The position numbers and the translations under genes were made by a program. Source: Mobula hypostoma (lineage: Eukaryota). Taken from it: a stretch of DNA of 64,000 bases. Position 1 is the stretch's first letter, and every line of letters starts with the position of its first letter. The stretch spans positions 152,832,001 to 152,896,000 of the forward strand of contig NC_086097.1 of the NCBI RefSeq assembly GCF_963921235.1, written 5' to 3'. The notes beneath the pieces were generated by a model that was given only the letters and a program-made list of their open reading frames with translations, made no database searches and was not told the DNA's origin. Below are positions 1 through 64,000 of the stretch, in pieces.

Positions 1-109
1 TGCACCATCAAGAAGTGTTAACTCTTCATCTGTGGAATATACACAAAATGAGTGTTTTCAGATTTTTGGCCCTTCAAGCTGCATTGCCAGCAAACCCTGA
101 CAACCCCAA

Positions 110-320
110 TTTAACCCTAACCTATTCACAGGACAATTTGCAATGGCCAGCTAACCTATCTGGTGCATCTTTGGACAGTGGGACGAAGCTGGAGGACCAG
201 AAGGAATCCTACAGGGAGGATATATAGAGGCACCTGACAGAGGACTCCAGGATTGAACTGTGCACTCAGTGTCCTGAGCTGTAAAAGTGTCACACTAACG
301 ACTACACAACAGTGGCACCC
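110..320 (-). mobile_element. Degraded tRNA-derived SINE (V-SINE/HE1-like)
   Basis: Reverse complement resembles the SINE body at 3565-3860 and 21485-21710. Recognised from recalled consensus only. Confidence 0.5.
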
Positions 321-449
321 CATCTATCTACCTCACACCACTTTCCTACATTCTTGTTATTGCCAGGCTAAAAGGAGATGTTCATTTTTCAGGATTATAT
401 CATCACAAGCAATATTGTCAGTTATTGCTCATTCTCAACAGCCAACCAA

Positions 450-2130
450 AGGTGGACCCTTGAACAGCTGCCCTTCTTCTAATGTGGGCACTCCCACATT
501 ATTGTTCGGTGGGAATTTCTAAAGATTAGACACAGCAATGATGAAGGATCACTAATATAGTACCAAGCCAGGATGGTATATGACTTGGATGGAAACCTGC
601 AGGAACTGGCGTTCCAAAGTATCTACTTCCTATGCCCTGCTTGGTGGTAAATGCCTCCATTTTGGGAAGTGCTGTCATGGTAGCTTGGTAAGGAATTGCA
701 ATGCCTTGTGTAGATGACTCCTGTAGATGCACAGCAACCACTAAGCACTGATAGTGGAGGGAATAGAGATTTAGGGCTGTTTTTGGGGTGGTATAAACAA
801 GTGGATTGCTTTGTCATAGATAGCAATAAGCTGTCGGAAGCCTGAGCTGATTCTGCGTATGGAAAATATTCCAGCAGACAACTGGCTATTGTCTTATTGA
901 TGATAGAAAGACTTTGGGTTTTCAAATTTGAGTCATTCACTACAGACTACCCAGACCCTGACCTACTCTTGTAAGCAAAGTATATATGTGGCTGTTCCAT
1001 TTGAGCTTCTAGTCAATGGTGACTCCCAGGATTTTGATTATTGGAAATGGTGATGACAATATCATTAAACATTAAGAATCAGTGGTTAGGCTTTATCTCG
1101 ATGATGGTCTTGCCTGGTACTTCTGTGGCATGGCTGTTACTTGCCTCTTATCAGTGTACGCCTTTTTGCATGTAGGCAGAGACTGCCTCATTTGCTGTCA
1201 ATGGAATTGATCATCATCTATGAATATCCTTCCTTCTTCCTTACCTTATGTCTTTGAGGCTGACTAGGTCAGAACATGTAACGTTGAATCAGCTTCGAGG
1301 GTCTGGCAAGTGAGACAGAAGATACTGACTGCGATTAAGTATATTAATAATTTCCTTACAAACAGTAAAAATTCAACCAAACTTTTATGTTCCCCAAGTT
1401 ACAGAAACTACAAAGCTGAACCTTCAACAAACGTACATTTAACAAATATACTTGGGTAAAAGCCTGTGCAGAAGGCATACCTTCCCAATGATCATGTGCA
1501 CCACTTCTCTTAAAGGAAGAGAGAGGAAGAACCTCCCACGTGTGCTCTCTATATACTTAGGATATTTGAAACCGGACACCAGGTAGCTAACTAGTTGGAA
1601 AACTAACCAATCACAACAGAAGTAACTTTTGACAACAGAATATCCCCCACCAGGACAGAACAATTCCTTAAGAAATTCCAGCAGTGATTTCCTGGGGTCA
1701 TTTCTCCAAAGTGTGACTCCAATTATCAGTGTTTTTCCCTTGGCTCATCAGTTTGATAAGGTTTCTTAATGCCTTGATTTCATCTCCTTTCCAGACTTCA
1801 GCTCTTGGTCCAAAGCAGTGGTGAGATCAGGAGTCATCTGATCCTAGTGAAACTCAAAATGAACATAATTGAAGAGGTTATTGATTTGTATCCACTTTTT
1901 CACAGCACTGTTCATAAGTTTCCATCACTTTGCCAGTAATTGAGTGCAGGCTGATTGAATGGTCATTTGCTGGATTATATTTCTTTGTCAATTTGTGACA
2001 GGTCATACCTGGGTAACTTTCCACAATGTCAGATAGAACTGTACTAGACACAGCTGGTTCTGGGGCAGAGACTTTTCAATGCAACAGATGATTTTATAGC
2101 CTTATTTTTTTGTATCTAGTGTTCTCAAAT
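450..2130 (-). mobile_element. Old LINE (L2/CR1-clade) fragments, discontinuous (~450-1260 and ~1700-2130)
   Basis: Minus-strand remnants resemble LINE RT/3' sequence. No intact ORF. Confidence 0.35.
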
Positions 2131-2509
2131 AGGGTAGAGGAAGACAAGATGGTGCAATCTATCCAAGGTAATATTGAAAAATCAGCAACATCCCAGCAAT
2201 TGTCCATTGCAGCATGATCAGTTTACCACTGAAATCACTTTAATGGAACTGAGTTTTGATGACCCTTTCCCAGAGAGATACAGCTGTGCTCCGTCTGCTC
2301 CCACACAGTTGAAATTGTACCTCATATTTAATGTGGAGTCCAAGCGACTGCTTATGACACTGTCAGAAAATTCTAGACCATGGTTAGTCTTTTGATTTAA
2401 AAAAAATAGGAGTTGCATTGCAGAATTATTTTTATATTCCCTCATTCCATTATCTAATCTGTTGCCTAATAGCATGTATCTCAGGAAATTAAGCAGATAT
2501 AAGACCACA

Positions 2510-3300
2510 TTCCCAGTAGATGCTTAAAATCTTGAGCAACACATACGAAATGTTGGAGGAACTCAGCAAGTCAGGCAGCATCTATGGAAGGGAATAAACA
2601 GTCCACAATTTGGGTCAAGACCTTCATTAGGGCTGGAAAGAAAGGGGACGATGGCTGAATAAGGAGTTAAAAGGGAAGGCATGCAAGCCGTTAAGTGAGG
2701 GGGAATGGTTGGAGACTATCCAGGTTAAATATGAGTTGATTCCCTTCCAGCCGGTTTTTAGCCTCAGCATTGTATGGGAGACCACATCTAGGAGCACCAG
2801 ATACAATATATGGCCCCGAAAAATTTGTATGTGAAGTGCCATGGCACTTGTCTGGAAAGAATATTTGGGGCCCTGAATTATGGTGAGGGAATAGGTATAG
2901 GGGCAGTTACAGCACTTGTCCTGCTTGCCCGGTAAGTTCCAAGGGGGAGATCAGTGGGGAGGAGTGAGTAAATAAGGGAGGAATCCCTACAGACAACAGA
3001 AGGCTTGATGTGGGAGGGAAAGAGGTGGTAGCACTCCTCCCCTTTGAAGATGGCAGAATTTTAAGTCTTTTGTGAGGGTGGGGGAGAGGTAATGGGAGGT
3101 ATAAAGACTGAACATCCTTAGTGAAAAAAGGTGATCCAGGATAGGAAACAAGGTTATTGAAGTGCTGGAGAACATCAGGTGTCATGGACATACAGCAAGT
3201 AGGAAAGAATTGAACCAAGGGGGACAAAATTGAGTCATGGTATGCGGACAGGGGTTCAGTGGAGCAGGATCAAGCAGAAACAATAGGCCTATGCCTTGTA
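2510..3300 (-). mobile_element. Degraded Penelope-like element (pLTR end plus GIY-YIG/RT remnants)
   Basis: TGTTGGAGGAACTCAGCAAGTCAGGCAGCATCTATGG end motif. 2740-2990 is collinear with the better preserved copy at 44500-44960 (e.g. GGGGCCCTGAAT..TGGTGAGGGA, CAGCACTTGT). Confidence 0.7.
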
Positions 3301-3564
3301 TTGTTAACTTAGCTTGTTTGTTTTGCCTTTGACTTGTGAAGATTGAGTCATCACAAAGGTAATTTTTATTCATCTTTTACTACCTAGGGACTGTACTGAG
3401 CATGAGATATTTCAGTGATTACTTCAGGGGGCTAAGCTAGCTGGTGTGGAGTGAGAGTGGTTTTCAAATGCATATTTAAATTCTATTAATGTTAACTGTT
3501 CAAAGGTGTCTAACTGTGTGTCTAAACACTAATATAAACAATACAAATAATAATAACGGTATTG

Positions 3565-3860
3565 CCATCATGTTAGCAGAGCTGTTAGCACACACCAGAT
3601 GGGGTTCAATTCTTGCAGTTGGCTCTAAGAAACTTGGACATTCTCTCCATGAGTAAGTGGATTTCCTCCGGGTGCTCCGATTTCCTCCCACATTCCAAAG
3701 ACACACAGGTTAGATTTACTGAGTTGTGGATATGCTATTTTAGCACCTGAAACCTGGTAACACGTGGGCTACCCCAGCACAATCCTCAGACTGATCATTC
3801 ATGGATTTCATTGTATGATTCAATATTTTGATGTACATGTGACAAAAAAAAAAATCTTTA
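3565..3860 (+). mobile_element. V-SINE/HE1-like SINE
   Basis: B-box-like GGGGTTCAATTC and core TTTCCTCCGGGTGCTCCGATTTCCTCCCACATTCCAAAGAC. 3' end GATGTACATGTGACAAAAAA. Confidence 0.75.
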
Positions 3861-3954
3861 TGTTTAATCTCTCACAAATTGGGAGGATTAGAGATTTTCC
3901 ATGAGTTTTTTTTTCTCAGCCAGATAGACTTAAGGTGGATTACATTCACAGACA

Positions 3955-4155
3955 CAACATGGATAGAATGCTACAAAAGTCAAGACTTCTGGAGGAACTC
4001 AACAGGTTGAGCTGGACTTGTAGGGGAAAATTTGTCAATACATTGTGTGAAAACCCTGCATCAGGACTGATACCGCAGAGACTCCAGCATCTATAGACAC
4101 TTGTCTCCATTGATAGATCATTGGTCAGCTGAATGCTTTGAATCTCCAGCATCAT
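3955..4155. mobile_element. Degraded short Penelope-pLTR-derived element
   Basis: CTGGAGGAACTCAACAGG ... CATCAGGACTGA ... CTCCAGCAT, the same family motifs as 8874-9012 and 58919-59135. Confidence 0.5.
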
Positions 4156-6419
4156 ATTGGCAGGACATTTGCTAACTAGTCCATCCAAGAGAAGTGCACG
4201 TCTATGATTTTGAACATTTAATATCATAAATGCATTGGTATGTGCTCATTTTAATCTTAAAAGCATTGTTCTGAGAAAAGTCACCACAAATAATGGATCA
4301 TTGTAACTGAAATCCCGGGCAAATTTTAATAATGATGATCTTGTGTAATATAATGAAGTATTTTGTTTTATTTATAATATTACCTATCAGATTACTTTTC
4401 TAATGTGATTTTAACTATGTGCAGCTGATATTTCTGTCTCTAAATTATAAACATTAGCCTCATTATAATTTGCTAAACTATCAGATGTAGATTACAGAAC
4501 AATTAGTCTTTTCAAATACTGGAACGTACTCAACCAGTAGTGTCCGGTACTTACCTAGTTACATTTATCTGTTAAATCATTGTTTTCGCTAAGGGCACTT
4601 GCAATATACCAGGTTGTCTGATCCACTGATCAGCTGTTACATTCTAGGGAATTCCGAATTCCCAGTCTTTGGCCTTAATGATAGCCTCTGCAACCAAAGA
4701 CAGTCCTGGCAGTACTGACATGAGTCGGAGCACAACAGCTGTCAAATGATGGGAGGCCTCCAACCGAGTGAGATCCCAGAAGGAACAGGGTCCAATTTAT
4801 GCCCAGATTATGGTTTCAGCCAAGACTATAGCCTTCACTAGGTACATGTTTAGGACACGGAGGATAAGAGCATCTCGGTATATATATTGGGGATTCAAGC
4901 AGAGCAGCCAAGTGTTAACTTAGAGCTATGCAGAGGTCACATTTTTCTTTCTTTCTGGCAGTTATTCAGGATCAACAATGGCTTGTATTCGCTGCAGTTC
5001 CTGGAACTCTGTAGTGGCTGGTGACTCACTGCCGACATGCAGAGTCAGCCACAGGTGGGGTAGGTAATCTATGATAGATGGAAGATTGGATTATTTATGA
5101 TGATATTCTTTCTGTCATTTCACTCGGCCTCCGCACCAAAGAGACTTGAGGCATGCAGATGTCTTCAATACATCCCTCCATTTTAATTGGTCGTGGGTTA
5201 GCAATGCTAGAGAGGATGTTTGCATTTATCAAGGAGACTTTCCAGGGCATTTTTGCCTTTACCTTATCATGCCAATGCAGAACAGCTTTTTTCTAAATTA
5301 ATCTTGCTGTAAAAGCACATAAATCAGTAGGTCATCAGTGATAATCCCAGTTTTTCCCATTTACTGGCACTTTGAGCTGGCTCCACCCTCAGTGTGAAGC
5401 TGAGCCACTGGTAATCTGGCACTGAACCTATGCACTAGAAAAGAATCAGATAAGCTGAACCTCTCGGCTTTAAGATCTAATATGCTTGCAGAACAAGTAA
5501 GGTGATTGAAGGGTGAATGTTGTCCAGGATATAAACTCTCATTGAACACCTATAGATTGAGGAACAGATAGATCCCATCTAATGCCTAAATTAAACTGAC
5601 TATCAGCATCAAACAACATGGCCAAGGAAAATGAGTGTGAACGGCCCAGGACAAGTTTGTGAGTTGGAACGGATAACAGAAGTCTGCAGATGGGTGGACT
5701 GTCTGTCATTTTACCTTGGGGTCAAACTCAATCTACTTCTGTCACTGGATGTAGCTTGACTGGTGGGAATCCTGCTCCTGAGAGAGAACTTTAAGGGCCA
5801 AACCTTGTCTGCATCAACAGAGATGGAATGTGCAAAGTACCAGTCAAGATTTTAACTCAAGGTCATGAACAAGCAGTGCCTTCACCAGATAGCTGTTTGG
5901 TACTGACTCCAGGGGGAAAATAGTGCTTCAGAACACACATACCCATAGGAGAGTCAGAAGCTTCTTATTGTCACTGCCATTATGCATCGTCTAAAGATCG
6001 TATTGTGACCTCCAGCTACCATACTGCTGGCAGGGTAAGATTGTCAATATGGTCTTGGAGTAGAAATAAAACAGAAAACACTGAAGCACAATGCTTTTCT
6101 CATGGTTGGCAATAATGGTTGCTTCAGAGTTGGACATACACATAACTGATACATTTTACACCAAATTCAAAAGAAGGAAATATACTTTATTCCCAAGTAT
6201 TTCAACCTAGAAATCTAGCAAACCTACACATTTGTTTACCTCCTTAAACAAATCTGTGTGAAAGGTAATTTTTGTTCAATGTTCAATTTTGGTTTATGGC
6301 TAAAATCCCACAGGAAAGAGCTGTAAGGGGAGGAGGCATTCATTTATTTCAGTATCATTCAATTCATCTAGTTTATTCCCATTTATGCCATGGTTGTTTA
6401 TATTCTATTAAAATATTAA

Positions 6420-7150
6420 ATTGAATTCAAGTTTAATTGTCATTCAACCACACATGAATACTCATGAATACAGCCAAATGAAACAGTGGTCCTCCAGGGT
6501 CAAAGTATGAAAAACAGTACCAACAGTCACACACAGCACAAAGCACACAAGATAGCAATCACAAATGGTATCACAATCACGTAACGCAACTGTCCCAAAA
6601 CTCAAGCCATGAATCAACAGTCAGCCACAATAGAATCTGTCTTGCATTGAGTGAACACTGGGGGGCAGCACCGACTCCAGCCTGAATACCACCCCTGGTG
6701 GAGTGCACTGGCCCCAACGCCCCTTTCCCCAAGTGATACCAGGGCTTGAGGTGCAGTCCTCACACATGCAAGACAACAAGTACATATAGAATATCAGTAA
6801 AATGCAATGATGCAGAATATGCAAGTATATAGTCCAACCCAGCACCCCCCCCATCAATCAGCCCATCTAAATTATGAGTCTCCACAATAGATTCATTTTC
6901 TTGCCAAGCGAACAAGGGGGTGCTCTCATCCAATAATTCAGTGAATCAAACAGCATACCAGATTAACAATGCGAAAGGGGTCTTGGAATTGCAAGAAAAG
7001 CGACCATGATGACTACTCGCTATTAGACTGTAAGCCTCCATCAATTCAGTCAGCAGCACGTTAGACAGCTCCTTCATTTTCTCTGCTAGCGAGCATCTGA
7101 CTGATGATGTAGACCTGCAGTACTTTAAGTTCTTAATGTATTACACTTTC
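6420..7150 (-). mobile_element. Non-autonomous retroelement with Rex/Babar-like 3' tail
   Basis: Starts TTCAAGTTTAATTGTCATTCAACC...AATGAAACAG, resembling the reversed tail at 29636-29690. Non-coding body. Confidence 0.45.
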
Positions 7151-7554
7151 TTAATGAGAAAAGCCAGGGGAGAATGGCTAGACTGGTTCAAATTGACAGG
7201 AATCTAACAGTAACTCAAATCACCATGCATCAGAACAGCAATGTGCAGAAGAGCATCTCTGAACGCACAACATGTCGAACCTTGAAGTAGATGAGTTACA
7301 GCAGGGAAGGATGTCACTGAGTTCAACTCTTGCAATTAGTAAAGTGAAAACTAATTGTACATTAATAATTTGGAAGAGGGAACTGACTATAGCATGTCTA
7401 TGTTTGCTCATGTTACCAAATTGAGTGGAAAATGAAATTGTGCAGTGGAGAGTGCAGAAAAATACAGATTCGTTAAGTGAATGGACAAGGGTCTGGCAGA
7501 TGGCGGACAATATTGGAACATGAGAGGTCATCCAGTTTTGAAAGGAAAGTAGGC

Positions 7555-8330
7555 CAGCGGTCTCCCACCACCGGGCCTCAAAGCATGTGCTACCAGGCCA
7601 TGAGGAAATGATATGAGTCAGCTGCACCTTCCCTCATTCCCTGTCACACACTGTTGAACTTGAACATAGGGTTGCCAACTGTCCCGTATTTGCTGGGACA
7701 TCCCGTACATTGGGCTAAATTGGTTTGTCCCATAGTGGACCGCCCTTGTCCCGTATTTCCCCCGCTAAGGTAGAGCATTCCTATGAAACCTTTCATGCCG
7801 AAATGGCGTAAAACGAAGAAGCAATTACCATTAATTTATATGGGAAAAATTTTTGAGTGTTCCCAGACCCAAAAAATAACCTACCAAATCATACCAAATA
7901 ACACATAAAACCTAAAATAACACTAACATATAGTAAAAGCAGGAATGATATGATAAATACACAGCCTATATAAAGTAGAAATAATGTATTTACAGTGTAG
8001 TCAGGAAGATTAAGCTAAAACCGATTTGTGGGAAAAAAATTCGGCACATACGCTTATGCGCACATCATGCATGTGCACACAGGTGCCCACGCAAGGCTTC
8101 ATGGTCACGGTAGTCTTTCTTGGGGTAAACCCAGTGTCCCCCGTATTTGACTGCTACTTTTGTCCCTTATTTGGGAGTGAGAAAGTTGGCAACCCTAACT
8201 GTAAAAGACATGTTGAGGTGAGTTTAACCCTACTTGAACACCAACCCCCCCCCCCCACCGGTTCGGCCTTTCCACAACAATATTGTCAATATTAGACCGG
8301 TCCGCAGTGCAAAAAAGGTTGGGACCCCTG
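7555..8330. mobile_element. Non-autonomous hAT (Charlie-like) MITE inserted in an old CR1
   Basis: TIRs CAGCGGTCTCCCACC / GGTTGGGACCCCTG. 8-bp TSD AAGTAGGC (7547-7554) / AAGTAGGT (8331-8338). Confidence 0.8.
7667..8232. mobile_element. Nested hAT MITE with TAGGGTTGCCAAC TIRs
   Basis: Perfect 13-bp TIRs at 7667-7679 and 8185-8197, subterminal TGTCCC(G) repeats. 8-bp TSD CTTGAACA at 7659-7666 and 8233-8240. Confidence 0.8.
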
Positions 8331-8338
8331 AAGTAGGT

Positions 8339-9230
8339 GATCATGTTATTTTTTAAATGGTGAAAGATTAAAACTTGCTGTTGTGCATTGGACTTGAGAG
8401 CACTTGTGCACGCATCACATAAAGTTGATTTGTGGGTGCAACAGCTCTCAAGAAGACAACTTGAATATTGACCATTATTGTAAGAGGAATTACATATGCT
8501 TCAGTTGTACTGGCATTGGTGAGGCTGTCCCTGGAGAACTGCATGCACCTCTGTTCTCCTTTCTGGATGAAAGATATACTGGTTTTGGAAGTGATGCAGA
8601 AGAGGTTCACCAGGTTGATTGTGGAGATGAGAGAGTTAGCCTTTGAGGAAAGATTGAGTCACCTGCGACTATGTTCACTGCAATTCTGAACAATGAGAAG
8701 GGATCTTATGTAAGTATATAAAATAATTAAACAGATAGATAAAATAGAGGCAGAATAGTTGGTAATTGATAAGTGAGATGAGAACTAGGTGACATAGCCT
8801 CAAGATTCAGGGGAATACATTTAGGATAGAGATGAGGAGAAACTGCTATTCCCTGAGAGTACTGAATCTGTGACACTCACAACACGCTGGAGGAGCTCAG
8901 CAGGTCGGGCAGCATCCGTGGAAAAGATCGGTTGACATTTCAGGCCGGAACCCTTCCTCCAGCGTGTTGTGAGTGTCGCTTTGGCCCCAGCATCTGCAGA
9001 TTATTTTGTGCTTACTGAATCTGTGAAATTCTCTGCCCAGGGAAGCAATAGAGGCTACCTCATTAAATATATTTAGAACAGTTAGATAGATTTTTGCTTG
9101 GCAGGAGAATTAAGGGTCATGGGGAAAGGGCAGGTAGGGAGAGCTGAATCCATGTCCAGATCAGCTAGGACCTTATTGAATGGCGGAGCAGACGCAACAG
9201 GCTAGATAGTCTACTCTTGCTCCTATTTCT
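8339..9230 (+). mobile_element. CR1 LINE 3' fragment (continues from ~7150-7546)
   Basis: ORF 8468-8689 reads ALVRLSLENCMHLCSPFWMKDILVLEVMQKRFTRLI, the CR1 ORF2 C-terminus. 3' UTR ends CTACTCTTGCTCCTATTTCTTA. Confidence 0.8.
8874..9012. mobile_element. Short Penelope-pLTR-derived hairpin element
   Basis: Inverted repeat GACACTCACAACACGCTGGAGGA / TCCTCCAGCGTGTTGTGAGTGTC. 14-bp TSD TACTGAATCTGTGA (8860-8873, 9013-9026). Confidence 0.75.
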
Positions 9231-12200
9231 TAAGTGGGCACAGTGGGCTACAGAGTCTGTTTCCAATGAGAATGAAAATATCAGGGCATGATCTTGAACC
9301 CCTAGCTTCTCCATGCATGAAGTACTGTTCAAACTCTGGTTAATGATTTTGCTGGAAGATTGTCATGACATTTGACACAGATGTGGCAGATAGCCACGTA
9401 ATAGTGAAGACTGAGAGCAAATTTCACTGAAGGACACAAGATCCTCATTAATATCATCAAAACAAACCTTGGGAAATGGCGCACTAAAGGTGCAAGGGAA
9501 AAAATATAATCATACAACACAACAGGAGGCCATCTGGCCTATTGTACCCACCTGGGCTTATGAAAGGAGCTATTGAATTATTATCACGTTCACTTTCTTC
9601 ATGGCCGTGCAAAATTTTCTCTACAGTCTGTATCCAATTTCCTTTTGTAGGTTGCTATATAACCTGCTTTCATCACTCTTTCACTAAGTACACTGCAGAT
9701 CCAAATAGTTTACTGTAACATGAGGGCGCATGACCAAAGCTCAAAAGAATGGTGAGCGGGTCAGAAATAACTGCTTCACACAAAAGATGATAAATGTTTG
9801 GAACAGACTGGCTAAGGAAGGCAATTGATGCTGATAACAGCAGTCATTTTAAGAAGCTGGACAGGTGTTTGATGAGAAAATCAATTGAACAATATAGCAG
9901 GTGAACTGTGTTTTCTGCTTCTGAACCATAATCTCAGCCAGTTGGATCAAAACATCTTTATTTTTCAGGAAATTACTTTTTTTCATGTAAAGTTCCAAAG
10001 TTCAGAAGTACGGGGAAGTGGAGGGTGAAGATACTAAGAAATTCTTTCCATTAATCTTCAATACAAAAGTTATCTTGCAACAGATCAAGAAATCTATCAT
10101 TTTATCCTGCAGTTCATCAGATTGAAGCATTCATCTGGGACACTGTTCAAAACTTAGACCGTCCTGATGGAATCTGAATGCCACCTGAGATAAATATAGA
10201 AGGATTATGTTCTTTTTCATCTCCGTTGAAAAATAGATAAGGACATTATTGCCTATTGAGCATCAAGTCTTACTGAGCACCAACACGGTCAAAAAGGAAT
10301 ATTTGCCCATTCTTGTTTTGAAAGTCCACATGCATCATTTAAAGAACTAAGATTACTCAGGAGTACAGTATCAACGGTAAAAGTAACTAATTCAGTACTA
10401 TCCATCAGAGAAAATATTCCTAACCCTTTTCCCCAATTTCTAATCCTCAAACACTCAACAATTGCAATGAGTGCCAACTAATACTGTTGAACATCGAAGC
10501 CTTTGTGGAAACTGGATATGAAGGTGAAAACGACTGCATTGCAGAACAAATGAACCACCATTTCTAAAAGGCAGATTAAAGTTGCAGTAACACATATAGT
10601 TAGGTTGGCTCTTCACCAAAAATGATACAAGAGGGATAACAATGTTCCCAGGGTTATAGAGAGGCACAACCAGTTAGCTGCTGCCTCACAGCGCTATGGA
10701 TCTGGAATCAGAGTGGGTGTGTGTTGGGGTGGAAGGGGAAGAAAGTGATACAAATATGGGGAGAAAAAGAATGGGTTTAGTGTAAATAATGGTTTAATAC
10801 AGATTCAGTAAACTGAATGGACTGTTTCCCTGCTTGATGACTCTCTAATTCTCACATAGGCCATCCTTTGTGCCAAAAGGGTAAACTGTCTCTTCATTCA
10901 GAGCAGTGAACAAAATTTTTCTACATCTGCTTCCCTAGGAACTTGGCTTCTCACAGTGTCTATGTTTCTGAAGCAGTTCAGAAATAACATGGAGCAAAGA
11001 ATAATTCGTAAGAATCACAAGATGAAAAAGAACGCTAATCAACAATTCAACAGCTCAAATATTAATTAGTTTTCAACTGTTCAACTGCTCACAACTGTTG
11101 ACTTTCAATAAAGTTAATTAGATAACTAATTAAGGAAAGATGAGAGCAAAGAATTTTCTTTTGATTCTTTGAATAAACATAAATATCAGACATTGTAATT
11201 TATGATAAAACAAAGAAACAACACTCACAAGATCTCAAAGGACTGTGGAGCATCTGATGAGCTTGGAAGAATAGTTAAGGAGTTATGAAGCATTACATTA
11301 TGAATGATGATTAGGTTGCACGCTGACAGTTTCCAATAGGGCATCTTTTTGTTTTTGTGGAAGTTGATTGACTTCAGAAAGAACCTTTTTTGAGCTGAAG
11401 AATTATTACAATGTAAGTCCAAATTCTTCTGAAAATTTAGCAAAGTTTGTGCCAGTTTATTTCTTTATCATCTTCCGACCCTTTTAAGTCTGGCTTCCCT
11501 ACATAACACCACCAAAATTTTTCCCTATCCAATATTGTTTTTTTCAGGCCTGGTTCATTTATTTGCCTGGGTACATGTATGGCAGTTGCTATTCGGAACT
11601 TAAGTCACTTGGCTAACTTGACATACTTTTCACCTTCTGTAATCCGAAGAGCAAAGTGATTACCTGTCTCTTGTGTAGTAAAACTAATATGTGATCTTGC
11701 CCTTAATGGAGCTGGCAACTGGATTTTTTTCCCACTGGCCTTAAAACTTGTACACTATAACTGGTGTGTTAATGCATGTAGATATCTTCTCTTCCATTTG
11801 TGTCGGTGTCTAAACAGGTGGCTGTTTTCCTTATATATTACGAGGCTGTGTTGTGAATGCATGTGAATAGAACAAGCAATTTTGTGCTCCCTTCAGAATA
11901 GTAAAGCACTCTGAGGCACTTGACCGAAAAAAATTGATAATGTCTCACCACAGGGAGAAATTAGCGCAACTGATGGAAAGCTTGTGCAAAGCAGCTCATA
12001 GTAGAAGAGATAGTATTATTGGCACATTTAGAAGACTTGTTGGCTAATAAGAAACAGATGATAGGTATGTATGGGTGTTAGTTTTTTTCTGGTGGCCATG
12101 GCATAAGGAGTGCTGTGCAACAAGGATCAGTGTGGGTATCTTAATTCGCATTGAGTTCATGGTAGATCTTTATAAAATGATCCGTTCAGCCTCAAGTAGA

Positions 12201-13204
12201 TGCTATATCATCACCGCTCTACACTTATTCCACTCAAGAGACTTTGCAGTCTTTTCTTGAAACCATGTCTTCTCCAAGTTCATCACCCTCCTTGACAAAA
12301 GTTCTCCCCTCACTATTTAAAAAATATCTAAGCATCTGTCCTGTATCATTTGTCCTTATATCTTCCTCACATACACTTTTGTATCTAAAATCCATTTCTT
12401 CTAAAGTACTTCTTGTTATATCAATTGGACTAGGTTTTCTTTGTCTTCTTTATCTCATCTGTGAATACCTTGCAAACTTCCATCTATCTGGCATCTTTAA
12501 ACTCCTGGATGTTAACATATTGGGTGAATTGGCCAGCACATGAATGCACTCTCAAGGAAGGTGCACTGAAGCCTTTATTTTCTATCGAGATTAAGGAGCT
12601 TCAGCCTGTCATTGAACAATCTAACAATCCACCTCTTCATTCTTCTGTTTATTTGTCTGAATGGTATTATTTGAGGGTTCGCCGCATGAAGAGGAAACGT
12701 TAACACATTGTTTTTTCCTATTTACTACATGCTGCACAATGAATCAAAGTTGGACAGTAATGAAATTTCATGGAGAGTGTGATGGGGTGCTTAGTGTTGA
12801 GTTTAAGTAGATAAAGATTCTTCACCACATTCTCAACTGCACACGGATATAACTAGAGTCTATTTTTATGTTGTCATTTGTTATCTTCTCTCGCAAAACT
12901 GACTTTTCTTTTATAAATGATAGAAGAAAAGCCAAGTCCCTTAATGCAATATATAGAGACTTTGCAGTGCTTGCTTAAAGTCTGTGGCTGGTCAGCAGGC
13001 ATCTCTAAGGAGATTACTGGTGGAAACAAAAATGGGCAATGGTTGTGTTATTCAATGCCAATGAAGGTGGTGGATTTCAATTTGACAAAGATGTTTGGAT
13101 GGAATGTGGTCCTTATCTTATCCTCAGTGATACAAGGTGTGCCTGGATCATAACACATTCTGCAGAAGCCTCTTTATGTTGCTGTCTACTGCCTTTCTCT
13201 TTAT

Positions 13205-14010
13205 CCCTGATTTGAAAGGCAAAGTCGAGCTTATTGCAGTATGCAAATGTACATGTATGGACAAGTGTAATGAGAAGCATCACAGGTACATAGCATCAAA
13301 CAAGCAGTGTTCACCAGAAAAACATAAACTAAACATAAATTATACACAATTTTTATAAGAAAACACAATTAAAAAGACCAAAATAAAATCGAAGTCCATT
13401 TTGTGCAAAGTGATCAAAGTGATCATAGTGCTGCTAAACTGTAGTGAATAGGGTTATGCCAGTTGATTCAAGAATAAGATGTTTGAAAAGAAATAGCTGC
13501 ACTTCAACTTGGTCATGTGGGACTTTGGGCTTCTGTATTTCCTGTTGGGTGGATGGTACTGAGATGGGACCCCTGGGTGAGTGGCTTTATGACACCACTC
13601 AACCAGGTGTCTTGTCTTGTTCCTGTCCACTACCCCATCACCATCACTGGAGTCATGTTTAACCTCATTGCCATGTATGTATAGCGTGTAGAGCAGAGGA
13701 TTAAAAACACAGCCTTGCGATGCACCTGTGTTGATAATCACTGACTAAGGTTTGCTGATGAGGAAATTGAATATCCAGTTACAGAGACAGGTATAGAGGC
13801 CCAGAAACTTAATGATGAGTTGAATAGGATGATTGAATTGGATGCTGATCTACACGTCGATGAACTGCAGCTTGATGCATAAGTCCTTAGTGCCTAACTG
13901 GTCCAGAGCAGAGCAAAGAGCCAGAGAAATTGCATCTACTGTTGAGCTGTTGCGGCAGTGGGCAAAATGAAGCATATCCAGGTCATCTCTGAGACAGGAG
14001 TTGATTCAGC
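13205..14010 (-). mobile_element. Degraded Rex/Babar-type LINE fragments
   Basis: ORF 13454-13741 has NTGASQGCVFNPLLYTLY (RT motif GxPQG), matching the family at 50682-51458. Confidence 0.7.
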
Positions 14011-14038
14011 CCTCCACCTCCAGGTTTCGCCTAGCCGT

Positions 14039-14135
14039 AGTCCTGACGAAGGGTCTCAGCCTGAAACATCGACTGCACCTCTTCCTAGAGATGCTGCCTG
14101 GCCTGCTGCATTCACCAGCAACTTTTATGTGTGTT
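14039..14135 (+). ncRNA. Penelope pLTR end with minimal type I hammerhead-like core (decayed)
   Basis: AGTC-CTGACGA-AGGGTCTCAGCCT-GAAAC-ATC-GACT. Stem I AGTC/GACT; the GUC triplet has become AUC. Confidence 0.65.
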
Positions 14136-15624
14136 ACATAATGTTGAGCATAAGTATAGTTAACTGGTGGTTCAACACTGTTCTCATGTGCAGGCAATGA
14201 CAGTCTATCAAGTTAACAAGGAGCTCTGGCCTGATATGTTGAAACCTAAGCATCACATTGATGATGACACTAACCCTTGTACCACATAGTTTTGGAAAGT
14301 ACATCTGCTGCATACCCTTGCTTACACACACTATTCAAGAAGAAGGAGATCAATTCCCCTTCCCTTATGCCAATGATATAGTGATGAGGCGCAAACCAGA
14401 ACACCTGACAGATACACCAGGAGTATCCAGAAATCAGGACTGTTACTTTCATTTCTGAAGGCAAGTTGATCCAGCCAGGGTACATTCAGAGGTAAGGGAC
14501 TTTCCTAGCCAGAGACTTTCCTCATTTCCTTCTTCAGCTTTGTCTGAGAAGGAGCACATGTCCTGCACCACATTTCCAGGAGACCTATGACTAAAATGAC
14601 CATTTGTTTGAAAATCAAAAGTTTTACTTAGGGCTGTGCAGAACACTCAGAAAGCTCCCTAGCTCAGAAAATTGAACAGGCTGGTTAGCAACGTCTTTGT
14701 AAAAGTGATGACGAGGACAGATCATTCTCCTTTTCTGCCTTTCTGTCCAACCCAAGACATTAACTGCTTATTGCGTCACTGCAGTAGCAATGTTGGCTGA
14801 AGTCAGGCTTAAATTTGACCATAGCAGATCGTTCAGCCTCCTTGAGCTTCATTATTGAAAGCTCCATTCATACAAAGCATTTACTCATTACACCATTTGA
14901 CATGAACTTCAGAGGTCATCTCCTTATATTATTTATAAGTGTGAAATATATTTTAGAAGACGCTTAAAGTGGCATTTGCTGTCATGATACAATTCCCTTT
15001 TACTGCCATTCACTGCAGTAAATTCATCTTGCAGATAAAAGAACTGTCGGGATTATAACTAGTACTTCTGTGTTATCTGTCAGACTGATACAGTGTACAC
15101 TGCAAACTAAGTTTTATTGAACTGCCACATGTAGGACCATAAACCTTGGTTCTGTCTTCAGAACTGGTTTTATTGACAACATTTATTTTTCTGATGTTAA
15201 TTCATTCAATAGTTCAATAATTTCTTCATTCATTAATTTATCCCCTTACCCTCCATTCATTTTAACTGCTGTTGATATCTTGAAGCAACATACTCATTCA
15301 GTCAATATGTAGCTCTGTCAGCTTTGATGGATCTTGACTTGAGTGTTTCATATCACAAAACTTTTATTTTCAAGTTTAAGTATATACATAAAAGCAGCCT
15401 TCAAAATGTGTGTGGCAGAGCCTACACAGTATTTGGGGACTGTATTCTAAATTGATGTTGTATAGGGACCTCTGTCTGTTTCTTTCGAGGCTGTGGAGAA
15501 ATATTATTTTTTATTTTCTTGCTGTTGACAGTAAATCATGTACTTAAGCAATGAATCCACACACTTATCACACCTGGAAACCACACATAATTTAATTTCA
15601 AGGGTTATGTAGAACATAACTTCT

Positions 15625-18210
15625 AGAAAAGGAGGAAGTCAAGGAGGGATTGTCAACTGAGTCTCTGTGGGTGAAAGTCAGGGAACAGGAAGGGGTCAAT
15701 ATCACTACTAGGTGTTTTTATAGACCACCCAATAGTAACAGGGACATCGAGGAGCAGATAGGGAGACAGATTCTGAAAAGATGCAATAATAACAGTATAG
15801 TCGTGGTGGGAGATTTTAATTACCCCAATATTGATTGGCATCTCCCTAGAGCAAGTGGTTTAGATAGGGGGGAGTTTGTTAGGTGTATTCAGGAAGGTTT
15901 CTTGACATAATATATAAATAAGCCTACAAGATGAGAGGCTGTACTTGATCTGGTTTTGGGAAATGAACGGGTGTCAGGTCTCTCCGTGGGAGAGCATTTT
16001 GAGATAGTGATACAATTCTATCTCCTTTACCATAGCATTGGAGAGGGATAGGAACAGACAAGTTAGGAAAGTGTTTAATTGGAGTAAGGGGAAATATGAG
16101 GCTATCAGGCAGGAACTTGGAAGCATAAATTGGGAGCAGATGTTCGAACGGAAATGTATGGCAGAAATATGCAAACGTTCAGGGGATATTTGCGTGGCAT
16201 TCTGCATAGGTACATTCCAATGAGACAGGGAAAGGTTGGTAGGGGACAGAAACCATGGTGTACAAAGGCTGTTGTAAATCTAGTCAAGAAGAAAAGAAAA
16301 GCTTATGAAAGGTTCAAAAAACTAAGTAATGATAGAGATTTAGAAGATTAGAAGGTTAGCAGGAAGGAGCATAAGAATGAAATTAGGAGAGCCAGAAGGA
16401 GCCATTGAAGGCCTTGGCGGACAGGATTAAGGAAAACCCCAAGGCATTCTACAAGTATGTGAAGAGCAAGAAAATAAGACGTGAGAGAATAGGACTAATC
16501 AAGTGTGACTGTGGAAAGGTGTGTATGGAACTGGAAGAGATAGCAGAGGTACTTAATGGATACTTTGCTTCGATATTCACTACGGAAAAGTATCTTAGCG
16601 ATTGTAGAGATGATTTACAGTGGACTGAAAAGCTTGAGCATATAGACATTAAGAAAGAGGATGTGCTGGAGTTTTTGGAAAGCATCAAGTTCGATAAGTC
16701 GCCGGGACCTGATGAGATGTACCCCAGGCTACTGTGGGAGGCAAGGGAGGAGATTGCTGAGCCTTTGGCGATGATCCTTGGGGTACGAGAGAGTTTCCAG
16801 AGGATTGGAGGGTTGCGAATGTTGTTCCTTTATTCAAGAAAGGGATTAGAGATAGCCCAGGAAATTATAAACCAGTGAGTCTTACTTCAGTAGTTGATAA
16901 GTTGATGGAGAAGATCCTGAGAGGCAACATTTATGAACATTTGGAGAAGTATGATATGATTAGGAGTAGTCAGCATGCCTTACGAACCTGATTGAAATTT
17001 TTGAGAATGTGACTAAACACATTGAAGGAAGAGCAGTAGATGCAGTGTATATGGATTTCAGCAAGGCATTTGATGAGGTACTCCATGCCAGGCTTATTGT
17101 GAAAGTAAGGAGGCATGGGATCGAAGGGGACCTTGCTTTGTGGATCCAGAATTGGTTTGTCTATAGAAGGCAAAGAGTGGTTGTAGACAGGTCATATTCT
17201 GCATGGAGGTTGGAGACCAGTGGTGTGCCTCAGGGATCTGTTCTGGACCCCTTCTCTTCATGATTTTTATAAATGACCTGGATGAGGAAGTGGAGAGATG
17301 GGTTAGTAAATTAGCTGATGACACAAAGTTTGGGCGTATTGTGAATAGTGCGTAGGGCTGTCAGAGGTTATAACGGGACATCGATACGATGCAAAACTGG
17401 ACTGAGAAGTGGCAGGTGGAATTCAATCCAGATAAGTGTGAGGTAGTTCAGTTTTGTTGGTCAAATATAATGGCAGAATATAGTATTAATGTTAAGACTC
17501 TTGACAGTGTGGAGGATCAGAGGGATTTTGGTGTCTGTGTCCGTAGAACGCTCAAAGCTGCTGCACGGGTTGCCTGTGTGGTTAAGAAGGTATACAGTAC
17601 ATTGGCCTTCATCAATCATGGGATTGAGTCCAACAGCTGAGAGGTAATGTTACAGCTATATAGGAAACTGGTCAGACCTCACTTGGAGTACTGTACTAAG
17701 TTCTGGTCACCTCACTACAGGAAGGATGTGGAAACTATAGAAAGGGTGCAGAGGAGATTTACAAGGATGTTGCCTGGATTGGGGAGCATGCTTTACTAGA
17801 ATAGGTTAGTAAAATTGGCTTCTTCTCCTTGGAGTGACGGAGGATGGGAGGTGAACTGATAGAGGTGTATAAGATGATGAGAGGCATTGATCGTATGGAT
17901 AGTCAGAGGCTTTTTCCCAGGGCTGAAATGGCTAACACGAAAAGGCACAGTTTTAAAGTGCTTGGAAGTATGTACATAGGGTTTGTCAGGGATAAATTTT
18001 TAAGGAAAGAGTGGTGAGTGTGTGGAATGGGCTGCTGTCAACTGAGGTGGTGGCAGATACAATAGGGTCTTTTAAGAGACTCCTGGATAGGTACATGGAC
18101 CTTAGAAAAATAGAGGGCTATGGGTAACCCAAGGTAATTTCTAAAGTCAGTACATCTTCAGCAAAGCATTGTGGGCTGAAGGGCCAGTATTGTGCAGTAG
18201 GTTTTCTATC
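15625..18210 (+). mobile_element. 5'-truncated CR1 LINE (APE C-terminus plus RT), multiply disrupted
   Basis: ORF pieces FYRPPNS, VVGDFNYPNIDW, KSPGPDEMYPRLL, YMDFSKAFD, SGVPQGSVL, LADDTK. 3' UTR ends TTCTAT. Same family as 37775-41806. Confidence 0.95.
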
Positions 18211-20467
18211 TATCTTCGATCTATAAAAATAAGTTGTATCATTTCTCAACAGGACTGAAATTCTTAAAGTAGCAGTTGTCAATGAGAGTCATCACTTCAA
18301 ACCAGAAGAGGTGGATTGGAAATAGAAGTGGATACTCTACGCCCTCACAAAATGGCTAATCGTTGTGATGGTGAATTTGGACCCAGGTGAAACATCAGTT
18401 AAGTTGCTCCACCCACCAATTCTTTTCTACCTCCAGACCCGGGAAAAAGAAGGCCTTTCATGAATTCGGAGACATCTTGTCCATTAATGAGGTATCGACA
18501 CTTGATTTCACTGGCTGACTCTCCTGCGAAGGCTCAGCTAAGGGCTGGCCTTCTAATTCATATATAAGCAGACCTGCATCTTCTACGTTAGGCTTGTCCA
18601 TGCATTTGGAAACCATGTGGTTTTTCATTATGTCACTCCAGTTTCCCTGCAGTGATGCATATTGACTGCTGTCACTTCTGTGCACATAACAGACTCCGTT
18701 CAGTCATAAGTGTCAATTGTGCTTTGCTGTTGTTTCACTTTTCAAATCTATTGCATCTCAAGTGAAACAGAAATGTGACCTGCTTGATTTTCCAGGCCCC
18801 CAGATTTGCAAAGGTGGTCAGCGATGAGAGCAGTAATTGGTTTTCATCACATGTTGATGACTGGTATGATGTTATTCTGTGGAATTGCCTGAATAAGATT
18901 ATAATAGTTACCCTGTATGAATTAATTACTTACACACTGTAAATAGTAATTCTTACTTATCAAAGAGGAAATGATAACTTTTAAAAGTAACTGTCCATGC
19001 AAAATTCAGAATTTAACTTACTTTTATCAATAATAGCTGGTGTCATTAATGAGTTGAGTTAATCTCTTGATGATTTTTATATTAAGGGTTAGTTATTGAA
19101 TTAAACAGGTTTTTTTTAGGTATTAGCAGAATCAGTCCAATCTCAGACTTCAATGAAATCTAGAAAACTCAGCATACTGATAACAGTGCGATGACATTGT
19201 TAGATTTCAATTATAAATGTTATTTCTATGAAATGCCTATCATAACAAAGTATTATCTTAATTATTGTAAAGCACTCATATTTATAAAGGAGCTTCTATA
19301 TAAGTAGCATTTCACTGGCTGATTCAACCAAATGGTCTGATACATGCAAATTTAGATTTCTGAGCTGAAAATAACTAGTATTCAAGTAAGGAGCAACATT
19401 ATTAAAATGTATTCAGCATTTTATAACAATTTCATGATGTCCCAAAGCAGATAATAGCCAATTAAATTTAACATATAATCTGTGAGAGAAACATAGTAGG
19501 CAATTTGTACACTTGCAGAGGCCCACGAGTCAACAAGGTAATCTACCAGGTTATTCACTTTAATGATGAAGGCTGAGGGATGAATTTTAGTCTTGGACAT
19601 CATTTATTCTTCAAGATCTCTCTGGCTGAAATGATGGGGAATATTGCATTCAGTTGAGAGGACAAATCAGGCCCTGGTTTAACAATTCCTCCAAAAGTGT
19701 GGTACCAAAGCAATATAATCAAATGAATTTACAGTGCATTTATATCTCAAAAGATAAAGGAATTTTGAAAACAAGAGGCCAATTTTGTTAATGGACATTG
19801 CTGTTATGAATACTTAGTCCTCTGAAATGCATATTAGGAAAATTCCCAACAGCAATGTTCACCAGGTTAAGTAGTGCTGAAGCATAATGTCAAATTAAAA
19901 TTTTATATCAGGCTACTTGAAATGTTGACTTTTCCTTAAATTTTAAACAATAAGTGCCCTTCTGTGACTGAGTGTGACTTGTTAGCATTTATTTTGTCTT
20001 TAAGATAATTTCTGCTTCCTCCATTTTACTTGACGGTGGTTTACATAAAATTATGTCTATTTCAGTTTACAGTATAAATTGTTTACTCCTCCTCTCTCAC
20101 AAGTTAGAACTCCTAGTCAGAGCAGCTCAGTCGCACCTGAGCAATCTGATGTTTCATCTTTTGGCAGTGATCTGCTTTTTCAAATCAACATGAAAAGAAA
20201 ACTATGTCATCAGTTTAAAGAAGAGCAGGATGGGATCTACACCTATTGAACTGGCCAATATTAATCCCTCAGTCAATACCATCAAAACACATGTGATATC
20301 ATTGTTGCATTACTGTTTGCAAGACCATGCCATGAGCAAATTGGCTTCCTCATTTCCTTCATGATCCTGTGACTACATTCCACCTTAGCTGTGGAACATT
20401 TATGGACATCTGAGGTTATAAGAAGTGCTATAAATGAAACAGGGACACCTCTTTTTTTTCCTTATTA

Positions 20468-20795
20468 GGGAGAGAGAGAGCTAGTGTGGTGTGTCAAATT
20501 ACCGGGTGAACGAGTAGTCTTTGGGGTACTGCAGGTCTGCGTCCTTATTGATGCTTCGCTGCATGCTTGAGTGTACACTGGAGGGCAACAATGTTTTTTT
20601 TGCTGGTGGGGTCATTGCTTTGGTGCTACTTGTGCATGGGAGGGGGTAGATTGGGGGTTCTTTAGGGTTCTAACATTTAACTGTCATTCATTCTTTGGAG
20701 CACTCCTCTTTCGTGGATATTTGTGAAGAAAAAGAATTTCATGATGTACATTATATACATTTCTCTGACATTAAAAGTACCTATTAAAACCTATA
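20468..20795 (+). mobile_element. Short non-autonomous retroelement (Rex-like 3' end)
   Basis: Ends AAGAATTTCATGATGTACATTATATACATTTCTCTGACATTAAAAG, similar to the tail at 50530-50585. Confidence 0.5.
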
Positions 20796-21484
20796 TCAGT
20801 ACAATACATTATTATCATCAAATCTAGCTCTGACTTTCTATTAATTAAATGTACCTGTTGAAACTTATATCAATACAACTACATTATTATCACCAAATCT
20901 AGCTCTGATTTTCTATGATCTGCCTGGTAATCAAACTCTGCTCTGAATCAAATGAGCAAAGGTTTTGGCTTGAAAATAAGGTGAGTTTTGATTCATCTGC
21001 ACTGTAGTTATGATTCTATTCTGCCTTGCCAATATGGAAGAGAATGTCAAATCCTTATTTAAACTGAAGTGGCAAACTGCCAGTGTGATCCTTGCTCCTT
21101 GTAAGCAGCTTGTCAATTGTGAGGGTAGGAGAGATTGTGGGGAGAGTGCTGTTTCAACTGCACCATCAGTGGAATGTATAATGTGGTACGGTATTACAGA
21201 GGGACTTATCTTTCTCTTTGGCTCTCTCATCCAAGTGCTCAATCTCAAAGAATTTTTTGCTGCATTAAATTACGAATCATTGATATACCACACTTTATCA
21301 TGATTAATCTCATGGAAAACCTTTTATTCTCCTCCACCTTGCAGAGTGCATTTGAGTGCATTGCCATTAGCATTCACAAATATAAAATAGGATAGAAAGT
21401 AATGTATTGTGATGAATAGTCATTAGCGAGAAATATTAACTCTGCTTGTTCTGCCTGAGTATTTCTATACTTCATTTACATTAT

Positions 21485-21710
21485 AGGTGCTTGTATGTTT
21501 TCCCCATGACTGCAGGGGTTTCCTCCGAATTCTCTGGTTTCCTCACACATTTCAAAAGATGTACGGTTAGGGTTAGTAAGTTGTTGACATACAATGTTGG
21601 CACTGGAAGTGGGGCCACACTTGTAGGCTGCCCCAGAACAATCTTCAGACTGTGTTTGAAATGAGGCATTTCACTGTGCATGTTTCAATGTACATGTGAC
21701 AAATAAAGCT
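21485..21710 (+). mobile_element. 5'-truncated V-SINE/HE1-like SINE
   Basis: GGGTTTCCTCCGAATTCTCTGGTTTCCTCACACATTTCAAAAGA core. Tail ATGTACATGTGACAAATAAAGCTAA, as at 3565-3860. Confidence 0.7.
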
Positions 21711-24700
21711 AAACTAAACTGTCATTTATATCGAATGAATAGCTTTTTCATCAAGTTCAAGATATGGTCAGAAATTTGTTCTTGATTGTTAGGTCAAAAG
21801 ACATGAGTACTCATTGCAGTCCACTTGCAAAATTTCATAAGATTATATTGCAGAGCCACTTTTAAAATTCTGTATTTTACACGAGTAAGAAAGGAAACAC
21901 TTCTATCCAAAAATATATTAATCATCCTCAATGTTGTTTTCAATTTTTGAATGAAGTATGCTGCTAATTTCACATTAATCATTTATTATCAAGCAGCTTG
22001 ATGCCAACTCCCTTTTCTTGGTCGTAGCTTCACCTCAAAACTCTACTCAAGAGTAAGAACACAATCTCACATAAGCATCTAGAGTAGTACTTAATGGATG
22101 CCATGACAATTATAAAAAAAAACATTTTCTTTTGGATAATATGTTAAACTGAATCTGTAGACTGTATATTGCATTTCATGTCCACACATTCTCTCAATGT
22201 AACAAATCAGATATTTTCTCTTAGCTAGTGAGATGAATTGCATGAAGGTTCTGTTTTTATTTCCCCATATTCTAATTCTATTCTATGTCTCAACACGATA
22301 TAAGATGGTATGTTCTTTGCAGAGGTGGGGATTGGAAGCTGGTTATAATTTTGATGTTCATTGCTGAGATAGTATGGATAGTTCTGCTGATTCCATTTTC
22401 TTCATGCTCAGTGAGAATATCTGGAGGTTTAAAATAGACTACTGAGACACCATCATCCATTTCAGACCACTGCATAGTTAAAACTATTCTTGCAAGCATT
22501 AAGAAATATGCAGTGTCTAATTATATTGCTACTGTACTGATAAACTAAGCACATTCCCGAACATAAGTTATCAATTATTCAATAGAGTATCCAGGTGCTT
22601 GCAAATAATGATTGTGTTATATTATTCTTTTAACAGTATGTAAATATTCTACTCAACTAATTACAGTTTAATGGTCCATTTTGCAGTTTGTACTGTTTAA
22701 CCATCAAGGAACTTACTTACATAGAACTGTTAGATCTACTGTAAAAGACTAAATACTTTCTTCTTTGCCTCCCTTTACCCTGGCAGTTGGGTGATGCAGT
22801 AATAATACAGTTATAAACATCTTATAAGAAATCTCTATCATTCAGTCTACCATAAAATCACATGTTTAGCAAATGCCTTAAGATAGAAGGATCTATTTAG
22901 CTGTTCCTCACAAATATAAAGCATCCAATAAGATTCATGGCTCAAGCATTGTACCCCAAAAATCCTGTTGAAAGTATCTTCTAATTTTGCATTTGAATGA
23001 AACAAACTTACCTGTTCCTTACATTTCCCCATTGGAAGCCTGCTTCGTATATTTACCATCAAATAATTTGTTTTATTCCTGGTTGATTTACACTTTACAT
23101 TTCAAACATATATTTAGCCCTTTGGTTCTATTACCTTGAACAAAGTAAAGCAACTTATTCTGATCTACATTTTCTAATCCTAAAAAGAACATACATATCA
23201 TCTCTTAACCTTCCACTTAATTGTTAATTGAGGCACTGGAAGTAAATATGCAGGTGAATGAACTGAAAATCCATGGTCTATCTGGGGCACTCCATCCATA
23301 AAACCTGACTTTGGAACCCTTCATATTTCCACAAGAATGGTCACTATTAAATTAAAGACATAATTCTGCCGATCTAACACTCCTTTGCAGGAACTCTAAA
23401 TTTATCCTCTATTCAGTTACCCTTTCAATCTAATCTTGTTCCAAAAATAGAAATTGGCATCACTTATTCATTAGTTGCTCATTGCTTCATTTTGCAATTT
23501 TGGTGATGCTCTCTTCAATGGGTTTAGAATCCTAAAATAATGTTTTTTTAAAATCAAGATTTCCTTTGTATCTTAGAAGGGCATTTCTAAAACAGCCACA
23601 TATGGACTGCCTAAGTGTTTTAGTATTTTTGATTTGTCTATTCTAACTGGGTATGTCAGAAGACTATAGACCAATATATCTATGCTGGAAATAGGGACAG
23701 TGTTTGAATTACATGTAAAATCAAATTTGCAGAAAACTTACAGTAGGACACTAGCAAGTTACTTACCTCAATGAAATTAACCCTTCACTCTGAGAAAATA
23801 GTTTGTTGAAACTCCACATCAAGCTTTGAGCTTCTTACCATCGGGTTCTATTCATTCAATAAAAGCTTAAATGAGTCCAATGATCAGAGAAAACAGAGTT
23901 CCTCCAAGTTCATATCCCCATGTCAAGAAAATAAAATGTTATTAGTCTTCTTGTCATCACTATTTGTGGAATCATTCTTTGCAAACAATATCAACATATT
24001 AGCTATCTAAGAAAAGGCATGTTACTTCAAGAATGTAACTGTGGAAGTAATAACATGTTGTATAAATACAGATTTCTCTTAACGTGTACCCCCTTATTTG
24101 AAGTAAAATTAATTGCTACTAAAAATCTACATGACAGTCCCAAATGGTTAATTCTTTTATTTTTAATAAGAGACATTGTGCTTAAAATCAAATACAATTG
24201 ACAAAATTTCAGTAATTGTTGCCCTAAATATTCAAACATCAATTTAATATCAGCAAGTTATTATTAAAAATATTGATTTTATTTAGTATCTTCAGTTATA
24301 TGGTGGTTTGTAAGAAAAAAGTTATTTTCTTGGAAGCAATTAAAGCTTAGAAGAAAAGTGAAAGAAATCAATTTGTTGTGGTAAGGTCAATTTTTGATTG
24401 CAGTTCTGAAAATCATAACCATTCCCTTAGGATAGAATTACTTTTCATATTTTTTTTGAATTTTGAGGCCAAAGTAGAACTTTATTTTGATAAGTTCTAC
24501 ACTTTCTTTTGTATGAGTTGTCCCCTCATTACAACAGATTAAGTAATGGGAATCTGTCCTTAAAGAATTTACAAATTCTTACCCAAAAATTTGAGATATG
24601 GAATAAAATTCACTCTCACAGAATTAATGTGCAAAACAAACAAAAACAATCAATAACATTTTTTCTTCCAACTCTTGTTTCTTGTCACAGTCACTGATGT

Positions 24701-24884
24701 CACAGCTGTGTAATGGAATACTGTGATACAAATCATTTTCTGTGCTCTGCTTTTGTGCAGTTCAATTCTGCTGTTCAGAACGAGAACCTTGGTCAGCTAG
24801 CTTCAGAAGTTATTCAATGGGTATGTAGAAAAGGTTTTAGGATATTTTTAAAGAAACATAAAGCATAAGTTATAAACCAATTAA

Positions 24885-25765
24885 ATCAATGTCGCTTACT
24901 TGGATTTTTAGTAGGGCTTTGTCAAGGTGCCACACATGAGGCTGCTTAACGAGACAAGAGCCCATAGAATTACAGGAAAGAAACACGCATGGATAGAAGA
25001 TTGGCTGAGTGGCAAGAGGCAAAGAGTAGGAATAAAGGGGGCTTTTCCTGATTGGCTCCTCGCGACTAGTGGTATTCTGCAGGCGTCAGTGTTGGGTCTG
25101 CTTCTTTTCATACTTAAGGTAAATAAACTGATGATGGAATTGATGGTCTGCGGCAATGTTTGCAGACAATACAAAGATAGGTGGGAGGGCAAGTAGAGTT
25201 CAGGAACAGGGAATCCACAACAGTGGTCCCCAGCCTCCGGGCTGTGGACTGATACTTTGCTGCGAAGAATGCAGTGGTGCAGCGGTAGTCGGAATGCACC
25301 CAGCACATCTTTAAGAAAAAAGTCAAAATAAACAAGCTAATTAATTAGGTGCCACCCGGTACGTAAATGTCGGCCCAGATCAGAGGCGATGCATTCTCTA
25401 AACTGGGAGCAATTTCAGAAATCAGAGGTGCAAAGGGAAGATTCACTAAAGGTTAATTTGCAGATTGAGATGGTGGTAAGGAAAACAAATGCAATGCTGA
25501 CATTTATTTCAAGAGGACTAGAATGTAAAGGCAAGGATGTGATGCTGAGGCTTTATATGGTATTGGTCAGACAGTACTTGGAATATCGTGACCATTTTTG
25601 GGCACCTTATCTAAGAAAGGATGTGTTGGCATTGGAAATGGTCCAGAAAAGGTTCATGAGAATGTTCCCAAGAATGAAAGGGTTAACATATCAAGAGTTT
25701 TTGATGATTCTAGGCTGGAGTTTAGAAGAATGAAGGATAATCTCATTGAAACCTAATGAATATTG
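24885..25765 (+). mobile_element. CR1 RT fragment interrupted by a hAT MITE end (~25221-25390)
   Basis: KVPHMRLL...WIEDWLSGKRQRV, SGILQASVLG, LVRQYLEY..FWAPYLRKD. Insert begins CAGTGGTCCCCAGCC (Charlie-type TIR). Confidence 0.8.
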
Positions 25766-25769
25766 AATT

Positions 25770-26587
25770 CATTTGATTCACAAAGATTCAACATTCTCTT
25801 ACCCTATGTCACCTCTTTCTATAATTCCACCTCTTACCAACAGAGCCACACCACTGCCAGTGTATTCCTGCCTGTTCTTTCAATACAAAACATATCCTTT
25901 GATGTAAAGCTCCCAACTACGGCCTTCTTTCAGCCACAACTCAGTGATGCCCACAACATCATACCGACCAATCTCTAATTACACCACAAGTTCATCCACC
26001 TTATTTCAAATGCTACGCACATTTAAATACTGCATTTTTAGTACTGCATTCTTCAACATTTTGAATTTTGCTTCTGTTGTGCAATTTAACTCTTTGCTCT
26101 GTCTGCATTTTTACCCAGTCATTGGCTTGTCCTTCCTTACATTCATGTTACACCCATCATTTATTTGTAAACCTGCTGGCTCATCCTCGGCTCTATCTTC
26201 CTGGTTCCCATCGCCCGCCATATTAGCTTAAACCACTTCCAACAGTTCTTGTAAATCTACCCGCAAGAATATTGGTACCTCTTGGATTCAAGTGCAACTC
26301 ATCATTTTTATACAAGTCACACCTGCCCCAGAAGAGGTCCCAATTATCCAGAAGTCTGAATGCCTGCCCACTGTTCCAATTCTTCAGCCACACATTTATC
26401 CGCCACCTCATTCTATTCCTTTCCTCACTGTCACGTGGCACAGGCAGCAATCCGAGATTACTCTCCTTGAGATCCTGCTTTTCAGCTTCCTTCCTAACTC
26501 CCTGTATTCTGTTTTCAGGACATCCTCCCTTTTTAAACCTCTGTCGTTGATACCAATATGTACCACGCCTTCTGGCTGTTCACCCTC
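25770..26587 (-). mobile_element. CR1 fragment (ORF1 esterase end and ORF2 start), target of the Gypsy insertion
   Basis: EGEQPEGVVHIGIND and WDLFWGRCDLYKNDELHLNPRGTNILAGRF, homologous to 38105-38815. Confidence 0.85.
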
Positions 26588-26659
26588 TGTTATGATATAC
26601 TTGTACATGCACTTGTGAGCAGACGATTAAAGTTGGTGCAAATGCGTCATTGTTTTTAT
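26588..26659 (+). mobile_element. Truncated third copy (first ~72 bp) of the Gypsy LTR
   Basis: TGTTATGATATACTTGTACATGCACTTGTGAGCAGACGATTAAAGTTGGTGC matches 31082 and 34910. Confidence 0.95.
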
Positions 26660-29600
26660 TCACTACCTTCTGGCTAAAGACATTTTTCCTCTTCTCTGTT
26701 CTAAATAGAAGTCCCTCAATTCTGAGGCTGTGCCCTTAGGTCCTAGACTCCCCTATCATTGGAAATATCCTCTCCACACCCACTCTATCTAGGGATTTCG
26801 AAACTCAATAGGTTTCAATCACCCCCTTATTCATCTAATCTCCAATGAGTACAAGCCCAGAACCATCAGATGCTCCTCATTTGTTAACCCTTTCATTCCT
26901 GGGATCATTCCTGTCAACTTCCTCTGGACCCTCTTTAATGCCAGCTTATCAGTTCTTAGATAAGGGACCCAAAACTGTTTACATTGCTCCAAGTACAGTA
27001 TTATCAATGCCTTATAGAGCCCCAGCATTTTATCCTTGCTTTTGTATTCTTTATCCTTTCAAAATGAATGCTAACATTATATTTGCCTTCCTTACTACCA
27101 AATCAACCTGCAAGTTAACTTTTAGCAAATCCTGTACAAGGACTGCTCAGTTCTTCTGCACCTCTGATTTTTGAATTTTCTCCCTGTTTGGAAAATGGAC
27201 GACACATTTATTCCTTCTGTCAAAGTGCATGACCATGCATTCCCCTACACTATATTCCACCTGCCACCTCTTTGCCCATTCCTCCAGTCTGTATAAATCC
27301 TTCTGCAGACACCCTACTTCCTCAACACCGCCGGCCCCTCCACCTATCATTCTAATGTCTGCAAACTTGGCCGCAATGCCATCAAGTCCATCATCCAAAT
27401 CACTAATATATAACATGAAAAGAAGCAGTCCCAACACCAACCCCTGCAGCCCACTACTAGTCTCCAGCAGACAACTGGAATAGGCCCTTTTATTCCCACT
27501 TTTTACCTCCTTCCAGTCAGCCAGACTTCCAGGCTAGTACCTTTCCTGTAATACCATGATCTCTTTCTTGTTAAGGAGCCTCATGTGTGGCACCTTGTTA
27601 AAAGCCATCTGATAATCCAAATAAACACCATCCATTGACACAACACACACACAAAATGCTGGAGGAACACAGCAGGTCAGACAGTATCTATAGAAAAGAG
27701 TAAAAAATCAACATTTCGGGCCAAGACCCTTTTCAGGACATCCATTAACTCCCCTTTGTCTATCCTGCCCATTATTTCCTCAAAGAATTCCAAACAAATT
27801 TGTCAGTTAAAATTTCCCCTTTAGGCCAATTGGCTTATAATTTATTTTCTTCTGTCTCCCTCCCTTCTTAAAGAGTGGAGTGACATTTGCAATTTTCCGG
27901 TCCTCCAGAACTATTTCAGGTACCTCTTTTAGTGTCCTGGAATCCATTTTTCACAGGTGACTTATTTGCCCTCAGACTTTTCAGCTTCCAAAACACCTTC
28001 TCCTTAGTAAGGGGAATACCCCCCACTGACGACACACTTACTTTTCTGGCATTCTGCTAGTGTCTTCTGCAGTAAAGACTGAGGCAAAATACTTATTCAG
28101 TTTGTTCACCATTTCTTTGTCCCCCATACTACCTCTGCAGTGTCATTTTCCAGCAGTCTGATATCCAGTCTTGTCTCCCTTTATTCTTTATGTATCCAGG
28201 TGACTGTTGAATATCATTTTTTATTGTTAAACTGTACTAATGTATTCACCTTGGTAATGCTAAAATAGCTGCCTGTGCCTTTAAGAGAAAACGATGATGT
28301 CATTTTGCATGGGTGAAGAGCTATCATGTTCTAGAAAGGATGACATTCGAATGCTTTTCCCAGGTTTGATGATCAGCACTGGATAGCCTGATTGCAAAGT
28401 TCCCTAATTGGCCTACTTGGTTAGTATTTCAACTACAAGGCAATATATTGTAAAAGTTTATTTGTCTTTGTTTAATGTTTCATGACTGAATGCAAATATA
28501 ACAGAGTAATGTGAAGATGTTCATCTCTGTTCCCGTAGTGTGAGTGAGGAGAACTCATTTCAAGCATATATGTGTTTGGAAGTTAAGCACGTGTGTGCCA
28601 AATAATTGCCACTACTGTATTGGTTTTGTATATTTTCTTTTAGTTATTTTCATACTGCATACCTAACAAGGATGTGGTCTGAAGTTAAACTGAGTTTGTA
28701 ATTGCTGGAACCGTTTTTTAAAAATTTATTTTGTCGTTTTTATTTTGATATTTATTCTGCAATAAAACATCTAAAACAGATAATGGAATTTAAGGCACAA
28801 AAAAGTATTTGTTGTCCTGCATGTGTATTTTTCCCCAGGCTACAAAATTTATATACCAGAAAAAAGAAACATTTTATATCCTGCTTTATATAATTGACTA
28901 GCAAAAAGTACTCAAGAACATACAAACGGGATTAGGTCACCTGTCCCTTAAAGCCTGTCCACCATTTCCTATGATTATGATGGATCTTTTCTGAGCCTCA
29001 ATTCTTCATCTGAGTCAATTTCCATTGGTTTTCAATCTGACAATCATTAAAAAAAACACTTGCACGTTAAATTTTAGCTTGCCTCCACAACTCTTTGAAG
29101 TAGAGAATTCCAAAGGTTCACTAACATCTGTGAGTAAAAAATTGAAAACCCCTTATCTTGAAACTATGCCCCCTTCTTCAAGACTCTCCCACTAATGATT
29201 AACCATTTACCCAGGCATGCCCCATTAGGATTTTAGCTGCTTCATTATAATTATCTCTCATTCTTCATTATGATTATCTCTGTAAAGAATGCAAATTTTT
29301 AGTCTAAAAAAGACAATCTTTTCATCTCAGGAAGGAATAAAGTCTGAAAGTATAATGTGTTTGAATTGAAGAATTCAAGAATCATAAACACCGTCCGTTA
29401 GTGTGAGGCAGTTTATTAAATAAAATTTCATCTTTTCAACTATGTTGAGTTTTCTGTCCCAGAGTTTCAGTATGAGTAGGAACTATGTAAAGGTATCCAG
29501 TCTGCCATCCATACTGCTTGAGAAAACAATAAGCCATCCAACATTTCTGGACTTCTCTCATCTGTTGTAATTAGCTTTGTCAGCGACTTGGGGCAGTATA

Positions 29601-31081
29601 TTAGTACCTTGCTGATTAGATTAGATTAGATTAGATTCAACTTTATTGTCATTGTGCCGAGTACAGATACAAAGCCAATGAAATGCATTTAGCATCTAAC
29701 CAGAAATGCAAAGGATAATGTTATTGACAAAATAACTGCAAATAAAAAGTGCTACAGCACACAAATATAAAGATACTGCAACTGTACAATATGGGTGCAA
29801 TACTGCTTAGCGCTGTGATGAGAGGTTCAGTAGGGTCACAGCCTCAGGGAAGAAGCTCTTCCTCTGCCTGCTGGTGCGGGAGTGGAGGCTCCTGTAGTGC
29901 CTACCGGATGGGAGGAGAGTAAAAAGTCCATGGTTAAGGTGAGATGCATCGTGGGCAATTGGGTGCCAATAATCTGCTGGGCAGTTTTCACCACATGCTG
30001 GAGTGTTTTGTGCTCCGATACAGGACAATTGCCATACCACACTGAGATGCAGTTGGTGAGTATGCTCTCAATGGTACAGCAGTAAAAGTCTGTCAGTATC
30101 CTGGGACAGAGGTGAGCTTTCTTGATTCTCCACAGGAAATAAAGACGCCGTTGTGCCTTTTTGATCAGGATGGAGGAGTTCAGGGACCAGGTGAGATCCT
30201 CGGAAATGTGGACACCAAGGAGTTTGAAGCTTGATACAGGCTCCACTATAGCTCCGTGAATGTAGATGGGGACGTGAGTGTGACTCCTGGCATGCCTTTA
30301 GTCCACAATGATCTCCTTGGTCTTCTGGGTGTTAACGGCCAGGTTGTTGTCAGCACAGCACACAGCCAGGTGCTGGACCTCATCCCTGTAGGCCGTCTCG
30401 TGTACCCAACTGATCAGGCCAACCACCGTGGTGCACTCTGCGAACTTGATTATGAATATAGAACCATGTACAGGAACGCAGTCATAGCTGAAAAGGGAGC
30501 ACAGAAGAGGGCTCAGCACACAGCCTTGAGGCATGCCAGTGTTCAGGGTGAGAGTGGAGGAGGAGAGATTGTCTAACTTAACTGATTGGGGTCTGTTAGA
30601 TGTCAAAAAAGATGTCAAACCAAATTATAGCAGGATTAAAGAACAAATGAAACAGTCTCTGTCAACTTAAAAAAAGCATAGGACAAAGTTCAGAGTTCAA
30701 AAGGTTTGTAGTAAATTTTACTATCATAGTACATATATGTCACCATATACAACCCTGAGATTTATTTTCTTGGAGGCATGTTCGATAAATCTATAAAATA
30801 ATAACCATAACAGAATGAAAGGAAGTCTGCCCAACTCGGGCATTCAACCAGTGTGCAGCAGACAATAAACTGTGCTGCTACAAAAGAAGAAATAATAATA
30901 ATAATAAATAATAAGCAATAAATATTAAGAACATGAGATGAAGAGTCCTTGAGAGTGAGTCCATTAGTTGTGCGAACATTTCAATAATGAGGCAAATGAA
31001 GTTGAGTGAAGTTATCCCCTTGGTTAAAAAAGCCTGAGGGGTAGTAACTGTTCTTGAGTCGGATGATATGTGAGTCCTATG
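26658..31081 (-). repeat. Left arm (derived copy) of ~4.4-kb inverted segmental duplication
   Basis: Reverse complement of 50226-54378 plus 57609-57937, including non-TE spacer (e.g. 28441-28920 vs 52350-52835). Paired ORFs 27147-27440(-) / 53841-54218(+). Confidence 0.97.
29615..30605 (-). mobile_element. 5'-truncated Rex/Babar LINE (within left arm)
   Basis: NTGMPQGCVLSPLL, KTKEIIVD, FKLLGVHISEDLTW. (TTAGA)n tail at 29616-29636. Confidence 0.9.
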
Positions 31082-34000
31082 TGTTATGATATACTTGTAC
31101 ATGCACTCGTGAGCAGACGATTAAAGTTGGTGCGCATCTGCCGTTGTTTTTTTCTGAGGTATCTGTCTCAAAACATGGTGGCAACGGTGGGACTCGGAAA
31201 ATTGCTTCTTTTCAACCGCAGCGCCCAATTTTTCCAACCTGCAGTTGGCAGTATAATAATAGTGCTACTCTGAAACATCAGAGGGTGAGTGTAAGAGTAG
31301 AAGAATGTCGACCGAGATGAGCAACCAGCCACAAATAGGGACGGGTGCAGTAGCAATGCCTGGAGGTGAGACAGCAGAATCTCAGCGGCATCCAGCACCT
31401 GCAGGTGACCCCGTGCCGGAGAACCATGGTCAGGCAGAAGTCCTCCCCCAGTCAGTGGCATCCGTCTGCCACTGGCCATGACGGTCAACCACGGAATAAT
31501 AGATCGATGGAAGACATGGCGCAGATGTGGACTAAATGCAGCGTCATAGCACAACTGCACAAACAAGTTCCAGCATACCAGACAGCATTATTTTTACATA
31601 CAATTGGACCATCAGGACTTGAGGTCTACAACAGCTTTGTGTTCGCAGATGAGGCTGAAGGCCAAGACCTCACAAAGATTTTAGCTGCATTTGACAGATA
31701 TGCTATCGGTGAGAAAACTGAGACATATGAATGGTACTTGTTCAGCAAGCGGCAACAAGAACAAGGTGAGACCTTTGAATCGTTTCTTGCCAGCCTTAGA
31801 TCTCTTGTAAAGACATGTAATTTTTGCTCATGTATGTCAGACAGTCTGCTGAGAGACAAGATCATACTGGGCACTAATGACTCCCAAACCAGGAAATGTC
31901 TGTTACAAGAGAGAAAGATATCGCTCAGTGACTGCATTGACATCTGTAAAAGCACAGAAATGGCTGAATCACACCTACAAGCATTCAGTACAGCTGCAGA
32001 TAGCAGGTCCGCTACTGTCCATGGGATTAAACCTCGCACTAACAAGAAAGATTCAAAGCATCCTGGACAGAAGGCTAGTGCTAGTGGTGGAGCCAGAGCA
32101 AAAGGCACCTTGAACAGCCACAGAAGCAAAGTGAACCCTTGCAAGTACTGTGGCACGAGACATACAAGAGACAAGCATACGGACAGGTATGCAAGGTGTG
32201 TGGTATTGGAAATCACTTTGCAAAGGTATGCAAGCAGGAGCCCGTGCATGGGGTGGAAGCACAGAGCGATGACCAAGCCGACAGTGACAGCAGCACTGAG
32301 TTTATCGACAATGTCACACTGGTGGTCAACAGTTTGAAGACAAAGAATGACGTATTCGCACAGATGCTCATCAATGGAAAGCCAATAGACTTCCAATTCG
32401 ACAGCAGGGCGAGCATTAATATTTTACACCACAAATACTTGGAGGGAGTAGCTCACACACTAAGACAATGCATAAAAAAGCTGATGATGTAGAACAAGGC
32501 CACCATGGATGCAGAAGGGATGTGTAGAGTGAAATTGCGTAACCCCATGATGAACGACAAGTATTCTGTCAAATTTGCCGTGGTCACTAATGACTTTACG
32601 CTATTGCTGGGAAGCAGGGTCAGCCCGCAAATGAAGCTGAGGGTGCATAGATCTACACTTAAAGAAAAACAATGCACCCCAGAAGAACGCTATGCAGAGG
32701 AGTTTGATGATGCGCTCGGGGAGCTTCCATGTGTAGCCCACCTGCAGATTGATGAGGAAGTTCAACCCACAGTGTTACCCCCAATTCTAAGGAAGAGCTA
32801 ACCATCCACTGTGACGCCAGCAACAAAGGCCTAGGGGCAGCACTCCTCCAGAATGGACATCGGATCGCATATGCAAGCAGAGTGCTAACGGACACAGAAA
32901 GGCGTTATGAAGCGATTAAAAAGGAAATGCTCGTAATCGTTTTCGCACTTGAGCATTTTCATCAATATACTTTTGACTGCTTCACAAGAGTACTCAGCGA
33001 TCACAAGCCACTCAAAATGATGGTTAAGAAGCACCAACACACCTACAGGGAATGCTTCTTCGCTTGCAGAGCTATGACTTCGACATCACTTACTGTCAAG
33101 GAAAGCTCATGCACATTGCGGATACACTATCGCGAGCAGTTAGTGGTACTCCAGGCCAAGAGAACAGCTTTGACGAAGTCAACATGCTATCGCACCTGCC
33201 AATCGGCGATAAACGTCTGGAGCAGATTCGCATAGAAACAGCGAAAGATGACACTCTATAAGTGTTGAAACGTGTAATCTTCAGTGGATGGCCGAGCGAA
33301 CATGCCATGCTATCAGAGCAACTTACACCTTACTATAGCTATAGGGACAAGCTCGCAGTCCAAGCTGACTTAATCTTCAAAGGTGAGCGTGTCATCATAG
33401 CGCAAAGTGAGCGAAAGCAAATGAAGGAAAGAATTCATGTGTCACACTAAGGCATAGAAGGATGCCGCAGATGCGCACACGAATGTCATTTTTGGCTGGG
33501 CATGAGCAGCAACATCAAGCAATATATTGCTACATGTGATATTTGTCGCACATACGAAATGAGTCAGCTGAAAGAGTCGCCTATGAGTCATGATGTACCT
33601 GCTCGGCTGTGGGAAAAGATAGATGCTGACCTGTTTACATTCGAAGGAAATGAGTACCTCGTCACCGCTGATTACTACAGCAAATTCTTCGAGGTAGATC
33701 TTTTTTGTGATACGACCAGCGCAGCCATTATTCACAATTTGAAGGCTCATTTTGCGAGATATGGTAGCCCAACACAAATGGTTAGTGATAATGGGCCACA
33801 ATGCATGTCAGCGGAGTTTCACAGATTTGCACGAGAATGGGATTTTGAGCATTTGGGTAGCAGCACTCGAATGGAAAAGCTGAATCAGCAGTTAAAACAG
33901 CTAAGTGGATCCTCACAAAGAGCAACAAATCGCGAGCAGATCCCTACCTCGCATTTCTCGACCATCGCAACACACCCTCGCAAGGGCTCAGCACAAGTCC

Positions 34001-35003
34001 TACCCAGCGTTTGATGAATGGCCGCACACGCACGCTCCTGCCTACAACAGCGAGTTTACAGGAACCCAGAGTTGTACATGACCGCGAGCGTATGAAACGA
34101 CGCGTCCAGCAGCAGGCCGACAATTACAACAAATCAGCCAAAGATCTTGCCCCACTCGACGAAGGGGATACCGTGCGCATGTAACCTCTGGTGCAAGATA
34201 AAGAGAATTGGGAGAAAGCAATTGTGTGTTGGCGCCTTGATGAGCGTTTATATGTAGTTCAAAACCCTTCTGCGATCTACCGACGTAATCGCACACATCT
34301 AAGAAAGACGGCCGAGGAACCACCTGAAAAGCTAATCACATATGAACAGGCTAAACTAGGTCAAACAACTGAGATCAATGACCACAGTGCGCCTACCACA
34401 TCAAATGCACACAGCCAAACATTAGCAGAGGCTAATGACACAACACAAACACTAACACAAACGTTGAAACATGCAAATAACAAACACCAGGATTCGGACA
34501 AAATAGTAAAAACTCATTCTAGCCGCACAGTGAAAAGGCCACAATATCTAGAAGACTCTGTCCCACATTGAACAATTGCATGAGTAATTGAACAATAATT
34601 CTGTGACACTATTTGGCATTTTAATGTCATGTTTACACTCAGAGAAGGACCATGTCCTATTTGAGGTTGTGTAGCTTGTAGTTGAAGTTAAAGTTGAATT
34701 TTAGTATGTTTTATATTTTGTTTATATGCTTATACAAACAGAAATAATGAGTGGTATGTATTTGTGACAGGCATAAGAGACATAAGGCATGATTAATGAA
34801 TGCTTTGAAAGTTAATTCCATGAAAACACACTGGAAAGCAGACTTCAGAGAAATTGAGTTTAATTGTTAATATAATTGTTCCTTTTCCTTGTTTTGATAA
34901 AAAGGGGGATGTTATGATTTACTTGTACATGCACTCGTGAGCAGACGATTAAAGTTGGTGCGCATGCGCTGTTGTTCTTATCTGAAATACCTGTCTTGAA
35001 ACA
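31082..35003 (+). mobile_element. Ty3/Gypsy LTR retrotransposon with 94-bp LTRs, decayed, RT deleted
   Basis: LTRs 31082-31175 and 34910-35003 (TG...CA). PBS TGGTGGCAACGGTGGGAC at 31176 resembles the tRNA-Leu 3' complement; PPT AAAAAGGGGGA lies before 34910. Domain order gag, protease, RNase H, integrase. Confidence 0.95.
31500..34571 (+). pseudogene. Gypsy gag-pol remnants (frameshifted)
   Basis: Gag: RQQEQGETFESFLASLRSLVKTCNF and zinc knuckle CKVCGIGNHFAKVC. Protease: FQFDSRASINIL. RNase H: HCDASNKGLGAALLQ, SDHKPL. Integrase: CDIC, ADLF..DYYSKF, VSDNGPQ. Confidence 0.9.
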
Positions 35004-36064
35004 TCCTCCCTTAAAAAACAACATAGAAAATTTGTAGTATATTTTGTTGATAACATATAAACAAAGACTTTAATTTATATAATGCAGTTATGATTTCAGC
35101 ATATTTCAAAACATTTCAAAATCAGTGAATTGCAATATAGTTATTGTTGCGTAGGAAGCGGCAGTCAATTTAGACAGACTATCTACCTCACTCTTCTCTG
35201 TCACTTTATTGCCATCCAAGGTTTTATCAACAAGTGTCATCTGTCAAGTTATAAATGACTGCTTGAGCTCCACCTAAGCACACCATCATGAGTATAGAGA
35301 GCGTAGATTAGTGGGCTAAACATGAATCTTTGAGCTGCTCCTATGTTGATTGCCAGTGAAGAGGAGATGTTATTATTGATCCTCACTGACTGTGGTCTCC
35401 TATTAAGGAAGCTAAGGATCCAGTTGCAGAGAACAATACAGAGGCCCAGGCTTCAAACTTTAGTGATTATTACTGAGGGATGATGATAATGTTGAAAATT
35501 GAACTGCAGTTGATAAACAGTAGAATGACATAAGGTAACCTCTTTCCATTAGTTCACTTCACTCACTCCTTCTGAAATTTCACTTCTGCTGAAAATTTTT
35601 TGGAGGTGAAATGCAACAGTACAGCAAAAAATATTGAGGAATGCTTTGGGACAATAAGGCTCAGACATCTTGCTTAATGAGAATAGTTCTGATGTAGACC
35701 CATGGGTTAAAATCACTGTTGATATCCTATCATGGAACACGTATAAGATGGAAATAAATTCACTAAGACGGGACATTGATGGGATCAGCAATCATCAACC
35801 AAAGCAGTCACAATATTGCATGCATGGTTTTCTGAGGCAAATACCTAAGGCTCTACTGAGAACTCTCCTGTAGTATTCTGCACAAGTCTCATCTCCCAGT
35901 TTATAGATGATACCCATGTTAGCAGATTTATCACAAGGCTTGGCTGATTGGGTCTTGGCAGAGTGGATTCACAGAGAATGAGAGATAAAGTTGACTGTAT
36001 TATTGCCCTCTAATATTTAGAAAAATCAGGGGTGATTTCACTCAAACCAACCTCCATGCCATTC

Positions 36065-36455
36065 ACTCCAATTGCAATTCCTGCTGCCTAAGGAAAGATG
36101 TGGAAATAATTAAGTCATTCCTTCTCTGGTCATTCACTCTCCTCTCTTCTCCCATCAGGCAGAAAATACAAAGGCCTGAGAGCACAAAGCCACCAGGTTC
36201 AAGAACAATTTCCATCCCACTATCCTCAGACTCTTGAATGCAGCTTCTATACATTAGAAATGAACACTTGATCTCCCAGTATACCCCATTGTGACACTTC
36301 CAATTTATTTGACTTAACTTTTTTTTCTAACCATAATACTGTATTCTACATTATTTTTACTACTTCAGTATAATTATATATGGCATGATCTGTCTTGATG
36401 ACATTCAGAACAAAAGCTTTTCACTGTATCTCAATACATGTGACAATCATAAACT
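36065..36455 (+). mobile_element. Rex/Babar LINE 3' fragment
   Basis: CCATCAGGCAGAAAATACAAAGG...CCAGGTTCAAGAACAATTTC (LPSGRRY..RFKNSF region) and tail ACATGTGACAATCATAAA. Confidence 0.65.
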
Positions 36456-37874
36456 AGTATTACTAGTGGAAAGTTTTTCAGCCAGATGGTATTGAAACTT
36501 TGGAAATTCACTACTTGGGAGGTCTGTGTTGGTTCAATTCTTCAAATAAACTCAATATGGAGATCAGTAGGTATTTAAATATTAAGAATATTAAATATTA
36601 AAATGGTGTTGGTGCTGAAGAGAATGATCAGTACCAATCTTTTTGAATGTGCTGGTGGAATGAGGGGCTGAATGTCCAACTCTTGATTTCACTTCTTATG
36701 TTGTTTTTTCCAATGTGGAGTAGATTATAGTGTTCAGTATGTTCCAAACACAATTTAAAACAATGTATTTAATATTATACTCAAATAAGACAGGGAAGAC
36801 TGTGCCATTTGGGAAATATTATTTATTTTGTAGTTTCTGGTGTGGAACTTTTTTTCTAATGTGTGTACCATTCTGTATGGAGCAAATTGAAAACAACAGG
36901 AGCTATTTTACGAATGTATACACTTGATGGGAGCTCTGCCTTTAAAGAACACAACTCAACAAATTGTTACTATGTGATCATGCAAGTTTCTATCCATTCG
37001 GTGGAAATTCATGGTGAGCACTATCACAGTTTTTCAATAGGAACTCCTGGTAGGCAGGAGCCTTCTGCCAGGAGTCCATAATTGTGAGTCTCTTGTATTT
37101 AACGCCAAACAGCTGATTTCTTTCTCTTACTCTGTTTCTCAACTTCACTGAAGCTGAAGATTAACTTGCTACCAATTAATTGGCAAGTTGTAATCTTCAG
37201 ATTAACGACAACTGTCAAAACACAGACTGCAGTGCAGTGAGAGAACACTGACTGAAATGCACTTCTCATTGTTGCACTAAGCAAAATTTGAGGTTCTTCC
37301 ATAACCATGGCAACTGGGACAATATATCTGCTTAGATGATATTATGAAAGAGGTGGATAATTGAAATTAGCTCTGTGGTTTGTAGTCATTTGTAAAAGGG
37401 CTACGTTTTGTCAGTGATTAATGTATTAGTGCATTTTGTATCAAAAATATTAATCTAGAAATAGCTTAAGAGGAAAAGAAATGATACAATGTTGTCTTAC
37501 CTTACAGATAAGCACTTAGAAATGCATATAAAAATAGCCAAAATTTCTTTTGTATCATATTTTGTGTCCATGGCTCTTAGAGGGGCTAATGATCTCCATA
37601 TTGATAAGCATTTTTAATTTCATATTTTTAATATTTTTATAATTGACCTTATATCAATATGAAAAGATAAAGACCCTCTTCGCACCGTGTTTGGTATATC
37701 TGGCAGCAAGCTTGCCTTTTCTTTAATGTTTGTCTATTTTACAAGGCTGAGTTGCTAACTTGGAGCTCAACCTGCATGAGTGGGCCAGTGAAGGAGTGGA
37801 GCTTCGAGGCTTTGACTCGAGAGGCTTCGACAAGAAGAGGCGGAGGACGAGCTTGTTCCCAGTTAGTTTTTACA

Positions 37875-38815
37875 ATGTCTTTTGAGACGGTGATGTGCCT
37901 CTCATGTGAGATGTGGCAGTCTTGGGGGAACGCCCCTCTCCCGCAGAGTCACATCTGCCAGAAGTGCATACGGCTGGGCAATCTGGAAGACCGTGTAAGG
38001 AATCTGGAGCAGCAGCTGGATGACCTTCGACTCATAAGGGAGAATGAGGCAGTCATAGATGAGAGCTACAGGGAGGTAGTCACACCTAGGCTGTCGGAAG
38101 CAGCTTGTTGGGTGACAGTCAGAGGGGGGAAAGTGAAGGTGAGCAGACAGGTAGTGTAGAGCACCCCGTAGCCATTCCCCTGAATAATAAGTTTACCATC
38201 CTGGATACTGTTGGCGGGGACGACCGACCAGGTGTGAGCCACGGTGGCAGGGTCTCCGGCACTGATTCTGACCCTGTGGTGCAGAAGGGTGGGACGGAGA
38301 AGAGGAGAGCCGTCGTCATTGGAGACTCTATAGTCAGGGGAGCAGACGGGAGATTTTGTGGACGTGAGAAGGACACCCTCATGGTTTGTTGCCTCCCGGG
38401 TGCCAGGGTCCGGGATGTCTCTGACCGGGTGCACGACATCCTGGTACGAGAGGGAAAGCAACCAGAAGTCGTGATACATGTTGGGACCAACGACATAGGC
38501 AGGAAGAGGGATGAGGTCCTGAAGTGTGAATTTCGGGAATTAGGCAGAAGGCTGAAGAACAGGACCCCAAGCGTGATGTTCTCAGGATTGCTGCCGGTGC
38601 TACGTGACAGAGATGGTAAGAATTGGAGGAGATGGCAGTTGAATGCGTGGCTGAGGAGTTGGTGCAGGGAGCAGGGTTTTAGATTTTTAGTTCATTGGGA
38701 TCTCTTCTGGGGAAAGTGGGACCTGTACAGATTGGATGGGTTGCACCTGAACTTGAGGGGGAGCAATATCCTTGTAGGTAGGTTTGCTAGCATGGTTTGG
38801 GAGGGTTTAAACTAA
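37875..38815 (+). pseudogene. CR1 ORF1 (zinc finger, leucine zipper, SGNH esterase); stop and frameshift near 38157-38170
   Basis: CLSC...HICQKC, LEDRVRNLEQQLDDL, VIGDSIVRG, HVGTND, DGLHLN. Confidence 0.9.
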
Positions 38816-41743
38816 CTTGCGAGGGGGATGGGACCCAGAGCGATAGAGCAGTGAAAGAAGTGCATGGAGTAAAGCCAGATCTAACATACAGAGAGGCTTT
38901 GAGGAAAGAGAAGCAGAATAAACGGTGTAAAGACAGTAAGGTAGAAGGGCTGAAATGTGTGTACCTCAATGCAAGAAGCATCAGGAACAAAGGTGATGAA
39001 CTGAGAGCTTGGGTACATACATGGAATTATGATGTAGTGGCCATTACAGAGACTTGGCTGGCACCAGGGCAGCAATGGATTCTCAATATTACTGGATTTC
39101 TGTGCTTTAAAAGGGATATAGAGGGTAGAAAAAGGGGAGGATGGGTGGCATTACTGGTCAGGGATACTATTACAGCTACAGAAAGGGTGGGTAATGTAGC
39201 AGGATCCTCTTTTGAGTCAATATGGGTGGAAGTCAGGAAGAGGAAGGGAGCAGTTACTCTGTTGGGGGTATTCTATAGGCCCCCTGGTAACAGCAGAGAT
39301 ACAGAGGAGCAGATTGGGAGGCAGATTTTGGAAAAGTGCAAAAATAACAGGGTTGTTATCATGGGTGACTTTAACTTCCCTAATATTGATTGGCACCTGA
39401 TTAGTTCCAAGGGTTTAGATGGGGCAGAATTTGTTAAGTGTGTCCAGGATGGATTCCTGTCACAGTATGTGGACAGGCCGACCAGGGGGAATGCCATGCT
39501 AGATCTAGTACTAGGTAATGAACCGGGTCAGGTCACAGATCTCTCAGTGGGTGAGCATCTGGGGGACAGTGACCACCGCTCCCTGGCCTTTATAATTATC
39601 ATGGAAAAGGATAGAATCAAAGAGGACAGGAAAATTTTTAATTGGGGAAAGTCAAATTATGATGCTATATGGCTAGAACTTGCGGGTGTGAATTGGGATG
39701 ATGTTTTTGCAGGGAAATATACTATGGACATGTGGTCGATGTTTAGAGATCTCTTGCGGGATGTAAGGGATAAATTTGTCCCGGTGAGGAAGATAAAGAA
39801 TGGTAGGGTGAAGGAACCCTGGGTGACAAGTGAGGTGGAAAATCTAGTCAGGTGGAAGAAGGCAGCATACATGAGGTTTAGGAAGCAAGGAACAGATGGG
39901 TCTATTGAGGAATATAGGGAAGCAAGAAAGGAGCTTAAGAAGGGGCTGAGAAGAGCAAGAAGGGGGCATGAGAAGGCCTTGGCGAGTAGGGTAAAGGAAA
40001 ACCCCAAGGCATTCTTCAATTACTTGAAGAAAAAAAGGATGACAGGAGTGAAGGTAGGTCCGATTAGAGATAAAGGTGGGAAGATGTGCCTGGAGGCTGT
40101 GGAAGTGAACGAGGTCATCAATGAATACTTCTCTTCGGTATTCACCAATGAGAGGGAACTTGATGAAGGTGAGGACAATATGAGTGAGGTTGATGTTCTG
40201 GAGCATGTTGATATTAAGGGAGAGGAGGTGTTGGAGTTGTTAAAATACATTAGGACAGATAAGTCCCCGGGGCCTGACGGAATATTCCCCAGGCTGCTCC
40301 ACGAGGCGAGAGAAGAGATTGCTGACCCTCTGGCTAGGATCATTATGTCCTTGTTGTCCACGGGAATGGTACCGGAGGATTGGAAGGAGGCGAATGTTGT
40401 TCCCTTGTTCAAAAAAGGTAGTAGGGATAGTCCGGGTAATTATAGACCAGTGAGCCTTACGTCTGTGGTGGGAAAGCTGTTGGAAAAGATTCTTAGAGAT
40501 AGGATCTATGGGGATTTAGAGAATCATGCTCTGATCAGGGACAGTCAGCATGGCTTTGTGAAGGGCAGATCATGTCTAACAAGCCTGATAGAGTTCTTTG
40601 AGGAGGTGACCAGGCATAAAGATGAGGATAGTGCAGTGGATGTGATCTATATGGATTTTAGTAAGGCATTTGAAAAGGTTCCACACGGTAGGCTTGTTCA
40701 GAAAGTCAGAAGGCATGGGATCCAGGGAAGTTTGGCCAGGTGGATTCAGAATTGGCTTGTCTGCAGAAGGCAGAGGGTGGTGGTGGAGGGAGTACATTCA
40801 TATTGGAGGATTGTGACTAGTGGTGTCCTATAAGGATCTGTTCTGGGACCTCTACTTTTCGTGATTTTTATTAACGACCTGGATGTGGGGGTAGAAGGGT
40901 GGGTTGGCAAGTTTGCAGATGACACAAAGGTTGGTGGTGTTGTAGATAGTGTAGAGGATTGTCAAAGATTGCAGAGAGACATTGATAGGTTGCAGAAGTG
41001 GGCTGAAAAGTGGCAGATGGAGTTCAACCCGGAGAAGTGTGAGGTGGTACACTTTGGAAGGATAAACTCCAAGGCAGAGTACAAAGTAAATGGTAGGATA
41101 CTTGGTAGTTTGGAGGAGCAGAGGGATCTCGGGGTTCATGTCCACAGATCCCTGAAAGTTGCCTCACAGGTGGATAGGGTAGTTAAGAAAGCTTATGGGG
41201 TGTTAGCTTTCATAAGTCGAGGGATAGAGTTTAAGAGTCGCGACGTAATGATGCAGCTCTATAAAACTCTGGTTAGGCCACACTTGGAGTACTGTGTCCA
41301 GTTCTGGTCACCTCACTGTAGGAAGGATGTGGAAGCATTGGAAAGGGTACAGAGGAGATTTTACCAGGATGCTGCCTGGTTTAGAAAGTATGTATTATGA
41401 TCAGAGATTAAGGGAGCTAGGGCTTTACTCTTTGGAGAGAAGGAGGATGAGAAGAGACATGATAGAGGTGTACAAGATAATAAGAGGAATAGATAGAGTG
41501 GATAGCCAGCACCTCTTCCCCAGGGCACCACTGCTCAATACAAGAGGACATGGCTTTAAGATAAGGGGTGGGAAGTTCAAGGGGGATATTAGAGGAAGGT
41601 TTTTTACTCAGAGCGTGGTTGGTGCGTGGAATGCACTGCCCGAGTCAGTGGTGGAGGCAGATACATTGTTGAAGTTTAAGAGATTACTAGACAGGTATAT
41701 GGAGGAATCTAAGGTGGGGGCTTATATGGGAGGCAGGGTTTGA
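38797..41743 (+). pseudogene. CR1 ORF2 (APE endonuclease plus reverse transcriptase); stop at 40831-40833 and frameshift near 41360
   Basis: 678-aa open stretch with YLNARS, ITETWL, GDFN, SDH, YRPVSLTS, DFSKAF; then FADDTK and LVRPHLEYCVQFWSP. Confidence 0.95.
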
Positions 41744-42994
41744 GGGTCGGCACAACATTGTGGGCCGATGGGCCTGTACTGTGCTGTACAATTCTATGTT
41801 CTATGTAACCTGGCAAGGATAGAAAGCAAGCAATAAACTAGCTGTATACAAACCTGGGACCTCTTGTTCCAAAGTCCAGGTGCAGATACCACTACCCTAT
41901 CTGTTAATATCAATTTAACAGATGTTTAAATGCAAAATACATTGTCATACTCTCCCAGTGGCTTACTGGACAGACATTTGCTGACATTTGCTGCATTTGC
42001 AGACAGAGAATTATAAGTTGATTTAAATCAACGTGAATCAGCTTTAGCAGAGAAAACCAATGAGTCAAAAAAAAAATCCGAAGACGATAACTTGAATCAA
42101 GTATTTTGTCAGATCCTAAAGGACTAAGCAATTTATAACTGTCTCAGTGACATGTTTCATTGAGATGTTTATTTTATATGTTTCTGTCATAAATTCATGA
42201 TTATTTGAGTTCATAGCCGTAAAAAAAGATTAAAAATGTAATAAATAAGATGTTAAAAAGGTAACATTGATAAAAAATTTGTTTAAAAAATATCACCTTA
42301 AAATATTGTTTGATTAAGAATGTTGTGCTTTTTACGTAAGGTTTTATTTAATGTAGAGTGTAATGGGTCACATAACCAGAGTTTAATAAGAGCATGACTG
42401 TGGCATTATGGGTCAGAAGCAACATGGAGGCAGAGAAAGACATATTGCCCTAAAATAACCTCATTCTGCATGTGGTCCAAGAGGTGCACACGGTAAATGT
42501 TTTTCTTATTTGTTTTATATTGTGTATAATGTTGTTGATGTGGCTTTACATGGACAGTGTGATATGTTTTCAGTGATTTTATCTGATTTCGGCACACTTC
42601 TGTTGTGCTGACATGTTGGGCCTGTTTATCAGCGGACACTAGCTTGAGAGACTTTAAAAGACTGAGAGATGTATGTTTCAAACACTTTATGTCTTTTATT
42701 TTCTTGTGGTTTTCACAGTGTCTGCTGAAGAAAAAGAGAGAGAAATAAAAATAAATCTTCAAGAACATCTGTATGTTGCGTGGCCGTTATTTCATTGGAC
42801 TGGTGCAGTTACAGTGAAAACGTGCAGCCAACATGGCCGAGAGTTCAAAGTAAGAAATGCCGCGTGTCCAGGAAGGAGAGAGGAGGAAGCATGATTGCTG
42901 GGGCAGCACGTAGCCAGGGAAAAGGCTTGCCGATTCACAGGAAAAAACATGTGTGTCTGCTTCTGACACCATCGGGTTGAGAATACTGCGATTT

Positions 42995-43148
42995 AACATA
43001 GAAACATAGAAAATAGGTGCAGTAGGTCATTCTGCCCTTCGAGCCTGCACCGCCATTCAGTATGATCATGGCTGATCATCCAACTCAGAACCCTGTACCA
43101 GCCTTCCCTCCATACCCCCGATCCCTTTAGCCACAAAAGCCATATCTC
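42995..43148 (-). mobile_element. CR1 3'-end fragment inserted in the BEL leader
   Basis: AACATAGAAACATAGAAAATAGGTGC is a reversed CR1-type (TTCTATGT)n tail and 3' UTR. Confidence 0.75.
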
Positions 43149-43182
43149 ACCAAGAGAGAGCAACGTTTACCAGCGCAGGAAA

Positions 43183-44010
43183 GTGCGGCTCTGCAGATGC
43201 CATCAGGAGAGCCGAATCCAGGAAATCTTCACAGGGAAAGGAATGTTAACCCCAAAGATGCTGGAGCCTAAGCAACAAGATGCTTCTCAGAGGGAGAGTA
43301 AATTCATCAAGCTATATGAAAGCTGGAAAGAACAAGTTAGAGCTAAATGTACCAAACTTAAGGATGAGTGCTATGACCAAGACTTAGGTGACATGATGGA
43401 TGCTGTTGAAGGGCTGGAGACACAAGTGAGAGATGTGTATGCATTTATACGATCCCAATCGGCACCTTCTACTGAGATTAGAAGAAAGATGGATTCCTGC
43501 ACAGCAGTAACAACAGATTTGATGGGGCTAATGAAAGTACGTATGAGTGAAGTGGGGCAAGAGGAGATTGATGCTAAGGCAGAAAATGCAAGACTTTGTA
43601 TGGTGCTCGACAGAAAGTACGCCCAGTCAATATTTGGGACTACAGTCTCCAAATCCACTGTTCGTAGCGACCACTCAAGCTGTTTATCAGAACAGCAAAG
43701 CATTACAGTAAAAAGAGCAGTGTGGGCTGCACAGTTTGCTGCAAAGCAAGCCGAAATGGAGATGGAGGAGGCTATCGCTGCACAAAGACAAGAACTTAAA
43801 AAACTGGAAAATCAGAGAGACCTTCAAGTAATAGCTGCAAAATTTAAGGATTACTCTGAAGATGACTCAGGTGAGGCCTTAGAGGAAAGTAGAACAGCAC
43901 ACAGTGAGCTGGCTAATTGTCCTCCAATACCTTATAAAGAAATTAAAGGGGAACAAACATGTAAGAACAATAACAATGAACAAAGAAACAATACTAACAA
44001 TGAAGCATAA
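43183..44010 (+). pseudogene. BEL gag N-terminal coiled-coil region
   Basis: 275-aa ORF directly after the 5' LTR and leader, truncated at the Penelope-like insertion. Confidence 0.7.
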
Positions 44011-44011
44011 T

Positions 44012-45243
44012 GCAAACACGAGGAAATCTACAGATGCTAGAAATTCAAGCAACACACACAAAAAACGCTGGTGAACACAGCAGGCCAGGCAGCATCTCTA
44101 GGAAGAGGTACAGTTGACGTTTCAGGCTGATACCCTTCGTCAGGACTAACTGAAGGAAGAGTGAGTAAGAGATTTGAAAGTTGGAGGGGGAGGGGGAGAT
44201 CCAAAATGATAGGAGAAGACAGGAGGGGGAGGGATGGAGCTAAGAGCTGGAAAGTTGATTGGCAAAAGGGATACGAGGCTGGAAAAGGGAGAGTATCATA
44301 GGACAGGAGGCCCAGGGAGAAAGAAAGGGGGGGGGGGGAAGCCCAGAGGATAGGCAAAGAGTTATAGAGAGAGGGACAGAAGGAGAAAAAAGATAGAAAA
44401 AAGGGGAAAAGAAAAAAAAAATTAAAAAATAAATAAGGGATGGGGTATGAAGGGGAGGTGGGGCATTAACGGAAGTTAGAGAAGTCAATGTTCATGCCAT
44501 CAGGTTGGAGGCTACCCAGACAGAATATAAGCTGTTGTTCCTCTAACCTGAGTGTGGCTTCATCTTGACAGAAGAGGAGGCCGTAGACAGACATATCAGA
44601 ATAAGAATGGGACGTGGAATTAAAATGTGTGGCCACTGGGAGATCCTGCTTTCTCTGGTGGACAGAGCGTAGATGTTCAGCGAAACGACCTCCCAGCCTA
44701 CGTAGGGTCTCACCAATATATAGAAGGCCGCATCGGGAGCACTGGACGCAGTATATCACCCCAGCTGACTCAGAGGTGAAGTGTCGCCTCACCTGGAAGG
44801 ATTGTCTGGGGCCCTGAATGATGGTGAGGGACGAAGTGTAAGGGCACGTGTAGCACTTGTTCCGCTTACAAGGATAAGTGATGGGAGGAAAGTCGGTGGG
44901 AAGGGATGGGGGGACGAATGGACAAGGGAGTCGTATAGGGAGCGATCACTGCAGAAAGCAGAAAGGTGGGGAGGGAAAGATGTGCTTGGTGGTGGGATCC
45001 AGTTGGAGGTGGCAGAAGTTACGGAGAACTATAATTCTTTGCAGATTCTGCAAACACCTAATCGCAGTCTCACTATAACTCCTTGCCCATCCTCTGGGCT
45101 TCCCCTCCCCCCCACTTTTCTTTCTCCCTAGGTCTCCTGTGCCATGATCCTCTCCCTTTTCCAGCCTCATATCCCTTTTGCCAATCAACTTTCCAGCTCT
45201 TAGCTCCAGCCCTCCCCCTCCTGTCTTCTCCTATCATTTCGGT
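44012..45243 (-). mobile_element. Penelope-like element 3' part with GIY-YIG endonuclease and inverted partial pLTR
   Basis: ORF 44466-44792: GVIYCVQCSRCGLLYIGET...HFN...RLEEQQLIF.LGSLQPDGMN. 45073-45243 is an inverted copy of ~44199-44366. Confidence 0.92.
44111..44148 (-). ncRNA. Minimal hammerhead ribozyme core in Penelope pLTR
   Basis: Minus strand reads AGTC-CTGACGA-AGGGTATCAGCCT-GAAAC-GTC-AACT: intact CUGANGA, GAAA and GUC, with one stem I mismatch. Confidence 0.7.
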
Positions 45244-48200
45244 CCACAGGTTCCATGTAAGCCAAGAGGACAGAGATTACTTACAATTCCTGTGGTGGGA
45301 AAATGGCGATACAAATTCAGAGCCAAAAGAATATCGCATGAAGGTCCTTCATTTTGGAGCAGCATTCTCTCCTGGCTGCGCAAATTATGGAATGAAGTAA
45401 CTTGCAAGCCAAAATGACAAAGAGTATCCAGCAGCAGCCAACTTCATCAGAAAAAAATTCTATGTCGATGATGGCCTCATCAGTGTAGAATCTGTGAACA
45501 CAGCCATCAAACTAGTGACAGAATCACAAAATGTGTGTGCAAAAGAGAGATTACATCTCCACAAGTTCATCTCCAACAACAGAGAAGTCTTGGGGTCAAT
45601 TCCGGACTGTGAATGAGCTAGTGGAGCTCAGGATGTGGATCTCAATTATGATGAACTCCCAGTCCAGACCGTGTTGGGAGAAAAGTGGAGTGTGATCAGT
45701 GACACCTTCTCCTTTAAAGTCGCCCTAGATGAGAAACCAGCAACACGGCGGGGAATCCTCTCGACTGTAGCCTTTGTGTTTGACCCACTAAGCTTCCTAG
45801 CTCTCTTCCTCCTACTAGAAAAGAAAGTACTACAGGGAATGTGCCAAAAGGGGGTTGGATGGGACGAACCACTGCCTGGAGAATTAAAGCCATGATGGGA
45901 AAGCTGGCTGAACGATCTAAAGAATCTGCAAAAACTCCAGATTCCAAGATGCTTTGCTCCTGAAAACCTAGGGAAGGTCAGAGGATTTAACTGCATCACT
46001 TTTCGGATGCAAGTAGCCATGGGTACGGTCAGTGCTCATATATCCGAGTACTGAGTGAGGACAAACTGCATTGCTCCTTAGTCATAGGTAAAGCGAGAGT
46101 TGCACCCACAAGAGTTTTAACCATACCAAGGCTGGAGTTAACGGCTGCAGTGGTCTTCTCAGCAGTCAGCAGTATGCTAAAGGAGGAGCTGGAGCTCAAA
46201 ATTGATCGAGTATTTTTAGACAGATTCCCAGGTAGTCTTGGGCCAAATTAATAATGAAGCTGAAGGTTTCATGTTTTCGTTGCAAATTAAATCCAAAGAA
46301 TTGGAGAAGCAACAGATCCAGCACAGTGATACTATATCGATACTGATCAAAATCCGGTGGATCATGATTCCAGGGGCCTCAAGGTGGCAGGGCTGATTGG
46401 TACAAATTGGTTTACTGGACCGAAGTTTCTGTGGGAAAGAGAGATTGTCACATCAAAGTCAGCTCCAGAGCTTCTGGTGGGCAATCCTGAAGTCAAAATG
46501 ACACAAGTACTACGAACAAAGGTGGTAAAAAAGGAAACTTCTTGGAGAGACTTAAACAGTTCTCACAATGGTATTGAATGTGGTTGCCCGGATCCAGCAA
46601 CTAGCAAAGAGAGCCAAAACAGCAAAACCCATAAATGTCGAAGACCGAAGTAAGGCCAGTCTTGTGCTTGTAAAATTGGCACAAAGGGATGCTTTCAAAG
46701 AGGAAATGCCAATACTGAGTCATGACAAACGCCACACAGCCATCCATTGTTCCAACTTGACCCAGTTTTGCAAGGTGGTGTTCTCAGGGTGGGAGGACGA
46801 TTAAAGAAGGCTTCCTTACCTCTCGACTTGAAGTATCCAGTAATCCTACCAAGAGTTGGTGTAGTCACATGTCCGATCCTAGATTAGTGCCATGGAAAAA
46901 CTCAATACCAAGGCAGAGGACAAACCCTTAACGAACTGAGAGCAAATTGTTACCGGGTTGTTGGTGGCAGCAAAGTTGTGGCGAACTGCATTAAACAATG
47001 TGTTATGTGCAGGAAAGCTCACAGGCCAACAGAAACGCAAAAGATGGCAGATCTTCCTGCTAACCGTGTTGATCCCTCGCCACCAGTCTCATACCGTGGG
47101 ATCGGTTGTTTTGGATCATTTCACACTAAGCAAGGTCGTAAAAAGTACAAGAGATACAGTCTCATATTCACCTGTCTGTCCTCGAACACAATTCACAAAG
47201 AAATGTTGGAAGATCTAACAACCGATGCCTTCATAAATGTTTTACGGTGTTTTATAGCTATCCATGGAGCTGTAAGACAAATTAGATCAGATCAAGGGAC
47301 AAACTTTGTTGGGGTAAAAAAATGAACTGACAAAGGCCTTAAAGGAAGTGGACAAAGACAAATTGACTGCTTACTTGGCCAGAAAACAATGTGACTTCAC
47401 CATGAACGTACCTGATGCCAGTCACATGGGAGGTATTTGGGAACGGCAGATCAGGACAGTTAGGAGCGTCCTCAGTGGGGTTCTCTCACAGAGCGTTGGA
47501 AGATTAGATGATGCTTCTTTGAGGACATTCTTCTATGAGGCCATGTCAATTATAAACAGCCGCCCACTCACCACTGACAGCATCGATGATCCCAAAGGCC
47601 CAAAGCCACTTATCCAAAGCCATTTACCTACCATGAAAACCTCTGTTCTGCTGCCTCCACCAGGAAAGTTTATGGCAGAAGATCTGTATGCCAGGAAAAG
47701 GTGGTGCAGAGTGCAATATCTGATAGAGAAATTCTGGAGTAGATGGAAGAAGGAATATCTAGCAAACATCACCCTCAGACAGCGCTGGTACTCTTCAAGA
47801 CGAAATGTGAAGATTGGAGATATTGTCATTGTAAATGAGGAAGAGATTCCTTGCAGTGAATAGAGACTTGGAAGAGTGATGTTTGTGAAGATGAAGATGG
47901 ACTGGTGCGAAGAGCCACAATACAATTAGGAAATAAAAAGCTAGGAAAAGAGGGTCAACAACTCATTAATCCATCCATTCTTGAACGTTCTATTCATAAA
48001 ATAGTTGTCCTTGTAGAAAACAATTAAAATGTGTTCCATTTCTAAACACCTACCAGTGTGGAGAGTTTAAAGTATCAGTCTTGATCTCAGAGTTTGTTAC
48101 AAATACCAACTATTTGGTTTCAGAAATTACTAGATTTATTCAAATATTTGTATAAAGGTTATTATAAATCATAGTAATTTGGTGGGAGTGTAACTGTCTC

Positions 48201-49944
48201 AGAGACATGTTTTATTGAGATGTTTATTTTATGTGTTTCTGTCATAAATTCATGATGATTTGAGTTCATAACTGTAAAAAAATGTAATAAATAAGATGTT
48301 AAAAAGGTAACATTGATAAAAAATTTTGTTTAAAACATATCACCTTAAAATATTTTTTGATTAAGAATTTTGTGTTTTTTATGTAAGGTTCTATTTAATG
48401 TAGAGTGTAATGGTCACATGACCAGAGTATAATAAGAGCATGACTGGCATTATGAGTCAGAACCAACATGGAGGCAGAGAAAGATATATGGCCTAAAATA
48501 ATCTTATTCTGCATGTGGGCGAAGAGGTGCAGACGGTAATTGTTTTTATTATTTGTTTTATATTGTGTATAATGTTGTTGATGTGCCTTTACATGGACAG
48601 TGTGATACGTTTTCAGTGATTTTATTTGATTTCAGCACACTTCTGTTGTGCTGACGTGTTGGGCCTATTTATCGGTAGACACTAGCTTGAGAGACTTTAG
48701 AAGACAAAGATGTATGTTTCAAACACTTTATGTCTTTTATTCTCTTGTAGTTTTCACGGAGAGAGAGAAATAAAAATAAATCTTCAAGAACATCTGTAAT
48801 GTTGCATGGCCATTATCTCATTGGACCGGTGCAGTTACACAATTATTTTTGGTTTGGGGAAGGACACTAACTAAATGTATTTTGTGTTCTTCAAATTATA
48901 TGAGGGCAATTCAGTTGATCTCATCAAAAGAAGTCAATCTCCTTTCAACATTGTACTGGAATTTATCTACAGCCTTCACATCAATTTTTCATGGTTTAAC
49001 CAATTAAACCCTAAGGTGTTTTTTTTTATTTACAGAATTTTCCTCCAATTTATTCATGACAAAAGGGAGAAATACTTTATGACTGGGAAAAATGAATAAA
49101 ATACTGAGATACCTTAAATCTGACGTGGCACAAAAACCACTTTCATATGGTTCAAAGCAAAATGATGTGAACATAGAACAATAAATAAATAAACAATAAC
49201 TCCAGAGGAATGTCAGCCAGCTTTGGCTGAATAGTAGACCATGAAACACAAAGACATGCAGTCTGAAATGAAATGAAAGAAAGCCAGCTAGATCCCACAG
49301 GGATGATGACATTGGTGCTTAGATATAGAAACTACCATCACTTCACTTCCGGTGCCTTTGGTCCAACGATCTTCAATTGCCGTTGCTGTTCTGGAGAAAA
49401 TATAAATTTGTTAAATTGATCTACTAAGGTGTGAGGTCCTCATGCAATTTTTCAGTTTCTCTCCTGCATACTTTTTTTTGAGTTATGAGTTATGCTTCAA
49501 ATAAAAGACAATATTTTTTTTTCTTTTCAGTATCCAAACTGCTTGAGTGTTTCCATTGTTTATGTGGTTATTTCTGATTTCCACCTTTCGTAGTATTTGT
49601 CTAGTGTGATGAAATACATTTTCTTTACACCTCAGCATGGTAAGGGCATTGATCACTTAATCAGACCATGAGATATGAATGCATTCACAAAAAAAAGGTC
49701 CTTTTTCTGCAGGTTTAATGGAGGCCCTTACATGTCATTTAAAGACTTTAATAAAGCATCAGTCAGAAGCCTCAGAATGATGCAAAGAATAATATTGAGG
49801 TCTGCTTTACAACTCTTTTCTTTTAACCAGGACAAAGGAGAATATTAAATTTGACTTTTCCTCTGAAACAGACACATGAATAACCCCATGAAAACCTGTT
49901 TGTGAAACTATCGATGCTGGTTATACTACATTCTACTTCCTTAC

Positions 49945-50610
49945 GATTTTTTGAAGATTCAGCATGACATCTAAAGCTTAATCAAACTTCTATAGATATG
50001 TAGTGGACTACACATTTGACTAACTGCATCACAGCCTGGTGTGGAAAGAACAATGCCCTTGAATGGAAAAAAAACTTACATAAAGTAGTGGATATAGCTC
50101 AGTTCATCATGGGTAAAGCCCTCACAAGAAACATTGTTGCAGGAAAACAGCATCCATCAATAGGGAACCACCACCCAGGTCATGCTCTCTTCTTGCTGCA
50201 GCCATCAGAAAGGAGGTACAGGAGCCACAGGACTCATACATCACCTGGTTCAAGAACAGTTACTAACCCTCAGGCTTTTAAACCGAAGGGATAACTTCAC
50301 TCAACTTCACTTGCCTCATTATTGAAATGTTCGCACAACCAATGGACTCACTCTCAAGGACTCTTCATCTCATGTTCTTAATACTCATTGCTTATTATTT
50401 ATTATTATTATTTCTTCTTTAGCAGCACAGTTTGTTGTCTGCTGCATACTGATTGAATGCTCAAGTTGGGCAGACTTTCTTTGATTTTGTTATGATTATT
50501 ATTTTATAGATTTATTGAACATGCCTCCAAGAAAATAAATCTCAGGGTTGTATATGGTGACATATATGTACTTTGATAATAAAATTTATTTCAAACCTTT
50601 TGAACTCTGA
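49945..50610 (+). mobile_element. Rex/Babar LINE 3' fragment; donor-arm boundary falls inside it at 50226
   Basis: TNCITAWCG...HHPGHALFLLQPSERRYRS. Confidence 0.8.
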
Positions 50611-50681
50611 CCATTGTCCAATGCTTTTTTTAGGTTGACACAGACTGTTTCATTTGTTCTTTAATCCTGCTATAATTTGGT

Positions 50682-51641
50682 TTGACATCTAACAGACCCC
50701 AATCAGTTAAGTTATACAACCTCTCCTCCTCCACTCTCACCCTGAACACTGGCATGCCTCAAGGCTGTGTGCTGAGCCCTCTTCTGTACTCCCTTTTCAC
50801 CTATGACTGCATTTCTGTACATGGTTCTAACTCCATAATCAAGTTCGCAGATGATACCATGGTAGTTGGCCTGATCAGAGGGGATGACGAGACCAAGGAG
50901 ATCATTGTGGACTTCAGGCATGCTAGGAGCCACACTCAGGTCCCCATCTACATCAACGGAGCTGTAGTGGAGCGTGTATCAAGCTTCAAATTCCTTGGTG
51001 TCCACATTTCTGAGGATCTCACCCGATCTCTGAACTCCTCCATCCTGATCAAAAAGGCGCAACAGTGCGTTTATTTCCTGCGGATCATCAAAAAAGCTCA
51101 CCTCTGTCTCAGGATACTGGCGGACTTTTACCGCTGTACCATTGAGAGCATTCTCAGCTGCATCTCAGTGTGGTATGGCAATTGTCCCGTATCGGACTGC
51201 AAAACACTCCAGCGTGTGGTGAAAACTGCCCAGCATATTATTGGCACCCAATTGCCCACCATTGAGAACATCTACCATAAATGCTGCCTGGGCAGGGCGA
51301 AAAGTATTATCAAGGATGCATCTCACCCTAACCATGGACTTTTTACTCTCCTCCCATCCGGTAGGCGCTACAGGAGCCTTCGCTCCCACACCAGCAGGCA
51401 CAGGAAGAGCTTCTTCCCTCAGGCTGCGACCCTACTGAAACTCTCATCACAGCGCTAAGCAGTATTGTACCCATATTGTACTGTCTCAGTACTTTTATAT
51501 TTGTGTACCGTAGCACTTTTTCTTTGCAGTTATTTTGTAAATAACATTATTCTTTGCATTTCTGGTTAGATGTTAACTGCATTTCAATGTCTTTGTATCT
51601 GTACTCGGCACAATGACAATAAAGTTAAATCTAATCTAATC
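50682..51641 (+). mobile_element. 5'-truncated Rex/Babar LINE
   Basis: 258-aa ORF with GMPQGCVLSPLLYSLFT and KFADD. Tail ATGACAATAAAGTTAAATCTAATCTAATC. Confidence 0.92.
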
Positions 51642-54378
51642 AGCAAAGTATTAGTATGCTGCCCCAAATCTCTGCAAAGCTAATTACAACAGATGAGAGA
51701 AGTCCAGAAATATTGGATGGCTTACTGTTTTCTCAAGCAGTATAGATGGATACCTTTACAGTTCCTTCCCATACTGAAACTCAGGGACAGAAAACTCAAC
51801 ATAGTTGAAGAGCTGAAATTTTATTTAATAAACAGCCTCACATGAATGGACGGTGTTTGTGAATCTTGAATTCTTCAATTCAAACACATTATACTTTCAG
51901 ACTTCATTTTTTTTCTGAGATGCATTCTTTACAGAGATAATCATAATGAAGAATGAGAGATAATCATAAGGAAGAATGAGAGATAATCATAATGAAGCAG
52001 TTAAAATCCTAATGGGGCATGCCTGGGTAAATAGTTAATCATTAGTGGGAGAGCCTTGGAGAAGGGGGCATAGTTTCAAGATAAGGGGCTTTCAATTTTT
52101 TTTATTTAAAACTGAAGCACGGGATGGTTTACACACAGATGCTAGTGAACCTTTGGAATTCTCCACTTCAGAGAGTCGTGGAGGCAAGCTAAAATTTAAT
52201 GTGCAAGTAGATATATTTTTTAATGATTGTCAGATTGAAAACCAATGGAAATTGACTCAGAAGAAGAATTGAGTCTTAGGGAAGATCAGTCATAATCATA
52301 CAAAATGGTGGACAGTCTTCAAGGGATGGGTGACCTAATCCTGTTTGTATGTTCTTGAGTACTTTTTGCGAGTTAATTATATAAAGCAGGATATAAAATG
52401 TTTCTTTTTTCTGTTATATAATTTTGTAGCCTGGGGAAAAATACACATGCAGGACAACAAATACTTTTTTGTGCCTTAAATTCCATTATCTGTTTTAGAT
52501 GTTTTATTGCAGAATGAATATCAAAATAAAAATAAGAAAATAAATTTTAATAAAAAACAGTTCCCACTATTACAATTTCAGTTTTAACTTCAGACCACAC
52601 CCTTGTTATGTATGCAGTACGAAAATAACTAAAACAAAATATACAAAACCAATACAGTGTGCCAATTATTTGGCACACACGTGCTTAACTTCCAAACACA
52701 TATAGTTGTGAAATGAGTTCTCCTCACTCACACTTCATGAACAGAGATGAACATATTCACATTACTCTGCTACATTCACATTCGGTCATGAAACATTAAA
52801 CAAAGACAAATAAACTTTTACAATATATTGCCTTGTAGTTGAATTACTAACCTAGTAGGTCAATTAGTGAGCTTTGCAATCAGGCCATCCAGTGCTGATA
52901 AATTTACTTGCGAAAATCTTTCCTTACCAAACCTGGGAAAAACATTCAAATGTCGTCCTTTCTAGAACCTAGTAACTCTTCGTTCTACTCCACCCATGCA
53001 AAATGACATCACTGTTTTCTCTTAAAGGTACAGTTAGCTATTTTAGCATTACCAAGGTGAATACATTAGTATGGTTTAACAATAAAAAATGATATTCAAC
53101 AGTCACCTGGATACATAAAAAATAAAGGGAGACAAGACTGGATATCAGACTGCTGGAAAATGACACTGCAGAGGTAGTGTGGGGGACAAAGAAATGGTGA
53201 ACAAACTGAATAAGTATTTTGCCTCAGTCTTTACTGCAGAAGACACTAGCAGAATGCCAGAAAAGTAAGTGTGTCGGGGGCGGGGGTATTGCCCTTACTA
53301 AGGAGAAGGTGTTTTGGAAGCTGAAAAGTCTGAAGGCAAATAAGTCACCTGTGAAAAATGGATTCCAGGACACTAAAAGAGGTACCTGAAGAGATTATGG
53401 AGGTATTAGTAACGATCTTTAAAAAAGCACTGGATTCTGGAATAGTTCTGGAGGACCGGAAAATTGCAAATGTCACTCCACTCTTTAAGAAGGGAGGGAG
53501 ACAGAAGAAAATAAATTATAAGCCAATTGGCCGGCTTTCCTAAAGGGGAAATCTTAACTGACAAATCTGTTTGGAATTCTTTGAGGACATAATAGGCAGG
53601 ATAGACAAAGGGGAGTTAATAGATGTCCTGAAAAGGGTCTTGGCATGAAATATTGATTTTTTACTCTTTTCTATAGATACTGTCTGACCTGCTGAGTTCC
53701 TCCAGTATTTTGTGTGTTTGCTGTGTCAGTGGATGGTGTTTATTTGGATTTTCAGATGGCCTTTAACAAGGAGCCACACATGAGGCTTCTTAACAAGATA
53801 AGAGATCATGGTATTACAGGAAAGGTACTAGCCTGGAAGTTTGACTGACTGGAAGGAGGTAAAAAGTGGGAATAAAAGGGCCTATTCCGGTTGTCTGCTG
53901 GAGACTAGTGGTGGGCTGCAGGGGTTGGTGTTGGGACTGCTTCTTTTCATGTTATATATCAGTGATTTGGATGATGGACTTAATGGCATTGCGGCCAAGT
54001 TTACAGACATTAGAATGATAGGTGGAGGGGCCGGTGGTGTTGAGGAAGTAGTTTGTCTGCAGAAGGATTTATACAGACTGGAGGAATGGGCAAAGAGGTG
54101 GCAGGTAGAATATAGTATAGGGGAATGCATGGTCATGCACTTTGACAGAAGGAATAAATGTGTCGTCCATTTTCCAAACAGGGAGAAAATTCAAAAATCA
54201 GAGGTGCAAAAGAACTGAGCAGTCCTTGTACAGGATTTGCTAAAGGTTAACTTGCAGGTTGATTTGGTAGTAAGGAAGGCAAATATAATGTTAGCATTCA
54301 CTTTGAAAGAATAAAGAATACAAAAGCAAGGATAAAATGCTGAGGCTCTACAAGGCATTGATAATACTGTACTTGGAG

Positions 54379-57300
54379 ACCTACAGTTATTAGTAATAAC
54401 AGTAACAATAAGAGCTTTATATATCATTCTAATCCAATTATTAAAATTAACACCAAAGCCAAATTTCTCTAAAACATTAGATAGATATTTCCATTCGACT
54501 CGATCAAACACTTTATCAGCATCCAAAGAGATGATGCATTTGGAGTTTTAAAAGATGATGAATATATGATGTTAAATAGTCTCCGAACATTTGAAAAAGA
54601 GTAATGACCCTTTATGAAACCTGTCTGATCTTTAAAAATAATTTTTCCCAAAATATTCTCCAACCGATTGGCCATTATCTTTGACAGAATCTTAGCATCA
54701 ATGTTCAATTGTGAAATAGGTCTCAGTGAGGCACATTCAGTAGAATCTTTATCCTTTTTAAGAATTAAGGAGATAGAAGCCTCATAGACATCTCTCCTTT
54801 TTTTCAGCTTTCACAGGGGAAAAGACTAGGCTGTCCATTAAGTACTTTGTTATTTAATTTAATATTAGAACCCCTTGCTATTGCTCTCCGTGAAGCTAAA
54901 AATATTTATGGGATTTCTGTGTCTGAGACCATACATAAGATTTCTCTTTATGCAGATGATTTATTGGTTTATATATCAAATCCTGAGGAATCTATTCCTG
55001 CCTTGTTAAAATTATTTAATGAATTTGGAGTTTTCAGGATATAAAATAACTTTTGGTAAAAGTGAATTGTTTCCTATAAATGAATCCGTTTCTATGTATG
55101 ACAATACTCCTTTCAAAGTCACAGATTCTTTTAGTTATTTAGGTGTCACAATCACTAAAAAAATATAAGGATCTTTATAAAGCCAGTTTTGTTCCTTTTG
55201 TTAGACTCTATGAAATATTTATTTAGTAGACGGAGTCCACTTACATTTTCACTTGTTGGTCGCATGCATACAGTCAAAATGATGATTCTACCAAAATTTT
55301 TATATCTATTTCAGAATATCGCTTTTTTTTTGACTAAGAAGTTTTTGACCGGATTGATTCTATTATTTTATCTTTTATCTGGAATAATAAAAGACCAAGA
55401 ATTTGTAAATGTCATTTACAAAAGTTGAAAAAGGATGGAGGTCTCGCTTTGCCTAATTTAAGAATGTATTACTGGGCTGTTAATGTGTGATACATGTCCT
55501 TTTGGTTATACTGGGTTGATAAGAAGGATCGGCCTATCTGGGTAGATTTGGAATTGAAAGCTGTGAAACAGTTTTATTTAACTTTGTTATTGGGAGCTGA
55601 TTTGCCTATACAATTAGCTAAAGTTGCTAATTTAAACTTTTATCCTGTGATTAAGCACTCTTTACAAACTTGGCTTCAGTTCCGCAATTTTTTTAATCTT
55701 AAAAAATTTAAGCTTTGTAGTTTAATTTATCAAAACTACCTTTTTAAGCCTTCTTTGAGTGATCCAATTTTTTTACTTTGGAAAAATAAAGGTATTAATT
55801 CTTTTTTTGGATTTATTTAAAGAAGGCAGATTGATGTCCTTTGAACAATTAGTTGATAAATATTCTCTTTCATACTCACACTTTTTACAATATCTCCAAC
55901 TTAGACATTTCTTACAAAAAAATTTGAGAATTTTCCTTACATATTGGATGCTGACCTGTTGGATAGTATAATGAGTATGAACCCTTCGATGAAGGGTTCC
56001 ATTGGAAGAATTTATAATTTACTATTACAATGGGTGAGCGTCCTTTATTTAAGATTAAACAAGATGTGGAAAAGGAACTCAATTTGACTTTTACGATGGA
56101 AGATTGGATGCAGATTCTGAAGCTGGTTAACTCTTATTCGATCTGTGCTAGTCATTCACTGATTCAATTTAAAATTGTACATAGTTACCACTTGACGAAG
56201 GAGAGATTGTCTAAAATATTTTCTAATGTTGATAGTTACTGTGATGTAAAACTGAGACAGCTACAATTACACACTTTTTGGTCTTGCTCGATACTGGAAC
56301 AGCTCTGGAAGTCAGTTTTTTTGACAATTTCTAAAGCACTTCAAATTAATTTACAACCTAACAAATTAACTGTGCTTTTTGGAATAATTCTTCAAAATAT
56401 GGAGAAGATGGCGGTGCGACGGCAGCGTGTGCGGCCTCTCCGGTGATGAATATCTGTTATCTGTCAAGTAGGGGACCGTGTGCAATTCTGATTTGATGGA
56501 GACAGACGTGACTGCATAGCGGAACATTTGGAAATCTTCTGAAATGACTGCTTTGCTACCACTGCTACTGTGTGGTAACCGGAATCTCTGGAGCTGTAGG
56601 CCTCGAAATCCTCGGCTTTGCCTGTTTCAGAGGCCGGGGAGAGGTCGAAGGCGCTCAGCAGAGGATGCCGCTCGGGAGGCTGTATTGAAGAGGCTGCTCA
56701 GAAGCTCGGAGTTTTCAGACTGATGGACTCAGGGTTGGCTGGGGTCGGCTGCTTCCAAGGTATCGGCAAGTTGACGGTGCCTGGAGGTTTTATGGCAGGG
56801 AGTTTCTGCCTTTTGCCGCCGCTATTGGGGACTCAGGAGTCGATCGACTCGGGGACTTTGAGACATTTTTTTTACTGTGCCTATGGACTGTTCTTCATCA
56901 AATTATGGTATTGCTTGCATTGCTGTAACTATATTTATAATTATGTGGTTCTGTCTGTTTTAGTCTTTGATCTGTCTTGTTTTCTGTGATATCACGCCAG
57001 AGAAACATTGTATCATTTCTTAATGCATGTATGCATTTCTAAATGACAATAAAAGAGGACTGAGTGTTCTCATAATCTAAAATATTCATGGTATCTCTGT
57101 GTCTGACCAACATGTTATTGCATTTGTTACATTGATAGCAAGGAGAGCCATTTTGTTGAAGTGGAAGGATACAACGGCTCCCACTTTGTCACAATGGTTC
57201 TCTCAAGTGATGCTATGTCTTAGTTTGGAGAAAATTAGAAGTCGAACCTTTGAACCTATGTTTGATTTTGAGAAAATATGGGGTTCATTTGCTCATTATT

Positions 57301-57589
57301 ATCATTTGAGTTAATTGATGGATTCTCCACTATCTAATTGTAAATTTTTTTGGTACTTTTTTTGATTCTGGAGGTTTGATGTTTATCTTTAGAAGCTTTA
57401 TGTATGACGCATGGCTCTGGGGTTGAACACCTGATGGGATTTTTTCTTTTTTCCCACTTTTCTTGCTTAGTAGGGTTTCTTTTCATCACAAAATTTTTTC
57501 AATCTTTATATAATTTTTTTCTTGAGACATTGTAAGTGTTGTTTACTTTGATGTACTCATGTTTTTTTTGGGAAAAAAAGATTTGAAAA
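54379..57589 (+). mobile_element. L1-clade LINE, 5'-truncated with 5' inversion
   Basis: 19-bp TSD GATAATACTGTACTTGGAG (54360-54378, 57590-57608). Minus part 54379-~54788: NIDAKILSKIMANRL, DADKVFDRVEW. Plus part from ~54793: GCPLS.LLFNL.LEPLA, LYADD, KMMILPKFLYLFQ, HTFWSC. Confidence 0.95.
56401..57078 (+). mobile_element. ~680-bp non-autonomous retroelement nested in L1
   Basis: 7-bp TSD AAAATAT (56394-56400, 57079-57085); removing it restores L1 frame LQNIHGISVSDQH. GC-rich head GGAGAAGATGGCGG; tail ATGACAATAAAA...TAATCT. Confidence 0.85.
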
Positions 57590-58036
57590 GATAATACTGT
57601 ACTTGGAGTAGTGTAAACAGTTTTGGGTCCCTTATCTAAGAACTGATAAGCTGGCATTAGAGAGGGTCCAGAGGAAGTTGACAAGAATGCTCCCAGAAAT
57701 GAAAGGATTAACAAATGAGGAGCGACTGATGGTTCTGGGCTTGTACTCACTGGAGATTAGATGAATGAGGGAGTGATTGAAACATGTCAAGTATTGAAAG
57801 GCCTAGATAGAGTGGGTGTAGAGAGGATGTTTCCAATGGTAGGGGAGTCTAGGACCTAAGGGCACAGCCTCAGAATTGAGGGACATCTATTTAGAACAGA
57901 GACGAGGAAAAATGTCTTTAGCCAGAGGGTGGTTAATCTGTGGAATTTATTACCACAGATAGCTGAGCAGGCTAAGTCATGGGTATATTGAAAATGGAGG
58001 TTGATAGGTTCTTGATTAATCAGAGTGTCAAAGGTT

Positions 58037-58624
58037 CCTTAAGGTTGTTATAGCCAGGGGGGTGGTAATGGGGACAAGTTCCCACTACCCATTGAACGTT
58101 CCCAATGGCGTGTGCTTCAAATAGCCACTGACAATCAAGACCTGGCCTTCACGTGTGGCTTAGCTACTAAGCCTGGCGGTATCCATTCTACTGACAGGTG
58201 AAAGGGCAGAGGCGGGTTACTGGTGACTTAAAACCAGTCGCTTTGGGCAAATGTGGCTCATCAGCTGTGATTGACAGCTCATCTAGGAGGAGGAAAACTC
58301 TGATCACAAATCTCCACTGCCTTGTGGGCATATCCACTCATGGGAAAGGCTTTAGGAGTAAAACCCAAAGGAAAAATCTGGAGCTGGAGTCTCTAAGGCA
58401 GTCCTACATTGAGTTCAAAGTTGACTGGCAAGTCCTGCGACACGGCTGGTACCAAACTGTGTCAGTCTCTGCTGTTCCTTTAGGTTCATCAGATGCATGG
58501 AGAGAGGGGAGCTTGCTACACAGGCAACAGCTAGCTCTCCATGTCGTACTTTCCAGGCTTGCTTATCTAGACTGCTAGGATGTAATATCTATGATCAACT
58601 CTGACCGATGGAGGCCTTACTCAC
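58037..58624 (+). mobile_element. ~590-bp non-autonomous retroelement (possibly RTE-derived)
   Basis: 9-bp TSD TCAAAGGTT (58028-58036, 58625-58633) splitting the CR1 3' end. Family assignment tentative. Confidence 0.7.
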
Positions 58625-58918
58625 TCAAAGGTTATGGTTTGAAGGCTGGAGAATGGGGTTGAGGGGGTTAATAAATCAGACATGATGGAATTGTTGAGCA
58701 GACTCGATATGCTGAATGGCCTAATTCTGTTTCTATGTCTTCTGGTCTTATGGTCTATTGAATATTTCAGCTGTGTGCGTGTGTAAAATGAATGCTTGAC
58801 TCAGGCATTGCTGCTGGTTGAAAAGCTGACTAACCACTTACTATCTACACGAGGAGGCATACAAAAGTGAGATAGATCAGCTGATCGAGAGGTGTCAGAA
58901 CAACAATCATGCACTCAA

Positions 58919-59135
58919 ACAACAGGAATTCTGCAGGTGCTGGAAATTCAAGCAACACACATCAAAGTTGCTGGTGAACGCAGCAGGCCAGGCAACATCT
59001 CTAGGAAGAGTTACAGTCGACGTTTCAGGCCGAGACCCTTCGCCAGTCCTGAGGAAGGCTCTCGGCCTGAAACGTTGACTGTACCTCTTCCTAGAGATGC
59101 TGCATGGCCTGCTGCGTTCACCAGCAACTTTGATG
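58919..59135. mobile_element. Palindromic Penelope-derived element with head-to-head hammerhead cores
   Basis: Arms ~58961-59046 and 59049-59134. 14-bp TSD AATCATGCACTCAA (58905-58918, 59136-59149) inside an old Rex fragment. Confidence 0.85.
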
Positions 59136-59809
59136 AATCATGCACTCAACATCAGCAGGAGTTGCTAGTCAACATAAGAAGTTGCTCATGGTCTTCAGGA
59201 ACGGGAAGTTCGTAGAGCCTGCACCAGTGCTCATTGAGGGCTCATTGCTGAAAGCTGAACAGCTTTAAGTTCATAGGAGTCAAAATTTCAAAGGATTTGT
59301 CCTTGGCACTACATATTGATGCAATCACAGAAAAGGCACACCAGTAGCTCTACTTTGTTAGTAGTCTGATGAGATTTGTTTATCACCAGAAAACATAGTA
59401 CGCACAACATTTTGCACGGTAACAAACCCATCACTGCAAAATGCTGTGATTAACTAATTAAATCAGTAATCAGGAAGCCCACCTGAATTAATCCCGTCTG
59501 CCTGTACAATGTCCATATTTCCATTCTCTGCACATTCATGTGCCTATCTCAGAGTCCTTTGAATGCCTCTGCTGAATTGTGCCCACACCCACCCCATCAG
59601 AGCTTTCTAGTCACTCATTATTCTCTGTGAAAAAACTTGACTCACATATTTCCCTTGAACCTAAGCCATCTGACTTTAAATGCATTCCCCCTGGTATTTT
59701 CCATTTTGTTTCTGGGATAAAGATACCAGACACTTACTCTAACCACACTTCTCATAATTTTATAAACCTCTATCAAACCACCCCTTGCCACTCCAGAGAA
59801 AGCCAGTTA

Positions 59810-60135
59810 GCCTAACCTCAGTGGTTGGGAATGTGTTGGATTCTATTATTAAAGATGATGTTACAAGGTACTAATGATAAAATCAGTGAAAATCAGCATG
59901 GTTCCTGTAAAGGGAAATCTTGCTTGACAAATCTGTTAGAGTTTTTTGAGGAAATAGCAAGGAGGGGGACGAAGGAGAGGCAGCGGATGTCATTTACTTG
60001 GATTTTCAGAAGGTGTTTGATAACATGCCACACATGAAGCTGCTTAACAAGGTAAAATACTATGGCATTACAGGAAAGATAATGGCCAGGATAGCAGAAT
60101 GGCTGACAGACAGTAGGCAGTGAGCGGGAGTAAAA
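59810..60135 (+). mobile_element. CR1 RT fragment
   Basis: ENQHGSCKGKSCLTNLLEFFEE. Confidence 0.8.
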
Positions 60136-60164
60136 TAATTTTTAAAAAGACAATATATTTTCAT

Positions 60165-60395
60165 TGTAAACAAGGTGGGAGAGTGGAAAACTGATTGGAT
60201 GAGGACTAACCAATCAGGATGAATGGACTATGGGGGTATAAATACCACTGGACCAGACATGCCCAGCCATCATCCCTGATGAAGGTGATGGAGCTTATCA
60301 TCGAAACATTGGTTATAATCGATACCTGTCCTCGGCTGGAAGCCCGAGAAGAGTTTATTCATCGCATGTGCCGGGAAAGCAGTAGATCCTTTTTC
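60165..60395 (+). mobile_element. Probable pLTR of a second Penelope-like family with hammerhead-like core
   Basis: CCAATC and TATAAATA boxes, then CTGATGA-AGGTGATGGAGCTTATCATC-GAAAC-ATT (60276-60310). Confidence 0.6.
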
Positions 60396-62280
60396 CAGGT
60401 GGATATAGTTTTTAACATCACAATTTCTTTTAATTGAAATCAAGGAGACATTGTGCTTATCTTTGATGGTCTTTAAGGCCAAACTGTAGGTTACCATTAA
60501 GATGCATACAAATCTATAAATTCTAATACATGTAGGCAAATGAGCCATGGGCTATTCATTATGTGTTACAATAAGCTGTTTGACTTATGGTTCTCTGTGG
60601 CAATTTAAACGGTAATTCATGTTTTCACAGTGATGTTTCTTTTCGATGAATCATCTCCCTACAGATTAGATTACCAGCCTTAAGGTCTAATCCCTTATCT
60701 ATTACCATCTGGTTACAAACATCTTCACTATCATTTACCCTATTATTTCTGCAAAATGAACATTTATGCAATAAAAATCTTGTAGTGCTCTGCAGTACCC
60801 AGTGAGATATATTTGCTGGAAAGAGGTTATGACTCTCAGAAAATATAAAACAATGGGATTGTAGAGGAAAAAGAACTACAAATTGGTTAGATTAGATTTA
60901 ACGTAAAAGAGAGCAGTCTCTCATCAGACAATAGATAAACCTTTTATTTACTGGGTCACCAAAACTCTAAATGTTCTGATCTTGTTATCAATACTGAGAT
61001 GCATGCTACAGTTATCCTTAATGGAGGAAACAATCAACCAGGTAACTTGCTATTAAATTGAATCCTATCTATTATGAAACAATAGGTATGTTGGGCTGGT
61101 GGTGCATATTAAGCAGGGCTCATTTGTGCTATTCCTTTCAGTCAAATATCCAAGTATAGTTTTCAGACAAATCTATGAAAAGCATGGTCAATTGGACGAG
61201 TCATGGTCTGGGAAGGCAACATCTAGCAAAATATGATATCTGATTTGGACTAATTTGGAGGAAATTTGAACAAAATGGTGATCTATGGTCATCTACCAGA
61301 AACACTTTATTTCTTTGTAGCTGCTGTCCGAACTGCTGAGGACTTCCATCACTTTCTGCTTTTATGATCAAAGTAAAATGGCAATTCTACATATCAGGGT
61401 AGCTCTTAAATCAGGGCAATCTATTCCAATCATATCCCTGGACTTTCTCTGAACTCACATCTTTCAAATACCACCCAATTTCATTTCTGTCTCAGTGATG
61501 TTTTGTGACAAGCATGCATCTTCATAGTACCATAGAATAATAGACATGTAGCACAGAAATGGGCTCTTATTTGTCTTTGTCCATGCTAACCATGATGCCT
61601 TTCTGTGCTCATCCCATTTGCTGACGTTCTGTATCATCTTTGTTGCCTTTTCTATCCACATTCTCAGATCTCTACTAAATTTCTTCCCTCTCATCTTAAA
61701 TCTCTATCATTTAATTCTGGAATCCCCTGTGTGAAAACAGATCCTGATGATCTGTCCCATTTATGCCCTCATTAATTTGTAAACCTCAAAGAATTCAATG
61801 TCCATCCTCCTTAAATATTTTTTCTCTGATATCAAAGCCAGCCTTTCCAATCACTCACAAAATGTTGTAGGAACTCAGCAAGTCAGGCAGTTTCAATGCA
61901 GTGGAATAAACTGTTGACGTATTGGGATCCAGATCATCATCAGGACAAAAGACTGTTTATCCTGTCAATGCCCTTCATAATTTTATAGACTACTATTATG
62001 GCACCCCTCAATGTCTTATGCCCCAAGGAATAAAATTCTGGCCTTTCTGACCTCTTCCTATAACTCCAGCCCTCAGCTGTGGTAGCTTCCTTGTAAATCT
62101 TCTTTGTTCTCTTTCCAATTTAGCTCTTTCCATCTTTCCTATAATGGGAGAACCAAAGTTACGCATATCTGAAATAAATGAAATCACGAGTAATGATAGT
62201 GGGGTAGGTCTATGTATCAGTAATATGAATATTGAGTTTGTTTACATGGAACAGCATACAGATGAAAAATAAGAGGGTCT

Positions 62281-63690
62281 TGTCACAATGGGGTGCTGGG
62301 AACAGACCCAAATGTGAGACACGGACACTGAAGTACAAGGAACAGGACTTGACTAGAGTAGGGATGTGACAGGATACAGACAAGGAGCAGGGACAAGAAT
62401 GCAGACTTGGGCTAGGGAAAGCGGGACCAGGACTAGGAACCATGAACTAGTAGATAAGGCTTGGACTCCGAGCCAGAGAGTGGACAAGGACCCAACCCAG
62501 AACCTGGGTCTTGCCTTGGGCTCAGACCCCAGAACCAGCCAAGGACATGACATGGCTTCAGGACTGGATGATGCTGGGGTCTAGAGGCATGAGCTTGGAG
62601 ACAGGCTGGGGTCTTTACTCTTGAGGCTTGAAGCTGGGGTCTTGGGTCCCGAGCTTGGCTGGAGGCTGGGGTCTTGGGTCCCGAGCTTGGCTGGAGGATC
62701 GGGTCTTGGGTCCCGAGCTTGGCTGGAGGATCGGGTCTTGGGTCCCGAGCTTGGCTGGAGGATCGGGTCTTGGGTCCCGAGCTTGGCTGGAGGATCGGGT
62801 CTTGGGTCCCGAGCTTGGCTGGAGGATCGGGTCTTGGGTCCCGAGCTTGGCTGGAGGATCGGGTCTTGGGTCCCGAGCTTGGCTGGAGGCTGGGGTCTTG
62901 GGTCCTGAGCTTTGGCTGTGGGATCATTGAGGCTTGGTTCTTGGAATGTGGAGGCTGATAACTCAGAGGCTGGAGATCAGTGACAGACTGGGAACTGTAC
63001 ATTGACATAGAGCCGGGACTTATCCATCAAAAAGCCGAGACTCATCTTTAACATGACATTAACACGAGACTGGACAATACATAGACATAGAGCCGGGACT
63101 TATTCTTAATCAAGCTGGGACTCAACTTTATCTCCACACCAAGGTGGGATAGGTATACCTGTTGGGTAACGGCAGAATGGCCAGACTTACCCAACAGAGG
63201 CAAAGACAAGACAAGACAGGTCCCTCCACAGGGCAACAGCAAAACAGCCTGACTTACCCCACAGAGGTGAGGACAGGAAGAGAAAAATACCAAAGAACGA
63301 CAGACAGTTCCTCCTCTGCATCAGGGTTGCTCCAAGTTGCAGTTTGGCCAGCAATCTCAGCTGGCCCGGGAAACAGCCGAATCCATACTGCAGAGACAGC
63401 TCTGACTACCAACAGCAAGACTCCATTAAGTGATGGTTCTCTAACGCAGCCTAAAGGTGGTAAGTGACCGCTCTAGCCTTTCACCAGCAAGTTGCTCCCA
63501 GGGAATCTTGACAAGGCAAACCAGCCACTTACACTCAACCCCAAGGCCACTTATATTCCAAGCCTCAAGATGGGAATCAGGTGCCTGTGATTAACTCAAA
63601 CAAATGGGGGACAGCTGGAAGACCCGGAGTCCTGAGTCCACGGACTGGACCGTGAACCGGAATGTGAACATCACAGACCGGACCATGACA
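62281..63690 (-). mobile_element. Solo LTR (1410 bp)
   Basis: TGTCA...TGACA termini and perfect 5-bp TSD GGTCT (62276-62280, 63691-63695). TATA-like AATATAAG on the minus strand near 63555 (orientation inferred). Confidence 0.85.
62637..62911. repeat. 32-bp minisatellite, 8 full units plus a partial unit
   Basis: Unit GGGTCTTGGGTCCCGAGCTTGGCTGGAGGATC starting at 62637, 62669, 62701 ... 62893. Inner units identical. Confidence 0.97.
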
Positions 63691-64000
63691 GGTCTAAAAT
63701 ACATACCAGAGGAAAATGCGTGGAAGTGGATGATTCTCATCAACAGTCACTGAACTCCAAAAAACATACATAATTCTTGTGCACTCCAGTATATTTAAGC
63801 TGCAATCTGTAAGTCATGTATTTATCGCCTGATCTTACGGTACCTGAAATTTCAACACCATCCGGTTTAAAAAAAATATTAAGTTGGATTTTAGTATGAA
63901 CCTGTGGAATAATAACTTAAATGACCAGTAACAATTGGACACCAGGACCAACTTTAATTTCTACTGAAGTTAAAATGAAGGAAGTTTTATATAAAATTTA

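What the first reader, a model, noticed from the sequence alone, without database searches (positions are those of the whole stretch)
26588..35008. Three-LTR Gypsy composite enclosing a 4.4-kb inverted copy of DNA from ~20 kb downstream
Seen: the order is CCTC | LTR nt 1-72 (26588-26659) | inverted copy of 50226-57937 (26658-31081) | full LTR (31082-31175) | gag-pol | LTR (34910-35003) | TCCTC. The inner LTR has no TSD partner at 35004, whereas the outer flanks match (CCCTC/TCCTC) and rejoin as CACCCTCCCTTAA, plausible CR1 ORF1 sequence. The copied DNA abuts the inner LTR exactly at its terminal TG, like an integrase-made joint. Its other end joins mid-LTR with only ~2-3 nt of microhomology, like a repair joint. 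Inference: an LTR end engaged a second nearby site and repair or re-replication copied the adjacent host DNA. This would be a retro-integrase analogue of the composite insertions made by alternative transposition of DNA transposons. Alternatives are ectopic LTR-LTR conversion from an allele with an insertion at 50226, or template switching.
Basis: partly seen in the sequence, partly recalled or inferred. Interest (0 to 1): 0.85.

Follow-up and report, generated by a model that had tools for sequence, protein, structure and literature searches.

The report
Retrotransposon insertion patched with neighbouring DNA
A dead jumping gene carries a third, partial copy of its own end and a 4.4-kb backwards copy of nearby chromosome DNA, likely pasted in by the cell's own repair machinery while the insertion was being sealed, so it is likely a rare old accident of a known kind rather than a new way of jumping.

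Summary
The anatomy is real. The order is LTR nt 1-72, an inverted copy of 50226-57937 (minus a later 3.2-kb LINE), a full LTR, a decayed Gypsy gag-pol, and an LTR, bounded by CCCTC/TCCTC (4 of 5; chance about 0.014). The donor is intact at both ends and carries no LTR. The LTRs differ by 11-12% and the arms by 8.9% outside a later conversion tract (3.5%), which fits one old event. A second species carries the copy arm and the right junction. The two inner junctions were not seen bridged, and no empty site was found. A fresh insertion has a strand break exactly at LTR nt 1, so a template switch during repair or replication (out to the nearby donor, back into the LTR at nt 72 on 2 bp of microhomology) gives the whole structure from one integration (about 50%). 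Rivals are a second integrase attack (20%) and repair from a lost neighbouring allele (17%). It works like aberrant retroviral integration plus repair-mediated duplication. It fails the membership test for maize composite insertions. Verdict: new variant of a known kind, interest 0.35.

The parts
26190..26587 (-). Left flank: old CR1 ORF1 (esterase-type) fragment, the host target of the insertion
   Evidence: 73% match to the window's CR1 ORF1 at 38449-38849; translation begins EGEQPE; that paralogue hits Lipase_GDSL_2
26583..26587 (+). Left copy of the 5-bp target-site duplication (CCCTC)
   Evidence: 4 of 5 match to 35004-35008
26588..26659 (+). LTR-A, nt 1-72 of the 94-bp LTR; ends past the poly(A) signal (nt 39)
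   Evidence: 8 of 72 differences to each full LTR
26658..26659 (+). Junction J1: 2-bp microhomology (AT) shared by LTR nt 71-72 and donor 57936-57937
26658..31081 (-). Inverted copy (4.4 kb) of the donor 50226-54378 plus 57609-57937; made of old CR1 and Rex1-like pieces and AT-rich DNA, no host exon seen
   Evidence: 309 of 4291 sites differ; LINE-type ORFs
26911..28271 (.). Tract of low divergence between copy and donor (likely later gene conversion between the inverted arms)
   Evidence: 47 of 1357 versus 262 of 2934 differences, Fisher p = 1e-11; 0 of 1000 permutations reach it; holds without CpG sites
31081..31082 (.). Junction J2: donor position 50226 joined flush to LTR nt 1, no microhomology
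31082..31175 (+). LTR-B, full 94 bp, 5' LTR of the coding unit
31176..31193 (+). Primer-binding site, starting TGG directly after the LTR's CA (tRNA-Leu type, identity recalled)
31354..34570 (+). Decayed gag, protease-like, RNase H and integrase frames; RT domain missing; at least 9 stop-free segments needed to tile it
   Evidence: (RT_RNaseH 2e-24, rve 3.7e-6, Integrase_H2C2 4.6e-5); gag and protease by motif only, no Pfam hit
34899..34909 (+). Polypurine tract directly before the 3' LTR
34910..35003 (+). LTR-C, full 94 bp, 3' LTR
   Evidence: 11 of 94 differences to LTR-B
35004..35008 (+). Right copy of the target-site duplication (TCCTC)
   Evidence: LTR-C/flank joint bridged by one contig in each of two organisms (records 6 and 21)
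50226..57937 (+). Donor of the copied DNA; continuous with its neighbours at both ends, no LTR
   Evidence: LINE tail runs through 50225/50226 like two other window copies; CR1 frame runs through 57937; no LTR or Gypsy match here
54379..57608 (+). LINE (L1/Tx1-like, clade recalled from motifs) that entered the donor after the duplication; 19-bp TSD 54360-54378 / 57590-57608; 5' part inverted
   Evidence: RVT_1 profile 2-55 on the minus strand, 116-175 on the plus strand

Best explanation
This is a decayed Gypsy retrotransposon bounded by a near-perfect 5-bp duplication and holding an extra 72-bp LTR piece and an inverted 4.4-kb copy of nearby DNA, likely made in one normal integration whose left end was then mis-repaired by a host template switch. 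Steps: (1) Integrase joined both ends of one cDNA at 26587/35004 with a 5-bp stagger (TSD shown; empty site not seen). (2) Such an intermediate has a strand gap exactly at LTR nt 1 (established chemistry). A replication fork or gap-filling polymerase meeting it would leave a broken end flush with nt 1 (inferred). (3) Host synthesis bridged the break using the opposite strand of DNA 4-15 kb away as template, copying 4.4 kb (the copy, its direction and the intact donor are shown; the process is inferred). (4) The bridge rejoined the element's own LTR at nt 72 on 2 bp of microhomology, so nt 1-72 were copied twice (joint shown; route inferred). Whether synthesis began at J2 or at J1 cannot be told. 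(5) Later the arms exchanged a 1.4-kb tract, a LINE entered the donor, and all parts decayed (patterns shown; order inferred). The structure has no function of its own that I could detect.
For: It needs one integration and one repair accident. It accounts for the outer TSD, the flush joint at nt 1, the duplicated nt 1-72 with 2-bp microhomology, the nearness of the donor and the empty donor site. Ages fit one event: LTR pairs differ by 8 of 72, 8 of 72 and 11 of 94 and the arms by 262 of 2934 outside the tract (Fisher p = 0.36). The element differs from high-depth family contigs of another organism at 96 of 1535 sites (6.3% per lineage). The three LTRs are star-like (5, 3 and 3 private differences in 72 nt), with no sign of two parents. 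Precedent: host polymerases extend LTR 3' ends on nearby host or viral templates and can append several templates (PMC5041404, Discussion); 12 of 67 aberrant HIV proviruses have both LTRs normal beside host changes over 30 bp, and 6 of 67 list a chromosome inversion. Proximal repair-mediated duplications are common in vertebrates (PMC2671141).
Against: No sequence feature separates it from the rivals; all give the same four junctions. J2 has no microhomology, which template switches usually, though not always, show. None of the 67 rows describes a third LTR inside a normal TSD. The copy (4.4 kb) is longer than any proximal duplication of Pace et al. (maximum 619 bp; distant class 3,424 bp). 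The 72-94-bp LTRs date loosely (95% interval 6-20%). The TSD is 4 of 5, the family's TSD length was not measured, and no empty site was recovered.
Confidence: 0.5

Rival explanations
1. Second integrase attack in the same cell. Two U3 ends were joined by integrase, one at 26587/26588 and one at 50225/50226, for example by two cDNAs synapsed crosswise on sister chromatids or by re-use of an end. The resulting broken chromatids were fused at LTR nt 72 / 57937.
For: J2 is flush with TG and has no microhomology, as integrase joints are. Linked integrase complexes would explain nearness. The shape matches maize composite insertions: element ends outside, a TSD, and one end-joining seam with 0-9 bp of homology (PMC4270019).
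Against: It needs two U3 ends at once plus two breaks and a fusion. No element or scar is at the donor. My searches found no retro-integrase case. A single integration already predicts a flush end.
Confidence: 0.2
2. One-sided ectopic repair from a second, ordinary insertion at 50225/50226 on another allele that was later lost. A break in the first element was repaired on the second, synthesis ran through its LTR into 4.4 kb of flank, and the end was joined to LTR nt 72.
For: Every step is ordinary and all four junctions follow. An earlier, unchecked note describes a similar scar between two CR1 copies 8 kb apart in this genome (e1-9193144).
Against: It needs two insertions within 15 kb in one animal. 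With about 30-35 related copies (rough depth ratio) the chance per insertion is 0.0003, and 0.01 even at 1000 copies, assuming a 3-Gb genome. The LTRs show no excess A=C over B, though 72 nt has little power. The donor is empty in this haplotype.
Confidence: 0.17
3. Reverse-transcriptase template switching: a read-in transcript from a parent element at 50226 was copied into a composite cDNA that integrated as a unit.
For: One TSD around three LTRs is the signature of such complexes (PMC1950507).
Against: Those complexes have two internal domains and complete outer LTRs; here the first unit is host DNA and LTR-A is partial. The route needs a parent at 50226 (absent), would put the extended end on both sides, and gives no reason to land 15 kb from the donor. 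LTR-A runs about 30 nt past the poly(A) signal, probably into U5.
Confidence: 0.05
4. A later break unrelated to integration, or two unrelated insertions, with the flush joint and the TSD-like flanks arising by chance.
For: Repair duplications arise at all times. The TSD is imperfect and CR1 continuity is short. LTR dating is loose.
Against: It needs a joint exactly at LTR nt 1 by chance, and in the two-insertion form also a 4 of 5 flank match (0.014). Ages agree.
Confidence: 0.05
5. Assembly artefact.
For: J1 and J2 were not bridged by any listed contig (one search showed 32 of 561,856 pieces).
Against: The arms differ by 7.2% with many private indels. A second organism holds copy-arm sequence at 8 differences in 628 and the right junction.
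Confidence: 0.03

Closest known systems
Aberrant retroviral integrations repaired by host polymerases (HIV-1, Varadarajan et al. 2016, PMC5041404, parts 1-4 of 6 and Tables S1-S4 read; XMRV clone C-3, PMC2857682, passages read)
   Same: An LTR end joined to displaced or inverted nearby host DNA; host synthesis from an LTR 3' end over host and viral templates; kilobase local duplications; intact LTR ends possible at the abnormal joint.
   Different: There one end fails and the normal TSD is lost. Here both outer ends look normal with a 5-bp TSD and the extra DNA lies inside, between a partial and a full LTR. This one is a fixed germline fossil of a Gypsy element, without drug or mutant integrase.
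Repair-mediated duplications of vertebrates (Pace et al. 2009, PMC2671141, parts 1-3 of 8 and passages read)
   Same: Nearby chromosomal DNA copied into a TE, donor left intact, short microhomology, no poly(A).
   Different: 4.4 kb against at most 619 bp for proximal cases; a 72-bp target repeat against 4-21 nt; one joint exactly at an LTR end, which ties it to integration.
Composite insertions from Ac/Ds alternative transposition (Zhang et al. 2014, PMC4270019, part 1 of 7 and passages read)
   Same: Element ends outside, one TSD, duplicated local DNA inside, one end-joining seam with short microhomology.
   Different: These need two pre-existing element ends and a cut-and-paste transposase, and they copy the DNA flanking the donor elements. 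Here the donor has no element and the enzyme is a retro-integrase.
Three-LTR complex insertions by RT template switching (Sabot and Schulman 2007, PMC1950507, part 1 of 2 read)
   Same: Three LTRs inside one TSD.
   Different: Two internal domains and complete outer LTRs there; here host DNA fills the first unit and the first LTR is partial.
Mag-lineage Ty3/Gypsy elements (Culex survey, PMC3286476, passages and Table 1 excerpt read)
   Same: Short LTRs, mostly 5-bp TSD, Leu or Ser PBS, no env seen.
   Different: The LTR here is shorter (94 bp against 119-304 in that table), RT is missing, and the clade was not tested by a tree.

Membership tests
Ty3/Gypsy LTR retrotransposon | Direct LTRs with TG...CA ends, PBS and PPT | tested here: met
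Ty3/Gypsy LTR retrotransposon | RNase H before integrase in pol | tested here: met
   RT_RNaseH at 32756-33235, Integrase_H2C2 and rve at 33451-34014
Ty3/Gypsy LTR retrotransposon | RT domain between protease and RNase H | tested here: not met
   No RVT hit in the 9 Gypsy frames scanned. A family contig in run X16 runs on unlike after 32783 (record 12), so RT was probably deleted from this copy.
Mag lineage | Placement in the Mag clade on an RT or integrase tree | not tested
Short LTR, 5-bp TSD and Leu-type PBS fit the table (tRNA identity recalled).
Maize-type composite insertion | Bordered by element termini and flanked by one TSD | tested here: met
   (4 of 5)
Maize-type composite insertion | Internal end-joining seam with little or no homology | tested here: met
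   2 bp at J1; 0-9 bp in maize
Maize-type composite insertion | Pre-existing element ends at the donor, next to the DNA that was copied | tested here: not met
   The donor is continuous and has no LTR in this haplotype; other haplotypes were not seen
Maize-type composite insertion | Cut-and-paste transposase acting on two elements | tested here: not met
   The element is a retrotransposon
One-ended aberrant retroviral integration | An LTR end joined to copied or inverted nearby host DNA | tested here: met
   J2
One-ended aberrant retroviral integration | Loss of the normal short TSD | tested here: not met
   A 4 of 5 match bounds the whole composite
Repair-mediated duplication (Pace et al.) | Single intact donor on the same chromosome, within 5 kb | tested here: inconclusive
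   15.2 kb now; 11.1 kb without the young-looking CR1; 4.4 kb without the BEL element too. BEL is not shown to be younger (p = 0.06, more disrupted frames).
Repair-mediated duplication (Pace et al.) | Microhomology, filler or deletion at the joints and no poly(A) | tested here: met
   2 bp at J1, none at J2, no poly(A) at either
Repair-mediated duplication (Pace et al.) | Empty orthologous site in an outgroup | tested here: inconclusive
   No contig of 4 runs covered 34980-35039
RT template-switch complex (Sabot and Schulman) | Two internal domains and complete outer LTRs | tested here: not met
   One internal domain; LTR-A is 72 of 94 nt

The most novel reading that the evidence does not exclude
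A retrotransposon integrase can perform alternative transposition: two cDNAs synapsed crosswise, or one re-used LTR end, attack two sites kilobases apart on replicating chromatids, and repair leaves a TSD-bounded composite that duplicates local DNA. This would be the retro-element counterpart of maize composite insertions and a route from LTR insertions to local inverted duplications in vertebrate germ lines.
Probability: 0.2. Interest if true: 0.7.

Novelty: new variant of a known kind. Interest (0 to 1): 0.35.

Why it matters
It is a clean natural fossil showing that an LTR insertion can keep a normal-looking TSD and still duplicate kilobases of neighbouring DNA in inverted orientation. Such cases would be missed or misread by two-LTR finders and by junction-only sequencing of integration sites. 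The inverted arms then exchange sequence (the 1.4-kb tract), so the event leaves a lasting recombination substrate. As a single, old, gene-free case it does not decide between mechanisms. A genome-wide count of the same architecture would, and would test whether retro-integrases can do alternative transposition.

Tried and rejected
Whole genome: none is held for this window, so no genome-wide LTR count, family TSD length or search for further composites was possible. Empty-site test: four runs of organisms C, G and D laid on 34980-35330 gave no cover at 34980-35039 and only short repeat matches elsewhere; a hole proves nothing. Laying four runs on 23500-37500 at 85% was swamped by repeats: 32 of 561,856 pieces were shown, none bridging J1 or J2. 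A CR1 pattern in metagenome contigs, an LTR pattern and an integrase query in viral contigs and a protein search for CR1 ORF1 relatives found nothing, so the CR1 continuation could not be checked against same-family copies. Rfam found nothing in 26000-60000, and the LTR does not fold better than shuffles (z 0.53). No longer homology between LTR and donor lies at either joint (longest exact match within 100 bp is 6-8 nt and not at the joints). The first alignment mis-set the last bin across the LINE; its overall 11% arm divergence is discarded in favour. A 3.2-kb deletion in the copy was rejected: the extra donor DNA has its own 19-bp TSD. CpG decay does not explain the low-divergence tract (2.9% against 7.2% without CpG sites). 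Paper searches with no hit; searches listed nothing matching this architecture (listings only). PMC12312487 (passages) reports alternative transposition for VANDAL21 DNA transposons only, in what I read. The library lacks most subscription papers, so absence from print is not shown.
Full report
Observation. A self-comparison of the window finds three copies of one 94-bp LTR and no more: 26588-26659 (nt 1-72, LTR-A), 31082-31175 (LTR-B) and 34910-35003 (LTR-C). LTR-B is followed at once by a primer-binding site and LTR-C is preceded by a polypurine tract. Between them lie decayed frames with RNase H, zinc-finger and integrase-core hits in Gypsy order, and no RT hit. Gag and protease are recognised by motif only. 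Short LTRs, a 5-bp TSD and a Leu-type PBS (tRNA identity recalled) fit the Mag lineage as tabulated in PMC3286476, but I built no tree. The stretch 26658-31081 is an inverted copy of 57937..50226.

Direction of copying. The downstream stretch is the donor. A LINE tail runs through 50225/50226 as in two other window copies, and a CR1 frame runs through 57937 and aligns with the window's long CR1. No LTR or Gypsy sequence lies at the donor. The 3.2 kb missing from the copy is a later LINE insertion in the donor, with a 19-bp TSD and an inverted 5' part. So the copied DNA was about 4.5 kb of old repeats and AT-rich sequence; I saw no host exon in it.

Junctions. There are four. Left flank to LTR-A and LTR-C to right flank are flush with the LTR ends and carry CCCTC and TCCTC; a match of 4 of 5 or better has chance 0.014. 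Read on the minus strand, the right flank gives FLR and the left flank EGEQPE, against ILVREGKQPE in the window's other CR1. This is weak support only, because the CR1 ends within a few bases of the site. J2 (31081/31082) is flush with LTR nt 1 and has no microhomology; J1 shares 2 bp at LTR nt 71-72.

Reality and age. The arms differ at 309 of 4291 sites with many private indels, which a collapsed or duplicated assembly would not give. One contig of organism A (possibly the assembled sample) and one of organism B bridge the LTR-C junction, and B holds copy-arm sequence at 8 differences in 628, where copy and donor differ by 7-12%. J1 and J2 were not bridged by any of the 32 pieces listed of 561,856. 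Four runs of more distant organisms did not cover the right junction, so no empty site was seen. LTR pairs differ by 8 of 72, 8 of 72 and 11 of 94. The arms differ by 262 of 2934 (8.9%) outside a tract at 26911-28271 that differs by only 47 of 1357 (3.5%; p = 1e-11). LTR and arm divergence are compatible (p = 0.36), and the element is 6.3% from high-depth family contigs of organism G. One old event fits, older than the A-B split (1.9% in the flanks), but short LTRs date loosely. The tract is best read as later gene conversion between the inverted arms; it extends about 75 bp past the LINE site, weakly suggesting the LINE came later still.

Mechanism. That is possible but not needed. In a normal integration each cDNA 3' end is joined to one target strand and the other strand has a gap at the element's first base until the host repairs it (established; described in PMC5041404 and PMC2857682). 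A fork or gap-filling polymerase meeting that gap would give a broken end flush with LTR nt 1 (inference). If host synthesis then bridges the break on the opposite strand of nearby DNA and returns to the element's own LTR 72 nt behind the point of departure, the product is TSD, LTR nt 1-72, inverted copy, full LTR, internal part, LTR, TSD, with an untouched donor. Varadarajan et al. propose this kind of host synthesis from LTR ends over nearby host and viral templates. In their tables 18 of 67 aberrant proviruses have both LTRs normal, 12 of these beside host changes over 30 bp, and 6 of 67 list an inversion (my counts); none of the 67 shows a third LTR within a normal TSD. I give this route 0.5. 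Against it: J2 has no microhomology, and the copy is far longer than the proximal repair duplications of Pace et al. (maximum 619 bp).

Rivals. A second integrase attack (two cDNAs synapsed crosswise on sister chromatids, then breakage and fusion) gives the same junctions, explains the lack of microhomology at J2, and is the true analogue of maize composite insertions. It needs more coincident steps and I found no precedent in the searches made: 0.2. One-sided repair from a second insertion on a lost allele uses only ordinary steps but needs two insertions within 15 kb, a chance of 0.0003-0.01 per insertion for 30-1000 copies in an assumed 3-Gb genome (the copy estimate of about 30-35 comes from contig depth and is rough): 0.17. 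RT template switching does not explain nearness or the empty donor: 0.05. Chance coincidence 0.05; artefact 0.03. The donor lies 15.2 kb from the site now, and lay 11.1 kb away if the young-looking CR1 came later, or 4.4 kb if the BEL element did too; the BEL element is not shown to be younger.

Comparison and verdict. It works like aberrant retroviral integration combined with repair-mediated duplication. It is not a member of the maize composite insertions (no element at the donor, no transposase), of the Sabot-Schulman complexes (one internal domain, partial outer LTR), or of strict one-ended integrations (the TSD is kept). The combination of a kept TSD, a third LTR piece and a multi-kilobase inverted local copy was not found in the 10 paper searches run, in a library that lacks most subscription journals. 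Earlier unchecked notes list related accidents in the same genome (e1-9289184, e1-9234914, e1-9193144), so such scars may be common there. New variant of a known kind; interest 0.35. The bold reading, alternative transposition by a retro-integrase, keeps probability 0.2 and would deserve 0.7.

Noticed in passing
window 26911-28271 versus 53035-54378 and 57610-57684: Sharp low-divergence tract (3.5% against 8.9%) between the inverted arms, likely gene conversion long after the duplication; it crosses the site where the LINE later sits.
   Followed up: yes
window 54379-57608: LINE insertion with a 19-bp TSD whose 5' RT part is inverted relative to the rest (twin-priming-like), with what looks like another insert at about 56400-57080.
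   Followed up: partly
window 42134-48838: BEL/Pao-type LTR element (DUF5641 hit) with a CAATT TSD, LTRs 43 of 647 apart, and a nested insert at about 44010-45240 with inverted terminal parts.
   Followed up: partly
window 37690-41830: Near full-length CR1 with an esterase-type ORF1 and a 680-codon open ORF2 stretch; few disruptions, so it looks young.
   Followed up: partly
window 58916-59135: Head-to-head inverted pair of a short repeat (176 bp palindrome, 91%) also found at 14038-14135 and 44013-44148.
   Followed up: no
window 62569-63130: Tandem array with 60-68-bp units, open as a 197-codon repetitive frame on the plus strand.
   Followed up: no
window 26567-26576 and 26667-26676: The same 10-mer occurs in the CR1 flank before LTR-A and in the copy just after J1, 100 bp apart; probably chance, not tested.
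   Followed up: no
run X16 (organism G), records 11-14: Long high-depth contigs of this Gypsy family (depth 162-215 against about 9 for single-copy DNA) suggest a recent burst of near-identical copies in that organism.
   Followed up: no
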